NCBI GenBank assembly: GCA_031362295.1
Contig: JANLSG010000125.1
Coordinates: 1 to 48,669 of the forward strand
Direction: 5' to 3'
DNA length: 48,669 nt
Source of the DNA: Chloroflexota bacterium
Lineage (GTDB): Bacteria > Chloroflexota > Limnocylindria > Limnocylindrales > CSP1-4
Part shown: positions 1 through 48,669 of the stretch, one piece after another
Layout of the letters: each line of letters starts with the position of its first letter
Numbering within the stretch: position 1 is the stretch's first letter
The notes under the pieces: model-generated
Databases searched by the model: none
Seen by the model: the letters and a program-made list of their open reading frames with translations, nothing else
Told to the model about the DNA's origin: nothing
Translations under genes and position numbers: made by a program

Positions 1-1
1 C

Positions 2-1396
2 GGCCAGGCGTCGTCGGACAAGCTCCACAAGGACGCGCACCAGGTCGTCGACGTCGTGGACATGTTCAAGCCGGTGACCAAATGGAACGCCCGGATCGAA
101 CGGACCGGCGTCATCCCGGAGATCGCCCGGAAGGCCTTCCGCGTGGCGCAGCTGGAGAAACCCGGCCCAACCCACATCGAGCTGCCCGAGAACGTCGCGG
201 GCACCGTGCTGGTGCCTGGCGATCCGATCCGCCCGCTCGTCCCCGGCCGGGCGTACTTCCCGGAGCCCTCCCATCCCGCGATCGCCCACGCGGCTCGCCT
301 CATCAACGAGGCCCAGCGCCCGATCATCCTTGCCGGCAATGGCGTCCTGCGCCGTGATGCGTCCCGGGCACTGCGTGCATTCGCCAAGGGATTGCACGTG
401 CCGGTCGCGGCGACGTTCATGGGCAAGGGGTCCATCGACGACCGCTCCCACCTGTCGCTGATGGCCGTCGGGCTCCAGGCCCGCGACCACGTCATGACCG
501 GGTTCGACCGGGCGGACCTCGTCATCTCGGTCGGCTACGACCTGGTGGAGTACGCGCCGGCGCACTGGAACCCGGACGGGTCGAAGCGGATCATCCATAT
601 CGACACGCAGCCGGCGGAGGTCGACGGCGATTACCAGCCGGAGGTCGAGCTCATCGGCGACATCGACGGGGCCCTCGAGGAGTTGCTTGCGGCCACGCTC
701 CCCGGCGGTGTCGGCGGCCGAAGTGCGACCCAGCGACACGAGTCGCGCGAGACGCTGGTCCACGCGGACCTGCGCACCGCGCTTCTCGCGGACCTCCACG
801 TGGGCGAAACCGCCGGCGGCTTCCCGATCACGCCGCAGCGCGCCATCTTCGACCTGCGCCGGGCACTCGGGCCGGACGACATCGTGGTCAGCGACGTGGG
901 CGCGCACAAGATCTGGGTTGCGCGTCTGTACCAGGCGTACGAGCCGAACACGGTGATCATCTCCAACGGCTTCGCGTCGATGGGCATCGCGCTGCCCGGC
1001 GCGATCGCGGCCAAGCTTGTGCACCCGGATCGGAAGGTCGTCGCGCTGTGCGGCGACGGTGGCTTCCTGATGAATTCGCAGGAGCTGGAAACGGCCAAGC
1101 GGATCGGCGCGGGCATCGTCGTGGTGATCTGGCGCGACAACGGGTATGGCCTCATCGACTGGAAGCAGCGCAACGCGTTCGGGCGCCCGTTCGGCGTCGA
1201 ATTCGACAACCCGGACTTCGTGAAGTATGCGGAGTCGTTCGGGATCCCCGGCTTCCGGCCCGCGACCGCGGATGACCTGTACCCGACCCTGATGCGCGCC
1301 CTGGACCTGCCCGGCCCGTCTGTGATCGACGTGCCGATCGACTACGCCGAGAACGTAAGGCTCACCGAACGCCTGGGGGCGCTCGCCGGCCTGTAG
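2..1396 (+). CDS. Thiamine-diphosphate-dependent acetolactate synthase-like enzyme; 5' end cut by the window edge
   Basis: The frame stays open back to nt 2 (GQASSDKLHKDAHQVVDVVDMFKPVTKW). The central and C-terminal ThDP-binding domains are recognisable (GDGGFLMNSQELETA, RDNGYGLI). GC3 is high. Confidence 0.85.
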   Translation, partial: GQASSDKLHKDAHQVVDVVDMFKPVTKWNARIERTGVIPEIARKAFRVAQLEKPGPTHIELPENVAGTVLVPGDPIRPLVPGRAYFPEPSHPAIAHAARLINEAQRPIILAGNGVLRRDASRALRAFAKGLHVPVAATFMGKGSIDDRSHLSLMAVGLQARDHVMTGFDRADLVISVGYDLVEYAPAHWNPDGSKRIIHIDTQPAEVDGDYQPEVELIGDIDGALEELLAATLPGGVGGRSATQRHESRETLVHADLRTALLADLHVGETAGGFPITPQRAIFDLRRALGPDDIVVSDVGAHKIWVARLYQAYEPNTVIISNGFASMGIALPGAIAAKLVHPDRKVVALCGDGGFLMNSQELETAKRIGAGIVVVIWRDNGYGLIDWKQRNAFGRPFGVEFDNPDFVKYAESFGIPGFRPATADDLYPTLMRALDLPGPSVIDVPIDYAENVRLTERLGALAGL

Positions 1397-1411
1397 GCCG
1401 GTTGAGACCGG

Positions 1412-3859
1412 CTACTCGTCCACGCGGCGGCTCGCGCCCTTCAGGAAAATCATCGACCGACGCCGCACGGCGGCAAGCGCCCCGCTGCTCCCCGCGGAGG
1501 CCGGCAAGTCCCGTGGGTCCGGGATCGGATCCCAGCGAATCGGCTCTGCGCGTCGATCGGAGAGGTCTGCCGTCACCGGGATCGCGATGTCGTCGCGCTG
1601 CTCCAGTGCCGCGATGTCCACCCATGGCAGGTCGCGATCCGGCCCCGGGCGCCCGAGCAGGTAGCCCTGGCCCGCAGTGATCCCGAGGCGGCGCGCCGTC
1701 CGGAGCTGGCCGGACGTCTCCACGCCCTCCGCGATCGTGGTGGCGCCAAGCCGGTCGGCCATCTCGACGATGGAGCGGAGCACCGAGTGCGTCTTGTCCT
1801 CGCCCGCGCGCTGGACGAGCGACAGGTCGATCTTGACGATGTCGAACCGGAACTGGCTGAGCAGGCGCAGCCCCGCGTTGCCGGCACCGACATCATCCGC
1901 AGCGACGCGCACGCCGGCGTTCTGCACGCCGAGGAGTGCCATCCGGAGTCGCTCGGGATCGCGGATGGTCTCCCGCTCCGTCAGCTCGAGGATCACCCGG
2001 CCCGGGGTCATCCCGTGCCGCCGCAGGATGGACAGGAACGCCGTGAAGCTGAACTCCGCCGACTCGAGGGTCCGCGGCGAGACATTCACGCTGAGCGTCA
2101 CGCTGTCGTCGAGGTCGCGGGCGCCTCGAAGGACGACGTCGAGCGCGGCCCTGTCCAGGTCGTGGACGCGGCCTGCCACTTCGGCGGCATCGAACAGCGC
2201 GCCGGCGTGCGCGAACGTCGACTGCTTGGGCACGCGGACGAGGCCCTCGTAGCCGATGACCCGCCCCGTGTTGAGATCGACGATGGGCTGGTACACCGGC
2301 GTGAGTGAGCCGGCCTCGATCACGGCGGTGATCGCGCTGGACAGTTCGGCTCGCATGCCCTCGTCGACATGGCCGTGATCCTTCTCCGGGTCGTAGATCG
2401 TGACGACCGTCCGGCCGGCCCGCTTGCCGCGATACAGCGCGGCGTCGGCCTGGGCCGTGATTTCCAGGCGGGTCGTCCCGAACTCCGGGCAGGACGTCAC
2501 GCCGGCGGAGAACGAGATCGGGGCCCGGTACTCGCCGTGGACGCGGTCCTCGAGGCCGCGGGCAAGCAGGCGGCGGGTCAGCACGATGGCGCCGCCCACG
2601 TCCGTGTGCGGCAGGAGCATCGCGAACTCATCGCCGCCCACCCGGAACGCGGCGTCGGTGTGGCGGATGGTCAAGCCGATGAGCGAGCCAACCTCGGCCA
2701 GCAGCTGGTCGCCGACCGCGTGGCCGCGGGTGTCGTTGATCCGCTTGAACTCGTCGATATCGATGAGCACGAGGGAGAACGAGGTCCCGTAACGGCGGGC
2801 ACCCTCCACCATCCGCGCGACGGCCTCCTGGAACGCCCGGTGGTTACCGAGCCCGGTGAGGCTGTCGCGGAGGGCTGCCTCGCGCGCGCTCTCGTACAGC
2901 TCTCGGAGGCGTGACCGCGAGGCCTCCAGGTTGGTCGCCGGGCGGAGGATCTGGCGGGCCATCCAGACGGTGAACACGACCAGGAGCAGGAGCATCGCCG
3001 CCAGCGCACCGAGGGCCTGGACCGGCAGCGCCACGAGCGGAATCGGCGCGGAGACCACGATCTGCCAGCCCTCGATGCCCGGCAGCTCGATGGTCGCCCG
3101 GCCGTCGGAATCGTGGGTGGCCATGGTCGCCAGGTCGAAGACCTCACCGGGGAGCGCGCTCGGATCGAATGGCCCCTCGGATTGCGCAAGGACGGCGCCC
3201 GTGGGATCGGTGATCCGCAGGACGCGGCCGGGCATCTCGAGGTCGGGCGTCGTGGCGGACAGGAGCACGGGCACGGAGACGGCGGTCACGATGGTCCGGG
3301 CTGGCTTGGCGCCGGCCTTGCTCGTCTCGACGACGAGCAGCTGCGTGCCCTGCGCGCCTCGTACGGAGACGAGTCCGGTCACGATCAGCTCCGGCGGCAG
3401 TGCCTTCAGGTCGAGGGGCGGCCCGAAGCCCGCCACCGAGCCGTCGGCGGTGAGCAGCGTCACGCCGGTGACGGGTCCGCCGGCCGGCGCTTCCTTGGTC
3501 CCGGCCATGGCCTCCTCGAGCCGTTCCGACGCGGCGTCGCGGGCACCCAGGCCGGCACCGTGCGCCGCCGCGGCGACGATCGCCGGGTCGTCGAGCAGCT
3601 CCTGCCCTTCTGCCTGGATGCGATCGATCTCGCGCTGGAGCTCGACGACGGCGGTGGAGGCCTGGTCGGCGAGGCGCTCGTGATGGGCGACGCGCGCTTC
3701 CTCGGCGACTGCGCGGACCAGCGGCGAGACGGCGGCGATCGGCAGGACGGCGACCGCGATGAGCGTCAGGGCAAGCCGAAGCTTGACAAGCCGGAGGCTG
3801 TCACGGCCGTCGAGAATCGGGTCGCGCGAGGCATCGTGATGCTGCGACTCGGGGTGCAT
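1412..3859 (-). CDS. Membrane sensor diguanylate cyclase/phosphodiesterase (GGDEF + EAL domains)
   Basis: Two TM segments flank a roughly 270-aa extracytoplasmic region. This is followed by GGDEF (RVGGDEFAML) and EAL-type motifs (YEGLVR, DDVGAG, KIDLSLV, EGVET, GQGYLLGRP). The start is set at ATG 3859 (MHPESQ, GAGG upstream); ATG 3913 is an alternative. Confidence 0.88.
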   Translation of the reverse strand: MHPESQHHDASRDPILDGRDSLRLVKLRLALTLIAVAVLPIAAVSPLVRAVAEEARVAHHERLADQASTAVVELQREIDRIQAEGQELLDDPAIVAAAAHGAGLGARDAASERLEEAMAGTKEAPAGGPVTGVTLLTADGSVAGFGPPLDLKALPPELIVTGLVSVRGAQGTQLLVVETSKAGAKPARTIVTAVSVPVLLSATTPDLEMPGRVLRITDPTGAVLAQSEGPFDPSALPGEVFDLATMATHDSDGRATIELPGIEGWQIVVSAPIPLVALPVQALGALAAMLLLLVVFTVWMARQILRPATNLEASRSRLRELYESAREAALRDSLTGLGNHRAFQEAVARMVEGARRYGTSFSLVLIDIDEFKRINDTRGHAVGDQLLAEVGSLIGLTIRHTDAAFRVGGDEFAMLLPHTDVGGAIVLTRRLLARGLEDRVHGEYRAPISFSAGVTSCPEFGTTRLEITAQADAALYRGKRAGRTVVTIYDPEKDHGHVDEGMRAELSSAITAVIEAGSLTPVYQPIVDLNTGRVIGYEGLVRVPKQSTFAHAGALFDAAEVAGRVHDLDRAALDVVLRGARDLDDSVTLSVNVSPRTLESAEFSFTAFLSILRRHGMTPGRVILELTERETIRDPERLRMALLGVQNAGVRVAADDVGAGNAGLRLLSQFRFDIVKIDLSLVQRAGEDKTHSVLRSIVEMADRLGATTIAEGVETSGQLRTARRLGITAGQGYLLGRPGPDRDLPWVDIAALEQRDDIAIPVTADLSDRRAEPIRWDPIPDPRDLPASAGSSGALAAVRRRSMIFLKGASRRVDE

Positions 3860-3986
3860 TCGACCTCTGAGCGTGGTGGTGGTGCCATCAGGCCCCAGCC
3901 GCTCGCCGGCCACACCTACCCGTTCGTCCCGCGCCCACCCGGACGCTCGGGTCAGCCGTTCAGCGGCCGATCGTCTGTCCGGCGGG

Positions 3987-4862
3987 ATGTCGTGGACGTG
4001 CGGGGTGCGCGGCTACACTCGGCACGTGCCCGCGGAGCGGATCGGCGAGAGCCTGGCGTTCATCAACTGGACCGTCCTGACCGCCCTCGGCGTCGGGGCG
4101 TTCGCGGCCGTCGTGGCGGGCCGGTTCCGCACCGAGGCGACTCGTGGCTACCTCGGCTTCACGGCCTTCAGCGCCGCCGCCTTCGCCCTCCTCGCGTTCC
4201 TCGCGGACGGCGGACTGCCCGCCCTGTCGCGGGACCTCGGCGTGCAGACAGACCCTGCGTGGGAGACCCCACGCCGCCTCGCGATGGTGGCGTTGCCGAT
4301 CCTCGCCGCTCTCTATGGCGTGGCCGTCTGGCGCGGCCGTCGTGCGCTGCCCATTGCGCTCGCCGGGCTGGCTGCCGCCGCGCTCGTTCTCGTCGCCGGC
4401 GCCCTGTCATGGGGCGGCGGCGGCCTCGGCAGCCTGCTCCTCGTCGTCGAGTTGGCGACGCTGTCCGCGGCACTCGGCGGCGTGTGGGCCGCGATGATCC
4501 TGGGCCACTGGTACCTCGTCACGCCGAAGCTCCCAGAGGCGCCGCTGATCACGTTCTCCCGCTGGCTCGGCCTGGCCCTCGCGGTCCAGCTCGTCCTCTT
4601 CGTCATCTGGCTCGGCTTCGGGGCAGGACCGGCGGGAACGCCGGGGTTCGCGGGGCTCGTGGGACCATGGGCCCTGTTCGTCTGGTTGCGCCTCATCGTC
4701 GGACTGGTCTTTCCGCTCGTCGTCAGCTGGGCAGCGGTGCAGACCGCGCGCTCCCGCTCGATGGAATCGGCGACCGGGCTCCTGTACATCAACGTCGGCA
4801 CCATCGCCGCCGGCACGATCCTGGCCGCCGGGCTGTACTTCGGCGTCGGGCTCCTCGTCTGA
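3987..4862 (+). CDS. Polytopic integral membrane protein, family not recognised
   Basis: About 8 hydrophobic helices and high GC3. It is followed closely by the methyltransferase gene. The start is uncertain (ATG 3987 or GTG 4026). Confidence 0.6.
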   Translation: MSWTCGVRGYTRHVPAERIGESLAFINWTVLTALGVGAFAAVVAGRFRTEATRGYLGFTAFSAAAFALLAFLADGGLPALSRDLGVQTDPAWETPRRLAMVALPILAALYGVAVWRGRRALPIALAGLAAAALVLVAGALSWGGGGLGSLLLVVELATLSAALGGVWAAMILGHWYLVTPKLPEAPLITFSRWLGLALAVQLVLFVIWLGFGAGPAGTPGFAGLVGPWALFVWLRLIVGLVFPLVVSWAAVQTARSRSMESATGLLYINVGTIAAGTILAAGLYFGVGLLV

Positions 4863-4883
4863 GCCCGGAGAGGAGACACGCGC

Positions 4884-5549
4884 ATGGTCCGCTCGGATCG
4901 AACCTGGTCGCCCACCCAGACGGACCTCGACTGGATCGAGTCGACCGGGCGACCGCTGCACCCCGTGCTCGTCGAGATGGAATCGGTCGCGGAGCCGGAG
5001 GGCGTTCCGATCCTCAGCCGCGACAGCGGCCGGATGCTGGCCGTCCTCGCCGCTGATCGGCGCCGCGTCATCGAGGTTGGGACCGCGATCGGCTACTCGA
5101 CGCTGTGGATGGCGCTCGCACTGCCGCCAGATGGGACGGTCGTGACCATCGATCCGGATCGTGAGCGAACGGACCGGGCGCGCGGCTTCTGGCGACGCGC
5201 CGGCCTGCCAGACAGCCGGATCAGCGTGGTCAACGCGCCCGCGCTCGAGGCCTTCGCGGGGCCATCGAAGGACCTTCGCGGGCCATTCGACATGGTCTTC
5301 ATCGACGCGCTCAAGGACGAGTACCTGGCGTACCTCGCGGCACTCATGGATCGCCTCATTCCGGGCGCCGTCGTCGTCGCCGACAACGTCCTGTGGAGCG
5401 GGCGAACGTCCGGAGCGCGGCCGTCGCGCCCGGGCGACGGCAGCGACGCGCTGCGCGAGTTCTGTGCCCGCGTCTCCGCCGACCCGGCCTTCGAGACGGC
5501 GATCCTGCCCATCGGGGATGGGTTGCTCGTGGCCACCCTCCGTCCGTGA
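4884..5549 (+). CDS. Class I SAM-dependent O-methyltransferase (caffeoyl-CoA O-methyltransferase-like, family 3)
   Basis: SAM-binding IEVGTAIGYSTLWMA and the FDMVFIDALKDEY motif are present. GGAGAGGAGA lies upstream of the ATG. Confidence 0.85.
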   Translation: MVRSDRTWSPTQTDLDWIESTGRPLHPVLVEMESVAEPEGVPILSRDSGRMLAVLAADRRRVIEVGTAIGYSTLWMALALPPDGTVVTIDPDRERTDRARGFWRRAGLPDSRISVVNAPALEAFAGPSKDLRGPFDMVFIDALKDEYLAYLAALMDRLIPGAVVVADNVLWSGRTSGARPSRPGDGSDALREFCARVSADPAFETAILPIGDGLLVATLRP

Positions 5550-6334
5550 GCGACACCGGCGAGCGCATCCGCATCCGTGTTCGCCTGTTCGCGATGCAGC
5601 GTGAGCTCGCGGGCACCCGCCAGCTCGAGCTTGACCTGGCGGACGGCGCGACCATCGAGGACGCCTGGTTGGCCCTCGTGGAGGGAGTTCCGGCACTCGC
5701 GCCAGGTCGTGCCTCCGTGCGCTTTGCTCACAACGGGGGCTATGCGCCGCCCGAGACGCGCCTCACCGATGGCGACGAGGTGGCGATGATCCCGCCAGTG
5801 AGTGGTGGAGCCGCGGTCGATGCCCCAGGCAAGGTCCCCGACGGTCGGATCCTGGAGATCCGCGAGGCGCCACTCGGGCCGGACATCCTCGTCGAGCTGC
5901 GTGGGCGCCTCGCGAGCCTTGACGACGGCGCGGTGGTCGGCTTCCTCGGCGTCACGCGCCGGTCACCTGGCACCCCCGCGCCAGGCCAGGAGGACGAGGC
6001 CGCCCGCCACGCGGGCCGCAGCGTGGAGTCACTCGATTACGAAGCACTCCCCGAAATGGCGCTGCGGGTCATGGCGGAGATCGCCGACGAGATCGCGACG
6101 CGCTTCGGCGTAACCCGCATCGCGATCGTGCATCGCAGCGGCGAGGTGCCGCTCGGCGAGGCCTCCGTGGCGATCGTCGCCTGCGCACCGCACCGTGACG
6201 CCGCGTTCGATGCCGCCCGTTACGCAATCGACGAGACGAAAGCGCGCGCCCCCATCTGGAAGGCTGAGCGGTTCGCCGACGGTCACGTGTGGATTGGGGC
6301 GCCGGCGCGCGAACGCCCCACCCGAGGGGGCTAG
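5546..6334 (+). CDS. Fused molybdopterin synthase, MoaD (small subunit) - MoaE (large subunit), MoaX-like
   Basis: The GTG start overlaps the upstream stop (GTGA). Residues 1-88 form a ThiS/MoaD fold ending in PPVSGG (GG codons at 5804-5809). A linker follows, then MoaE (FLGVTR, AIVHRSGEVPLGEASV, PIWKAE). Confidence 0.85.
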   Translation: MSDTGERIRIRVRLFAMQRELAGTRQLELDLADGATIEDAWLALVEGVPALAPGRASVRFAHNGGYAPPETRLTDGDEVAMIPPVSGGAAVDAPGKVPDGRILEIREAPLGPDILVELRGRLASLDDGAVVGFLGVTRRSPGTPAPGQEDEAARHAGRSVESLDYEALPEMALRVMAEIADEIATRFGVTRIAIVHRSGEVPLGEASVAIVACAPHRDAAFDAARYAIDETKARAPIWKAERFADGHVWIGAPARERPTRGG

Positions 6335-7086
6335 CCGATAAGCGCGGGAACCTCGCGCTCGGGGACGTCGGCGGCCGGCTCCTGCCGGGGCTTTGCCGCC
6401 TCGACATCGAGCAGGTAGCCGATGCCCTGGAAGGTGCGGATGCGGCCGGGCTCACCCGGCAGGGCGCCGAGCTTGCGTCGGACGCGGCTGACCCAGACGC
6501 GGAGGTACTGGAGGTCGTCGCGGTACTCCGGGCCCCAGACCTTGGTCAGGAGCTCCGTGTGGAGCACGACGCGCCCGGCGTTCGCGGCCAGGTGCTGGAG
6601 CAACAGCCACTCGGTGCGCGACAGCTGCACGAGCTCGCCGCCCCGGGTGACCATCCGCCGTTCGAGGTCGATCTCGACATCGTCGAAGCGGAGGACGCCG
6701 GCGCCGGGCTCGGTCCCGCCCGATCGGCGGATGACGGCCCGCACGCGCGCCGCGAGCTCGTCCGGGTGGAAGGGCTTGGCGATGTAGTCGTCGGCGCCGA
6801 GGTCCAGGCCCTTGGCCTTGTCCGCGGTCGAGCCTTTGGCGGTCAGCAGGATCACCGGCACGGGCCGGCGCTCGCGAAGCTGGCGCATGACCTCGATGCC
6901 GTCCAGGTCCGGCATCACGATATCCAGGAGGACGATGTCCGGACGGACCTCCTCCGCCTTCTGGAGCGCCTGCTCACCGCTGTTGGCGGTGACGACGCGG
7001 AAGCCCTCTTCCGAAAGCGCGATGGCGACGAGCTTGGTGATTCGGGGCTCGTCATCAGCGACGAGAACGAGTGGTTGCGTGGACAA
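6331..7086 (-). CDS. OmpR/PhoB-family response regulator (canonical receiver + winged helix), orphan
   Basis: Motifs are LVLVADDE, VLLDIVMPDLDG, ILLTAKG, GADDYIAKPF and GIGYLL. A TTG start at 7086 is preceded by AAGGGAGG with a 5-nt spacer. No histidine kinase is adjacent. Confidence 0.9.
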   Translation of the reverse strand: MSTQPLVLVADDEPRITKLVAIALSEEGFRVVTANSGEQALQKAEEVRPDIVLLDIVMPDLDGIEVMRQLRERRPVPVILLTAKGSTADKAKGLDLGADDYIAKPFHPDELAARVRAVIRRSGGTEPGAGVLRFDDVEIDLERRMVTRGGELVQLSRTEWLLLQHLAANAGRVVLHTELLTKVWGPEYRDDLQYLRVWVSRVRRKLGALPGEPGRIRTFQGIGYLLDVEAAKPRQEPAADVPEREVPALIG

Positions 7087-7170
7087 GGGGGACCTCCCTT
7101 GGAAGTGTCGAGGTTGTTGCCGGGATCTCCCTGATTGTCCCGATCGAGGCGTGGCGCCCGTGGCGCGGGA

Positions 7171-7199
7171 CATTGCAGAAGCGTTACATCCGCATTACA
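7171..7199. promoter_or_regulatory. Three direct repeats C(A/G)TT(G/A)CA at exact 11-bp phasing in a divergent promoter region
   Basis: CATTGCA (7171), CGTTACA (7182) and CATTACA (7193) sit in a locally AT-richer patch. They lie between the response-regulator start (7086, minus) and the GT4 start (7283, plus). Confidence 0.3.
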
Positions 7200-7282
7200 G
7201 CGTATGCCTCCGACACGCAACTGCGATGTTCCAGGGGATCGCGCTGGGGGGCCTGAGAGCGGATCGGGCGTACCGTGATCGC

Positions 7283-8353
7283 ATGACGCCGCCCTTGCGC
7301 ATCGCCCAGGTTGCGCCGCCGTTCGAACGCGTCCCGCCTGAGGCCTACGGCGGGACGGAGCGCATCGTCCACGAGCTGACCACCGAGCTGGTCCGTCGCG
7401 GGCACGAGGTGACGGTCTTTGCCAGTGGCGACTCGGATGTCCCGTGCCGGCTCATCCCGACCGTGGAGACGGCCCTCCGCCCGGCCGGTATCGAGGGTGA
7501 TTCCGACCCCTGGTTCACCGCGACGATCGATGCCGTAACCGAGCACCAGGCGGAGTTCGACGTCATCCATTCGCACCTGGAGAAATGGTCGATGCCGCTC
7601 GCGCGGGCAACGAGCGTCCCCGTGGTCTCGACCTTCCACGGACGGCTGGACCTGCCCTGGACCACGGAAGCGTTCGCGGGCGCGCGCGAGGGCATGGTTG
7701 CCATCAGCAGCCACCAGGCGCGATCCCACCCGGACGTTCCCTGGACGATCATCCACAACGGGCTGTCGCTGGAGAGCGCGCCGTTCGTCCAGCAGCCCGG
7801 CGATGCCTTCTGTTTCGTGGGCCGGGTGGACCCGGAGAAGGGCATCGTGGAGGCAATGGACATCGCGCTCCGAACGGGCCGACGACTCCGGATCGCTGCG
7901 AAGGTCGGCAACATGGAGCGGCAGCAGTCGTACTTCGAGAACGTGTTCCGGCCCGCGCTCGCGAAGGCCGGATCAGCGGTGGAGTACCTGGGCGAGCTGA
8001 TGCCCCACGATCGTGACCAGCTGTTCGCGGAAAGCGTGGCAACCCTGATGCCCGGTGCCTGGCCGGAGCCATTCGGGCTCGTCAGCATCGAGTCGCTCGC
8101 CTGCGGCACGCCGGTCCTCGCCCGAAGGGTGGGCGGCCTGCCGGAGATCATCCGCGAGGGGATCGACGGCTTCTTCGGCGACGACGTCACCGCGCTGGCG
8201 TTCTATGCAGAACGGATCGGCTCCCTGGATCGGACAGCGATTCGCGCGCGCGTGATCGAGACGTTCTCGGCTGCCCGGATGGCCGACCGCTACGAGGATC
8301 TCTACGCCCGAATGGCTGATCCCGCCCGAGATCGTGTCGCGGCCATCGCGTAG
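7283..8353 (+). CDS. Glycosyltransferase family 4 (GT-B fold)
   Basis: The N-terminus MTPPLRIAQVAPPFERVPPEAYGGTERIVHEL is typical, and the C-terminal EPFGLVSIESLACGTPV motif is present. The upstream part of the 513-aa ORF is judged non-coding. Confidence 0.85.
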   Translation: MTPPLRIAQVAPPFERVPPEAYGGTERIVHELTTELVRRGHEVTVFASGDSDVPCRLIPTVETALRPAGIEGDSDPWFTATIDAVTEHQAEFDVIHSHLEKWSMPLARATSVPVVSTFHGRLDLPWTTEAFAGAREGMVAISSHQARSHPDVPWTIIHNGLSLESAPFVQQPGDAFCFVGRVDPEKGIVEAMDIALRTGRRLRIAAKVGNMERQQSYFENVFRPALAKAGSAVEYLGELMPHDRDQLFAESVATLMPGAWPEPFGLVSIESLACGTPVLARRVGGLPEIIREGIDGFFGDDVTALAFYAERIGSLDRTAIRARVIETFSAARMADRYEDLYARMADPARDRVAAIA

Positions 8354-8474
8354 CGACGCGAGCTCTGCCGGGCGGGCTCGCCCTCGCTGCCCTCGCCGAT
8401 AGCGTCACGGAACTGCAACCAACCACCCGACGGGACCGGCATCGCGGAGACGGGCGATCGGGACACTGAAGAGC

Positions 8475-9092
8475 ATGCCTGACGTGATTGCCGAGATCCT
8501 CGCCAACCCCCTCGTGGGCGCCGCCGCGACCGCGATCTTGATCGCTGGACTCGCGCTCTGGCTGGCCGCCGCGTGGTGGGCATACACCGACGCCTCCATG
8601 CGCACCAACGCCAGCCTTGCCGCGTACCTCGCGGCCGGCTGGATCCTCCTGTCGACCCCCTTGACGCTGCCCCTGTCACTTGCGATCTACCGGCTCGCCC
8701 GTCCCCAGCAGACGGCGGCCGACACACGCGCCCTGGGGCTGATCCGGGCACTCGCAGAATCCGCCGAGGCCCCGGCTTGCCCCACCTGCAGTGCGTCGAT
8801 CGACTCGAGCTGGCTGCGCTGTCCGGCCTGCGCGACGTGGCTCGCAGCGCCCTGCTCGTACTGCGGCGTCGCGTCCGCGCCGGACCTCGACGTCTGCCCG
8901 TATTGCGGCAGCGAGGCCGGGAAGACGGCACCCAAGGCGGCACCCACCGCGGTTCCCGCGCATGAAAGAGCCGCCGCGAGCGAACTGCCCGCGGCGGCCA
9001 TCGTGGCAATGCCTCAGCGCGGCCGCATGATCCCGTCGCTGCGGCCGGCCTCGTACGCCGCGTCACGCGAAAGCTCGTCGGCTTCCTTGTGA
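8475..9092 (+). CDS. Membrane protein with C-terminal double zinc-ribbon
   Basis: Two TM helices are followed by CPTCSASIDSSWLRCPAC ... CSYCGVASAPDLDVCPYCG. The low-complexity tail overlaps the convergent gene by 79 nt, so the true 3' end is uncertain. Confidence 0.55.
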   Translation: MPDVIAEILANPLVGAAATAILIAGLALWLAAAWWAYTDASMRTNASLAAYLAAGWILLSTPLTLPLSLAIYRLARPQQTAADTRALGLIRALAESAEAPACPTCSASIDSSWLRCPACATWLAAPCSYCGVASAPDLDVCPYCGSEAGKTAPKAAPTAVPAHERAAASELPAAAIVAMPQRGRMIPSLRPASYAASRESSSASL

Positions 9093-9241
9093 ACCGCGTC
9101 GCCCGCGTCCTTGACCGTATTGCCGAGCCGATCGCCGACGGTCGCGACCTTGTCGCCGAGCGACTCGTCGCCGTCCGCCTTGCGCAGGCCCTCCTTGACG
9201 TCCACCGCGACGTCCCGGGCCGTCTTCTGCAGGTCACTCAT
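9014..9241 (-). CDS. Small hydrophilic stress-type protein (CsbD/LEA-like, 75 aa)
   Basis: GGAGGA lies 6 nt upstream of ATG 9241. The sequence is charged and repetitive with a K/D/G-rich helical character (VKEGLRKADGDESLGDKVATVGDRLGNTVKDAGD). The family assignment is tentative. Confidence 0.5.
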   Translation of the reverse strand: MSDLQKTARDVAVDVKEGLRKADGDESLGDKVATVGDRLGNTVKDAGDAVHKEADELSRDAAYEAGRSDGIMRPR

Positions 9242-9383
9242 CGAATGTCCTCCGTGGTGCACGGCGTGCGCCGCGCTCAAAGCGACCCTACCCATCGACA
9301 GCTGCTCGATGCACCTTGGGAATTGCCCAGGGAGTTGCAGCCGAATCACAGCGGCATGACCGCATCAGCCAGGAGGTAACGCC

Positions 9384-9758
9384 ATGACCAGCGAAACGAC
9401 CACCAAGGTCACGTCTACCAGGAGCGCCGCGAACGGCGGCAGTCGCGGGGCCCAGGACATGCTCCAGAGCGCCATGACCGAGGTCCGCGGTGCCGTTGAC
9501 GGCGTCCGCAAGACCGTCCCGGAGGTCGCGCGCGCGTCGCGCGGGGCGTTCGACGAGATGGTCAAGGCCATGGAGACCGGTTCCGATGACCGAACGCAGG
9601 CCGGCGTCACGCTGTCCCTGGGTCTCGCCGTCGGGATGCTCCTCGGCGGCGCGCCGCGGCTCCTCGTCCTGATCGCGCTCGCACCGGTGGCCGCGATGGC
9701 GCTGGTGCTCGGCGACCGCCGCGCGCGTCGCGCCCGCACCACCACCGCCGCCGTCTAG
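9384..9758 (+). CDS. Hypothetical C-terminally membrane-anchored protein
   Basis: AGGAGG lies upstream of the ATG. A hydrophilic helical N-terminal half is followed by two hydrophobic segments and an Arg-rich tail. Confidence 0.6.
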   Translation: MTSETTTKVTSTRSAANGGSRGAQDMLQSAMTEVRGAVDGVRKTVPEVARASRGAFDEMVKAMETGSDDRTQAGVTLSLGLAVGMLLGGAPRLLVLIALAPVAAMALVLGDRRARRARTTTAAV

Positions 9759-9902
9759 CGAGCGTGCTCCGTCAGGCGATTGCCGTGAGGCGATTGCAAT
9801 GACAAGGGCGGTCGGCGTTGTCGAGAACGGCAATGCCGCCGGGCACATTGATCACAGGTCCCAACGGACCGCAACCAACCAGTAGGGATGGAGGTCTCTT
9901 TC

Positions 9903-10184
9903 ATGAGCATCATTGCGTGGATCGTGCTTGGCGCGATCGCCGGCTACCTGGCCGGCTTCCTCGTCAAGGGTGACGAGAGCATGGGCGTCATCGGGCACAT
10001 CGTGCTCGGCATCGTCGGCGCCCTCGTTGGCGGCTTTTTGGCCAGCGTTCTGTTCAACACGAAGCCGATCGACGGCGTGCTCGATATCAGCTCGATCGTG
10101 ACCGCCACGATCGGTGCCGTCATCGCCGTCGTCGGCTGGAACGCCCTCACGGGCCGCACGCGAGCCGGCCGCGGCGTGGTCTAA
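9903..10184 (+). CDS. GlsB/YeaQ/YmgE-family stress-response membrane protein (transglycosylase-associated)
   Basis: MSIIAWIVLGAIAGYLAGFLV ... GHIVLGIVGALVGGFLA is the characteristic Gly-zipper TM repeat. GGATGGAGG lies upstream of the start. Confidence 0.85.
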   Translation: MSIIAWIVLGAIAGYLAGFLVKGDESMGVIGHIVLGIVGALVGGFLASVLFNTKPIDGVLDISSIVTATIGAVIAVVGWNALTGRTRAGRGVV

Positions 10185-10206
10185 CCTCCCCGCCGCTCCA
10201 ACCTGG

Positions 10207-10242
10207 GACGCCCACCGAATTCGGTGGGCGTCTCTTCTTGTG
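10207..10242 (+). terminator. Rho-independent terminator
   Basis: A perfect 11-bp stem GACGCCCACCG / CGGTGGGCGTC has an AATT loop and is followed by TCTTCTTGTG. Confidence 0.7.
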
Positions 10243-10257
10243 TCCGCCGCGGGGCGC

Positions 10258-12558
10258 CTAGACCCGGATGACCAGCTCCAGCGGGCCGTCGCGGCGCAGG
10301 ACCTCGGCGCTGGTCGTGTTCCCGCGCCAGCGATGGAACAGGAGGTCCACGGTCCGCTCGCCGACGCGGAGCTCGTGCACCGTGACCTTCCCCAGCCAGG
10401 CCGGCAGGTGGGGACGGTCCAGCTCCAGCAGGCCGTTCGCCGCGTCGGCATGCATGCCAAGCATCGTCTGCAGCAGCGACAGCGGTGTCGCCGCCGACCA
10501 GGCGTGCGGCGAGCAGGCGACCGGGTAGGGGACGGGCATGTCAGCGACGGCCCGATCGAAGCCGCAGAACAGCTCCGGGAGTCGGAAGTCCGGCGAGTGC
10601 CGTGCGGCCTCGAAGATGCGCGACGCGACCCGGTCGGCGGCGTCGTGCCGGCCGACCCGCTTCATGCCTGCCGCGATGAGCGCGTTGTCGTGCGGCCACA
10701 CGGACCCGGTGTGGTACCCGACCGGGTTGTAGCCCGGCTGGCCGGTGGCGTAGGTCCGGATGCCCCAGCCACAGTCCATCGACGGATCGAGCAGCCGGTC
10801 GACGACTGCATCGACGCGCTCCGGCGGCACGATGCCGCTCCATAGGCAGTGCCCCGGATTCGAGCTGATCGTCCCGACCTGGCGCTTGTCGCGGTCCAGG
10901 GCGATCGCGTAGAAGTTCGCGTCGGGCATCCAGAACGCCTCGTCGAAGCGTCGCCGCAGCGTCGCGGCCTCGTCGTCCAGGCGCTGCGCGAGGCCATCGT
11001 CTCCAAGCCGACGGGCGAGTGACGCCATTCGGTTCTTGGCGTCGTACACGTAGCCCTGGAGCTCCACGAGGGCGATCGGCGCCACGGCAGGCGTGCCGTC
11101 CCGGTGCCGGATCGCGTCGCCGGAATCCTTCCAACCCTGGTTGAGCAGGCCGGCAGGCGTCCGTCGCTCGTACTCGATGAAGCCGTCGCCGTCGCGGTCG
11201 CCGTACTTGTCGATCCAGGTCAGCGCCGCGAGGGCATTGGGCCAGAGCGATCTGACGAGCTCGAGGTCGCCGGTCCAGCGGTAGGTCTCGTCCAGCAGGA
11301 TCAGCCACAGCGGCGTGGCGTCGATGCTGCCGTAGTACGGGCGATGCGGCAGCTCTCCCGTCCGCGCGAGCTCACCGACACGCAGCTCGTGGAGGATCTT
11401 CCCGGGCTCCATGTCCCGCTCGGGGTCGTCCTCCGTCGCCTGCCAGTCCGCGAGGACAAGCAGCGTCTCTCGCGCGACGTCCGGCATGAATGGCAGGACC
11501 TCCAGCGAGGTGATGATGCTGTCCCGTCCGAACAGGGTCGCGAACCAAGGGACGCCTGCCGCGACGTAGTGCTCGCCGAGCATGGGGCCGTCGTTCCGGA
11601 GCAGGCGCAGGTCGGCGATGCTCCGGCGGATCGCGAGATCCAGCAGCTCGCCGTCCGATCGGATCCGCGCGCACCGATCGTGCCAGCTCCCGTATTCCGC
11701 CTCTGCCGCGGCCGGCTCGGCGATCTCTCGCACGGCCTCGTCATCCGGATGTGCGGACGTGACCGACCGGGCGAGGCGCTCCGGTGTCGCCTCCTTGGGC
11801 CGCGCGTGCTCGGACATCGGCGTCAGATCCGTCGCGACCTCCCAGCGGACGCCGGCCTTTTCGCCCGGCTCCACATCGAGGACCCATCGAACGCGCACGG
11901 AGCCCTCGCCGGCCGGGGCGTCCGGCGCGTTTGTGGAGATGACCTCGCCCGGCGAGAAGGACACCAGGGTGCGGCGTACGAGACCGTCCAGGCCTTCATA
12001 GGCGAATACCAGCGACTCGTCGGTGGCCTCGATGGAGCGGTAGCTGCCACGGCGCTCGCGCACCCTTCCGCGGACCTCGAAGATGTCGGCGGCGTCGGCA
12101 TCGAGGTCGAGATCCAGGATCACCTGCTGCCTCGTGGCGCTGTAGTTGGTCACCTCGATCCGCTCCGCGAGCCCGCCCGCGATCCAGCGCCGGCGCATGA
12201 CCGAGAACGCGCGCATCGCGAGCGCTCCGCCGGCGGTCTGCTTGGTCGCCGGGTCTCGTCGTTGCTCCGGATTGGTGAGCTGGATCGTGCTCAGGTGGCT
12301 CGACGCCGATTGGGCGCGGAGCAACGTCGGGCGCACGCCGTTGATCCGCAGGATCGCGCATGAGAGCACGCGCGTATCCAGGTCGTACAGCCCGAGGCCG
12401 CGTGAATCCGGATGGACGTCGCCGAACGGGTCGGAGAGCAGGTACAGGTTCCCGTGCTTGAGCACGCCGACGCCACCGAGATCGGTCGCCGGCACGATCG
12501 TCGGGTGGGGTGGCGGGAGCTGGACCGGCGCCGACGTCATCGCCACTCCGCGAATCAT
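10258..12558 (-). CDS. Amylo-alpha-1,6-glucosidase / glycogen-debranching-enzyme-type protein (GDE N-terminal + (alpha/alpha)6 catalytic domain)
   Basis: The N-terminus GVLKHGNLYLLSDPFGDVHPDSRGLGLYDLDTRVLS is typical, as are FATLFGRDSIITS and WPHDNALIAAG. The start is ATG 12558 or 12540. The upstream 500 aa of the 1259-aa ORF are antisense to the PBP gene and are rejected. Confidence 0.88.
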   Translation of the reverse strand: MIRGVAMTSAPVQLPPPHPTIVPATDLGGVGVLKHGNLYLLSDPFGDVHPDSRGLGLYDLDTRVLSCAILRINGVRPTLLRAQSASSHLSTIQLTNPEQRRDPATKQTAGGALAMRAFSVMRRRWIAGGLAERIEVTNYSATRQQVILDLDLDADAADIFEVRGRVRERRGSYRSIEATDESLVFAYEGLDGLVRRTLVSFSPGEVISTNAPDAPAGEGSVRVRWVLDVEPGEKAGVRWEVATDLTPMSEHARPKEATPERLARSVTSAHPDDEAVREIAEPAAAEAEYGSWHDRCARIRSDGELLDLAIRRSIADLRLLRNDGPMLGEHYVAAGVPWFATLFGRDSIITSLEVLPFMPDVARETLLVLADWQATEDDPERDMEPGKILHELRVGELARTGELPHRPYYGSIDATPLWLILLDETYRWTGDLELVRSLWPNALAALTWIDKYGDRDGDGFIEYERRTPAGLLNQGWKDSGDAIRHRDGTPAVAPIALVELQGYVYDAKNRMASLARRLGDDGLAQRLDDEAATLRRRFDEAFWMPDANFYAIALDRDKRQVGTISSNPGHCLWSGIVPPERVDAVVDRLLDPSMDCGWGIRTYATGQPGYNPVGYHTGSVWPHDNALIAAGMKRVGRHDAADRVASRIFEAARHSPDFRLPELFCGFDRAVADMPVPYPVACSPHAWSAATPLSLLQTMLGMHADAANGLLELDRPHLPAWLGKVTVHELRVGERTVDLLFHRWRGNTTSAEVLRRDGPLELVIRV

Positions 12559-12681
12559 GCTCCCGCGTCCCGACCCTGTCTTTGCCGCCCAACTGCAACG
12601 GGGCGCGGCCTCCCGCAGGCTGGGCTGCGACGAGCGTCTCCATAGGCTGGGAGTTCCACCAGCAGGGAGCTCCCACGAGCC

Positions 12682-15339
12682 ATGGCTATCGACTCCGCAC
12701 GACGCACCGGCGGCCGTGCAGCCTCGCCGCACTCCGCCCGCCTGCGCGTCGCGCTGCGGACGCGGCGTGCCAACCGTCGCCCGCCCGGCCGTCTGCCGAT
12801 CGGGCGAATTCTGCTGATCGTGACGCTCAGCCTGATCCTGGGCGTCGGTGGCCTGGCGGGGGTCGGCCTCGTGGCCGGCATCGGCTTCGTGAACACGCTG
12901 GCGGCCGGGCTCCCGGACCCCTCGGCACTCGACGACCTCGCATTCAGCCAGCCGACCATCGTCTACGACCGGACGGGCACCGTGGAGCTCGCCCGGTTCG
13001 AGCGCGAGAAGCGGCGGGTGATCGCCTTCGACGACGTTCCCACGCTCATCCTGGATGCGACGACCTCCGCGGAGGATCGGACGTTCTGGACCAACGAGGG
13101 GTACGACCCTGCCGCGATCGCCGCCGCAGCCATCCAGAATGCGTCCGGCGAGGGCGCGGGTGAGCGCGGCGCCTCCACGATCACCCAGCAGCTCGTGCGT
13201 GCTCGCCTGCTGCCCGAAGACGTGCTCAAGGGCAACGACAAGTACCTGCGGAAGGTGCTCGAGGTCATCCAGGCAGGACGTCTGACAGCCGCGTTCCCGG
13301 GCGAGGTGGGCAAGCAGAAGATCCTGACCGCGTACCTCAACGAGATCTATTACGGCCACGAGGCCTACGGAATCGCCGCCGCCGCGCAGATCTACTTCGG
13401 GGTCGCGGACCTCACCGACCTGACGCCGGCCCAGGCGGCCCTCCTCGCTGGTCTGCCGAAGGCCCCGTCCGTTTACGACCCGTACCGCTTCGCTGTCGCT
13501 GATGCGGATGGCAAGCTCGTCGTGCCCGACGACGCCCAGCCCGTGGTCCGCCGCAACTACATCCTCCGGAGCCTCGCCGAGTCGCGCTGGACCCACCTCA
13601 CGCCGGCGGAGCTCACCGCAGCCCTGGCGGAGCCGGTCGTGCTCGTCGGCGAGCAGCCGACCTTCATGCGCGCCCCGCACTTCGCGTGGGCAGTGCGCAC
13701 CCAGCTCGAGGCACTGCTCGGCGGGCTCGACGCCGTCGAGACGGGCGGCTTCCGCGTCATCACGACGCTGGATTGGGACGCCCAGCAGCTCGCCGAGCGC
13801 TACCTCACCGCCGGCGCGATCCTGCCGAACCTGTCGCGCGAGAAGTCCGACGCGGCGATGGACTCGATGAAGCTGTCGAGCGCGGACCGCAAGTGGGTTC
13901 GCGCACTGCGCGGCAAGGACGTCCGCAACGGCGCGCTCGTCGCCATCGACTACCGGCACGGCGATGTCCTCGCGTACGCGGGCAGCGCCGGCTACTACCG
14001 CGACGACCTCGCGACGAAGAAGTTCCAGCCCCAGCACGACGCCGCCGCGGCCGGCAGGCAGTCAGGCTCGGCGTTCAAGGCAATCGTCTACGCGACCGCA
14101 TTCGACCAGCGCGTGCTCACGCCGGGCAGCCTGCTGCTGGACATCTCCACGAATTTCGGTGGCGGCTGGGCGCCGCACAACGCGGACGAGCTGGAGCGCG
14201 GCCCGGTCCTGGTGAGGAATGCCTTCCAGCAATCACTCAACCTCCCGGCCATTCGCGCCCTGGAACGGGTCGGGAACGAGTCAGTCGCGGATGTCGCGGA
14301 AAAGATGGGGATCCGGTTCCTGGGCGGGCGCACCGCCTTCCTCCAGGCCGGGCTCGCCGGCGCGATCGGGACCGTAGAGACTCGTCCGATCGACTTCACG
14401 GCCGCGTTCGGGGTACTCGGCAACGGCGGCGTCCACGTGCCGACGCGAATGATCCTGTCGGTCGTCGGGCCGACTGGCGTCGAGGTCTATCACTCGCCGA
14501 CGCCGGAAGGCACGGCGGCGGTCTCGCCGCAGAGCGCGTTCCTCGTGAGCGATATCCTCGCCGGCAATACGGACCCGCGGCAGAACCGCTTCTGGGCGGC
14601 CACGCTCGCCCTGCGCAACGGCCCGAACGGCGAGCGCCGGCCGGCAGCCGCGAAGACGGGCACCGCCGACGACCGGCGCGACTTCTCGACCTATGGCTAT
14701 GTCGCCCCGCCGGACGATCCCGACGCGCCCGCGATCGCCGCCGGCGTCTGGATGGGCAACAGCGACCACTCCGCTCCGAAGTTCAGCGGCAAGGCGGCTA
14801 CGTCGCTCACGGCGGCAGGCCAGGTCTGGCATGCATTCATGCGCGACTACACGAAGGGCCAGCCGATCGCGAGGTTCAAGGCGCCGAAGAACGTCGTCCA
14901 GGTGTCCATCGACCGGTGGTCCGGCGGCAAGGCCGGCCCGTGGACCCAGGCGACGATCAAGGAATGGTTCATCAAGGGCACGGAGCCGGGTGCCAAGAAC
15001 GCCATCGACGAGCCCGGGCTCCTGTACGCCCGTGGCTGCGACGGGTGGATGGTGGATCCCGTGGGGGCTGAGCTCGGGCCGGATCGGTGGAAAGACGACG
15101 TCGCGGGCTGGCTGGCGCGTGCCCGCCGAGGCAGGGGCGTCATGGGCCCGTATGGCTCCCGGACCGCTTACTGGTTCGGTGCCTCGTCCTGGGGCGGGCC
15201 GCTCCTCGGGCCATGTGAGACCCCGAAGCCAGAGCCTTCGGGCAATGGCAATGGCAATGGCAACGGCAACGGACCGAAGCCCACGGAAACGCCGCCAGCG
15301 CCGCCCGACGCCAATCCGGCACCGGCTCCGGGTGGATAA
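12682..15339 (+). CDS. Class A penicillin-binding protein (GT51 transglycosylase + transpeptidase), PBP1A-like
   Basis: An N-terminal TM anchor is followed by GT51 motifs (EDRTFWTNEGYD, GASTITQQLVR) and transpeptidase motifs (SGSAFK, AAKTGT). The C-terminal extension is Pro-rich. Confidence 0.92.
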   Translation: MAIDSARRTGGRAASPHSARLRVALRTRRANRRPPGRLPIGRILLIVTLSLILGVGGLAGVGLVAGIGFVNTLAAGLPDPSALDDLAFSQPTIVYDRTGTVELARFEREKRRVIAFDDVPTLILDATTSAEDRTFWTNEGYDPAAIAAAAIQNASGEGAGERGASTITQQLVRARLLPEDVLKGNDKYLRKVLEVIQAGRLTAAFPGEVGKQKILTAYLNEIYYGHEAYGIAAAAQIYFGVADLTDLTPAQAALLAGLPKAPSVYDPYRFAVADADGKLVVPDDAQPVVRRNYILRSLAESRWTHLTPAELTAALAEPVVLVGEQPTFMRAPHFAWAVRTQLEALLGGLDAVETGGFRVITTLDWDAQQLAERYLTAGAILPNLSREKSDAAMDSMKLSSADRKWVRALRGKDVRNGALVAIDYRHGDVLAYAGSAGYYRDDLATKKFQPQHDAAAAGRQSGSAFKAIVYATAFDQRVLTPGSLLLDISTNFGGGWAPHNADELERGPVLVRNAFQQSLNLPAIRALERVGNESVADVAEKMGIRFLGGRTAFLQAGLAGAIGTVETRPIDFTAAFGVLGNGGVHVPTRMILSVVGPTGVEVYHSPTPEGTAAVSPQSAFLVSDILAGNTDPRQNRFWAATLALRNGPNGERRPAAAKTGTADDRRDFSTYGYVAPPDDPDAPAIAAGVWMGNSDHSAPKFSGKAATSLTAAGQVWHAFMRDYTKGQPIARFKAPKNVVQVSIDRWSGGKAGPWTQATIKEWFIKGTEPGAKNAIDEPGLLYARGCDGWMVDPVGAELGPDRWKDDVAGWLARARRGRGVMGPYGSRTAYWFGASSWGGPLLGPCETPKPEPSGNGNGNGNGNGPKPTETPPAPPDANPAPAPGG
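15241..15270 (+). repeat. In-frame hexanucleotide microsatellite (GGCAAY)x5 encoding (Gly-Asn)5 in the PBP tail
   Basis: ggcaatggcaatggcaatggcaacggcaac is read directly from the sequence. Confidence 0.9.
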
Positions 15340-15462
15340 CCGGTCGCAGTTGCCGCGAATCGGACGAGCGTCACGCCGCTGCAACGCCCATCCCGTCCCG
15401 CGTTGTGGCATGGGCCGCATCCGACGGCGATCATCAACGCTCACGTACCAGGAGAAACCCCT

Positions 15463-15858
15463 ATGAACGCGTCAAGCCCCATGCACGTCGACAGCGGCGA
15501 TCTGGCCCGCCTCAAGGACCGCTTTCCCGACCTGTCGGCAATCGACCTTCCCAAGCTCGAGAACGTCGGCAGGAATGCCGACCAGACCATCGATCGCCTG
15601 CTCGGCCGCTCGAAGACGCCCGTCTGGGCTTGGTTCGCGACCGGGCTCGGCCTGATCGCGATCATCGGTGCGATCGCGACCTACCTGTGGATGCGCCGCC
15701 CGCTCGTGGACGCCGTCGAGGCGACCCTGGATGGCGATGTGACCACGGAGGGCTTCAACGAGCCGGCCAACGGCCACACCGAGACGACGGCATCCGGCTA
15801 CGGCGAGACGAGCGGCTACGGCCGCGTCGACGTGCCGGTGGGCGCCGACGGCGCCTAG
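15463..15858 (+). CDS. Hypothetical single-pass membrane protein
   Basis: AGGAGAA lies upstream of ATG 15463. There is one central TM (WFATGLGLIAIIGAIATYLW), an acidic tail and a terminator downstream. Confidence 0.6.
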   Translation: MNASSPMHVDSGDLARLKDRFPDLSAIDLPKLENVGRNADQTIDRLLGRSKTPVWAWFATGLGLIAIIGAIATYLWMRRPLVDAVEATLDGDVTTEGFNEPANGHTETTASGYGETSGYGRVDVPVGADGA

Positions 15859-15879
15859 CCTCACTCCTCAACAGCACGC

Positions 15880-15920
15880 GGGCGGTTCGGACGCAAGTCC
15901 GGACCGCCCGTTTCGTTTGT
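15880..15920 (+). terminator. Rho-independent terminator
   Basis: A 12-bp stem GGGCGGTTCGGA / TCCGGACCGCCC (one G-U pair) has a CGCAAG loop and is followed by GTTTCGTTTGT. Confidence 0.7.
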
Positions 15921-16039
15921 CCCCTGTTCTCGTCCGCTGTTACCGAGATGCGAGGGCGCCCGACTCCGCGCTAGTACGCCCGCAGCCAGCGCTCCGCGAT
16001 CGTGTGCCTCCAGAAGCCAATCCAGAGGAGAAACCAGCC

Positions 16040-16192
16040 ATGAGTGGCCACAGCCGGGTCAGCGACGAACTCCCCGCCATTCGGCCGTCGGAGCTTGCAG
16101 TGCTCCTGCGCGGCAGCTCGATGCGATTTCTCGAGAGCGGCCTCGCCATCCTCGCGATCGTGACCGCCGTCCTCCTCGGCCAGGCCCACTGA
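16040..16192 (+). CDS. Small (50 aa) membrane protein, hypothetical
   Basis: GAGGAGAA lies upstream of ATG 16040. There is one C-terminal TM (GLAILAIVTAVLLG). Confidence 0.45.
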   Translation: MSGHSRVSDELPAIRPSELAVLLRGSSMRFLESGLAILAIVTAVLLGQAH

Positions 16193-16230
16193 CACCACGA
16201 ACACCGCTGACTCCAACGGAGGTCAAGTTC

Positions 16231-16452
16231 ATGTACCAGGACCCGAACGAACCCACCACGCCGACGATCGACCCGCCTCAGGATCGCCCCGACGTGGACC
16301 TGCCCGGAGTCGATGACCAGGGTCCCCAGATCGACCCGCAGGAAGACCTGCCGCAACAGCTGGGCGAGCGCATCGGACTGGGGCCTTCGGGAATCGCATC
16401 CGGCGAGCTGGATCTCCTGCCGAACGTCGAGGTCCCGAACGCGCAGATGTGA
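16231..16452 (+). CDS. Small acidic Pro/Asp/Gln-rich protein (73 aa), hypothetical
   Basis: CGGAGG lies upstream of the ATG. The composition looks intrinsically disordered (PTIDPPQDRPDVDLPGVDDQGPQIDPQEDLPQQ). Confidence 0.45.
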   Translation: MYQDPNEPTTPTIDPPQDRPDVDLPGVDDQGPQIDPQEDLPQQLGERIGLGPSGIASGELDLLPNVEVPNAQM

Positions 16453-16549
16453 GCTGCACCGCGTCTGCAATAGCTTCCGGTCGCAGGTGTGGGCTCCCGT
16501 GCACCCATCGAGCGTCAGGCTTGGGGCATCCGCAAGGAGGGAAACAACA

Positions 16550-16975
16550 ATGACAATCGAACGTCGCACCGTGAGCGAGACGGAGACCCCGGTCTACGTC
16601 GATCCGGCTGCCCAGCCGGTGGTCCAATCGCCTGTCCGTACACAGTCGGTCGTCTCCACGACCGAGGTCACGCCCAGCGGGGGCGAGCAGATTCGTCGCG
16701 TGGTCGTGCTGCTCTTCGGGATCGTGCAGATCCTGATCGGCCTTCGCATCGTGCTGCTCCTGCTCAATGCGCGTGAGGGCAACGGCATCGTGTCGTTCAT
16801 CCTCGACCTGAGCCAGCTGTTCGTCGCCCCGTTCATCGGGATCTTCAACAAAGACGCGCTGACCGCGAGCGGCTCGGTCCTCGACATCGCCGCGATCGCG
16901 GCGCTCGTGGGCTGGACCATCCTCGAGCTGATCGTCCTGTGGGCGGTCAACCTGCTCCGCCGGGAGCCCGTCTAG
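16550..16975 (+). CDS. YggT-like membrane protein
   Basis: AAGGAGGGAAA lies upstream of ATG 16550. An N-terminal hydrophilic region is followed by IRRVVVLLFGIVQILIGLRIVLLLLNA ... LFVAPFIGIF ... VLDIAAIAALVGWTILELIV, which is a YggT-type layout. Confidence 0.6.
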   Translation: MTIERRTVSETETPVYVDPAAQPVVQSPVRTQSVVSTTEVTPSGGEQIRRVVVLLFGIVQILIGLRIVLLLLNAREGNGIVSFILDLSQLFVAPFIGIFNKDALTASGSVLDIAAIAALVGWTILELIVLWAVNLLRREPV

Positions 16976-17026
16976 AGCACCCCGCCCGGGCGACCTCGTC
17001 GCCTGGGACTCTCTCCTCTCCTCCAC

Positions 17027-17056
17027 GGCGCGGGCCCTCGGGCTCGCGCCGTTTCC
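17027..17056 (+). terminator. Probable intrinsic terminator between convergent genes
   Basis: A 10-bp stem GGCGCGGGCC / GGCTCGCGCC (one G-U pair) has a CTCG loop and is followed by GTTTCC. Confidence 0.45.
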
Positions 17057-17164
17057 ATGGCGCCGGCCACGTGACGCGCTCGTGAGCGACCCACGAGCGC
17101 CAGCGTGGTCCGGCGCCACCTTCCATTTCGGGACGATATCCCGCTCGGGCACCAGCGAATCGGG

Positions 17165-20100
17165 TCACGAGCCTCCGTCCAGCCAGCTGAGCTGGCCTTG
17201 CGGCGGCGGCTTCCGCGTCTGCTCCTCGGCGACCTCCACCAGCCGGCACAGGGCGTTCGCGAGCTGCATCTGGCGCGGGCTGTGGCACGCCACCTGGATG
17301 AGCGCCGGAGACGCGACGACGATGGCGGCACACCGAGCTCGTGATGTCGCCACGTTGAGCCGGTTCAGTGAGTACAGGAATTCCATGCCGCGCGGCGCCT
17401 CCTCGGGCGTGGAGGTCGCCATCGCATAGATCGAGATCGGCGCCTCCTGGCCCTGGAACTTGTCCACCGTGCCCACCCTGGCCCCGGTGAGCCCGGCGTC
17501 GGCGAGCGCCCTTGCGATTCGCTCCACGTGGGCGTTATACGGCGCGACGATCACCACGTCATCGAGGGTGATCGCCTTCTCGGCGCCCTCGTGGTCCGTC
17601 CAGCGGGCACCGACCTGGAGAAGGTCGTGGACGACCGCGGTGATCGCCTCCGCCTCCTCGATGGATTCCGTCGCATCGCCGACGTGCACCACCGGCATCC
17701 AGCGCATCCCCGTCCCGGTGACCGAATCGCTTCCCGCGAGCGCCTGCCCAGCCATCGATGGTTCCGACTGCAGCTGGCCGGCGTAGAACACCTCCGACGT
17801 GTACGTGCAGATGTCCGGATGGAGTCGCCAGGTACGCTCCAGGAAGAGCCCGGCACCCTCCTCCATCACCGCCCGATCACCCAGCACATGCCCCAGCGCG
17901 CTGCTCTCCGTCCCGGGCGGGTGGCTGCCCTGGAGCGGCTGGTCGAGCTGCTGGGGGTCGCCCAGCAGGACCAGGGAACGCCCGGCCTGTGCAACCGCGA
18001 TCGTGTTCGCCAGCGAGAACTGCCCCGCCTCGTCGATGAACAGCACATCGACGGTGCTCGCGAACTCCGGCCGGGACCAGAGCCAGGCCGTTCCGCCGAC
18101 AACGTCCTGCTCGCCGCCGACGATCGCCTGGTGCGCCTCCGGGTTCTTCCGCAAGGGCTTCGCGAACTTGGAGGTGGGCTCCTCGTCATCCCCGCACCGC
18201 TGCCCGAGCCGGACGGTCACGCCGGCCTTCACGGCAGCCTTGTGCACCGCGTCAAGCGCATTCCCGATCACCTTGTGGCTGTTCGCGGTGATCCCCACTC
18301 GCCGTCCCTCGGCCACGAGGGCGAGGATCATCCGCGCGGCCGTGTGCGTCTTGCCGCTTCCGGGCGGACCCTGGATCGCGAGGACCGATTCGTCCAGGCT
18401 GCTCGCGAGTCGCACGGCGGCGTCGCCGGGCTCCTCGCCGGCCAACTGGAGCGGACCGTCCGGGCCGAGGAGTCGCGGCCGACGCCGCAGGAGCAGGTCG
18501 CGGCTGGCGCGCGCGGGACCCGCCGACTCGATGTCGTGCGCCAGCGTCCATTCGGCGGTGCGCAGGAGGGAGCCAACGAGCGGGCGACTGTTGACGAGCT
18601 CGTTGGGAATCAGCGCGGCTGGCCGGCTGCCCTGCTGCGTCGGGCCGCGCCGAAGCACGAGGGTCAGGCCGACCTCGTCGATGCTCTCGACCGTCCCACA
18701 GCTCCACGAGTCGTCCTCATTCGCGACGCGGTCCGGATCGTCCACGCTCCGGCCTACCTTCAGCGCGTGGTCCTGGAGCGGGAAGCTGTACCGCTCGCGG
18801 CGGCTGCCCTTGCCGACCGGTCCCAGGTCCTCGACGAACGTCAGGCGCCCGATCGGCTCGCGCGCGTCCACGAGCGCGTCGTCGGCCATGCCCGCGAGCT
18901 CGAAGAAGCGCCACCAGAACGCGTTCTCCTCGCGCTTGTAGAAGCCAAGCAGGTGGGCGAGCAGCCAGCGGGCATGCTCCGGTGCAGACCGCTCCTCGAG
19001 GTCCACGGGCACGCCGCCCGTGAGGGCCTCCACGAGGTCCGCGACGTGTTGCTGCTCCGACGTCAGAACCTTCTGGTCCGCGGCCTCCGGGTGCGGATCC
19101 GGGCGGGGCACGTCCATGCCGAGCTGCACCCCGAGCTCGATCCGGCGCACTTCGAGCCAGTCGCGGAGTCGCCAGTTGCTGAGGACGTCGTCGCGGTTGT
19201 AGCCCGCGATGGATCGGAGGATCTCGTCGCCGACCGCGCCGTTCTCATCCGGCGTCTCCTCCAGCCAGGCCTCGAAGGCAACGATGCTCGACGACGCGCT
19301 CTTCAGCTCGACCTCGCGCACCAGTCCGTACAGCGGCTCCAGCCGCTTGATCGAGTAGCTCTCGACGCTCGCCCGGATGCCCTGGCGCACAACCCGAAAG
19401 AGGTCCACGAGGACGCGGCCCCGAAGCAGGCGATCCACCTCCTCCTCCCGGGTCGCGTGGCGCTGCGCCAGCCGGCCCAGTGCCGACTTCTCGTACGCGG
19501 CGTAGTGGTAGACGTGCATCGCGGGGTCCGCGTCGAGCCGGTCGATGAGGAGGTCAACGAGCGTCTCGAATGCGGCCTTCTCCGCGGCCCGCGTCACCGC
19601 TCCCGCGCCGTCGCGGCTCCAGATCTCGTGGAAGCGCGGCTCTCCGGGACGCTCCGGGTCATCGAGGCCGGGCTCCAGAACGCCGAACAGGTACTCGACG
19701 CCGTCCTCCAGCGCGAACGGGTCCCCTTCGATGTCGAAGAAAAGGTCATGTGGGCTGGGCTCCGGCAGGACGAGAAAGCCTCGGTCCGCGACCAATACGC
19801 CCTTGTCGTCACGCTCCGGCTCGAGGATCTCCGATCGGATTGCCCCCGCGTCCTCGCCTTCGACCTGGATGCGCGCCTGCTCGCGGACTCGCTCGAGGGC
19901 GTCACCGCTGACCCCGTCGAGGCGGGGATCCATCGGCAACTCGAGGACAGCGAGCTCGCGACGCCGCTGGATCGCGCGCTCCTTGAGCGCCCGCCGCTGC
20001 CGCGCGGTGATCCCGGCGACGAGGGACAGGTCGTCATCGCGCCGGCGCTGGGCCTTGCAATCGACGACCCAGCGGCAGACGTCGCAATGCTCCACGGGCT

Positions 20101-20764
20101 CCGGGTACGTCGCCGTCACCGGGTACACGGCATCGCCGGCCGCAACCGCTGCCGCGAACTCCCGCTTGACGCGCCGGTAGTACGCCATGAAGTCCGAGAC
20201 GCGGTAGTGCGCCGTCTCCCTCGCGCTCCCACCGAGGACGATGTGCAGCCACTCCGGCGCCGTACCCTGCACGCGCTCCAGTTGCTCGACGTAGGAGCAG
20301 ATCTGGAGAATCGCGCCGGCCTTCGCCTTGCGCGCCAGCTTCGTGTCCGCCACCTCGTACGACCAGTCGCCGAGGTTGCTGGGCTTCGAGACCTTGAGCA
20401 GGAAGTCCGCGTGCCCGCGCCAGGTCCCGTCGAAGAACGTCGCCTGGTAGATGACGTCCGCGCCTGCGCGCAGGGCCGCCTCGGTCTCGGCCGCCGCCGC
20501 GCGCAGCGCTTCGCCGGCATCCGCGATGGATCCGTCACGCTCGATCTCGATCACGGAGCGGCCCTCCGCCCGGAGGTCCGCCAGGTAGCGCTGCTCATGT
20601 GCGATGCCACGGCGCGCGATGAGGTCGATGCCGGGATCATTCCGGATCGGCTTCTTCACCAGCCCGGCGAGGGCCGCACGCTCGAGCGCGAGCCGATGCG
20701 TACACGCAAGGAAGCCCACGAGGTCCGTCGCCGCGTAGACGGGCCGGCCGTCGATCATCTGCAC
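17165..20764 (-). CDS. Tri-domain Cas4/RecB-like Fe-S PD-(D/E)XK nuclease + RNase-H-like exonuclease + SF1B (Upf1/DNA2-like) helicase (TM0106-type nuclease fused to an AAA_11/AAA_12 helicase)
   Basis: The N-terminal domain has GHADFL, EVADTK and QICSY, plus Cys21 and CDVCRWVVDC (C-x2-C-x5-C). The middle domain has LFFDIEGDP, HYAAYEKSAL and YNRDDV. The C-terminal domain has GPPGSGKTHT, LFIDEAGQ, GDPQQL, TWRLHP, VDKFQGQEA and NVATSRAR. Confidence 0.9.
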   Translation of the reverse strand: MQMIDGRPVYAATDLVGFLACTHRLALERAALAGLVKKPIRNDPGIDLIARRGIAHEQRYLADLRAEGRSVIEIERDGSIADAGEALRAAAAETEAALRAGADVIYQATFFDGTWRGHADFLLKVSKPSNLGDWSYEVADTKLARKAKAGAILQICSYVEQLERVQGTAPEWLHIVLGGSARETAHYRVSDFMAYYRRVKREFAAAVAAGDAVYPVTATYPEPVEHCDVCRWVVDCKAQRRRDDDLSLVAGITARQRRALKERAIQRRRELAVLELPMDPRLDGVSGDALERVREQARIQVEGEDAGAIRSEILEPERDDKGVLVADRGFLVLPEPSPHDLFFDIEGDPFALEDGVEYLFGVLEPGLDDPERPGEPRFHEIWSRDGAGAVTRAAEKAAFETLVDLLIDRLDADPAMHVYHYAAYEKSALGRLAQRHATREEEVDRLLRGRVLVDLFRVVRQGIRASVESYSIKRLEPLYGLVREVELKSASSSIVAFEAWLEETPDENGAVGDEILRSIAGYNRDDVLSNWRLRDWLEVRRIELGVQLGMDVPRPDPHPEAADQKVLTSEQQHVADLVEALTGGVPVDLEERSAPEHARWLLAHLLGFYKREENAFWWRFFELAGMADDALVDAREPIGRLTFVEDLGPVGKGSRRERYSFPLQDHALKVGRSVDDPDRVANEDDSWSCGTVESIDEVGLTLVLRRGPTQQGSRPAALIPNELVNSRPLVGSLLRTAEWTLAHDIESAGPARASRDLLLRRRPRLLGPDGPLQLAGEEPGDAAVRLASSLDESVLAIQGPPGSGKTHTAARMILALVAEGRRVGITANSHKVIGNALDAVHKAAVKAGVTVRLGQRCGDDEEPTSKFAKPLRKNPEAHQAIVGGEQDVVGGTAWLWSRPEFASTVDVLFIDEAGQFSLANTIAVAQAGRSLVLLGDPQQLDQPLQGSHPPGTESSALGHVLGDRAVMEEGAGLFLERTWRLHPDICTYTSEVFYAGQLQSEPSMAGQALAGSDSVTGTGMRWMPVVHVGDATESIEEAEAITAVVHDLLQVGARWTDHEGAEKAITLDDVVIVAPYNAHVERIARALADAGLTGARVGTVDKFQGQEAPISIYAMATSTPEEAPRGMEFLYSLNRLNVATSRARCAAIVVASPALIQVACHSPRQMQLANALCRLVEVAEEQTRKPPPQGQLSWLDGGS

Positions 20765-20835
20765 GCGTGAAGCCTAGGCCGCTCGCCTGCCGGGTTGTCT
20801 GTCACCGACTTGACCGTTCGGCGCAGAATGCAGCC

Positions 20836-21612
20836 GTGCAAAGAAGAGCCTCCAGTGCGCCGCGCCGCGCGCTGGTCCTCAACGATCGCGCCATCATCGT
20901 GGACCTGATCGAGCTCACCTTGAACCATGGCATGTTCGTCGTGAGTGCCGCCGCCACGCTCGCGGAAGCCAAGGCAATCCTGGCGGAACAGCGGCCCCAC
21001 CTTGCCGTGATCGACATGGACCACGACGAGAGCACCGCCCTTCTTCGTGACCTCGGGGCCTCGAACACGCTCGCGCGAAGTACGACGCCGGTCATCGGGC
21101 TGACGCGGCGCGGCGATCTGAAGACGAAGCTCCAGGCATTCGAACTGGGAGTCGACGACATCCTGGTGGTGCCGTTCTCGCCCGAGGAGCTGCTCGCGCG
21201 GTCCATCGTCGTCAGCCGCAGGGCGACCGGCACGGACCTGCCGATCGTCCCGACCATCCGGCTCGGCGAGATCGAGATCGACATCCTCAATCGAGTGGTC
21301 CATGCCGGCGACTCGATCGTTCACCTGAGCGGCATCGAGCAGAGCCTTATGTACCTGCTGGCGAGCCGTGGCGGACGGGTCGTGACGCGGGAGGAGATCC
21401 TCGACGTGATCTGGGGCACCGACTTCGTGGCCGAGAGCAACATCGTGGATCGCCACGTGCGGAGCCTGCGGATCAAGCTCCAGAACGACTATCGCCGCCC
21501 GCGGTTCATCGAGACCGTCCCGGGCAAGGGCTATCGCTTCATCCCGACCTTCACGAACGTGGGCTGGGATCCCGGCGCCGCAACCACCGCGGGCGACGCC
21601 CACCAGCACTGA
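20836..21612 (+). CDS. Atypical OmpR-family response regulator (degenerate receiver), orphan
   Basis: A winged helix (RHVRSLRIKL, GKGYRF) is present. The receiver has LVLND in place of DD, AVIDMD, IGLT, and VVPF in place of KPF. A GTG start at 20836 is preferred, because ATG 20767 would leave no divergent promoter. Confidence 0.82.
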   Translation: MQRRASSAPRRALVLNDRAIIVDLIELTLNHGMFVVSAAATLAEAKAILAEQRPHLAVIDMDHDESTALLRDLGASNTLARSTTPVIGLTRRGDLKTKLQAFELGVDDILVVPFSPEELLARSIVVSRRATGTDLPIVPTIRLGEIEIDILNRVVHAGDSIVHLSGIEQSLMYLLASRGGRVVTREEILDVIWGTDFVAESNIVDRHVRSLRIKLQNDYRRPRFIETVPGKGYRFIPTFTNVGWDPGAATTAGDAHQH

Positions 21613-21725
21613 TCCGGGCCTGGGCCGGGCCGCTGTGGCCCTGACATGACGGGTTGTCATGACCTCAAACGCCATCAAACGCACACTCCTGGGACAGTCG
21701 AGACCCTTGCAGTTGTGTATCGGAA

Positions 21726-22061
21726 ATGGCGGCGGTCGTGGCGGTCGAACCCCGGAATATCGGATTGCTCTGGCGCCAGTGGGGCCGAACCGATGGGGCG
21801 GCTGCCCCACCCAGCCTTCGAACAGATCCGCTCTCGCCGACCGCGGCCGAAATCGGGCTGCCGGAGAGACCGGCGGTCCGAGCGGACGTCGCCCCGGTAC
21901 CGCTGACGATGGCCGGCGTCCTTACAGCGTGGCGCGTGGCCGATCGGGCGCTCGCCGAGCTGACGGTGGGGAGCCCGGAATGGGCGGCCGTCAACGCGAC
22001 GATCATCAGTCTTCGGGCTTCGTACCAGACCCGGTTTGGGGAGTACATCGACCGCGAATGA
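21726..22061 (+). CDS. Hypothetical small protein; only the C-terminal ~50 aa show a clear coding signal
   Basis: GC3 is high only from ATG 21909 onward (MAGVLTAWRVADRALAELTVGSPEWAAVNATIISLRASYQTRFGEYIDRE). No family was recognised and the SD is weak. Confidence 0.35.
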   Translation: MAAVVAVEPRNIGLLWRQWGRTDGAAAPPSLRTDPLSPTAAEIGLPERPAVRADVAPVPLTMAGVLTAWRVADRALAELTVGSPEWAAVNATIISLRASYQTRFGEYIDRE

Positions 22062-22154
22062 CGAGCCGTCATGACAGGCGCTGTACCCGTCCGCAAAGTC
22101 CAGCGCAGCGGCGATCGGACTGAGGGGTTTCAGGCCGGATCCCGCCCTCCTCCC

Positions 22155-22194
22155 GCGAGGAAGGGACCGCCAGTCGTTGACGGACCTTCCTCGC
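22155..22194 (+). promoter_or_regulatory. Strong stem-loop in the leader of the ABC/mttB operon
   Basis: A perfect 10-bp inverted repeat GCGAGGAAGG / CCTTCCTCGC has a 20-nt loop and is flanked by CCTCC-rich tracts. It lies about 120 nt upstream of the GTG at 22315. There is no U-tract. Confidence 0.35.
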
Positions 22195-22314
22195 ACCCTC
22201 CCACCGGTTTGACGCTGGCGCGGCGCGCAACCGATCCCGGCGATACGCTCCCCCAGCACCTGCTCGAACGCGGGACCGCGATCGAGACGTAGCGCAAGGG
22301 AGACGGTCGGGCGC

Positions 22315-23271
22315 GTGGCACAGCCGATGATCCAGGTCGTCGATCTCGTGAAGCGCTACCGCAAGGCGACGCGCAACGCGGTCGACGGGATCTCGTTCGA
22401 TGTGGGTGCCGGCGAGTTCTTCGCCCTGCTCGGCCCGAACGGCGCCGGGAAGACGACGACGATCGCCATCCTGACGACGACGCTCCTGCCGTCGAGCGGG
22501 AAGGCGACGATCGCGGGCCACGATCTCGTCACCGAGGCGAGTGCCGTGCGGCGGCTCGTTGGAATCATCTTCCAGCGGCCGAGCCTGGACCAGAACCTCA
22601 CGGGCGAGGAGAACATTCGCCTCCACGCCATCCTCTACGGGATCCACCCGTACGCGCCCGCGTACCGGCTCATGCAGGCCGGGTACCGACGCCGGGTGAC
22701 CGAGCTCGCGGAGCTGCTCGGCATCGGCAGGGAGGTCTTCGACCCGGTTCGAACCTACTCCGGCGGCATGCGCCGGAAGTTGGAGATCGTGCGCAGCCTG
22801 ATGCACGACCCGAGGGTGCTGTTCCTCGATGAGCCGACGGCCGGCCTTGATCCGCCGAGCCGCCGCACGCTTTGGAGCTACCTCGACACGGTCCGCCAGG
22901 AGCACCAGACGACCATCTTCCTGACGACCCACTACATCGAGGAGGCCGAGCAGGCGGACAAGGTGTGCTTCATCACCGGCGGCCACGTCGTTGCCTCCGG
23001 TACGCCCGCTGAGCTCAAGGCGGCCCTGGTGGACGAGTACATCCTCGTGGACGCGGACAACCGGTCGGCGCTGGAGGCGGAGCTCACGCGCTTGCGCCTG
23101 CAGCACGGTGGCAGCGGTCCGTTCCGGGTGCCCCTCGAGGCCCACCGTACCCACGAGGTCCTGCGCGCGATCCAGACCCCGCTGACCGTCATCCGGACCC
23201 ACGCACCGACCCTCGAGGACGCCTACCTCGAGATCGTCGAGCGGGCGGAGGCGGAGACGGCCGATGCGTGA
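22315..23271 (+). CDS. ABC transporter ATP-binding protein (DrrA/ABC-2 type)
   Basis: Walker A is GPNGAGKTT, the signature is YSGGMRRKL and Walker B is VLFLDEPTAGLD. A GTG start follows AAGGGAGA. Confidence 0.92.
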   Translation: MAQPMIQVVDLVKRYRKATRNAVDGISFDVGAGEFFALLGPNGAGKTTTIAILTTTLLPSSGKATIAGHDLVTEASAVRRLVGIIFQRPSLDQNLTGEENIRLHAILYGIHPYAPAYRLMQAGYRRRVTELAELLGIGREVFDPVRTYSGGMRRKLEIVRSLMHDPRVLFLDEPTAGLDPPSRRTLWSYLDTVRQEHQTTIFLTTHYIEEAEQADKVCFITGGHVVASGTPAELKAALVDEYILVDADNRSALEAELTRLRLQHGGSGPFRVPLEAHRTHEVLRAIQTPLTVIRTHAPTLEDAYLEIVERAEAETADA

Positions 23272-24043
23272 GCTGTCCGCGATCCTGGCGATCGCCCACC
23301 GCGACTTTGTCAAGCTCATCCGGGACCGGCCGCGGATCATCGGGGACGTCGCCTTCCCGCTGATCTTCATCGGCATCCTCGGCACCACCTTGCAGGCCGG
23401 GTTCGGCGAGGCCGGCGGCTTCAACCTCCTGACGTTCGTGTTCACCGGCGTCCTCGGCCAGACGATCTGGCAGTCGTCCGCTCTGGGCGTTATCTCGCTC
23501 ATCGCCGATCGCGAGCAGGACTACAGCCAGGAGATGTTTGTCTCGCCGGTGTCGCGCTACTCGATCATCGCCGGCAAGATCCTCGGCGAATCGCTGGTGT
23601 CCCTCCCCCAGGCCATCGCGATCCTGATCCTCGGCTTCGCGCTCGGCGTGCGCCTCTCGGTGCCGGTGCTGATCACGCTGATCCCCACGGTGTTCGTCAT
23701 CGGGATCTTCGGGGGAGCGTTCGGCGTGCTCGTCCTGTCGAACCTGAAGAGCCAGCAGGCAGCGAACCAGATCTTTCCGTTCGTGATGCTCCCGCAGTTC
23801 TTCCTGGCCGGGGTGTTCAACCCCATCGGCAACCTGCCGTGGTACCTGGACATCGTTTCCCACCTGTCGCCGATGCGCTACGCGATCGATCTCGTGCGCG
23901 ACGTCTACTACGGCGCTCTGCCGGACCCGGTGCCCGTGCCCCTGTACGACGCGCCGACGAACCTCGCGATCATGGGCGGCATGTTCGTCCTGTTCCTCGT
24001 CGTGGGGACGACGCTGTTCGTCCGCTCGGAGCGCAATCGCTGA
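23264..24043 (+). CDS. ABC-2 type transporter permease
   Basis: It overlaps the ATPase gene by 8 nt and has six hydrophobic helices typical of ABC-2 permeases. Confidence 0.88.
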   Translation: MRELSAILAIAHRDFVKLIRDRPRIIGDVAFPLIFIGILGTTLQAGFGEAGGFNLLTFVFTGVLGQTIWQSSALGVISLIADREQDYSQEMFVSPVSRYSIIAGKILGESLVSLPQAIAILILGFALGVRLSVPVLITLIPTVFVIGIFGGAFGVLVLSNLKSQQAANQIFPFVMLPQFFLAGVFNPIGNLPWYLDIVSHLSPMRYAIDLVRDVYYGALPDPVPVPLYDAPTNLAIMGGMFVLFLVVGTTLFVRSERNR

Positions 24044-24044
24044 C

Positions 24045-25616
24045 GTGCCGGACCGGCTGGAGAACGCGGCCATCCCCGCGCACGCGCGTACACGCCATGC
24101 CAGGCGGACATCGGGTGGCATACCGCGCCTGCCGTGGCGCCGCCTCGTCAACACGTTGGGGCCCGTGGAGCTCCTGTCGGCGGACCAGGTGGAGGCGATC
24201 CATCGCGCCGCGTTGACGATCCTCCGCGACATCGGCATGCAGGTCCTGGGGGGCCGCGCCCTGGATCGATTTGCTGCGGCCGGTGCGCGCATCGAGCGCG
24301 AGGATGGCGCCCGTGGGCCGGCGGGCATGGTCTACCTGGACCCGGCACACGTTGACGAGCTGGTCGCGCTCGTACCGTCGCGCTTCGAGCTGCACGCACG
24401 GAACCCCGAGAAGGACCTCGTCTTCGGGGGCCGCCACCTGGTGTTCGGGGCGGTCGGCGGGCCTGCGTTCGTGACGGATATCGATCGAGGCCGGCGAGCC
24501 GGCAACGCCGCCGACTTCGACGCCTTCGTCCGGGTGATCGGCAGCCTCGACATCATCCACCAGGAGGGCGGTGGACCCCTCGAGCCGACGGACCTGCCGG
24601 TCGAAACGCGCCACCTCGACATGTACAGGACGCTCGCGACGCTGCTCGACAAGACGTGGCAGTGCCTCGCCTTCGGACGCGGGGTCGTCGATGACGCGAT
24701 CGAGGTGGCGTGCATCACCCGGGGCGTGGACCGCGACACGCTGGTCCGCGAGCCCAGCCTGATGACGATCGTCAACTCCAACTCGCCGCTCCGGCTGGAC
24801 GAGCCGATGGGCGATGGGCTGATCGAGATGGCGACGTGGGGCCAGCCGGTCGTCGCAACCCCGTTCACCCTCGCCGGCGCGATGACCCCGGTCACGCTCG
24901 CCGGCGCACTCGCGCAGCAGCACGCCGAGGCGCTGTTCATGGTCGCGCTCGCCCAGATCGTCCGGCCCGGGACGCCGATGGTCTACGGCGGCTTCACCTC
25001 GAACGTCGACATGCGGACTGGCTCGCCGGCGTTCGGGACGCCGGAATACGTGAAGGCGGCGCTGGCAACAGGCCAGCTCGCCCGGCGCTGCGGGCTGCCG
25101 CATCGCTCGTCCAACGTCACGGGCTCGGCGGTCGTCGATGCCCAGGCGGCATACGAGAGCGAGATGTCCATCTGGGGCTCCGTGCTCGGTGGCGCGAGCC
25201 TCCTCTACCAGGGCGCGGGCTGGCTCGAAGGCGGCCTGACCGCCTCGTTCGAGAAGCTCATCCTGGACGCGGAGCTACTGCAGCAGATGGCCGAGGTCCT
25301 CGTGCCGTTTCCCGTCGACGACGCGTCGCTGGGGCTCGATGCGATCGCCGAGGTAGGGCCGGGCGGGCACTTCTTCGGCACCGCCCACACGCTGGCGAGA
25401 TTCGAGACGGCCTTCTACCAGCCGATGCTGTCCGACTGGCGGAACTTCGAGACCTGGCAGGAGGACGGCGAGCGCACCGCGACGGAGCGCGCGAACCGGA
25501 TCTGGAAGCAGCTCCTTGCCGAGTACGTGCCGCCGCCGCTGGACGCCGGGAGGTCGGAGGCGCTGGACGCGTTCGTGGACCGACGAAAGCGCGAGATCGC
25601 CGCGACCAGCGCCTGA
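24045..25616 (+). CDS. MttB-superfamily methyltransferase (trimethylamine methyltransferase family), non-pyrrolysine type
   Basis: A GTG start lies 1 nt after the permease stop. The family-typical N-terminus LSADQVEAIHRAALTILRDIGM is present and the length is 523 aa. The frame is uninterrupted, with no in-frame TAG. Confidence 0.85.
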   Translation: MPDRLENAAIPAHARTRHARRTSGGIPRLPWRRLVNTLGPVELLSADQVEAIHRAALTILRDIGMQVLGGRALDRFAAAGARIEREDGARGPAGMVYLDPAHVDELVALVPSRFELHARNPEKDLVFGGRHLVFGAVGGPAFVTDIDRGRRAGNAADFDAFVRVIGSLDIIHQEGGGPLEPTDLPVETRHLDMYRTLATLLDKTWQCLAFGRGVVDDAIEVACITRGVDRDTLVREPSLMTIVNSNSPLRLDEPMGDGLIEMATWGQPVVATPFTLAGAMTPVTLAGALAQQHAEALFMVALAQIVRPGTPMVYGGFTSNVDMRTGSPAFGTPEYVKAALATGQLARRCGLPHRSSNVTGSAVVDAQAAYESEMSIWGSVLGGASLLYQGAGWLEGGLTASFEKLILDAELLQQMAEVLVPFPVDDASLGLDAIAEVGPGGHFFGTAHTLARFETAFYQPMLSDWRNFETWQEDGERTATERANRIWKQLLAEYVPPPLDAGRSEALDAFVDRRKREIAATSA

Positions 25617-25630
25617 AATCAGGGACGGGA

Positions 25631-25675
25631 ATCGGCCGCTGTATCGCCGCTGAATCGCCGCTGAATCGCCGCGCC
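25631..25675. repeat. 11-bp tandem repeat ATCGCCGCTGA x4 (two perfect, two imperfect) in an intergenic region
   Basis: The units are atcggccgctgt, atcgccgctga, atcgccgctga and atcgccgcgcc. They start 15 nt after the mttB-like stop and end about 58 nt before the BNR gene start. Confidence 0.8.
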
Positions 25676-25732
25676 TCGGGCCTACACTTCGCTGCACCGT
25701 CGGCGGTCGAGCGCTTCGTGGAGGAATGCCCC

Positions 25733-27292
25733 GTGATCAGGCTCCAGTCGTTCCGGGTCGGGTTCCTCGTCGTGAACGCCGCCGCCCTCGCGGGCGCGGT
25801 CTTGGTGGCCCAGGGCATGCTGAACAGCGGCCCGCCGCAGGACGGACCCGCGCGCGGACCGAAGACAAGCCAGGCGGCACGCGTGACGCAGGCGCCCGCT
25901 GCAACGGAGAACACCGGCGCGGGTGCGGAGGACAACCCGGAGGCCGAGGAGCAGGCCGAAGCGGCCGAGGCCCACGCCATGGCGTTCGAGGCAGCTGTGC
26001 TTGCGGGTAAGGCCGGCATCGCGGTACCGATCGTCGTGAACGCCGCCGCCGGCTGGGCCGGCGAGCAGCTCGTGAGTGCCGCCGCGGATGACTGGGAACC
26101 GGCGGTTGCCGCCGATCCCAAGGTCTACGCGGACGGCAAGTCGTACGCCTACCTGTTGACGACGCGATACGCGAGCACGAAGCCGTGCCCGGGCAATTGC
26201 CCGACGCCATACATCGCGCTCTATACGAGCAGCAACGCTGGCGCCACCTGGTCCGCGGGCGTGCCGCTCTGTGCCTGCAAAGGCTCCGGCCAGTTCGACC
26301 CGATCATCGAGGTCGTTCAGAACACGGGCGCGGTCTACGCGCTGTACATGAACGGCTACAACATCATGTTCATCAAGTCGACCGACCACGGCGTTACGTG
26401 GGGCGCGCCCGTGAAAACATACGGCTCGGTGTCCTGGAACGACAAGCCCATCCTCGCGGTCAGCGACAACGGCAACGATGTCTACGTGATGTTCAACGGG
26501 CCTACCGGCGGGGATCCGTGGCTCGCCCAGTCGCACAACGGTGGGACGACGTGGGCCCAGACGAAAGTCGTGGACAGCAACCGCTACATCTTTGCCTTCG
26601 ACGGCGACGTCGATTCGAACGGGACGGCGTACTTCGCGATGACATCCATCCTCTATGGCGGAGGCGGCAACAAGGGCACGACCCCCACGAGCGCGATCGA
26701 GGAGCACGTGTACGTGATCACCGGCAACGGTGCCACGTTCACGGACCGCCTGGTTGGCTCCATCCAGCCGGGTCTCGCGTGCGTCGCCGCCGGCTGCCCG
26801 CCGGACTACTACCTGGGGCATGCGGCGATCACGGCCTATGCGGCCGGCAAGGTCACGCTCCTGTACGACGGCGCGACCGCCGCCGGCGGCCTCCAGACGA
26901 TCACCTCGCGGACCTCGACGAACGCGGGCCTGACGTGGTCGAATCCGGTCACGGTCTCCGCGATCGGCGAGGAAGCGACTGTCCCCGCGATCGAGGCCGC
27001 CAGCGCGACGGACATTCGAGCCTTCTACCAGCAGACGAGCGGCGGCGGCAACCCCGACGCCTGGAACGTCTGGTACCGGACGTCTTCGGACGGCGGTCTG
27101 ACCTGGACTGCGGCCGTGAAGATCTCCGATGCCTCGAGCGGCGCCGCTTACAAGACGGCCGCCGGCTTTGCTGAGATCTATGGCGACTACGGCGAGATCG
27201 CGGTCACCTCGACCGGGAAGACGATCGCGGCGTGGGGAGAGGGCACCAGCTACGACGGCCCGGGCGGCGTCTGGTTCAACCGCCAGCCATAA
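25733..27292 (+). CDS. Secreted/anchored BNR (Asp-box) repeat beta-propeller protein, sialidase-like fold
   Basis: GGAGGA lies 6 nt upstream of GTG 25733. An N-terminal TM/signal anchor is present. There are five SxDxGxTW-type boxes (SSNAGATWS, STDHGVTWG, SHNGGTTWA, STNAGLTWS, SSDGGLTWT). Confidence 0.8.
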   Translation: MIRLQSFRVGFLVVNAAALAGAVLVAQGMLNSGPPQDGPARGPKTSQAARVTQAPAATENTGAGAEDNPEAEEQAEAAEAHAMAFEAAVLAGKAGIAVPIVVNAAAGWAGEQLVSAAADDWEPAVAADPKVYADGKSYAYLLTTRYASTKPCPGNCPTPYIALYTSSNAGATWSAGVPLCACKGSGQFDPIIEVVQNTGAVYALYMNGYNIMFIKSTDHGVTWGAPVKTYGSVSWNDKPILAVSDNGNDVYVMFNGPTGGDPWLAQSHNGGTTWAQTKVVDSNRYIFAFDGDVDSNGTAYFAMTSILYGGGGNKGTTPTSAIEEHVYVITGNGATFTDRLVGSIQPGLACVAAGCPPDYYLGHAAITAYAAGKVTLLYDGATAAGGLQTITSRTSTNAGLTWSNPVTVSAIGEEATVPAIEAASATDIRAFYQQTSGGGNPDAWNVWYRTSSDGGLTWTAAVKISDASSGAAYKTAAGFAEIYGDYGEIAVTSTGKTIAAWGEGTSYDGPGGVWFNRQP

Positions 27293-27301
27293 CCGCCGCC
27301 G

Positions 27302-27946
27302 TCAGCCGAGCAGGAACGTCACGGAAACGCTGATCGCGATTTCGTTCGCGCCGGCCTCGACTGGTGTGGAGGCGTCTGTCATTGCCATCTTGGCCATCTC
27401 GCCGCGGTAGACCGGCGACGGGAGCGCCAAGCCGGCTTCGCTGATTGTCGCCACGCCCGCGATTGACACGCCCGCGGCTGCTGCCAGCACTTCGGCTTTG
27501 GCTCGCGCGTCCGCGACGGCTGCCTCGCGCGCCTCTTTCTCCGCTGCCGATGTGTCGCGCGTGCGGAAGACGATGCTGTCCAGCGTTGTCGCGCCGGCCC
27601 GCATCGCGCCGTCGATTGCTGTACCGACGTGAGCCAGGTCGCGGATCGTCACCGCCACGGTGTTGGCCATCGTGTAGCCCGTGAGCCGCGGAGGGTTCGT
27701 GTTGCTCGAGTAGTCGTACGCGGGGCTCAGCGTCAGGTTCGTGGTCTGGATATCCCGGGCCGCGATGCGCAACTCCTTGAGCGCGCCGATGACTTCTGCC
27801 ATTGCCGTCGCGTTGATGGCTCTCGCCGCCTCAACCGTTTCCGCGGTGAGCGTCACGCCGAGTCGAAGGTCGGCGACGTCCGGATTGACCGAGACCCGGC
27901 CCGTGCCGGTGACGTAGATCGTGCGGGGCGGGACGGCTTCGGGCAT
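27302..27946 (-). CDS. SIMPL (DUF541, BP26/OMP28-like) domain protein, without a signal peptide
   Basis: GGAGGAACGA lies upstream of ATG 27946. Motifs are VTGTGRVSVNPDVADLRLGV, NTNPPRLTGY and EAGANEIAISVSVTF. It is a paralogue of 40263-41060. Confidence 0.85.
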   Translation of the reverse strand: MPEAVPPRTIYVTGTGRVSVNPDVADLRLGVTLTAETVEAARAINATAMAEVIGALKELRIAARDIQTTNLTLSPAYDYSSNTNPPRLTGYTMANTVAVTIRDLAHVGTAIDGAMRAGATTLDSIVFRTRDTSAAEKEAREAAVADARAKAEVLAAAAGVSIAGVATISEAGLALPSPVYRGEMAKMAMTDASTPVEAGANEIAISVSVTFLLG

Positions 27947-28000
27947 TCGTTCCTCCACGTGGCCCACGAGTCTAGGAGGACGAGTATCTTCGGGCCCGTG

Positions 28001-28942
28001 ATGCCATCGATGACTCCCTCGCTCACCGTCTGCCTCCCGGACATGCCGGAGCTCGAGCACATGGGCGAGCTGCCCGCGAGCGTGGAGGTCGTGCTCGTCC
28101 GCGCCGAGCCCGAGCCCCTCCCGAATCTCGCCAACGTGGACCTCGTGGTCCCGCTCACGCGCATCCGGCCCCCGCTGCTGGAGCTCCTCGCCGGTCCCCA
28201 GGGCCGGTTGCGGATCATCCAGACCCTGAGCGCGGGCGTGGACTGGCTGGTGGGCAAGGTGCCTGCGCACGTCAGCGTCCACAACGCCCGCGGGATCTAC
28301 GACGGTCCGCTTTCGGAGTGGGTCATCGGCGCGATCCTCGCCATGCAGCGCGGGCACATCCGCGCGCGGGATGCGCAGGCGAAGGCCGCGTGGGACTTCT
28401 TCGAGCCCGACGAGCTCGAGGGTCGACGCGTCGTCATCCTGGGCATGGGCTCGATCGGGACCGCGATCGCGGATCGCCTGCGACCGTTCGGGGTCGATGT
28501 CGTCGGTGTCGGGCGCACCGCGCGCGACGGTGTTCGCGCCCTGTCGGAGCTCGACGCGATTCTGCCGACTGCCGACATCCTGGTCGCGATGCTGCCGCTG
28601 ACGAGCGAGACCAAAGGCCTGCTCGATGCGCGCCGCCTCGCACTCCTGCGCGACGGCACGCTGCTCGTCAATGCCGGTCGCGGCCGAACGATCGACACGG
28701 ACGCCTTGACGCGGGAGCTTCAAGCCGGCCGCCTGCGTGCGGCGCTCGACGTCATCGATCCCGAGCCGCTGCCCGCCGATCACCCGCTCTGGGCGCTGCC
28801 CAACGTGCTCATCACGCCGCACATGGCCGGGGATTCACCGTCGACGACGATGCGCTGCTTCGAGCTCGCCGGCGACCAGATCCGGCGCTTGGCGGCCGGG
28901 GAGCCGCTGGTCAACGAGGTGGCGCGCTATCTGCTCGAGTAA
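28001..28942 (+). CDS. D-isomer-specific 2-hydroxyacid dehydrogenase family, NAD-binding
   Basis: Motifs are GILGMGSIGTAIA (GxGxxG), LVNAGRGRTID and DVIDPEPLPADHPLW..NVLITPHMAG. The start is approximate (ATG 28001 or GTG 27998). Confidence 0.85.
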   Translation: MPSMTPSLTVCLPDMPELEHMGELPASVEVVLVRAEPEPLPNLANVDLVVPLTRIRPPLLELLAGPQGRLRIIQTLSAGVDWLVGKVPAHVSVHNARGIYDGPLSEWVIGAILAMQRGHIRARDAQAKAAWDFFEPDELEGRRVVILGMGSIGTAIADRLRPFGVDVVGVGRTARDGVRALSELDAILPTADILVAMLPLTSETKGLLDARRLALLRDGTLLVNAGRGRTIDTDALTRELQAGRLRAALDVIDPEPLPADHPLWALPNVLITPHMAGDSPSTTMRCFELAGDQIRRLAAGEPLVNEVARYLLE

Positions 28943-28964
28943 CGGGCGGCGCCGGGACTGACCG

Positions 28965-30173
28965 TCAGTCGACGGTATCCGGCGCTGCGGGCAGCGCGAA
29001 CCCGAACTCCGAACCAGGACCGGGCCGGGGGTTCCCCCAGATCCGCCCGCCGAGCAGGTCAACCAGGAGCCGGCAGGCGCTGAGCCCGATCCCGAGCCCC
29101 GACGCCATCTGCTTGGCGTTCTCAGTTCGATAGAACGCGGTGAACAACTCGTCCGTTTCGCCCGGCTCGAAACCGATCCCACGATCCAGGATGCGAACCT
29201 CCAGCCAGTCGTCGCGAACATCGAGCGCGACATCGAGCCGCTCCCCGGGCGGGCTGTACTTGTTGGCGTTCCCGAGCAGGTTGCCGAGCAGCAGCGCGAG
29301 ATACGCGCGATCGGCGTCGACGACGCGTCCACCAAGGTCACCGCTCACGTGGACCTCCCGTTCGGGGTGGCGGCGGGCAAACGTTGCCAGGGCGTCGTGG
29401 ACGACGTGATCGAGGACCTGCGGCTCGCGGTCCATGTCCACGGGCGTGCCCGCCCTCGTGAGCACGAGCAGGTTCTCGACGACCGCCGCGAGGCGCTCCG
29501 CCTCACTGCCGAGATCCCCGAGCAGCGAACCGAGCGGTTCGGCCACGTCCTTGCGGGCCGCCAGCAACTTGGCATTCCCGAGGATCGTCGTGACGGGCGT
29601 CCGGAGCTCGTGCGAGACGAGGCCAAGGAACTCGTCCTTGACGGCGATGGCCGCGCGGAGCCCATCCTCCGCGCGCCGCCGGTCGGAGACGTCGACCAGC
29701 ACGTTGATCGCGCCGATCATCTCGCCGCGCTCATCCATGACGACAGTCGGGTAGGGGACGAACGACACCCGCGTCCCATCGGGCCGCTCGGCGATGCCCT
29801 CATAGCCCCGGACGGAGCGGCGCTCCTTCAGGGAGATGGCCATTGGGCACTCGCCGTGAGCCATCGGCTCACCGTTCGGCCAGAACAGCTTCCACGAGCC
29901 GCACCACATCTCGCCAACCTGCGGCTCGCGGCCCCACAGGGTGGCGGCGGCCTCGTTGTAGAACGTGATCCGCCCGCCCGCGTCCGTCGTGTAGACGGCG
30001 ACGCCGAGCGCCTCGAGGAACGGCCGATAGCTTGGCGTCGCCGCCGACGCCTCCTGGAGGACCAGCGTCGGTCCGATGGCGGGACCGGCGTCGCGCCGAG
30101 GCGGCACCCGCGACGCAGGAGGGCTCGCGTAGGTGCGGCCAACGGGTGAGTGGCCGAAGAGGCGGGTCTGCAT
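28965..30173 (-). CDS. Cytoplasmic PAS-domain sensor histidine kinase, orphan
   Basis: The PAS domain is GVAVYTTDAGGRITFYNEAAATLWG...WCGSW...HGECPMA. The H-box is VSHELRTPV, the N-box is LLGNLLGNANKYS and the G-boxes are ILDRGIGF and GLGIGLS. There are no TM helices. The start lies 3 nt after the dps stop. Confidence 0.9.
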   Translation of the reverse strand: MQTRLFGHSPVGRTYASPPASRVPPRRDAGPAIGPTLVLQEASAATPSYRPFLEALGVAVYTTDAGGRITFYNEAAATLWGREPQVGEMWCGSWKLFWPNGEPMAHGECPMAISLKERRSVRGYEGIAERPDGTRVSFVPYPTVVMDERGEMIGAINVLVDVSDRRRAEDGLRAAIAVKDEFLGLVSHELRTPVTTILGNAKLLAARKDVAEPLGSLLGDLGSEAERLAAVVENLLVLTRAGTPVDMDREPQVLDHVVHDALATFARRHPEREVHVSGDLGGRVVDADRAYLALLLGNLLGNANKYSPPGERLDVALDVRDDWLEVRILDRGIGFEPGETDELFTAFYRTENAKQMASGLGIGLSACRLLVDLLGGRIWGNPRPGPGSEFGFALPAAPDTVD

Positions 30174-30176
30174 GTC

Positions 30177-30791
30177 CTAGGCCTCGACCAGGGGGGCCTC
30201 GACGACGTGCTCGGCGATGAACCAGACCTGCATCTCGTTGCGACGCAGGACGTCGCCCATCAGCAGGTCGTTGGACCCCATGTCCTTGTTCTTCTCCGTC
30301 GCGTCGATGCCGGCGCGGACCTTCTCGAGGATCGTCTCGTGCGCGTCGAGCAGGCGCGAAAGCACGACCGGCACCTCTTCCGCGCCGTCGGGCGCGCGGG
30401 GGATGGTCGTCAACTCGGCCGCGTGGCGCGGGTCGCCGACGCTGATCCCGCCGAGCATCTGGACGCGTTCGGCGATCGCATCGACAAGCTCCACCTGCTC
30501 CTCGTAGTGCTTGTCGAACAGGAGATGGAGCTGGTAGAAGGTCGGCCCGGCCGCGTTCCAGTGCGCCTTCTTGTACAGCGCGCCGAGGACCATCGAGTCC
30601 GCCAGGATCTCGTTGAGGATCTGGCAGCTCTCAGTCCGCGCCTTGGCAGCAAGGGCGATCGGCAGCTGGCGCAGGGTTCCGAAGCGCTGAAGCTCCGGGG
30701 CGGCCTGGCCCATTCGCGGCTGGGGCGAGACGCGCTTGGTGGTTGACGCGTGGCCGTTCTTCGACGGCGCGTGGCGGGTCGTGGTTGCCAT
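30177..30791 (-). CDS. dps: Dps-family DNA-binding ferritin-like protein
   Basis: Ferroxidase-site context is YKKAHWNAAGPTFYQLHLLFDKHYEEQVELVDAIAERV. GGAGGA lies 7 nt upstream of ATG 30791. Confidence 0.9.
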   Translation of the reverse strand: MATTTRHAPSKNGHASTTKRVSPQPRMGQAAPELQRFGTLRQLPIALAAKARTESCQILNEILADSMVLGALYKKAHWNAAGPTFYQLHLLFDKHYEEQVELVDAIAERVQMLGGISVGDPRHAAELTTIPRAPDGAEEVPVVLSRLLDAHETILEKVRAGIDATEKNKDMGSNDLLMGDVLRRNEMQVWFIAEHVVEAPLVEA

Positions 30792-30972
30792 GGGTTGATC
30801 CTCCAGGGTGCTTGGCGGCAAGCATCGGCGACGAGCAGCGCTGTGAGCACTGCCGACGCTGGGCGAGGACTTGCAGGTCCGTGGCAGTCCGATTTGCGTT
30901 TGCAAGGGACTTGGCACATCCCTGGCGGCCCGGCTGATCCGGACGGCAACCTCTGTCGGTCACCATTTGGAG

Positions 30973-31596
30973 ATGCCTGTCACAACAGGCGGACGACCCG
31001 TGCCCATGAGCGCACGGGTGACACGGCGCCAATTGCGTGCCGCTGCTTCCTTTGTGGTTTCCGCCTTCTTTGTCATTGCCGCCGCCGCAACCGTCGGCGC
31101 CGAACCAACCGGGCCCAGGACCGTTCCGGACTCCGCGTTCGGCCCTGTCTCGCTCCTGCCGGGATCGTCCACGGACATCCCGGGGCTTCGCCAAGCTCCT
31201 GACCTCGCGGTGGTCATAGATCCCTGGATCGCGACCGCCCTGCCCGCGCGTCCGCAGCCGTCGCTCCCGACCGTAAAGCCCGCCACGGTGGTCGTGGCAC
31301 CGAAGACGACCCACAAGATCGGCGGGGCCGCCTCGTACTACTGCCGCGCCGGCAGCTCGCCGTGCACGAACGGCTACGCGGACGGGTCCGGCTTCGATGC
31401 CTACGCCGCCGCCGGGCCTCGACTGCGGGCCGCCCTGGGCTCCGACTGGAGGGGCAGCATCGTCTACGTCGATGGCGTCCGGGTGAAGCTGATCGACTGG
31501 TGCCAGTGCTACCAGGGCGAATCGAACGAGAAGCTCCTGGACCTGTACTACGACGTCTTCGCGCGGACCGGCGGATCAGTCACCATTCGCTGGTAA
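30973..31596 (+). CDS. Secreted RlpA-like double-psi beta-barrel (DPBB) domain protein
   Basis: An N-terminal signal/TM (AASFVVSAFFVIAAAATVGA) is followed by a Pro-rich linker. The C-terminal pattern is GGAASYY...AAAGPRL...VYVDGVRVKLIDWCQC...LLDLYYDVFARTG..VTIRW. The start is ATG 30973 or 31006. Confidence 0.55.
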   Translation: MPVTTGGRPVPMSARVTRRQLRAAASFVVSAFFVIAAAATVGAEPTGPRTVPDSAFGPVSLLPGSSTDIPGLRQAPDLAVVIDPWIATALPARPQPSLPTVKPATVVVAPKTTHKIGGAASYYCRAGSSPCTNGYADGSGFDAYAAAGPRLRAALGSDWRGSIVYVDGVRVKLIDWCQCYQGESNEKLLDLYYDVFARTGGSVTIRW

Positions 31597-31644
31597 GGTC
31601 GGGCGTCTGACCGCATCGGCATCGATGGAGGCTTCGACTGAGCG

Positions 31645-32151
31645 ATGAGCGACTCGACGGTGGACCCGACGCTGGACCGGCTGCTTCGCCACATGGCCTG
31701 GGCGAACGCCTCGCTCATATCGACGCTCGCCGGGCTGTCCGACGACGCGCTTGCGCTGGCGGCCCCGCGCAACGAGTGGGCCGCCGGCAGGATCCTGGAC
31801 CACCTCGTGAACGCGGCAGGCGGGTACGCGAACCGCCTCGATGGCAAGCCGCGCATGGATCCGCCCCCGCCGACGACAACGATCGCCCAGCTGGCCGATC
31901 TTGCCGCGCGCTGCGCCGGATACGACGCCCGCCTCCGTGCCCACGCGTCGCTTCCCGAGGGAACCGCCGCCTACGACGCGCCGGACCAGATCCGCCGCGC
32001 CCGCTCTACCGTGCTGGGCCAGGCGATCCACCATGCGACCGAGCACCGGGCGCAGATCGCCGGCGCGCTGGCCACGAACGGGATCGACGCCCTGGACCTT
32101 GACGCACTCGACCTTTGGGCATACGGCGAAGCCGAGGGCCTCGGGGCATGA
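31645..32151 (+). CDS. DinB-family (four-helix bundle, metal-dependent) protein
   Basis: LLRHMAWANASLISTL ... ILDHLVNAAGGY ... AIHHATEHRAQIA gives the His triad spacing typical of DinB_2. Confidence 0.8.
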   Translation: MSDSTVDPTLDRLLRHMAWANASLISTLAGLSDDALALAAPRNEWAAGRILDHLVNAAGGYANRLDGKPRMDPPPPTTTIAQLADLAARCAGYDARLRAHASLPEGTAAYDAPDQIRRARSTVLGQAIHHATEHRAQIAGALATNGIDALDLDALDLWAYGEAEGLGA

Positions 32152-32393
32152 CGTCGACCGAGGCGATCGTCCTTGTCATCGTGGCAATCGTGTGCGTCGT
32201 GATCGACGCGCTGATCGTCTATCAGATTCGGAGAGGGGAATCCTTCGCGTTCTCGTCCCAGAAGTGGGAGGCGCCGCAGCGGCGCTCTCGCACCACAACG
32301 CCGCGGGCGTTCTGGCTGGTCATCGGCATGCAGGCACTCGTTGCGAACGGGGTGCTCCTGTACCTGCTCTGGTTTGCCCTCTCGACGATGTAG
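32148..32393 (+). CDS. Small two-TM membrane protein, hypothetical
   Basis: An ATGA overlap with the DinB stop suggests translational coupling. There are two hydrophobic helices. Confidence 0.5.
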   Translation: MTSTEAIVLVIVAIVCVVIDALIVYQIRRGESFAFSSQKWEAPQRRSRTTTPRAFWLVIGMQALVANGVLLYLLWFALSTM

Positions 32394-32424
32394 TCATCGG
32401 GAAGGCCGGGCTGGATCGGCGCGT

Positions 32425-33747
32425 ATGTCAGTCGTGCGCCTCCTCGTTGCCATCGCTGCCCTGGCCATGCTCGCCGCGTGCACAGCCGTGGATCCGCAGG
32501 CGAGCGGCGTCGCGAGCGAGCCCGGCGCGACCTCGGCCTCGTCTGCGCGCCTGGGTGTCCGGGACCTCGTCTCTCTCCCCGGGGCGGTCGTCGGCAGCTT
32601 TTCAGCGGTGCGGGAATCGGATGAGGCGACGCGCTTGACCGTGTCCATCACGGGGCCAGGCCCGCGGCCGTGGGGCATCTACGACCAGGCCGGGTGCGCG
32701 CCGCCGCAGGTCGATCACGATGCGCCGTTCCAGTTCGCCGACATCGAGGACGGCAGCCGGACGGAGCAGGTGGAGACACCGGGCTACCTGGCGTATCCCT
32801 CGAACCTGGTGGTCCTCGTCTTCGGGCCGGACGGGGGATCGATCGCTGGGTGCGCGGACCTCGGGGGCCCGGCCGTCGCGCTTGCGTCACCCGGCGCGAC
32901 GGACGTCTGCGACGAGCCGAGTCGATCGGGCGGGCCGGGCGGCCTCGATTCAGTGCTTGCCGACCTTGCGTTCTCGAAGGAGGCGCTCTCCAACAGCGAC
33001 ATCTACGTCATCGCGAGCGACGGGTCCAATGTCAGGCGAATGACCGACGCGCTGGGTCTCGACATGAAGCCAACGTGGTCGCCCGACGGCCGGCAGATCG
33101 CGTTCCGGACGAGTCGCGACGGACAGGACGAGATCTACGTCATGGCCGCCGACGGGACATGTGAGCGAAACCTGACGCTGAGCCCGAAGGACGATCGATC
33201 GCCGGCGTGGTCGCCAGGCGGGTGCGAGATCGCGTACGACCACTTCTTCGACGCCCGCTTCCAGGACATCGCCACCATTCCGGTGGCTGGGGGTGAGCCG
33301 CGGCGCATCACCACGAAGTCGGGGGAATATCCGAGCTGGTCGCCAGATGGTCGTCGCATCGCCTTCGCCTCGGCTCGAGACGGTGACTATGACGTCTACG
33401 TCATCAACGCAGACGGGTCCGGCGAGCGCCAGGTCGCGGACCTCCCGGGCTACCAGTTCTATCCCGCGTGGTCGCCGGATGGCCTTTGGCTGGCGTACGA
33501 GAGCGGGCAATCGACCATCGAGGGCCTCCAGATCCACGTGATGCGAGCCAACGGGCAGGACGATCGTCCGATCACGCACGACACGGCGACGAACCGCTTC
33601 CCGGCATGGTCGCCGGACGGGCGCCTGTCCTGGTCCGCTTCGGGGACAATCGTCGTCGCGGCATCGCTGAATGCGGCGCCGGTGGCGATCGGACCGGGTC
33701 AGTTTCCTGCCTGGCGACCGACCGCCACCGACGAAGCCGCTTGCTGA
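32425..33747 (+). CDS. Lipoprotein with TolB-like PD40/WD40 beta-propeller repeats
   Basis: The lipobox is LAMLAAC. WSPDG repeats recur (TWSPDGRQIAF, AWSPGGCEIAY, SWSPDGRRIAF, AWSPDGLWLAY, AWSPDGRLSW). Confidence 0.85.
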   Translation: MSVVRLLVAIAALAMLAACTAVDPQASGVASEPGATSASSARLGVRDLVSLPGAVVGSFSAVRESDEATRLTVSITGPGPRPWGIYDQAGCAPPQVDHDAPFQFADIEDGSRTEQVETPGYLAYPSNLVVLVFGPDGGSIAGCADLGGPAVALASPGATDVCDEPSRSGGPGGLDSVLADLAFSKEALSNSDIYVIASDGSNVRRMTDALGLDMKPTWSPDGRQIAFRTSRDGQDEIYVMAADGTCERNLTLSPKDDRSPAWSPGGCEIAYDHFFDARFQDIATIPVAGGEPRRITTKSGEYPSWSPDGRRIAFASARDGDYDVYVINADGSGERQVADLPGYQFYPAWSPDGLWLAYESGQSTIEGLQIHVMRANGQDDRPITHDTATNRFPAWSPDGRLSWSASGTIVVAASLNAAPVAIGPGQFPAWRPTATDEAAC

Positions 33748-33760
33748 GCTCGCGACGTGA

Positions 33761-34072
33761 CTACATCGCCGCGAACGTCTCCGAGACGACCACGGTGGCC
33801 CCACCCTCGAGGACGGGGCACATGCCGGCGACCTTGAGCGCGGTGTCCATCGAGTCCACCTTGATGACCGAGTAGCCGGACGGCGCCATGGTCGCGTCCA
33901 TGACCGCGCCATCGGGCGAGATGGCCTTCGACTGCGAGGTCGGGTTGCCGCCGTCGACGAGCGCATCGCCGAGCTGTTCGAACCAGGCGCCCCAGGCCGC
34001 GGTGACCTTGGCGGTGTCCTCGGCGGAGTCGGGCATGCCGCCGCCGTAGTAGGTGAGCAGGAAGTTTGCCAT
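33761..34072 (-). CDS. YCII-related small protein (paralogue 2)
   Basis: The sequence is MANFLLTYYGGG..TAAWGAWFEQLGDALVDGGNP... It is collinear with and similar to the upstream paralogue. Confidence 0.65.
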   Translation of the reverse strand: MANFLLTYYGGGMPDSAEDTAKVTAAWGAWFEQLGDALVDGGNPTSQSKAISPDGAVMDATMAPSGYSVIKVDSMDTALKVAGMCPVLEGGATVVVSETFAAM

Positions 34073-34134
34073 GTTGTTCAGGTCTCCAGTTGCATTGCTT
34101 GGTGGTGGGAGTCGTGTCGCGAGAGGCGGGCGTC

Positions 34135-34425
34135 TTACATGGCCATCGCCTCGTACAGCCGAACGCTGTCGATGATCGGGCAGCCCTCGAGGAGGCGTTC
34201 GGCGTCCTCCATGGTGTTTGCCGAGAGGATCGAGTAGCCGCCCGCAGCGCCCATCTCCGGCGTCAGGTCGCGGCTGCCGGTCGGGGTGACCTCGCGGCAG
34301 TTGCCCAGCGGGTTGCCGCTGTCGACGATGTGGTCGCCCACCTTCTCGAACCAGGCCATCCAGGCGGCCACGACCTCCGGCGTCGGTTCGATGTAGCCGT
34401 AGCTGAGCATCAGGAACTTCTTCAT
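34135..34425 (-). CDS. YCII-related small protein (paralogue 1)
   Basis: The sequence is MKKFLMLSYGYIEPTPEVVAAWMAWFEKVGDHIVDSGNPLG. An ATGA overlap links it to the arsR-type gene stop. Confidence 0.65.
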   Translation of the reverse strand: MKKFLMLSYGYIEPTPEVVAAWMAWFEKVGDHIVDSGNPLGNCREVTPTGSRDLTPEMGAAGGYSILSANTMEDAERLLEGCPIIDSVRLYEAMAM

Positions 34426-34781
34426 CGCTGGTCACCCTCTGCTGTCGTCGGATCGGTGGTGAGGAATTGCGTGTAGTTCTCCAGAGTTTCCTTCTCGGTG
34501 CCCCAGTACGCGTGGAACTCGCCGAGCCACGCCTGGAGGTCGCGCATGCACGCCCGATCGAGCGTCAGGAACGTGGTCCGCCCGAGCTTGCGCCGGTCCA
34601 CGATGCCCGCGTCCACCAGGACGCGAACGTGCTTGTTGATCGCCGGCAGGGAGAGCCCCCGGATGCTCGCGAGCCGGCTGATCGAGTGCGGCTGGAGACC
34701 CAGGAGGCGGACCATCTCGCGGCGATGACGGTTCGCCAGCGCCTCGAACAACCGATCCAGCCCTTCCGCAGCCTCGAGCAT
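34422..34781 (-). CDS. ArsR/SmtB-family transcriptional regulator
   Basis: The wHTH is LFEALANRHRREMVRLLGLQPHSISRLASIRGLSLPAINKHVRVLVDAGIV. It is the first gene of the arsR-YCII-YCII operon. Confidence 0.88.
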   Translation of the reverse strand: MLEAAEGLDRLFEALANRHRREMVRLLGLQPHSISRLASIRGLSLPAINKHVRVLVDAGIVDRRKLGRTTFLTLDRACMRDLQAWLGEFHAYWGTEKETLENYTQFLTTDPTTAEGDQR

Positions 34782-34793
34782 CTCCGCCCCATG

Positions 34794-34817
34794 ACAGTTA
34801 ACTTGTCGGTTAACTGT
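34794..34817. promoter_or_regulatory. Candidate ArsR operator: perfect 9-bp inverted repeat ACAGTTAAC-N6-GTTAACTGT
   Basis: An AT-rich palindrome stands out from a GC-rich background. It lies 13 nt upstream of the arsR start (34781, minus) and abuts ATG 34818 of the divergent GNAT relic. Confidence 0.55.
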
Positions 34818-35310
34818 ATGACGCGCGATCCGACACGTCAAGACCGCGCGAACCGGCCTCGGCCGTGCTGTAGCGTTCGCCGGGAACGCATTCGAACACG
34901 GCACGGCGCATGAAGTCGCCGGCTTCGCGGGGGTCGCCCTCTGGTTTCCGCCTGGTGTTGGCTCCGATGATGCAGCGTTCTCGGCGCTGCTCGAGGAGGT
35001 CGCGACCGACTCGAATCGGGACGATCTCGACGGCTTCTTCGGCCAGATGGGCGACCTCCATCCGACGTTCGACCACTGGTACCTACTGCTTGCGGGCGTC
35101 GATCCACCCGCGCAGGGCCATGGCCTGGGCTCGACCCTGCTCAGGCACGCGTTCGAAACGTGTGACCGCGACGGCCTGCCCGCGTACCTCGAAGCGACCG
35201 CGCCGCGCAATCGCGACATGTATGCGCGCCACAGGTTCGACGAGATCGGCGTGATCCAGCAGGGCGGGTCGCCGCCGATGTGGCGAATGCTCCGCCAGCC
35301 CCGCCATCTT
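34818..35310 (+). pseudogene. GNAT-family N-acetyltransferase, apparently frameshifted after codon 3 and lacking its own stop
   Basis: ATG 34818 is in frame 0 (MTRD...). GNAT similarity and high GC3 run in frame +1 from about 34822 (IRHVKTA...GVALWFPPG...HWYLLLAGVDPPAQGHGLGSTLL...LPAYLEATAPRN...PMWRMLRQP). That frame has no start codon before ATG 35047. Confidence 0.45.
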
Positions 35311-35391
35311 CGATGGGCCTGCGCGGGCCGTCGAATGCGCGCGAACCGTCGCCGCGGAGGTGCAGGCGCTAGGAATCTCCATCAGGGCTGG

Positions 35392-35481
35392 GTGTCACGT
35401 GCGGGTCCATCCGAAGTGCTGGTCACCTCAACGGTCTGGGATCTCGTCGCCGGCTCTGGCCTGGAGTTCGCAGACAGCGGA
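35392..35481 (+). pseudogene. About 30-codon relic of the C-terminal end of a class III adenylate/guanylate cyclase domain
   Basis: VSRAGPSEVLVTSTVWDLVAGSGLEFADSG matches the conserved A.PGEVLVS.TV.DLVAGSG.EFEDRG end of cyclase homology domains. The rest of the domain is absent. Confidence 0.35.
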
Positions 35482-35539
35482 GATTCGTCATCCCATCTCA
35501 TTCGAATGGGATCGTGCGGCCCCAAGAGGCGATGGGGAA

Positions 35540-35575
35540 GTGGAGCGGGAGAAGGGTCTCGACCGCTGGCCCTTC
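35540..35575 (-). repeat. Partial copy of the tRNA-Gly 3' end (att-like direct repeat)
   Basis: GTGGAGCGGGAGAAGGGTCTCGA (35540-35562) is identical to 39646-39668, which spans the T-loop through CCA plus 1 nt. Nine of the next 13 nt also match. Confidence 0.8.
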
Positions 35576-35584
35576 CCGGCTCGG

Positions 35585-38500
35585 CTAACGGATACCGATC
35601 GTGAGGGTGTGCGTTGGCTGAAGCGTCAGGTAGGGATTAACGATCGCGGTCCCGGCGACACTCGCCTTCAGCTCGTAGAGGGCCGCGGCGGTGAGGCCCT
35701 TTGTCCCGAGATTGAAGATGAACTGGTGGGAGGTCGCGTCGTACCGGAAGCAACTTCCCGTATTCGGTGTGGAGCTGGTGACAACCTCATCGACAGGTGG
35801 CGCGGTACCAGACGTCCTCGACAGCGAGATCGTCGCACCACAAGCCGTCGCGATGGAGGATGCTGCGGTATCGAGGATCGAAGCTCCGTTCGCATAGGCG
35901 AGGGCGAACTTCACGGGGATCGTTGAGCCTCCCTTGAAGACGCTCATCGGGTTCAGCGCGGAGATCGGGTCGTTCAGCGGCTGGTAGAACCCTATGAACC
36001 TGTATCCCACCGTGACCGTGAACGACGCCGAGAAGGGGACTCCGGATACGTCGATCGCTCCGCACTGGACTGTCGTCGTGCCGATCGGGAACACCGTGCC
36101 TGAGGCTGGGGCGCAGACGGATGTGACCATTCCGCCGTTGGAGTCCGTCGCGGTGACTCCGAACGTGACGACCGCGCCCGAGGAGCCGGTCGCGACCGCG
36201 AGCACCGGGGATGGGACGGACAGGACTGGGATCCTGGTCGCCAGAGCGAACGGTGAGAGCGAAGTCGTGGTTCCGCAGACCATCTGGTTGACCGCGTCCA
36301 CGGTGGTCGTGATGTCGACCCAGGCACCACCTACGTAGTGGAGGAGGTTCGTTGGTGAAGGGGTGACGCCAGCGTACGAAAGGCAAACGGTGATCGTCCC
36401 GCTGTACGTCGCCGTGGTCGTGATGTCGTAGAAGGTCGGCGGACTGCCGATCTGGTAGCCGATCGGCAGCGCCGGTTCCGTGGAGCTCGTCGTGAGCAGC
36501 GACGCTCCCGCCACCGTGACCGTCCCGAAGGTCACGGTGGCCTGGGCCGTCCCGTCCGGGGACGCCGGCTCGACGACGACGCCCGCACCGGGCGGCGTAT
36601 ACCCGAGTGGCCGAACGGTGACGGTCGTGCAGGAGGTTCCATCGCTGATATTTCCGACCCCGTCGGCTGCGCGAACGCAGGCGGTATGGATCCCCGCTGA
36701 CAGAGCTTCGAAACCTGCGACCCGCGCCGGTGTCGGTCTGCCGAACGTCATGTTCCCATCGCCGAGTTGACCAAAGTAGTTGGAGCCCCAACAGTCGACT
36801 ACGCCCGAAGCGAGCAACGCACACGTGAGCTGGTCGCCAGCCGTGATCGACCGAACCCCAAGGAGTGCCTGGACGGCCACGGGTACGAGCCGGACGGTTT
36901 GCGTGCCGTCGCCGACTTCTCCATGGCCGTTGCGACCCCAGCATCTGACGGCCGTGTCGGCCAGGAGCGCGCATGTGTGGGCGTCGCCGGCAGCGACGTC
37001 GACCGCGCCCGAGAGGCCCACGGGGGCGACGGGGATGAGTCGATCCGTCGTCGATCCGTCGCCGAGCTGACCGGCGAAATTCGCACCCCAGCACCGGACG
37101 GTGCCGTCGTCGAGCAACGCGCAGGCGTGGGTCACCCCCGCCGAGATCTCGGCGACACCTGCCAGACCATCAACCGCGACGGGGATGAGCCGATCCGTCG
37201 TCGTCCCGTCGCCGAGCTCACCATGGTAATTCGAGCCCCAGCAGCGCCCGGTGCGATCGGCGAGTACCGCGCACGTGTAATACGGACCTGCCGAGATGGA
37301 TGTCGCACCAGCGATGCCCAGGACCGCGACCGGGGCTGATCGTTGGTTCGTTGTTCCGTCGCCCAGCGCGCCAGCGTCGTTGCGACCCCAGCACCACACG
37401 AAGCCACCACCGTCCAGCGCGCAGGTGTCCCAGTAGCTTGCGGTGATTGCGCGGATGCCCGTCAGGCCGACGACCGTGCTCGGACTGAGGTGTTCGATCG
37501 TCGTCCCGTCGCCGAGCTGGCCGGTGCTGTTGTCGCCCCAGCAACTGACGGTGCGATCGCCGAGGAGCGCACATGAGTGGCGGTAACCCACGGCGATCGC
37601 GAGGACATTGGATAGGCCCGCGACCGGCACAGAGAGGCTGCGGTCAACCTTCGTCCCGTCGCCGAGCTGGCCACCCGAGTTCTCGCCCCAGCACCGAACG
37701 TTGCGATCCGCGGTCAGCGCGCACGTATGCGTGACTCGCGCCACAACATCGATGGCGGACGCTCCGTAGGTCCGGCTGACGGCCTCACTCGTCCCGCCGA
37801 AGGCACCATCGGCAGCACCCATCTGCATCCATGGTCCACCGTCCACGCTGAGGTGCGCCCAGGCAACCGCCGTCGCGTCAGTCGCGATGGCCGTTGCGCT
37901 GAGGGCCCCGCCGAAGGCTGACGGGTTTGGCGCGAGCTGGAGGGCCGTCACCACGGGTGGCAACCCGTCGACAACGAGTCCCGAGCACGAACTGCCCGGG
38001 CTGACGTTGCCGGTACTGTCCGTCGCCCAGACGCACACCGTGTATGCCCCGGCAACAGAGAGCGCGGTGATCGAGGCGGTCAGCGCCTCGCTGGTCCCTC
38101 CAAAGACTCCGTCGACGGCCGTCATGGCGGTGGAACCGAAGTTGAGGGCATCGAGGGCCGGGTCGCGGGCGCCGATCGCGTACGTTGCGAGACTTGAACC
38201 CGTCGTCTCCCAGTTCCAGGCGACGAAGCCGGCCACGCCGGCGGCCATCTGGTCCGCGCGCTTCGCGGCCAGGAGGGTCGCGCGACCCGCATATCCGCCG
38301 GCGAGGTTCGGGATGATCCCGGCCTCCCCGACGAAGATGGGCTTGTTCAGCTCGCCGCACTGGCTGATTCGCCTGACAAGGCCGTTGAATGTGTCGGCCG
38401 GCAGGCTGACGGTGGGGCTCGTGTAGTCGTGGTACTCGCAGAGGTCGATCGTTGCGACGTCGTGGACGGTCTTGTACTGATCCCCAACGGCTCCGCACTG

Positions 38501-39457
38501 TCCACTGCCGATTGTGCCCAGACTCACGAGATGGCTCGGGTCGAGGGACTTGACCATGCCAGAAACGTCGGCCGCGAAGTTCTTCAGGATCGTCGCTCGG
38601 AGGTTGCCCTCGGCGTTCGCCGGGTTACTCGGATCGCCGTGCGCCGGGCAGGCCTCGCTGGAAGTTGTCCGGACCTCGGCTTCGTTCACGAGTTGCCAGA
38701 ACGCGATCCGAGGATCGCCGCTGTAGCGCGTGACGACGTCATGGACGTAGTCTCGATAGGCCTTGTAGAGCCCGGGACCCGGCGTCGTCTTGTAGCCGTC
38801 GACATACCACTGCTTCGTCTTGAACGAACCTGGCATGACATCGAGGCCGTCCCCGCACTCGCCCCATTGGTTCGTGAGGGTCGCAATCACCTTCAGGCCG
38901 TGCGCGTCGGCGACGGCTAGGGTGTGGTCGAAGGCCGACCAGTCGTATGCACTGCCCGCACCGATCGTCGGCTGGGCGAGGTTCTGGAAGAACCAGGAGC
39001 GCATGACCTGCTTGCCGGCACCCCATTGGTCGAGCGTCGAGCTGAGCGCGGGTCCGGACCCCAGATTCGTGCCGGTGCAGCCGGTGTTGCGGACGTTGCT
39101 GGCGTTGTAGAGGTTGAGGCCCGTGAAGCGGTATGGCAGGCCGTCGAGGGTCAGCTGCGTGCCGTTCCGTCCCACGACTCCGCTATTGCTGCGTCTGACG
39201 GTGACCTGAGCCGAGACGATGCCACCGTCATCGGTGGCGGTCGCGGTGATTCCCGTGATGGGACCGCCGATTGCCACCGTCGACGGGACCAAAACAGGCG
39301 TCGTGAGCGAGGGCGGTGTCGTGTCGAGCGCACGGACTACCGAGACTGGCGACATGGTGCCGATAATGAGCCCGACGATGGCAGCTACCGTGAGCCTCGC
39401 GGGAAGCCGGTGCCACGAACCGCTACGGCCCGTCCGTGCAGGCGGCTGCTTGGACAT
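35585..39457 (-). CDS. Large secreted multidomain protein: signal peptide, Ig-like, GH5 glycoside hydrolase (mannanase/cellulase-type), Ig-like x2, seven RCC1 repeats, HYR-like and C-terminal PxKF domain
   Basis: The signal is RLPARLTVAAIVGLIIGTMSPVSVVRA. GH5 motifs are FWQLVNEAE and GFVAWNWE. There are seven CWGxNxxGQLGDG repeats. The HYR-like segment is VVTFGVTATDSNGG..CAPASGTVFPIGTTTVQC, and STIPVKF is the PxKF motif. The start is set at ATG 39457 (MSKQPP). Confidence 0.88.
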   Translation of the reverse strand: MSKQPPARTGRSGSWHRLPARLTVAAIVGLIIGTMSPVSVVRALDTTPPSLTTPVLVPSTVAIGGPITGITATATDDGGIVSAQVTVRRSNSGVVGRNGTQLTLDGLPYRFTGLNLYNASNVRNTGCTGTNLGSGPALSSTLDQWGAGKQVMRSWFFQNLAQPTIGAGSAYDWSAFDHTLAVADAHGLKVIATLTNQWGECGDGLDVMPGSFKTKQWYVDGYKTTPGPGLYKAYRDYVHDVVTRYSGDPRIAFWQLVNEAEVRTTSSEACPAHGDPSNPANAEGNLRATILKNFAADVSGMVKSLDPSHLVSLGTIGSGQCGAVGDQYKTVHDVATIDLCEYHDYTSPTVSLPADTFNGLVRRISQCGELNKPIFVGEAGIIPNLAGGYAGRATLLAAKRADQMAAGVAGFVAWNWETTGSSLATYAIGARDPALDALNFGSTAMTAVDGVFGGTSEALTASITALSVAGAYTVCVWATDSTGNVSPGSSCSGLVVDGLPPVVTALQLAPNPSAFGGALSATAIATDATAVAWAHLSVDGGPWMQMGAADGAFGGTSEAVSRTYGASAIDVVARVTHTCALTADRNVRCWGENSGGQLGDGTKVDRSLSVPVAGLSNVLAIAVGYRHSCALLGDRTVSCWGDNSTGQLGDGTTIEHLSPSTVVGLTGIRAITASYWDTCALDGGGFVWCWGRNDAGALGDGTTNQRSAPVAVLGIAGATSISAGPYYTCAVLADRTGRCWGSNYHGELGDGTTTDRLIPVAVDGLAGVAEISAGVTHACALLDDGTVRCWGANFAGQLGDGSTTDRLIPVAPVGLSGAVDVAAGDAHTCALLADTAVRCWGRNGHGEVGDGTQTVRLVPVAVQALLGVRSITAGDQLTCALLASGVVDCWGSNYFGQLGDGNMTFGRPTPARVAGFEALSAGIHTACVRAADGVGNISDGTSCTTVTVRPLGYTPPGAGVVVEPASPDGTAQATVTFGTVTVAGASLLTTSSTEPALPIGYQIGSPPTFYDITTTATYSGTITVCLSYAGVTPSPTNLLHYVGGAWVDITTTVDAVNQMVCGTTTSLSPFALATRIPVLSVPSPVLAVATGSSGAVVTFGVTATDSNGGMVTSVCAPASGTVFPIGTTTVQCGAIDVSGVPFSASFTVTVGYRFIGFYQPLNDPISALNPMSVFKGGSTIPVKFALAYANGASILDTAASSIATACGATISLSRTSGTAPPVDEVVTSSTPNTGSCFRYDATSHQFIFNLGTKGLTAAALYELKASVAGTAIVNPYLTLQPTHTLTIGIR
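36708..37735 (-). repeat. Seven tandem coding repeats of ~150 bp (RCC1 blades), visible at DNA level
   Basis: CCGTCGCCGAGCTG-type cores recur on the plus strand near 36755, 37060, 37207, 37505 and 37655. The protein motif CWGxNxxGxLGDG occurs seven times. Confidence 0.7.
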
Positions 39458-39646
39458 CGAGACACCTTCGCCGGGTTGACGCGCGTCACGGGATGGGACG
39501 CAGACATGGCGCCCGTCAGGGACGGTGCGAGCGCACGTTCGCCGCATGGGCGATCTCACGAGCGCTTACGTCGAGCCTTGAACGAGGGTCGACGGCACGG
39601 TGCGCCACGGTGCACGCCGATGTCAAGTGACCGATTACAGGCGGGG

Positions 39647-39722
39647 TGGAGCGGGAGAAGGGTCTCGAACCCTCGACCTTCTGCTTGGGAAGCAGACGCT
39701 CTGCCAACTGAGCTACTCCCGC
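39647..39722 (-). tRNA. tRNA-Gly (anticodon CCC), CCA encoded
   Basis: The reverse complement is GCGGGAG-TA-GCTC-AGTTGGCA-GAGC-G-TCTGC-TTCCCAA-GCAGA-AGGTC-GAGGG-TTCGAGA-CCCTT-CTCCCGC-T-CCA. All four stems pair and the length is 76 nt. Confidence 0.95.
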
Positions 39723-39766
39723 TCGGGAGTCCCGAATTCTAGCGGGCGAGCGCTGAGCGAGCGTGG

Positions 39767-40258
39767 TCAGGGGGTGGCCATGTCCGCCGTGACGGCCGCG
39801 ATCTCCGCGGGGGTGAGGTGCGCTCGCCCCGCGTCGAGAAGGAGCCGTTCGACGGTTCGACCCTCGTCAACGCGGTGCTGGCGCGGCCCGACGCCGGGAG
39901 GAGCGACCGTCCCCTGAAAAGCGACGACGGTTTCATCGGCCAATCCGGCTCGCCTGATCACGAGGGTGAAGCCGTGGTATCCGAGTCCACCCACCGGTGG
40001 CTCGCCGACGCGGACAGGGAGTGCCGAGATGGCCCCGATGACCAGCGATACCTCGGCGTCCGTGAGGTCCCACGATGGGTCTGGGCGACCGGAGTAGATG
40101 CCGAGGGTGACCATGACGTGCGCCTGCGCCGTTGGCCCGCTGCAGCCGGCCAGGGTGAGCGCCAGAAGGGCGACAACGATCGACACTGCCAAACCGAGCC
40201 CGCCGGCGAGGATCTCATTCTGGCCCGAACTGTCGAAGCGATCCGATGCTGCCGTCAT
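39767..40258 (-). CDS. Hypothetical lipoprotein
   Basis: The lipobox is LTLAGC. It lies 4 nt downstream of the SIMPL gene stop, so is probably co-transcribed. No family was recognised. Confidence 0.6.
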   Translation of the reverse strand: MTAASDRFDSSGQNEILAGGLGLAVSIVVALLALTLAGCSGPTAQAHVMVTLGIYSGRPDPSWDLTDAEVSLVIGAISALPVRVGEPPVGGLGYHGFTLVIRRAGLADETVVAFQGTVAPPGVGPRQHRVDEGRTVERLLLDAGRAHLTPAEIAAVTADMATP

Positions 40259-40262
40259 GTTC

Positions 40263-41060
40263 TCAGCCTATGAGGTACACGACCGAGACGGTTACCGTGA
40301 CCTCGGTGGAGCCTGGCTGTACAGGCGTCTGGACGTCCTTGCCCGGGGCGCCGGCTGCCCCGTAGCCGTAGTACACGGGGTACGGGACCGGCGCGACCGT
40401 CTCGCTAATCGAGGCGACGCCGGAGATCGACACGCCGGCTGCGTCGGCGAGCGTCTTCGCCTTGGCCTTCGCCTGGTCCATCGCGGCCTGGCGCGCCTGC
40501 TGCTCGGCGGCCGTCTGGTCGGCGACCCGGAACGAGACGCCATCGAGGCTCGTCGCGCCCGCGGCGAGGGCGTCGTCGATCGCGTCGCCCAGCTTCTCGA
40601 GGTCGCGAACTGTGACCGCGACTGCGTTCGAGAGCTGATACCCAGTAAGGCGTGGCGGGTTCGTGTTGAGGCTGTAGTCGTAGACCGGCTGCAGCGAAAG
40701 CGCCGTCGTCTGGATGTCCTTGTCGGCGATGCCGAGGTTCTTAAGGCTGGCAATGACCGCGGTCATCGAGGTCGCAGCGGCGGCTCGAGCGGCCTTCACG
40801 GTCTTCGCCGTGGAGCTGACCCCGAGGCGAAGGTCCGCGGTGTCCGGGCTCAGGACGATGCGCCCGGTGCCGGAGACCGCGATGGTGTGCTCGTTCGCGC
40901 CGGTGGGGTCAACGGCCAGGGTCGGTCGCGCGGAGAGCAACGGTCCTGCGAGGACCGCGGCCAGCATGCCGAGTGCCAGGCCCGTCGCGAGCCAGCCGGT
41001 TCGTGACGCCGGGAGCGGCAAGGGGATCGAGATCGTTCGGGAAGGCATCGCGGGCTCCAT
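40263..41060 (-). CDS. SIMPL (DUF541, BP26-like) domain protein with N-terminal signal/TM
   Basis: Motifs are GWLATGLALGMLAAVLAG, VSGTGRIVLSPDTADLRLGV, NTNPPRLTGY and QPGSTEVTVTVSVVY. The start is ATG 41060 or 41048. Confidence 0.85.
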   Translation of the reverse strand: MEPAMPSRTISIPLPLPASRTGWLATGLALGMLAAVLAGPLLSARPTLAVDPTGANEHTIAVSGTGRIVLSPDTADLRLGVSSTAKTVKAARAAAATSMTAVIASLKNLGIADKDIQTTALSLQPVYDYSLNTNPPRLTGYQLSNAVAVTVRDLEKLGDAIDDALAAGATSLDGVSFRVADQTAAEQQARQAAMDQAKAKAKTLADAAGVSISGVASISETVAPVPYPVYYGYGAAGAPGKDVQTPVQPGSTEVTVTVSVVYLIG

Positions 41061-41147
41061 CCGTTGGTCGATGCGGCGTATCCGGCCGCGTGGCCCGGAG
41101 ACGCCGTCGGATGGCGAGCGGTTTCGCGATGGCGCCCGCGGGCGCGG

Positions 41148-42116
41148 TCAACCGGGGCCGGCAACGCCCTCGACGCCGCGAATGAAGTCGATCAGGCCCG
41201 CGTAGTACGTCTCCTGGTCGTCGTACATCGCCATGTGGCTGCCGTTCGGGCAGTGCAGGTACGAGCCGCGCGGCAGCTTCGTGGCCTGCATCCGCATCCA
41301 CGCGGGGTCCATCGTGTCGTGCTCGGCACCGATGACGAGTGTCGGCACATTGATCCGCTGGAGGTCCTCCGTCCGGTCCCAGGTCATCAGCACGCCGCCG
41401 GCGCCGAGCTCGCTCGGGCCTTGCATCGGCACGTAGATCGACTGGTTGATCGCCGCGAACGCCCGGTTCACCGGGTCCGGCCACTCGTCCAGCGGTCGGC
41501 GCAGGACGTGGTGGACGTAGTGGTGCTCGTTCAGGAGCTCCATGTACCGCGGATCATCCGTGGTGCCGGTCGCCTCATAGCCCTTGATCTCCATGAGGAC
41601 GCCCTGGTCCATCGACGGCATGAGGACCCGCTCGGCGTACGCGTTGTACGCAGGCCCGCTGCTCATCATGTTCGAGATTACGAGGCCCTTGAGGTGCTCC
41701 TGGTGGGCGAGCGCGTACTCGATCGCGAGCATGCCGCCCCACGAGTGTCCAAGCAGGTAGAAGTTGTCGCGGTCCAGGCCGAGCGCGATCCGGACCTGCT
41801 CCACCTCATCGACGAAGCGCGGGATCGTCCACAGCTCCGGATCGTCCGGCTGGTCGCTCCACGCGGAGCCGAGCTGGTCGTAGTAGTAGTACTCGATACC
41901 GGCGGCCGGCAGGAACGAGTCACTCGCCTCGAAGTACTCGTGCGTCGCGCCGGGTCCACCGTGCAGGAGCAGCAGCTTGACGCTCGGGTTGTTCCCGACG
42001 CGCTTCGTCCAGACCCGGAACTCGCCCTTCGGGGTGGTGATCGGGATCATGCGCACGCCGCCGGACCAGGCGTCGTCGCGCCCGGTGCTGTCGAGATAGC
42101 CCGCTGGCGGCTGCAT
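41148..42116 (-). CDS. Proline iminopeptidase-family alpha/beta hydrolase
   Basis: Motifs are KLLLLHGGPGATHEYF, the nucleophile elbow LGHSWGG and a C-terminal GSHMAMYDD. Confidence 0.85.
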   Translation of the reverse strand: MQPPAGYLDSTGRDDAWSGGVRMIPITTPKGEFRVWTKRVGNNPSVKLLLLHGGPGATHEYFEASDSFLPAAGIEYYYYDQLGSAWSDQPDDPELWTIPRFVDEVEQVRIALGLDRDNFYLLGHSWGGMLAIEYALAHQEHLKGLVISNMMSSGPAYNAYAERVLMPSMDQGVLMEIKGYEATGTTDDPRYMELLNEHHYVHHVLRRPLDEWPDPVNRAFAAINQSIYVPMQGPSELGAGGVLMTWDRTEDLQRINVPTLVIGAEHDTMDPAWMRMQATKLPRGSYLHCPNGSHMAMYDDQETYYAGLIDFIRGVEGVAGPG

Positions 42117-42120
42117 CAGG

Positions 42121-43635
42121 TCAGCCTAGGCCGTGCACGATGTCGCGCGTCGAGCGGTACAGCTCGCCAAACGCCACATATCGACGGTCGTGCGCCGCGC
42201 GCATCTCCGGCCGCGGCCGGATCACCCGATCCACCGACATCCACGCGCCGATTCCGTCGCGCTGCACGAGCCCCGCCGCAAGTCCCGCGAGCAACGCGTC
42301 GCCGCGCGCGGCGCCGATCGTCGCGCCCGGGATCTCCTGTTCGATCCCCGTCGCGTCCGACACCAGCTGGAGCAGCAGCGGATCCGCGGTCCCGCCGCCG
42401 ACCGCGACCACCCGCAGGATCGGCGCGCCCAGCGCCCGCATCGCCTCGAGGTTTGTGCGCGTGGCGTAGGCGATTCCGCGCAGGAGCGCGAGGTACAGGT
42501 CGCCGCGAGACGAGCCCAGCGACAGACCCGCCGCGACGCCCCGCGCCAGCGGGTCGTTGATCGGCGTGCGCTCGCCCGAGAAATAGGGGAGGAACAGCAG
42601 GTCCTCGCCGGCTCCGGCCTCCGCTGCGGCCGCCTCCGCCGAGAGCGCCGCGAACGCGGAAGGCCCGCCGCGCTGCTCCGCCGCGATCAGATCCGGTGCG
42701 AGCTGGTCCCGGAACCACGCCAGCGCCGAGCCGCCGGTCGCGAGCCCGGCGGCGAGCGCCCATTGCCCGCGTTCCGCGCCCGCGGTCAGCCAAAGCGACC
42801 CAGCCTCGACCGCGGTATCGGTGACCAGGATGAAGAACGTCGTGCTGCCGTACATGACCATGAGGTCGCCCGGCCGCGAGACGCCGACGCTCACGCCCTC
42901 CGCGAGGGCGTCGACCGTCCCGACGGCGACCGGCACGCCCGCCGGCAACCCCGTCTCGGTCGCCGCCTTCGCCGTCACGACGCCCGCGATGTCGGCGGGC
43001 CAGCCAATCGTCGGGAGGCGGTCGATGGAGGTGATCCCGTCGGCGAATCGGTCGGACCAGCCGATGGTGTGGCGATCGAACAACGGGTTCCAGTGCGACG
43101 CCGTGTGTGCGTCGATGACCATCGAGTCCGTCAGCCGGTGGACGAGGTAGGTGGTGGCCGTGACGAACCATCGCGCCGCCGCGTGGACCTCCGCCTCGTG
43201 CTCGGCCAGCCAGGCGATCTTCGGGCCTGTGGCCTGGCTCGAGAGGTCCATGCCGGACCACGTCGCCAGCGTTTCGGCGCCGTGGCGCGCTTCCAGCGCC
43301 GCGATCTGCGCGGTCGCCCGCGTATCGACGCCGTACAGGATCGCGCGCCGCAGTGGGCGCCCGGCCGCATCCAGTGGGAGCACCGTCGGACCGATGGCGC
43401 TGACCCCGACCCCGCCGATGCGATCGCCTGTCGGCACCGCGGCGACGAGCCGCCCCGCGATGGAGCACACGTCGGCCCACCAGACAGCGTCCGCGTCCTG
43501 CTCGGCCCAGCCGGAGCGGGGCACGTCCATCCCGTGCTCCGCCCGCGCCTCCGCGACCAGCGAGCCGTCCGGGCGCAGGAGGACGCCCTTGGAGCTCTGC
43601 GTCCCGACATCGATGCCGACGAGGAGCTCGCCCAC
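42121..43635 (-). CDS. FGGY-family carbohydrate kinase
   Basis: A GTG start gives VGELLVGIDVGTQSSKGVLL. FGGY N- and C-domain motifs are present (GGGTADPLLLQLVSDATG). The upstream 247 aa of the ORF are rejected. Confidence 0.88.
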   Translation of the reverse strand: MGELLVGIDVGTQSSKGVLLRPDGSLVAEARAEHGMDVPRSGWAEQDADAVWWADVCSIAGRLVAAVPTGDRIGGVGVSAIGPTVLPLDAAGRPLRRAILYGVDTRATAQIAALEARHGAETLATWSGMDLSSQATGPKIAWLAEHEAEVHAAARWFVTATTYLVHRLTDSMVIDAHTASHWNPLFDRHTIGWSDRFADGITSIDRLPTIGWPADIAGVVTAKAATETGLPAGVPVAVGTVDALAEGVSVGVSRPGDLMVMYGSTTFFILVTDTAVEAGSLWLTAGAERGQWALAAGLATGGSALAWFRDQLAPDLIAAEQRGGPSAFAALSAEAAAAEAGAGEDLLFLPYFSGERTPINDPLARGVAAGLSLGSSRGDLYLALLRGIAYATRTNLEAMRALGAPILRVVAVGGGTADPLLLQLVSDATGIEQEIPGATIGAARGDALLAGLAAGLVQRDGIGAWMSVDRVIRPRPEMRAAHDRRYVAFGELYRSTRDIVHGLG

Positions 43636-43640
43636 GTCCG

Positions 43641-45239
43641 TCAGCCGACCGACACGTCGCCGCAGAGGTGGACCGCGAGACCCATCGCGTCGAACATCGC
43701 CGCCTTCGCGGCGAGCGCCTCGTCCGCGCTCGCGGCGTCGTTGCCGTACGCAACCTGGATGTGGTTGGCCCTGTGCCGGGCCATCATCTGGTCGCGCGTC
43801 ACGCCGTGCAGCACCGCGTGCATGATCGGCCACTGGGGCGTCGTGGCCTGCCAGCGGCGCTCGGTCTCCTCGGTCGGCAGCTCCACCACGGTCGCCCGGC
43901 CCAGGTCCGCATGGAGCCGGCCGTCCATGAGGAACACGCGGCTCCAGACGATCTCGCCCGGCCGGCTGATGCCCTTGATCGTGCCGCCGCCGAGCCCGAA
44001 GTACACCGGCGGCTGCCGCTCGCTGACGGCGCCCGCGTAGCCGCCGACGAGGTGCGCCGGCGGCACGGCACCGGAGATCTCGAAGACCCATACGAAGTCG
44101 TCGCCGTACGGCGCGCCCCAGCGCACGTCGTGGAGGGTCGTCGCCGCGTTCAGGCCAAGCGCCTCCCACACGCGGTTCGTGATCAGCGCGTCCACCGCGG
44201 AGCCCTCGTCGACCTCGTTGAAGTGGATCACCGGCCGGCCCGGGTACAGCTCGCGCGTCTCGCCGAGTGCCAGTACGGGCGGCCGGTCCGCGTCGTTCAG
44301 CAGCCCTTCCGCGAGGTCGGAGGCGGGCGCCATGTCCTTCAACCCCTGCTGGTACTGGATCCCGATCGCGTCGCAACCGAACTGGTCTGCAATTCGCACG
44401 GCCGCCGTGTACAGCCGCAGCTGGTCGAGAACCTGCTCCTCGGTGAGCTCCGTGGCGCCGTCACTCCCGAGTCGGAACTCCATCCCGCGGCGCGTGAGCC
44501 ACGCGTAGGCTGCGCGCGCCTCACCGGTCGTGACGCGACGCATTTCCGCCACCAGCGCGGATTGCGACAGCCGCTCCTTGTAGATCCCGGCCGGGTTCAG
44601 GTGCTCGTCATCGATGATCGCGTTGTACATGCCCATGCAGCCCTCGTCGAAGACACCGAGGATCGCCATGCGCTGTGCGAGCTCGTCCGCCAGCCGCCGC
44701 CCGAGGGTCACGGACGCCGCCGGCAGCCGGCCCAAATCCAGGTCGCGGACGTGCGAGGTGTCGTGCTCCACGGATCCCGTCTCGACCCACCGTGCGATCG
44801 CCTCGTCGGCGAAGGGATCGGTCAGGTCCTCGCCCCAGATCGTGCTGTAGGGGCGGCCCATCTTCGTCAGCGAGGCGTTGATGTTGAGCATCCCGACCAG
44901 GCCCGGCCACTGGCCGCTCCAGTTGGCGACGGTCAGGATCGGGCCGCGGTGGCGGCGCAGGCCCGCCAGGACGTGGTGGCTGTATTGCCAGACCGCCTCG
45001 GCCACGACGAGCGGCGCATCCCGGTCGATCCCCTGGAACACCGACATGCCCATCCGCTGGCTGGAGATGAACCCGTGCCCGCGCGAGGCATCCACCGGAT
45101 GCGCGCGTCGAACCGTGGCGCCATGGCGCCCGAACGCCGTGACAACGTTTCGCTCGAGCTCGGCCTGCGCCGGCCAGCCGAGCCGGTTCGCGGTCTCCCG
45201 CAGGTCCCCCGATGCGACCAGCACGACCTCGCGCGTCAT
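43641..45239 (-). CDS. L-fucose/L-arabinose isomerase-family sugar isomerase
   Basis: GGAGGGAGGGA lies upstream of ATG 45239 (MTREVVLVASGDLR). The 532-aa length and conserved blocks (VFDEGCMGMYNAI, AIGIQYQQGLKD) fit the family. Confidence 0.82.
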   Translation of the reverse strand: MTREVVLVASGDLRETANRLGWPAQAELERNVVTAFGRHGATVRRAHPVDASRGHGFISSQRMGMSVFQGIDRDAPLVVAEAVWQYSHHVLAGLRRHRGPILTVANWSGQWPGLVGMLNINASLTKMGRPYSTIWGEDLTDPFADEAIARWVETGSVEHDTSHVRDLDLGRLPAASVTLGRRLADELAQRMAILGVFDEGCMGMYNAIIDDEHLNPAGIYKERLSQSALVAEMRRVTTGEARAAYAWLTRRGMEFRLGSDGATELTEEQVLDQLRLYTAAVRIADQFGCDAIGIQYQQGLKDMAPASDLAEGLLNDADRPPVLALGETRELYPGRPVIHFNEVDEGSAVDALITNRVWEALGLNAATTLHDVRWGAPYGDDFVWVFEISGAVPPAHLVGGYAGAVSERQPPVYFGLGGGTIKGISRPGEIVWSRVFLMDGRLHADLGRATVVELPTEETERRWQATTPQWPIMHAVLHGVTRDQMMARHRANHIQVAYGNDAASADEALAAKAAMFDAMGLAVHLCGDVSVG

Positions 45240-46477
45240 CGCGTCCCTCCCTCCGGGGCCCGCGCCCGGCCAAGCGTGTCCATCGAGAACAGGATGAACG
45301 CCGCGATCCCCAGCGCCGCGACGACGAGCAGGGTCATCCGCACGCCCACAGCGACTGCGAGGAACCCGCCGATGACCGGCGCGATCATGATCGCGCCGTT
45401 GGCCACCGATTGGTCGACCGAGTTGAACGTCACGCCATGCGCATGCGGGATCGTGCGCAGCATCTGGTCGAACAGCGCGAGCTGCGCGCCCGCGCCGGCG
45501 ACGCCGGAGACGAACGCAATCACGGCGACGGCCGGCAGCCAGCCGATGAACGACAGCGCCGCGGGGGCGAGTGCGCCCACGAGCAGCGACGGCAGGAGCG
45601 TCATCGTGGCTCCGCGCCGCCGTGCCAGCTGGCGCGCCACCAGGTAACCCAGCACGCTCCCGGCGGACCCGGCCGCACCGATCACCCCGATCCAGGCGTC
45701 TGGCGCACCGAGCTCGTGGACGTAAAACAGCGGCAGGATCGGCATGGACAGTCCGATGCTCGCGACATACACGAAGCCGCGGAGCTCGAAGCGCACGAAC
45801 GGCCGGTTCGCGACGATCAGCTGCCACAGGCCGACGACCCGCTCGTGCACGGGCGTGCTCGGCGCGCGGGGCACTGGCACCTGGTCCGGGATAACGATCC
45901 GGCTGGACTGGAAGTAGCTGCCGAGCCCGGCGAGCGAGACGATCACGAGCAGGATTTCGAAGTTTGTCGGGAACGGGAACACGCTCAGCAGCTGGCCACC
46001 GAGGGCCACGGCGATCGTGGCCACGACGCCCGCGATCGCCCAGCGCCGGCCCAGCAGGTCGAACCGGCCGCCCGGCCCGGCGGCGCCGTCCATGACCATC
46101 GCGAAGCCGACCAGCGCCGCCGTCGACGGCAGCGAGGCAAGCGCCCAGATGGCGAGGATGATCGGAATCGCCTGCTCCTGGGGCAGGAGCGCGGATGCAC
46201 CGGCCATCACCGCATAGCTGGACCAGGCGACGAGCCGGAGCCGGCTGTACCAGGGGACGATGTTGCGGCGCCGCTGGATGTATCGCCCGAACGGGATCGC
46301 AAGCGCGAATGCGGTGAGCGCCGGGAGGGCCGTCAGCAGGCCGACGTCGTTCGCCGACGCCCCGAGCCGCAGCAGGAATACCGGCAGGAACGTGCCGGAC
46401 GCGTTCACGACGCCGATGAACACCGAGTCCAGCTGGACGCGCCGCCAGTTGCCGGCGCGGATGGATTGGGCAGCCAT
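45236..46477 (-). CDS. MFS transporter
   Basis: There are about 12 TM helices. An ATGA overlap links it to the isomerase start. The start is ATG 46477 (MAAQSIRAG); ATG 46600 is an alternative. Confidence 0.82.
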   Translation of the reverse strand: MAAQSIRAGNWRRVQLDSVFIGVVNASGTFLPVFLLRLGASANDVGLLTALPALTAFALAIPFGRYIQRRRNIVPWYSRLRLVAWSSYAVMAGASALLPQEQAIPIILAIWALASLPSTAALVGFAMVMDGAAGPGGRFDLLGRRWAIAGVVATIAVALGGQLLSVFPFPTNFEILLVIVSLAGLGSYFQSSRIVIPDQVPVPRAPSTPVHERVVGLWQLIVANRPFVRFELRGFVYVASIGLSMPILPLFYVHELGAPDAWIGVIGAAGSAGSVLGYLVARQLARRRGATMTLLPSLLVGALAPAALSFIGWLPAVAVIAFVSGVAGAGAQLALFDQMLRTIPHAHGVTFNSVDQSVANGAIMIAPVIGGFLAVAVGVRMTLLVVAALGIAAFILFSMDTLGRARAPEGGTR

Positions 46478-46550
46478 GCCCGCGAACGTAACAGCCCCAC
46501 CGGGCACGCGCGCGACCCAGTCGCCGCGCGTAGCGCCCCGCGAATCCCCG

Positions 46551-47681
46551 ATGATGTCGCCGGACATGCCAGCCAACATCAGCCGGCGCACCCTGCTCAT
46601 CTTCGGTGGCTACGCCGTGGCCTTCGTGCTGGTGGCGATCGCCAACCTCGTGCAGCTGCCGCCGCTCGTGCGGTTCGCGTTCGCGGTACTCGCGCTCGCC
46701 GGCGGGGCCGTCGCGGTCAGCGAGGCGACGGAACGCCTGGCGAGCCGGCTCAGCCCGGCGGCGACGGGCGTCGTCCAGTCCACCCTCGGGAACCTGCCGG
46801 AACTGTTCCTGGCAATCTTCGCGCTCCAGGCGGGTCTCGTGCAGGTGGTTGCCGCCGCCCTGATCGGCTCCGTCCTCGGCAATGCGCTGTTCGTCCTCGG
46901 CCTGGCGCTCGTGGCCGGTGGCCTGCGCCACGGCAAGATCACCTTCTCGGCGGCGGCGAACCGGCTGTACGCCACCGAGCTCCTGCTTGGCGTCGCGGCG
47001 CTCATCGTCCCGTTCCTCGCGGTCCAGCCGGGCGAGCCGGACTTCGGGCACGCCCAGGAGCTTTCGGCGCTCGTTGCGATCGTGCTCCTCGTCCTCTTCG
47101 CGTTCTCGGTTCCGATCTCGCTGCGCCTGAAGGAAGCCGGGCCCGGCGTCGTGCCCAACATTGAGGCTGCCGAGGGCGAGGCCGAAACGCCGACCGCGCA
47201 CGTGCCACCGCCGCTCGCCACGACGTTGCTCCTGCTCGGTGGATCGGCGGCATCGGCTGCGTTCGTCGCGGACTGGTTCGTGGAGGCGCTCGAGCCGGCC
47301 ATGGCCACGATCGGAATGAGCGAGGCGTTCGCCGGCCTGATCGTTGTCGCGATCGCGGGCAATGCCATTGAGCACCTGGCCGGTGTCACCGCGGCGTACA
47401 AGAACCGCGGCGACCTGTCGATGAGCCTGATCCTGAACTCGGCGCTCCAGGTCGTGCTCTTCCTGATCCCGGTGCTGGTGCTCCTGAGCTTCTTCGTCGC
47501 GCCGGTGCCGATGACCCTGATCTTTGACCCGCTGCTGCTCGGAACCCTCGCGGTCACGGCCCTGCTCGTGTACGCGATGGTCGTCGACGGCGAGGCGAAC
47601 GCCTTCGAGGGCGCGATGCTCCTCGGCCTCTACATCATCGTCGCGGCCGCCGTGTGGTGGGGTCCCGCGATCGGCACTTGA
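46551..47681 (+). CDS. Ca2+/H+ antiporter (CaCA/CAX family)
   Basis: Both alpha-repeats are present (GNLPELFLAIFAL and GNAIEHLAGVTAA). There are about 11 TM helices. Candidate starts are 46551, 46554 and 46566. Confidence 0.88.
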   Translation: MMSPDMPANISRRTLLIFGGYAVAFVLVAIANLVQLPPLVRFAFAVLALAGGAVAVSEATERLASRLSPAATGVVQSTLGNLPELFLAIFALQAGLVQVVAAALIGSVLGNALFVLGLALVAGGLRHGKITFSAAANRLYATELLLGVAALIVPFLAVQPGEPDFGHAQELSALVAIVLLVLFAFSVPISLRLKEAGPGVVPNIEAAEGEAETPTAHVPPPLATTLLLLGGSAASAAFVADWFVEALEPAMATIGMSEAFAGLIVVAIAGNAIEHLAGVTAAYKNRGDLSMSLILNSALQVVLFLIPVLVLLSFFVAPVPMTLIFDPLLLGTLAVTALLVYAMVVDGEANAFEGAMLLGLYIIVAAAVWWGPAIGT

Positions 47682-47736
47682 TCGCAACCGATCTACCGGC
47701 GCGTTCGCGGAGCGATCCGTGCACAATCGCGGCTCG

Positions 47737-48621
47737 ATGACAACCTGGCAGGAGCTGATCGCCTCGGGCGCCCCGATCGTCGCCGACGGCGCGATGGGCA
47801 CGATGCTCATGGCCAACGGGCTGGAGTTCGGCGACCCGCCCGAGCTCTGGAACCTGGAGCACCCCGAGATCATCCGGCGCGTCCAGCGCGCCTACCTCGC
47901 GGCCGGCGCCCAGGTCCTCCTGACGAACACGTTTGGCGGCAATCGCCTTCGATTGGAGCTCCACGGCCGCCAGGACCGCGTCGATCAGCTCAATCGCACC
48001 GCTGCGGTGCTCGCGCGTGTCGAGGTCGATGCCGCAGACCACCCGGCCATCGTGGCCGGTGATCTCGGCCCAACTGGCCAGATCATGGCGACCATCGGCG
48101 GCACGCTGACGCCGGAGATCGCCCGCGAGGTGTTCGCCGAGCAGGCCGGAGCCCTCGCGGCGGGCGGCGCGGACGTCATGTGGGTCGAGACGATGAGCGA
48201 CGTCAGCGAGGCCGTCGCGGCGATCCTCGGGGCGAAGGACGCGGCGCCCGACCTGCCGGTGATCGCGACGATGAGCTTCGACACACGCGGGCACACGATG
48301 ATGGGCGTCACGCCGGAGCGAGCCGCGGCGGCGCTGCTCGAGGCGGGCGCCGTTGCCATCGGCGGCAACTGCGGCAACGGGCCGGAGGAGCTCGTGCCCG
48401 TGATCGAACGCATGGGCAAGGCGTTCCCGGACGCCATCCTCGTGGCGAAGGGGAACGTGGGGATGCCGCAACTGGTCGGCATGAATGTGGTGTACGAGAC
48501 CACGCCCGCGACGATGGGCGACTTCGCCCGCAAGTTCCGCGACGCCGGCGCGAACGTCATCGGTGCGTGCTGCGGCAGCACGCCGCCGCATCTCCAGGCG
48601 ATGGCCGAGGCGATCCGCTAG
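47737..48621 (+). CDS. Homocysteine S-methyltransferase-domain protein
   Basis: The sequence is MTTWQELIASGAPIVADGAMGTML...LLTNTFGGN...GGNCG...GACCGSTPPH, which carries Zn-binding Cys residues. Confidence 0.85.
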   Translation: MTTWQELIASGAPIVADGAMGTMLMANGLEFGDPPELWNLEHPEIIRRVQRAYLAAGAQVLLTNTFGGNRLRLELHGRQDRVDQLNRTAAVLARVEVDAADHPAIVAGDLGPTGQIMATIGGTLTPEIAREVFAEQAGALAAGGADVMWVETMSDVSEAVAAILGAKDAAPDLPVIATMSFDTRGHTMMGVTPERAAAALLEAGAVAIGGNCGNGPEELVPVIERMGKAFPDAILVAKGNVGMPQLVGMNVVYETTPATMGDFARKFRDAGANVIGACCGSTPPHLQAMAEAIR

Positions 48622-48669
48622 GAACGGTCCGCCAAGGGCCCCCTGCTAACCTCGAATGCATGGAAGCGC

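Follow-up and report, generated by a model that had tools for sequence, protein, structure and literature searches.

How does a single long gene come to be flanked on one side by an intact tRNA gene and on the other by a second, displaced copy of the tRNA 3' end? In the window, by which we mean the whole 48.7-kb stretch of DNA analysed here, ARAGORN identified a single tRNA gene, a tRNA-Gly(CCC), and the terminal part of this gene recurs downstream of its 3' end. The original prediction took the two copies for att-type repeats that bracket a one-gene islet. The features of the locus are listed below, where L-numbers denote loci used for comparison.

39767–41060, minus strand: conserved right flank with u163, a gene for a lipoprotein-like protein of 163 amino acids, and a SIMPL/DUF541 gene; it anchors the tRNA in L085, L086, L087 and L099
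39647–39722, minus strand: intact tRNA-Gly(CCC) with encoded CCA (ARAGORN; Rfam RF00005, 69 bits)
[quoted passage not shown]
39458–39645, minus strand: left arm of the islet, a 188-nt leader from the tRNA to the gene start (alignment with L084)
35585–39457, minus strand: the sole islet gene, 1290 amino acids (Pfam, NCBIfam, similarity to solved structures)
35563–35575: degenerate extension of the distal copy, with 9 of 13 nucleotides matching the T-stem and variable region of the tRNA
35540–35562: distal copy of the 23-bp exact repeat
32148–35539: accessory DNA beyond the distal repeat, with a PD40 propeller gene, an unannotated ORF of 103 amino acids, an ArsR-type regulator and a GNAT remnant

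The repeated sequence, GTGGAGCGGGAGAAGGGTCTCGA, occurs exactly twice in the window, both times on the same strand. No further site with three or fewer mismatches was found in the window (none are expected, according to 100 shuffles), nor did a sensitive search for the final 47 nt of the tRNA reveal a third, degenerate att copy there. Beside the core, 9 of the inner 13 nucleotides also match between the two copies (chance P ~0.003), followed by 1 of the next 11. The 23-nt repeat of the tRNA 3' end, its orientation and the nine additional matches were thus all as originally described, and the measured spacing of 4083 nt differs only trivially from the 4084 nt that had been given. At the distal copy, the similarity reaches approximately 36 nt back from the 3' end of the tRNA, whose 5' half matches at 7 of 41 positions, which is the chance level. 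A co-oriented direct repeat that consists of the 3' part of an intact tRNA, with the second copy located downstream of its 3' end, is the arrangement that identifies an integration scar. All four mismatches in the 36-nt homologous block fall within the inner 13 nucleotides (P = 0.012), a distribution more in keeping with a crossover near the T-loop than with decay spread evenly over the block. The concern that the 23-mer might be a dispersed repeat was not borne out, as, across all 100 fetched loci, every occurrence of its 22-nt tRNA end belonged to a tRNA-Gly gene or to the beginning of L084.

Between the two copies there is one gene and no other, as had been proposed, and its stop codon lies 22 nt from the exact distal core and its start 189 nt from the tRNA, also as proposed. 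The encoded protein contains a signal peptide, a GH5 mannanase-like domain, an RCC1 propeller of six repeats, Ig-like and HYR domains and a C-terminal PxKF domain, and is predicted from its sequence to be secreted or anchored. The domain labels of the original prediction hold; RCC1 and HYR were assigned by Pfam and PxKF by NCBIfam NF038114, while the GH5 label comes solely from the similarity to solved GH5 mannanases (E ~1e-13). The leader contains a conserved TTGACA and a tandem GCACCGTG motif; a strict sigma-70 scan of the islet yielded no consensus promoter, and neither a consensus terminator nor a terminator-like site was found in the islet. A comparison of the islet's composition with that of the rest of the window had been proposed as a check. 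Its tetranucleotide profile is the most deviant in the window (z = 3.4), and the GC3 of the gene, 0.806 compared to 0.886 +/- 0.035, is lower than that of 29 of the 30 other genes in the window (z = -2.2). However, a GC3 of 0.81 is still near native, and the deviation may reflect only the unusual, repeat-rich protein.

The ORFs scanned in the islet and across the whole window, in the main and alternative frames, gave no match to any integrase, excisionase or transposase family, so that the claimed absence of such genes in or beside the repeats extends to every ORF scanned across the 48.7 kb. Likewise, none of the genes called over 20 kb of L085 encodes a recombinase, and an integrase inside the element, where it is usually adjacent to the tRNA, is found neither in the scanned ORFs of the islet nor in L084. 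No cognate integrase or autonomous element using the tRNA-Gly(CCC) site was identified in the 100 fetched loci. Viral contigs provided no matching site: two scans with the 3' part of the tRNA returned only a phage tRNA-Gly(UCC) and then nothing.

A second instance of the islet was identified in L084, an independent 4.3-kb Logan metagenome contig (ERR14788466) that encodes a full-length homolog with 80% amino acid identity. This is the only close homolog, and the total of two instances among 5.8 billion proteins means that this is not a proliferating element. The final 30 nt of the tRNA-plus-1 sequence form the start of the contig, and a 31-nt exact match to the tRNA, from the anticodon loop to the T-loop, closes it; the gene is thus bracketed on both sides by pieces of tRNA-Gly(CCC). 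The contig has no room for an integrase, and, with the repeats at its ends, it is compatible with both an integrated and a circular form. The leader is collinear between the window and L084 and 79% identical. The two gene copies differ with a Ks of 0.63 and a Ka/Ks of 0.19, which indicates that the gene is under purifying selection. The stop codon is 142 nt away from the distal fragment in L084 and 22 nt away from the exact core in the window, where, relative to L084, some 140 nt of this interval are missing. A D-arm 7-mer, AGCTCAG, is located just upstream of the distal fragment in L084, a post-hoc observation. The exact nucleotides retained, 23 in the window and at least 31 in L084, have a joint probability of at most 0.0025 under neutral decay, even when computed with the slow non-coding rate of the leader. 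The core repeats are thus better preserved in both lineages than neutral decay predicts, and this pattern of conservation hints at past mobilisation in trans.

The surroundings of the tRNA were compared with those in related genomes and contigs. The 76-nt tRNA is identical in L085, L087, L099, L002 and L003, and the SIMPL-u163-tRNA segments of L085, L087 and L099 are 83–90% identical to that of the window. The homology with these three relatives ends at window positions 39643–39647, which is the 3' end of the tRNA, and beyond this point each of them carries different DNA, with no big gene and no second tRNA fragment. Such a break in synteny at the tRNA 3' end, together with relatives that lack the insert, is a hallmark of an integration scar, and the contrary pattern named in the original prediction as a refutation, in which relatives without the big gene still carry both copies, was not seen in these three. 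The 3' flank of tRNA-Gly(CCC) is a hot spot of gene gain and loss in the group, which is probably Limnocylindria. The Ks values for the flanking genes of L085 and L086 versus the window are 0.2–0.52, no more than between the two gene copies. An empty site, in which the tRNA is joined to the DNA left of 35540, had been proposed as a check; none was found in L085, L087 and L099, which are few relatives, and the DNA left of 35540 has no similarity to the DNA that follows the tRNA in these three. In L085, the single relative represented by a long contig, the homology resumes at the DinB gene (window position 32147), 3.4 kb beyond the distal repeat, which leaves the repeat itself and L084 as the sole definition of the distal boundary. 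The intervening segment (32148–35539), in which the GNAT remnant has no start codon, is also absent from L085 and is bounded by no tRNA fragment.

Several other loci were considered as points of comparison and set aside. Homologs of the PD40 protein (L091, L100 and one locus without DNA) were evaluated as anchors for the left flank and have contexts that are non-syntenic with the window. L002 and L003, the only exact matches to the 76-mer in 185,579 species genomes, were evaluated as empty sites and are distant MAGs without synteny. Among 80 metagenome loci with SIMPL proteins, the best 28 have no tRNA and their homology ends at the SIMPL stop codon; they are too distant. None of the more distant homologs of u163 (L088, L089, L092–L098) adjoins a tRNA.

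We consider it probable that positions 35563–39645 constitute a non-autonomous, single-gene islet, of the type known as cis-mobilisable elements (CIMEs), which site-specific recombination inserted into the 3' end of tRNA-Gly(CCC). With the same good confidence, tRNA-Gly(CCC) would be the integration target and its 3' end the proximal junction. The incoming DNA would have brought along a 3' part of the tRNA that would now complete the functional tRNA at 39647–39722, while the original chromosomal 3' end would have been displaced by 4.1 kb and would persist as the exact 23-mer at 35540–35562. The imperfect 13 nt beside it (35563–35575) would stem from the element's arm of the junction, with the crossover placed near the T-loop. 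Because the islet encodes no recombinase, the enzyme must have been encoded elsewhere; it may have acted in trans, encoded by a lost tandem neighbour or at another location in the genome. The islet is probably becoming fixed in the window genome, since its distal site is partly eroded. The central claim of the original prediction, an att-type scar that brackets a one-gene islet devoid of a recombinase, is supported by L084, by the break in the three relatives and by the non-dispersed nature of the 23-mer.

The islet might be an immobile relic of a larger, integrase-bearing island that inserted once in a common ancestor and subsequently lost all but one gene, in which case it was inherited vertically, with some losses, and the repeats are dead scars. 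This scenario is a serious contender, although we stop short of calling it probable. It accounts for the collinearity of the leader and gene between the window and L084, for a divergence similar to that of the host genes, for the nearly native codon usage and for the eroded distal site in the window, and the neighbouring GNAT pseudogene suggests local decay. However, a dead scar should decay evenly, whereas the mismatches are confined to the inner part, and the exact nucleotides kept in two lineages are difficult to reconcile with neutral decay. Under vertical descent, the gene must also have been lost several times independently, and precisely at the tRNA end, in L085, L087 and L099. Alternatively, the islet could be a functional, non-autonomous cassette that is repeatedly excised and re-inserted by a recombinase encoded elsewhere, with the core kept as a working site, and we regard this as possible but doubtful. 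The one-gene architecture is shared by two lineages at a Ks of 0.63 with intact core repeats in both, the distribution is patchy, with the gene missing from the three relatives at flank Ks values (L085, L086) of 0.2–0.52, and every break is precise and located at the tRNA end. On the other hand, the distal site in the window has been lost or has diverged 5' of the T-loop, with the adjoining ~140 nt deleted compared to L084, no recombinase is present in the scanned ORFs of the window or among the called genes of L085, the protein database contains just two instances, and neither a circular junction nor an empty site was observed.

Two further explanations dispense with integration or give the repeat another role. 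The distal fragment could be a remnant of a tandem duplication of tRNA-Gly or of illegitimate recombination, with the gene merely located in between, and the AGCTCAG 7-mer by the distal fragment of L084 might be left over from a tRNA copy that was once longer. We find this very unlikely: the 7-mer was noticed post hoc, the similarity in the window ends about 36 nt from the 3' end with the 5' half at chance level, and tRNA-targeting recombinases usually leave partial copies that begin in the anticodon loop or T-loop and extend to the 3' end (PMC3146451; 10.1101/2020.12.28.424599). The breaks in synteny at the tRNA end in the relatives also fit an insertion. Still more improbable, to the point of being nearly negligible, is that the tRNA-like fragment past the stop codon has been kept for mRNA 3' processing or stability. 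In favour of this are the conservation of the core repeat and, in the window, a distance of no more than 22 nt from the stop codon. However, the predicted fold of the region is no more stable than that of shuffled sequences (z = -0.87), the distal fragment has no Rfam match (E up to 1), a terminator-like site is absent, and the spacing to the stop codon is not conserved between L084 and the window.

An integrase-less, att-flanked islet with one gene is a known kind of non-autonomous genomic islet. The option in the original prediction of something not yet described is therefore needless, since att-flanked islands without an integrase already form a described category. The nearest known counterparts of the islet are the CIMEs and the integrase-less ssrA islands of Dehalococcoides. 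CIMEs were defined for Streptococcus and are catalogued in ICEberg 2.0 (PMC6323972); like the islet, they have attL- and attR-type repeats, no integration or transfer genes, only cargo, and a site that is used by integrative elements. The islet carries its single cargo gene between putative attL and attR sites. Their 23-bp core is exact, but the inner part shows divergence and partial deletion in the window, while L084 retains at least 31 exact nucleotides. The islet differs from CIMEs in that no cognate ICE or IME, nor any autonomous element able to mobilise it by accretion, was found at its site in the fetched loci or the viral contigs, in that the target is a tRNA gene in an uncultured member of the Chloroflexota, in its single cargo gene and in the partly eroded distal site. 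In Dehalococcoides, which belongs to the same phylum, 15 ssrA islands lack an integration module (PMC3146451). There, too, a hypervariable region is located downstream of an RNA gene, some islands are free of recombinases, and a poorly matching stretch is present just inside the repeat. In contrast, these islands target ssrA (tmRNA), form tandem arrays and in many cases contain the serine recombinase DsiB, whereas the present case is a lone islet at tRNA-Gly(CCC), without an array or a visible recombinase. The scanned ORFs of the window contain neither a resolvase nor a recombinase domain, such that only the repeat geometry resembles the ssrA islands, and in L084 the repeat is longer and reaches back to the anticodon loop. 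The tRNA-flanking islands and tycheposon remnants of Prochlorococcus are similar in that partial tRNA copies mark past integration and in that the tRNA-adjacent islands are mostly cargo, and degenerate elements without intact integrases are common there (bioRxiv 10.1101/2020.12.28.424599). Tycheposons are defined by a site-specific integrase, in nearly all cases a tyrosine recombinase, and a replication module (10.1101/2020.12.28.424599), but the islet has neither.

A broader reading, which we offer as speculative and rather unlikely, is that the islet belongs to a family of single-gene cassettes with tRNA-derived bounds, which in Limnocylindria a recombinase encoded at another locus would actively exchange at the 3' end of tRNA-Gly(CCC). 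By loose analogy with integron cassettes, such a system might shuffle genes for surface proteins or secreted enzymes, with the core site kept intact by selection; this too is a conjecture. The five different alleles at the one tRNA end could then, equally tentatively, be its visible output.

Limnocylindria are abundant, uncultured Chloroflexota of soil and freshwater, and to our knowledge little has been learned about their mobile elements. The locus shows the 3' end of tRNA-Gly(CCC) to be a site of rapid gene turnover in one genus of Limnocylindria, and also that a large secreted protein with glycoside hydrolase and propeller domains can be carried as a one-gene unit with tRNA-derived bounds. 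If the islet is a relic, it would be a clean textbook integration scar, useful for annotation and unsurprising. If it is still mobilised in trans, it would point to a recombinase yet to be identified and to a route by which extracellular enzymes may be exchanged among uncultured bacteria.

The last part of the tRNA-Gly(CCC) gene in the window recurs on the far side of a large neighbouring gene. The features of this region and of the chromosome to its left are as follows:

39647-39722, minus strand: tRNA-Gly(CCC), the sole tRNA gene in the window (Rfam, 69 bits)
35585-39457, minus strand: the big gene, 1290 aa, the only real gene between the two copies of the tRNA end
34819-35330, plus strand: GNAT-like reading frame without ATG, GTG or TTG before 35047, covering the C-terminal half of the acetyltransferase fold only
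24045-25616, plus strand: MttB-family methyltransferase gene (Pfam, E 1e-185), adjoining an ABC-2 transporter, in a layout kept in L085, a contig from a closer relative

The exact 23-nt duplication of the tRNA end that had been predicted is confirmed, with two co-oriented copies at 39646-39668 and 35540-35562. They are separated by 4083 nt of DNA containing one real gene, and the predicted distances of 22 nt from the core to the stop codon and 189 nt from the tRNA to the start codon are also correct. Read along the tRNA strand, the distal copy is identical at 23 of 23 positions, then at 9 of 13 (chance P ~0.003) and then at 1 of 11, which delimits a homologous block of about 36 nt. All four mismatches of this block fall in its inner 13 nt (P = 0.012). 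No further site within three mismatches of the 23-mer is present in the window, where none is expected by chance either, and no third copy emerged when the full tRNA or its 47-nt 3' part was used as the query. The tRNA-derived site of about 46 nt reads CTTCCCAAGCAGAAGGTCGAGGGTTCGAGACCCTTCTCCCGCTCCA. The DNA past the CCA end differs in every genome, unlike the 18 nt upstream of the tRNA (39723-39740, AGAATTCGGGACTCCCGA), which include a TAGAAT-like box and are near-invariant in L085, L087 and L099 and in two distant genomes, L002 and L003. The GNAT-like frame directly to the left of the distal repeat is probably a pseudogene; its spurious open frame extends over the repeat to 35604.

The protein encoded by the big gene has a hydrophobic signal or anchor at its N-terminus and a domain that resembles solved GH5 endo-beta-mannanases (E 1e-13 to 1e-10), with no GH5 call by Pfam or NCBIfam. 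Six RCC1 repeats and a HYR domain score above the Pfam cut-offs, an Ig-like (Big_13) match is weak and sub-threshold, and the C-terminus is a PxKF domain (NF038114). In the islet's alternative frames, the long ORFs matched no family. Among 31 genes, only one has a lower GC3 than the big gene (0.806; others 0.886 +/- 0.035), and no part of the window deviates more in its tetranucleotide profile than the islet (z = 3.4); both deviations could stem from the repeat-rich protein.

A search of 5.8 billion proteins identified one close homolog, P0002, with 80% identity over its full length, while the remaining matches are at most 56% identical and share single domains only. P0002 is encoded on L084, a Logan contig of 4268 nt from ERR14788466. 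This contig starts with CGAGGGTTCGAGACCCTTCTCCCGCTCCAC, comprising the final 30 nt of the tRNA and the C that also flanks it in the window, and ends with CTTCCCAAGCAGAAGGTCGAGGGTTCGAGAC, a 31-nt exact match to the tRNA segment between anticodon loop and T-loop. Since both ends are pieces of the tRNA 3' part, the big gene is bracketed by tRNA-Gly 3' sequence in this organism too. The lengths of the ends are about those expected if a 31-mer assembly graph had branched at the repeat of about 46 nt, a 31-mer Logan build being our assumption, and the contig would fit an integrated or a circular form alike. Its distal copy is longer than that of the window and intact across the 31 nt covered. It lies 142 nt from the stop codon, versus 22 nt (exact core) or 9 nt (degenerate extension) in the window, so the window has lost this spacer along with the 5' part of its repeat. 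The D-arm 7-mer AGCTCAG is found two bases upstream of the distal fragment (L084:4231-4237), and may be either fortuitous or left over from a tRNA copy that was once longer and underwent an internal deletion. Between the tRNA and the gene, the leaders of the window and L084 are collinear, with 79% identity. In both lineages, the leader has a TTGACA hexamer and a pair of GCACCGTG motifs spaced by 10 nt (window ~39600-39625, minus strand; L084:50-95), which could act as promoter or operator elements or as sites where proteins bind an element arm.

The flanks were also compared with those of relatives without the big gene. Only two species-level genomes contain the exact tRNA; both are MAGs of Chloroflexota, one is “Candidatus Limnocylindrales”, and neither is syntenic with the window. 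Loci found through the SIMPL (DUF541) protein were too distant: the tRNA was present in 0 of the 28 best and homology stopped at the SIMPL stop codon. Close relatives were reached via homologs of u163, the 163-aa gene adjoining the tRNA. L085, a contig of 181 kb with 84-90% nucleotide identity to the window, is collinear from the homocysteine methyltransferase through SIMPL and u163 to the tRNA, and homology stops at window position 39643. Past the tRNA there are 5 kb of other DNA, holding a 112-aa ORF, AbiEi/AbiEii and DAO and GCV_T fragments; beyond these, the two sequences align again from DinB (window 32147-31627) onwards, across the dehydrogenase, MttB and ABC transporter genes. L087 and L099 also contain SIMPL/u163 and an identical tRNA, which is followed by a LivM-like permease in L087 and by an unrelated gene in L099. 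Neither the big gene nor a second tRNA fragment is present in any of these three relatives. Including L003, five different sequences directly follow the identical tRNA. This pattern is typical of integration hot spots linked to tRNA genes, and it shows the big gene to be accessory.

The original prediction had proposed a search of the flanks for an empty site, and in none of the relatives compared does the DNA left of 35540 directly follow the tRNA. By comparison with L085, the variable segment extends to 32148, 3.4 kb past the distal repeat, and the PD40 gene within these 3.4 kb has non-syntenic contexts elsewhere. The distal boundary of the islet is thus defined by the repeat and by L084 rather than by an empty site.

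The whole neighbourhood is mosaic in these alignments. The window and L085 differ by indels at window 25598-28027, 28944-31627 and 20805-22322 and at L085:7968-9086. A second SIMPL/DUF541 paralog (~27302-27932), a histidine kinase with a ferritin-like gene and a response regulator are found only in the window, and a Fic gene between the hydrolase and SIMPL only in L085. L085 also contains, as direct repeats of ~75 nt with 88-92% identity, copies of the last part of the 2-hydroxyacid dehydrogenase gene (L085:11119-11195 and 16210-16287; window 28848-28924), which flank a 5.1-kb block with AbiEi/AbiEii, DinB and the DAO and GCV_T fragments. This arrangement resembles another insertion scar of a different kind, in which the 3' end of a protein-coding gene was duplicated. 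In the more distant L035 and L008, SIMPL lies 1.7-2.5 kb from the ortholog of the large helicase/RNase H-like gene, whereas in the window these genes (40263-41060 and 17165-20764) are 19.5 kb apart; at that depth, the entire 20.8-40.3 kb stretch with the tRNA is therefore specific to the lineage.

The absence of an integrase from the islet, as predicted, extends to the scanned ORFs of the 48.7-kb window, none of which encodes a recombinase or transposase. They are ordinary chromosomal or accessory genes, among them genes encoding a TPP enzyme, GGDEF-EAL, PBP1, helicase, ABC transporter, MttB-like, histidine kinase, ferritin-like, DinB, PD40 propeller, ArsR, alpha/beta hydrolase and FGGY kinase proteins and two SIMPL copies. 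No viral contigs with the tRNA-derived site were found.

The best reading of these data is a site-specific insertion into the tRNA 3' end by a now recombinase-less element. The element would have entered by site-specific recombination, and since today's islet consists of one cargo gene and two sites, with no recombinase, its mobilisation must have relied on an enzyme encoded elsewhere. A recombinase crossover in the T-loop would leave a sharp edge like that of the 36-nt block; in that case, the outer 23 nt would represent the displaced tRNA end of the chromosome itself, and the imperfect arm of the element would account for the inner part. A tandem duplication of the tRNA is unlikely. It is also unlikely that the distal fragment is retained as a functional RNA element: no stable fold is predicted for it (z = -0.87), and neither an Rfam match nor a terminator-like site was found.

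The big genes of the window and L084 have diverged to a Ks of 0.63 with a Ka/Ks of 0.19, so both are functional; flank genes give Ks values of 0.2-0.52 between the window and L085 or L086. If one old insertion were ancestral to both islets, the distal fragments would be old non-coding DNA. With half of the leader's 21% divergence taken as the neutral rate, the leader being probably constrained, the probability of retention is 0.078 for the 23 exact nt of the window, 0.032 for the 31 exact nt of L084 and 0.0025 jointly, and the joint value is far lower with synonymous-site rates. Together with the positions of the mismatches, these figures are moderate evidence that the sites were used after the lineages split, or are under selection. 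The element may be an old relic or may still be mobilisable: the conservation of the sites and the patchy distribution of the big gene favour some activity after the split, and the rarity of that gene, its near-native codon usage and the erosion of the distal site favour fixation. With its distal site partly eroded, the islet in the window may now be fixed.

Islands that are bounded by att sites and lack integration genes are an already defined category. Among the ssrA islands of Dehalococcoides, fifteen have no integration module and have been suggested to be cis-mobilisable (PMC3146451). The repeat geometry of the ssrA islands is very similar to that of our locus, which differs in its target and in having neither an array nor a module with DsiB, the serine recombinase of many of those islands. 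The tRNA-adjacent islands of Prochlorococcus contain partial tRNAs, as here, and degenerate elements (bioRxiv 10.1101/2020.12.28.424599). What is notable in the islet is its minimal size, the survival of the same form in two lineages and its uncultured host group, which is probably the Limnocylindria.
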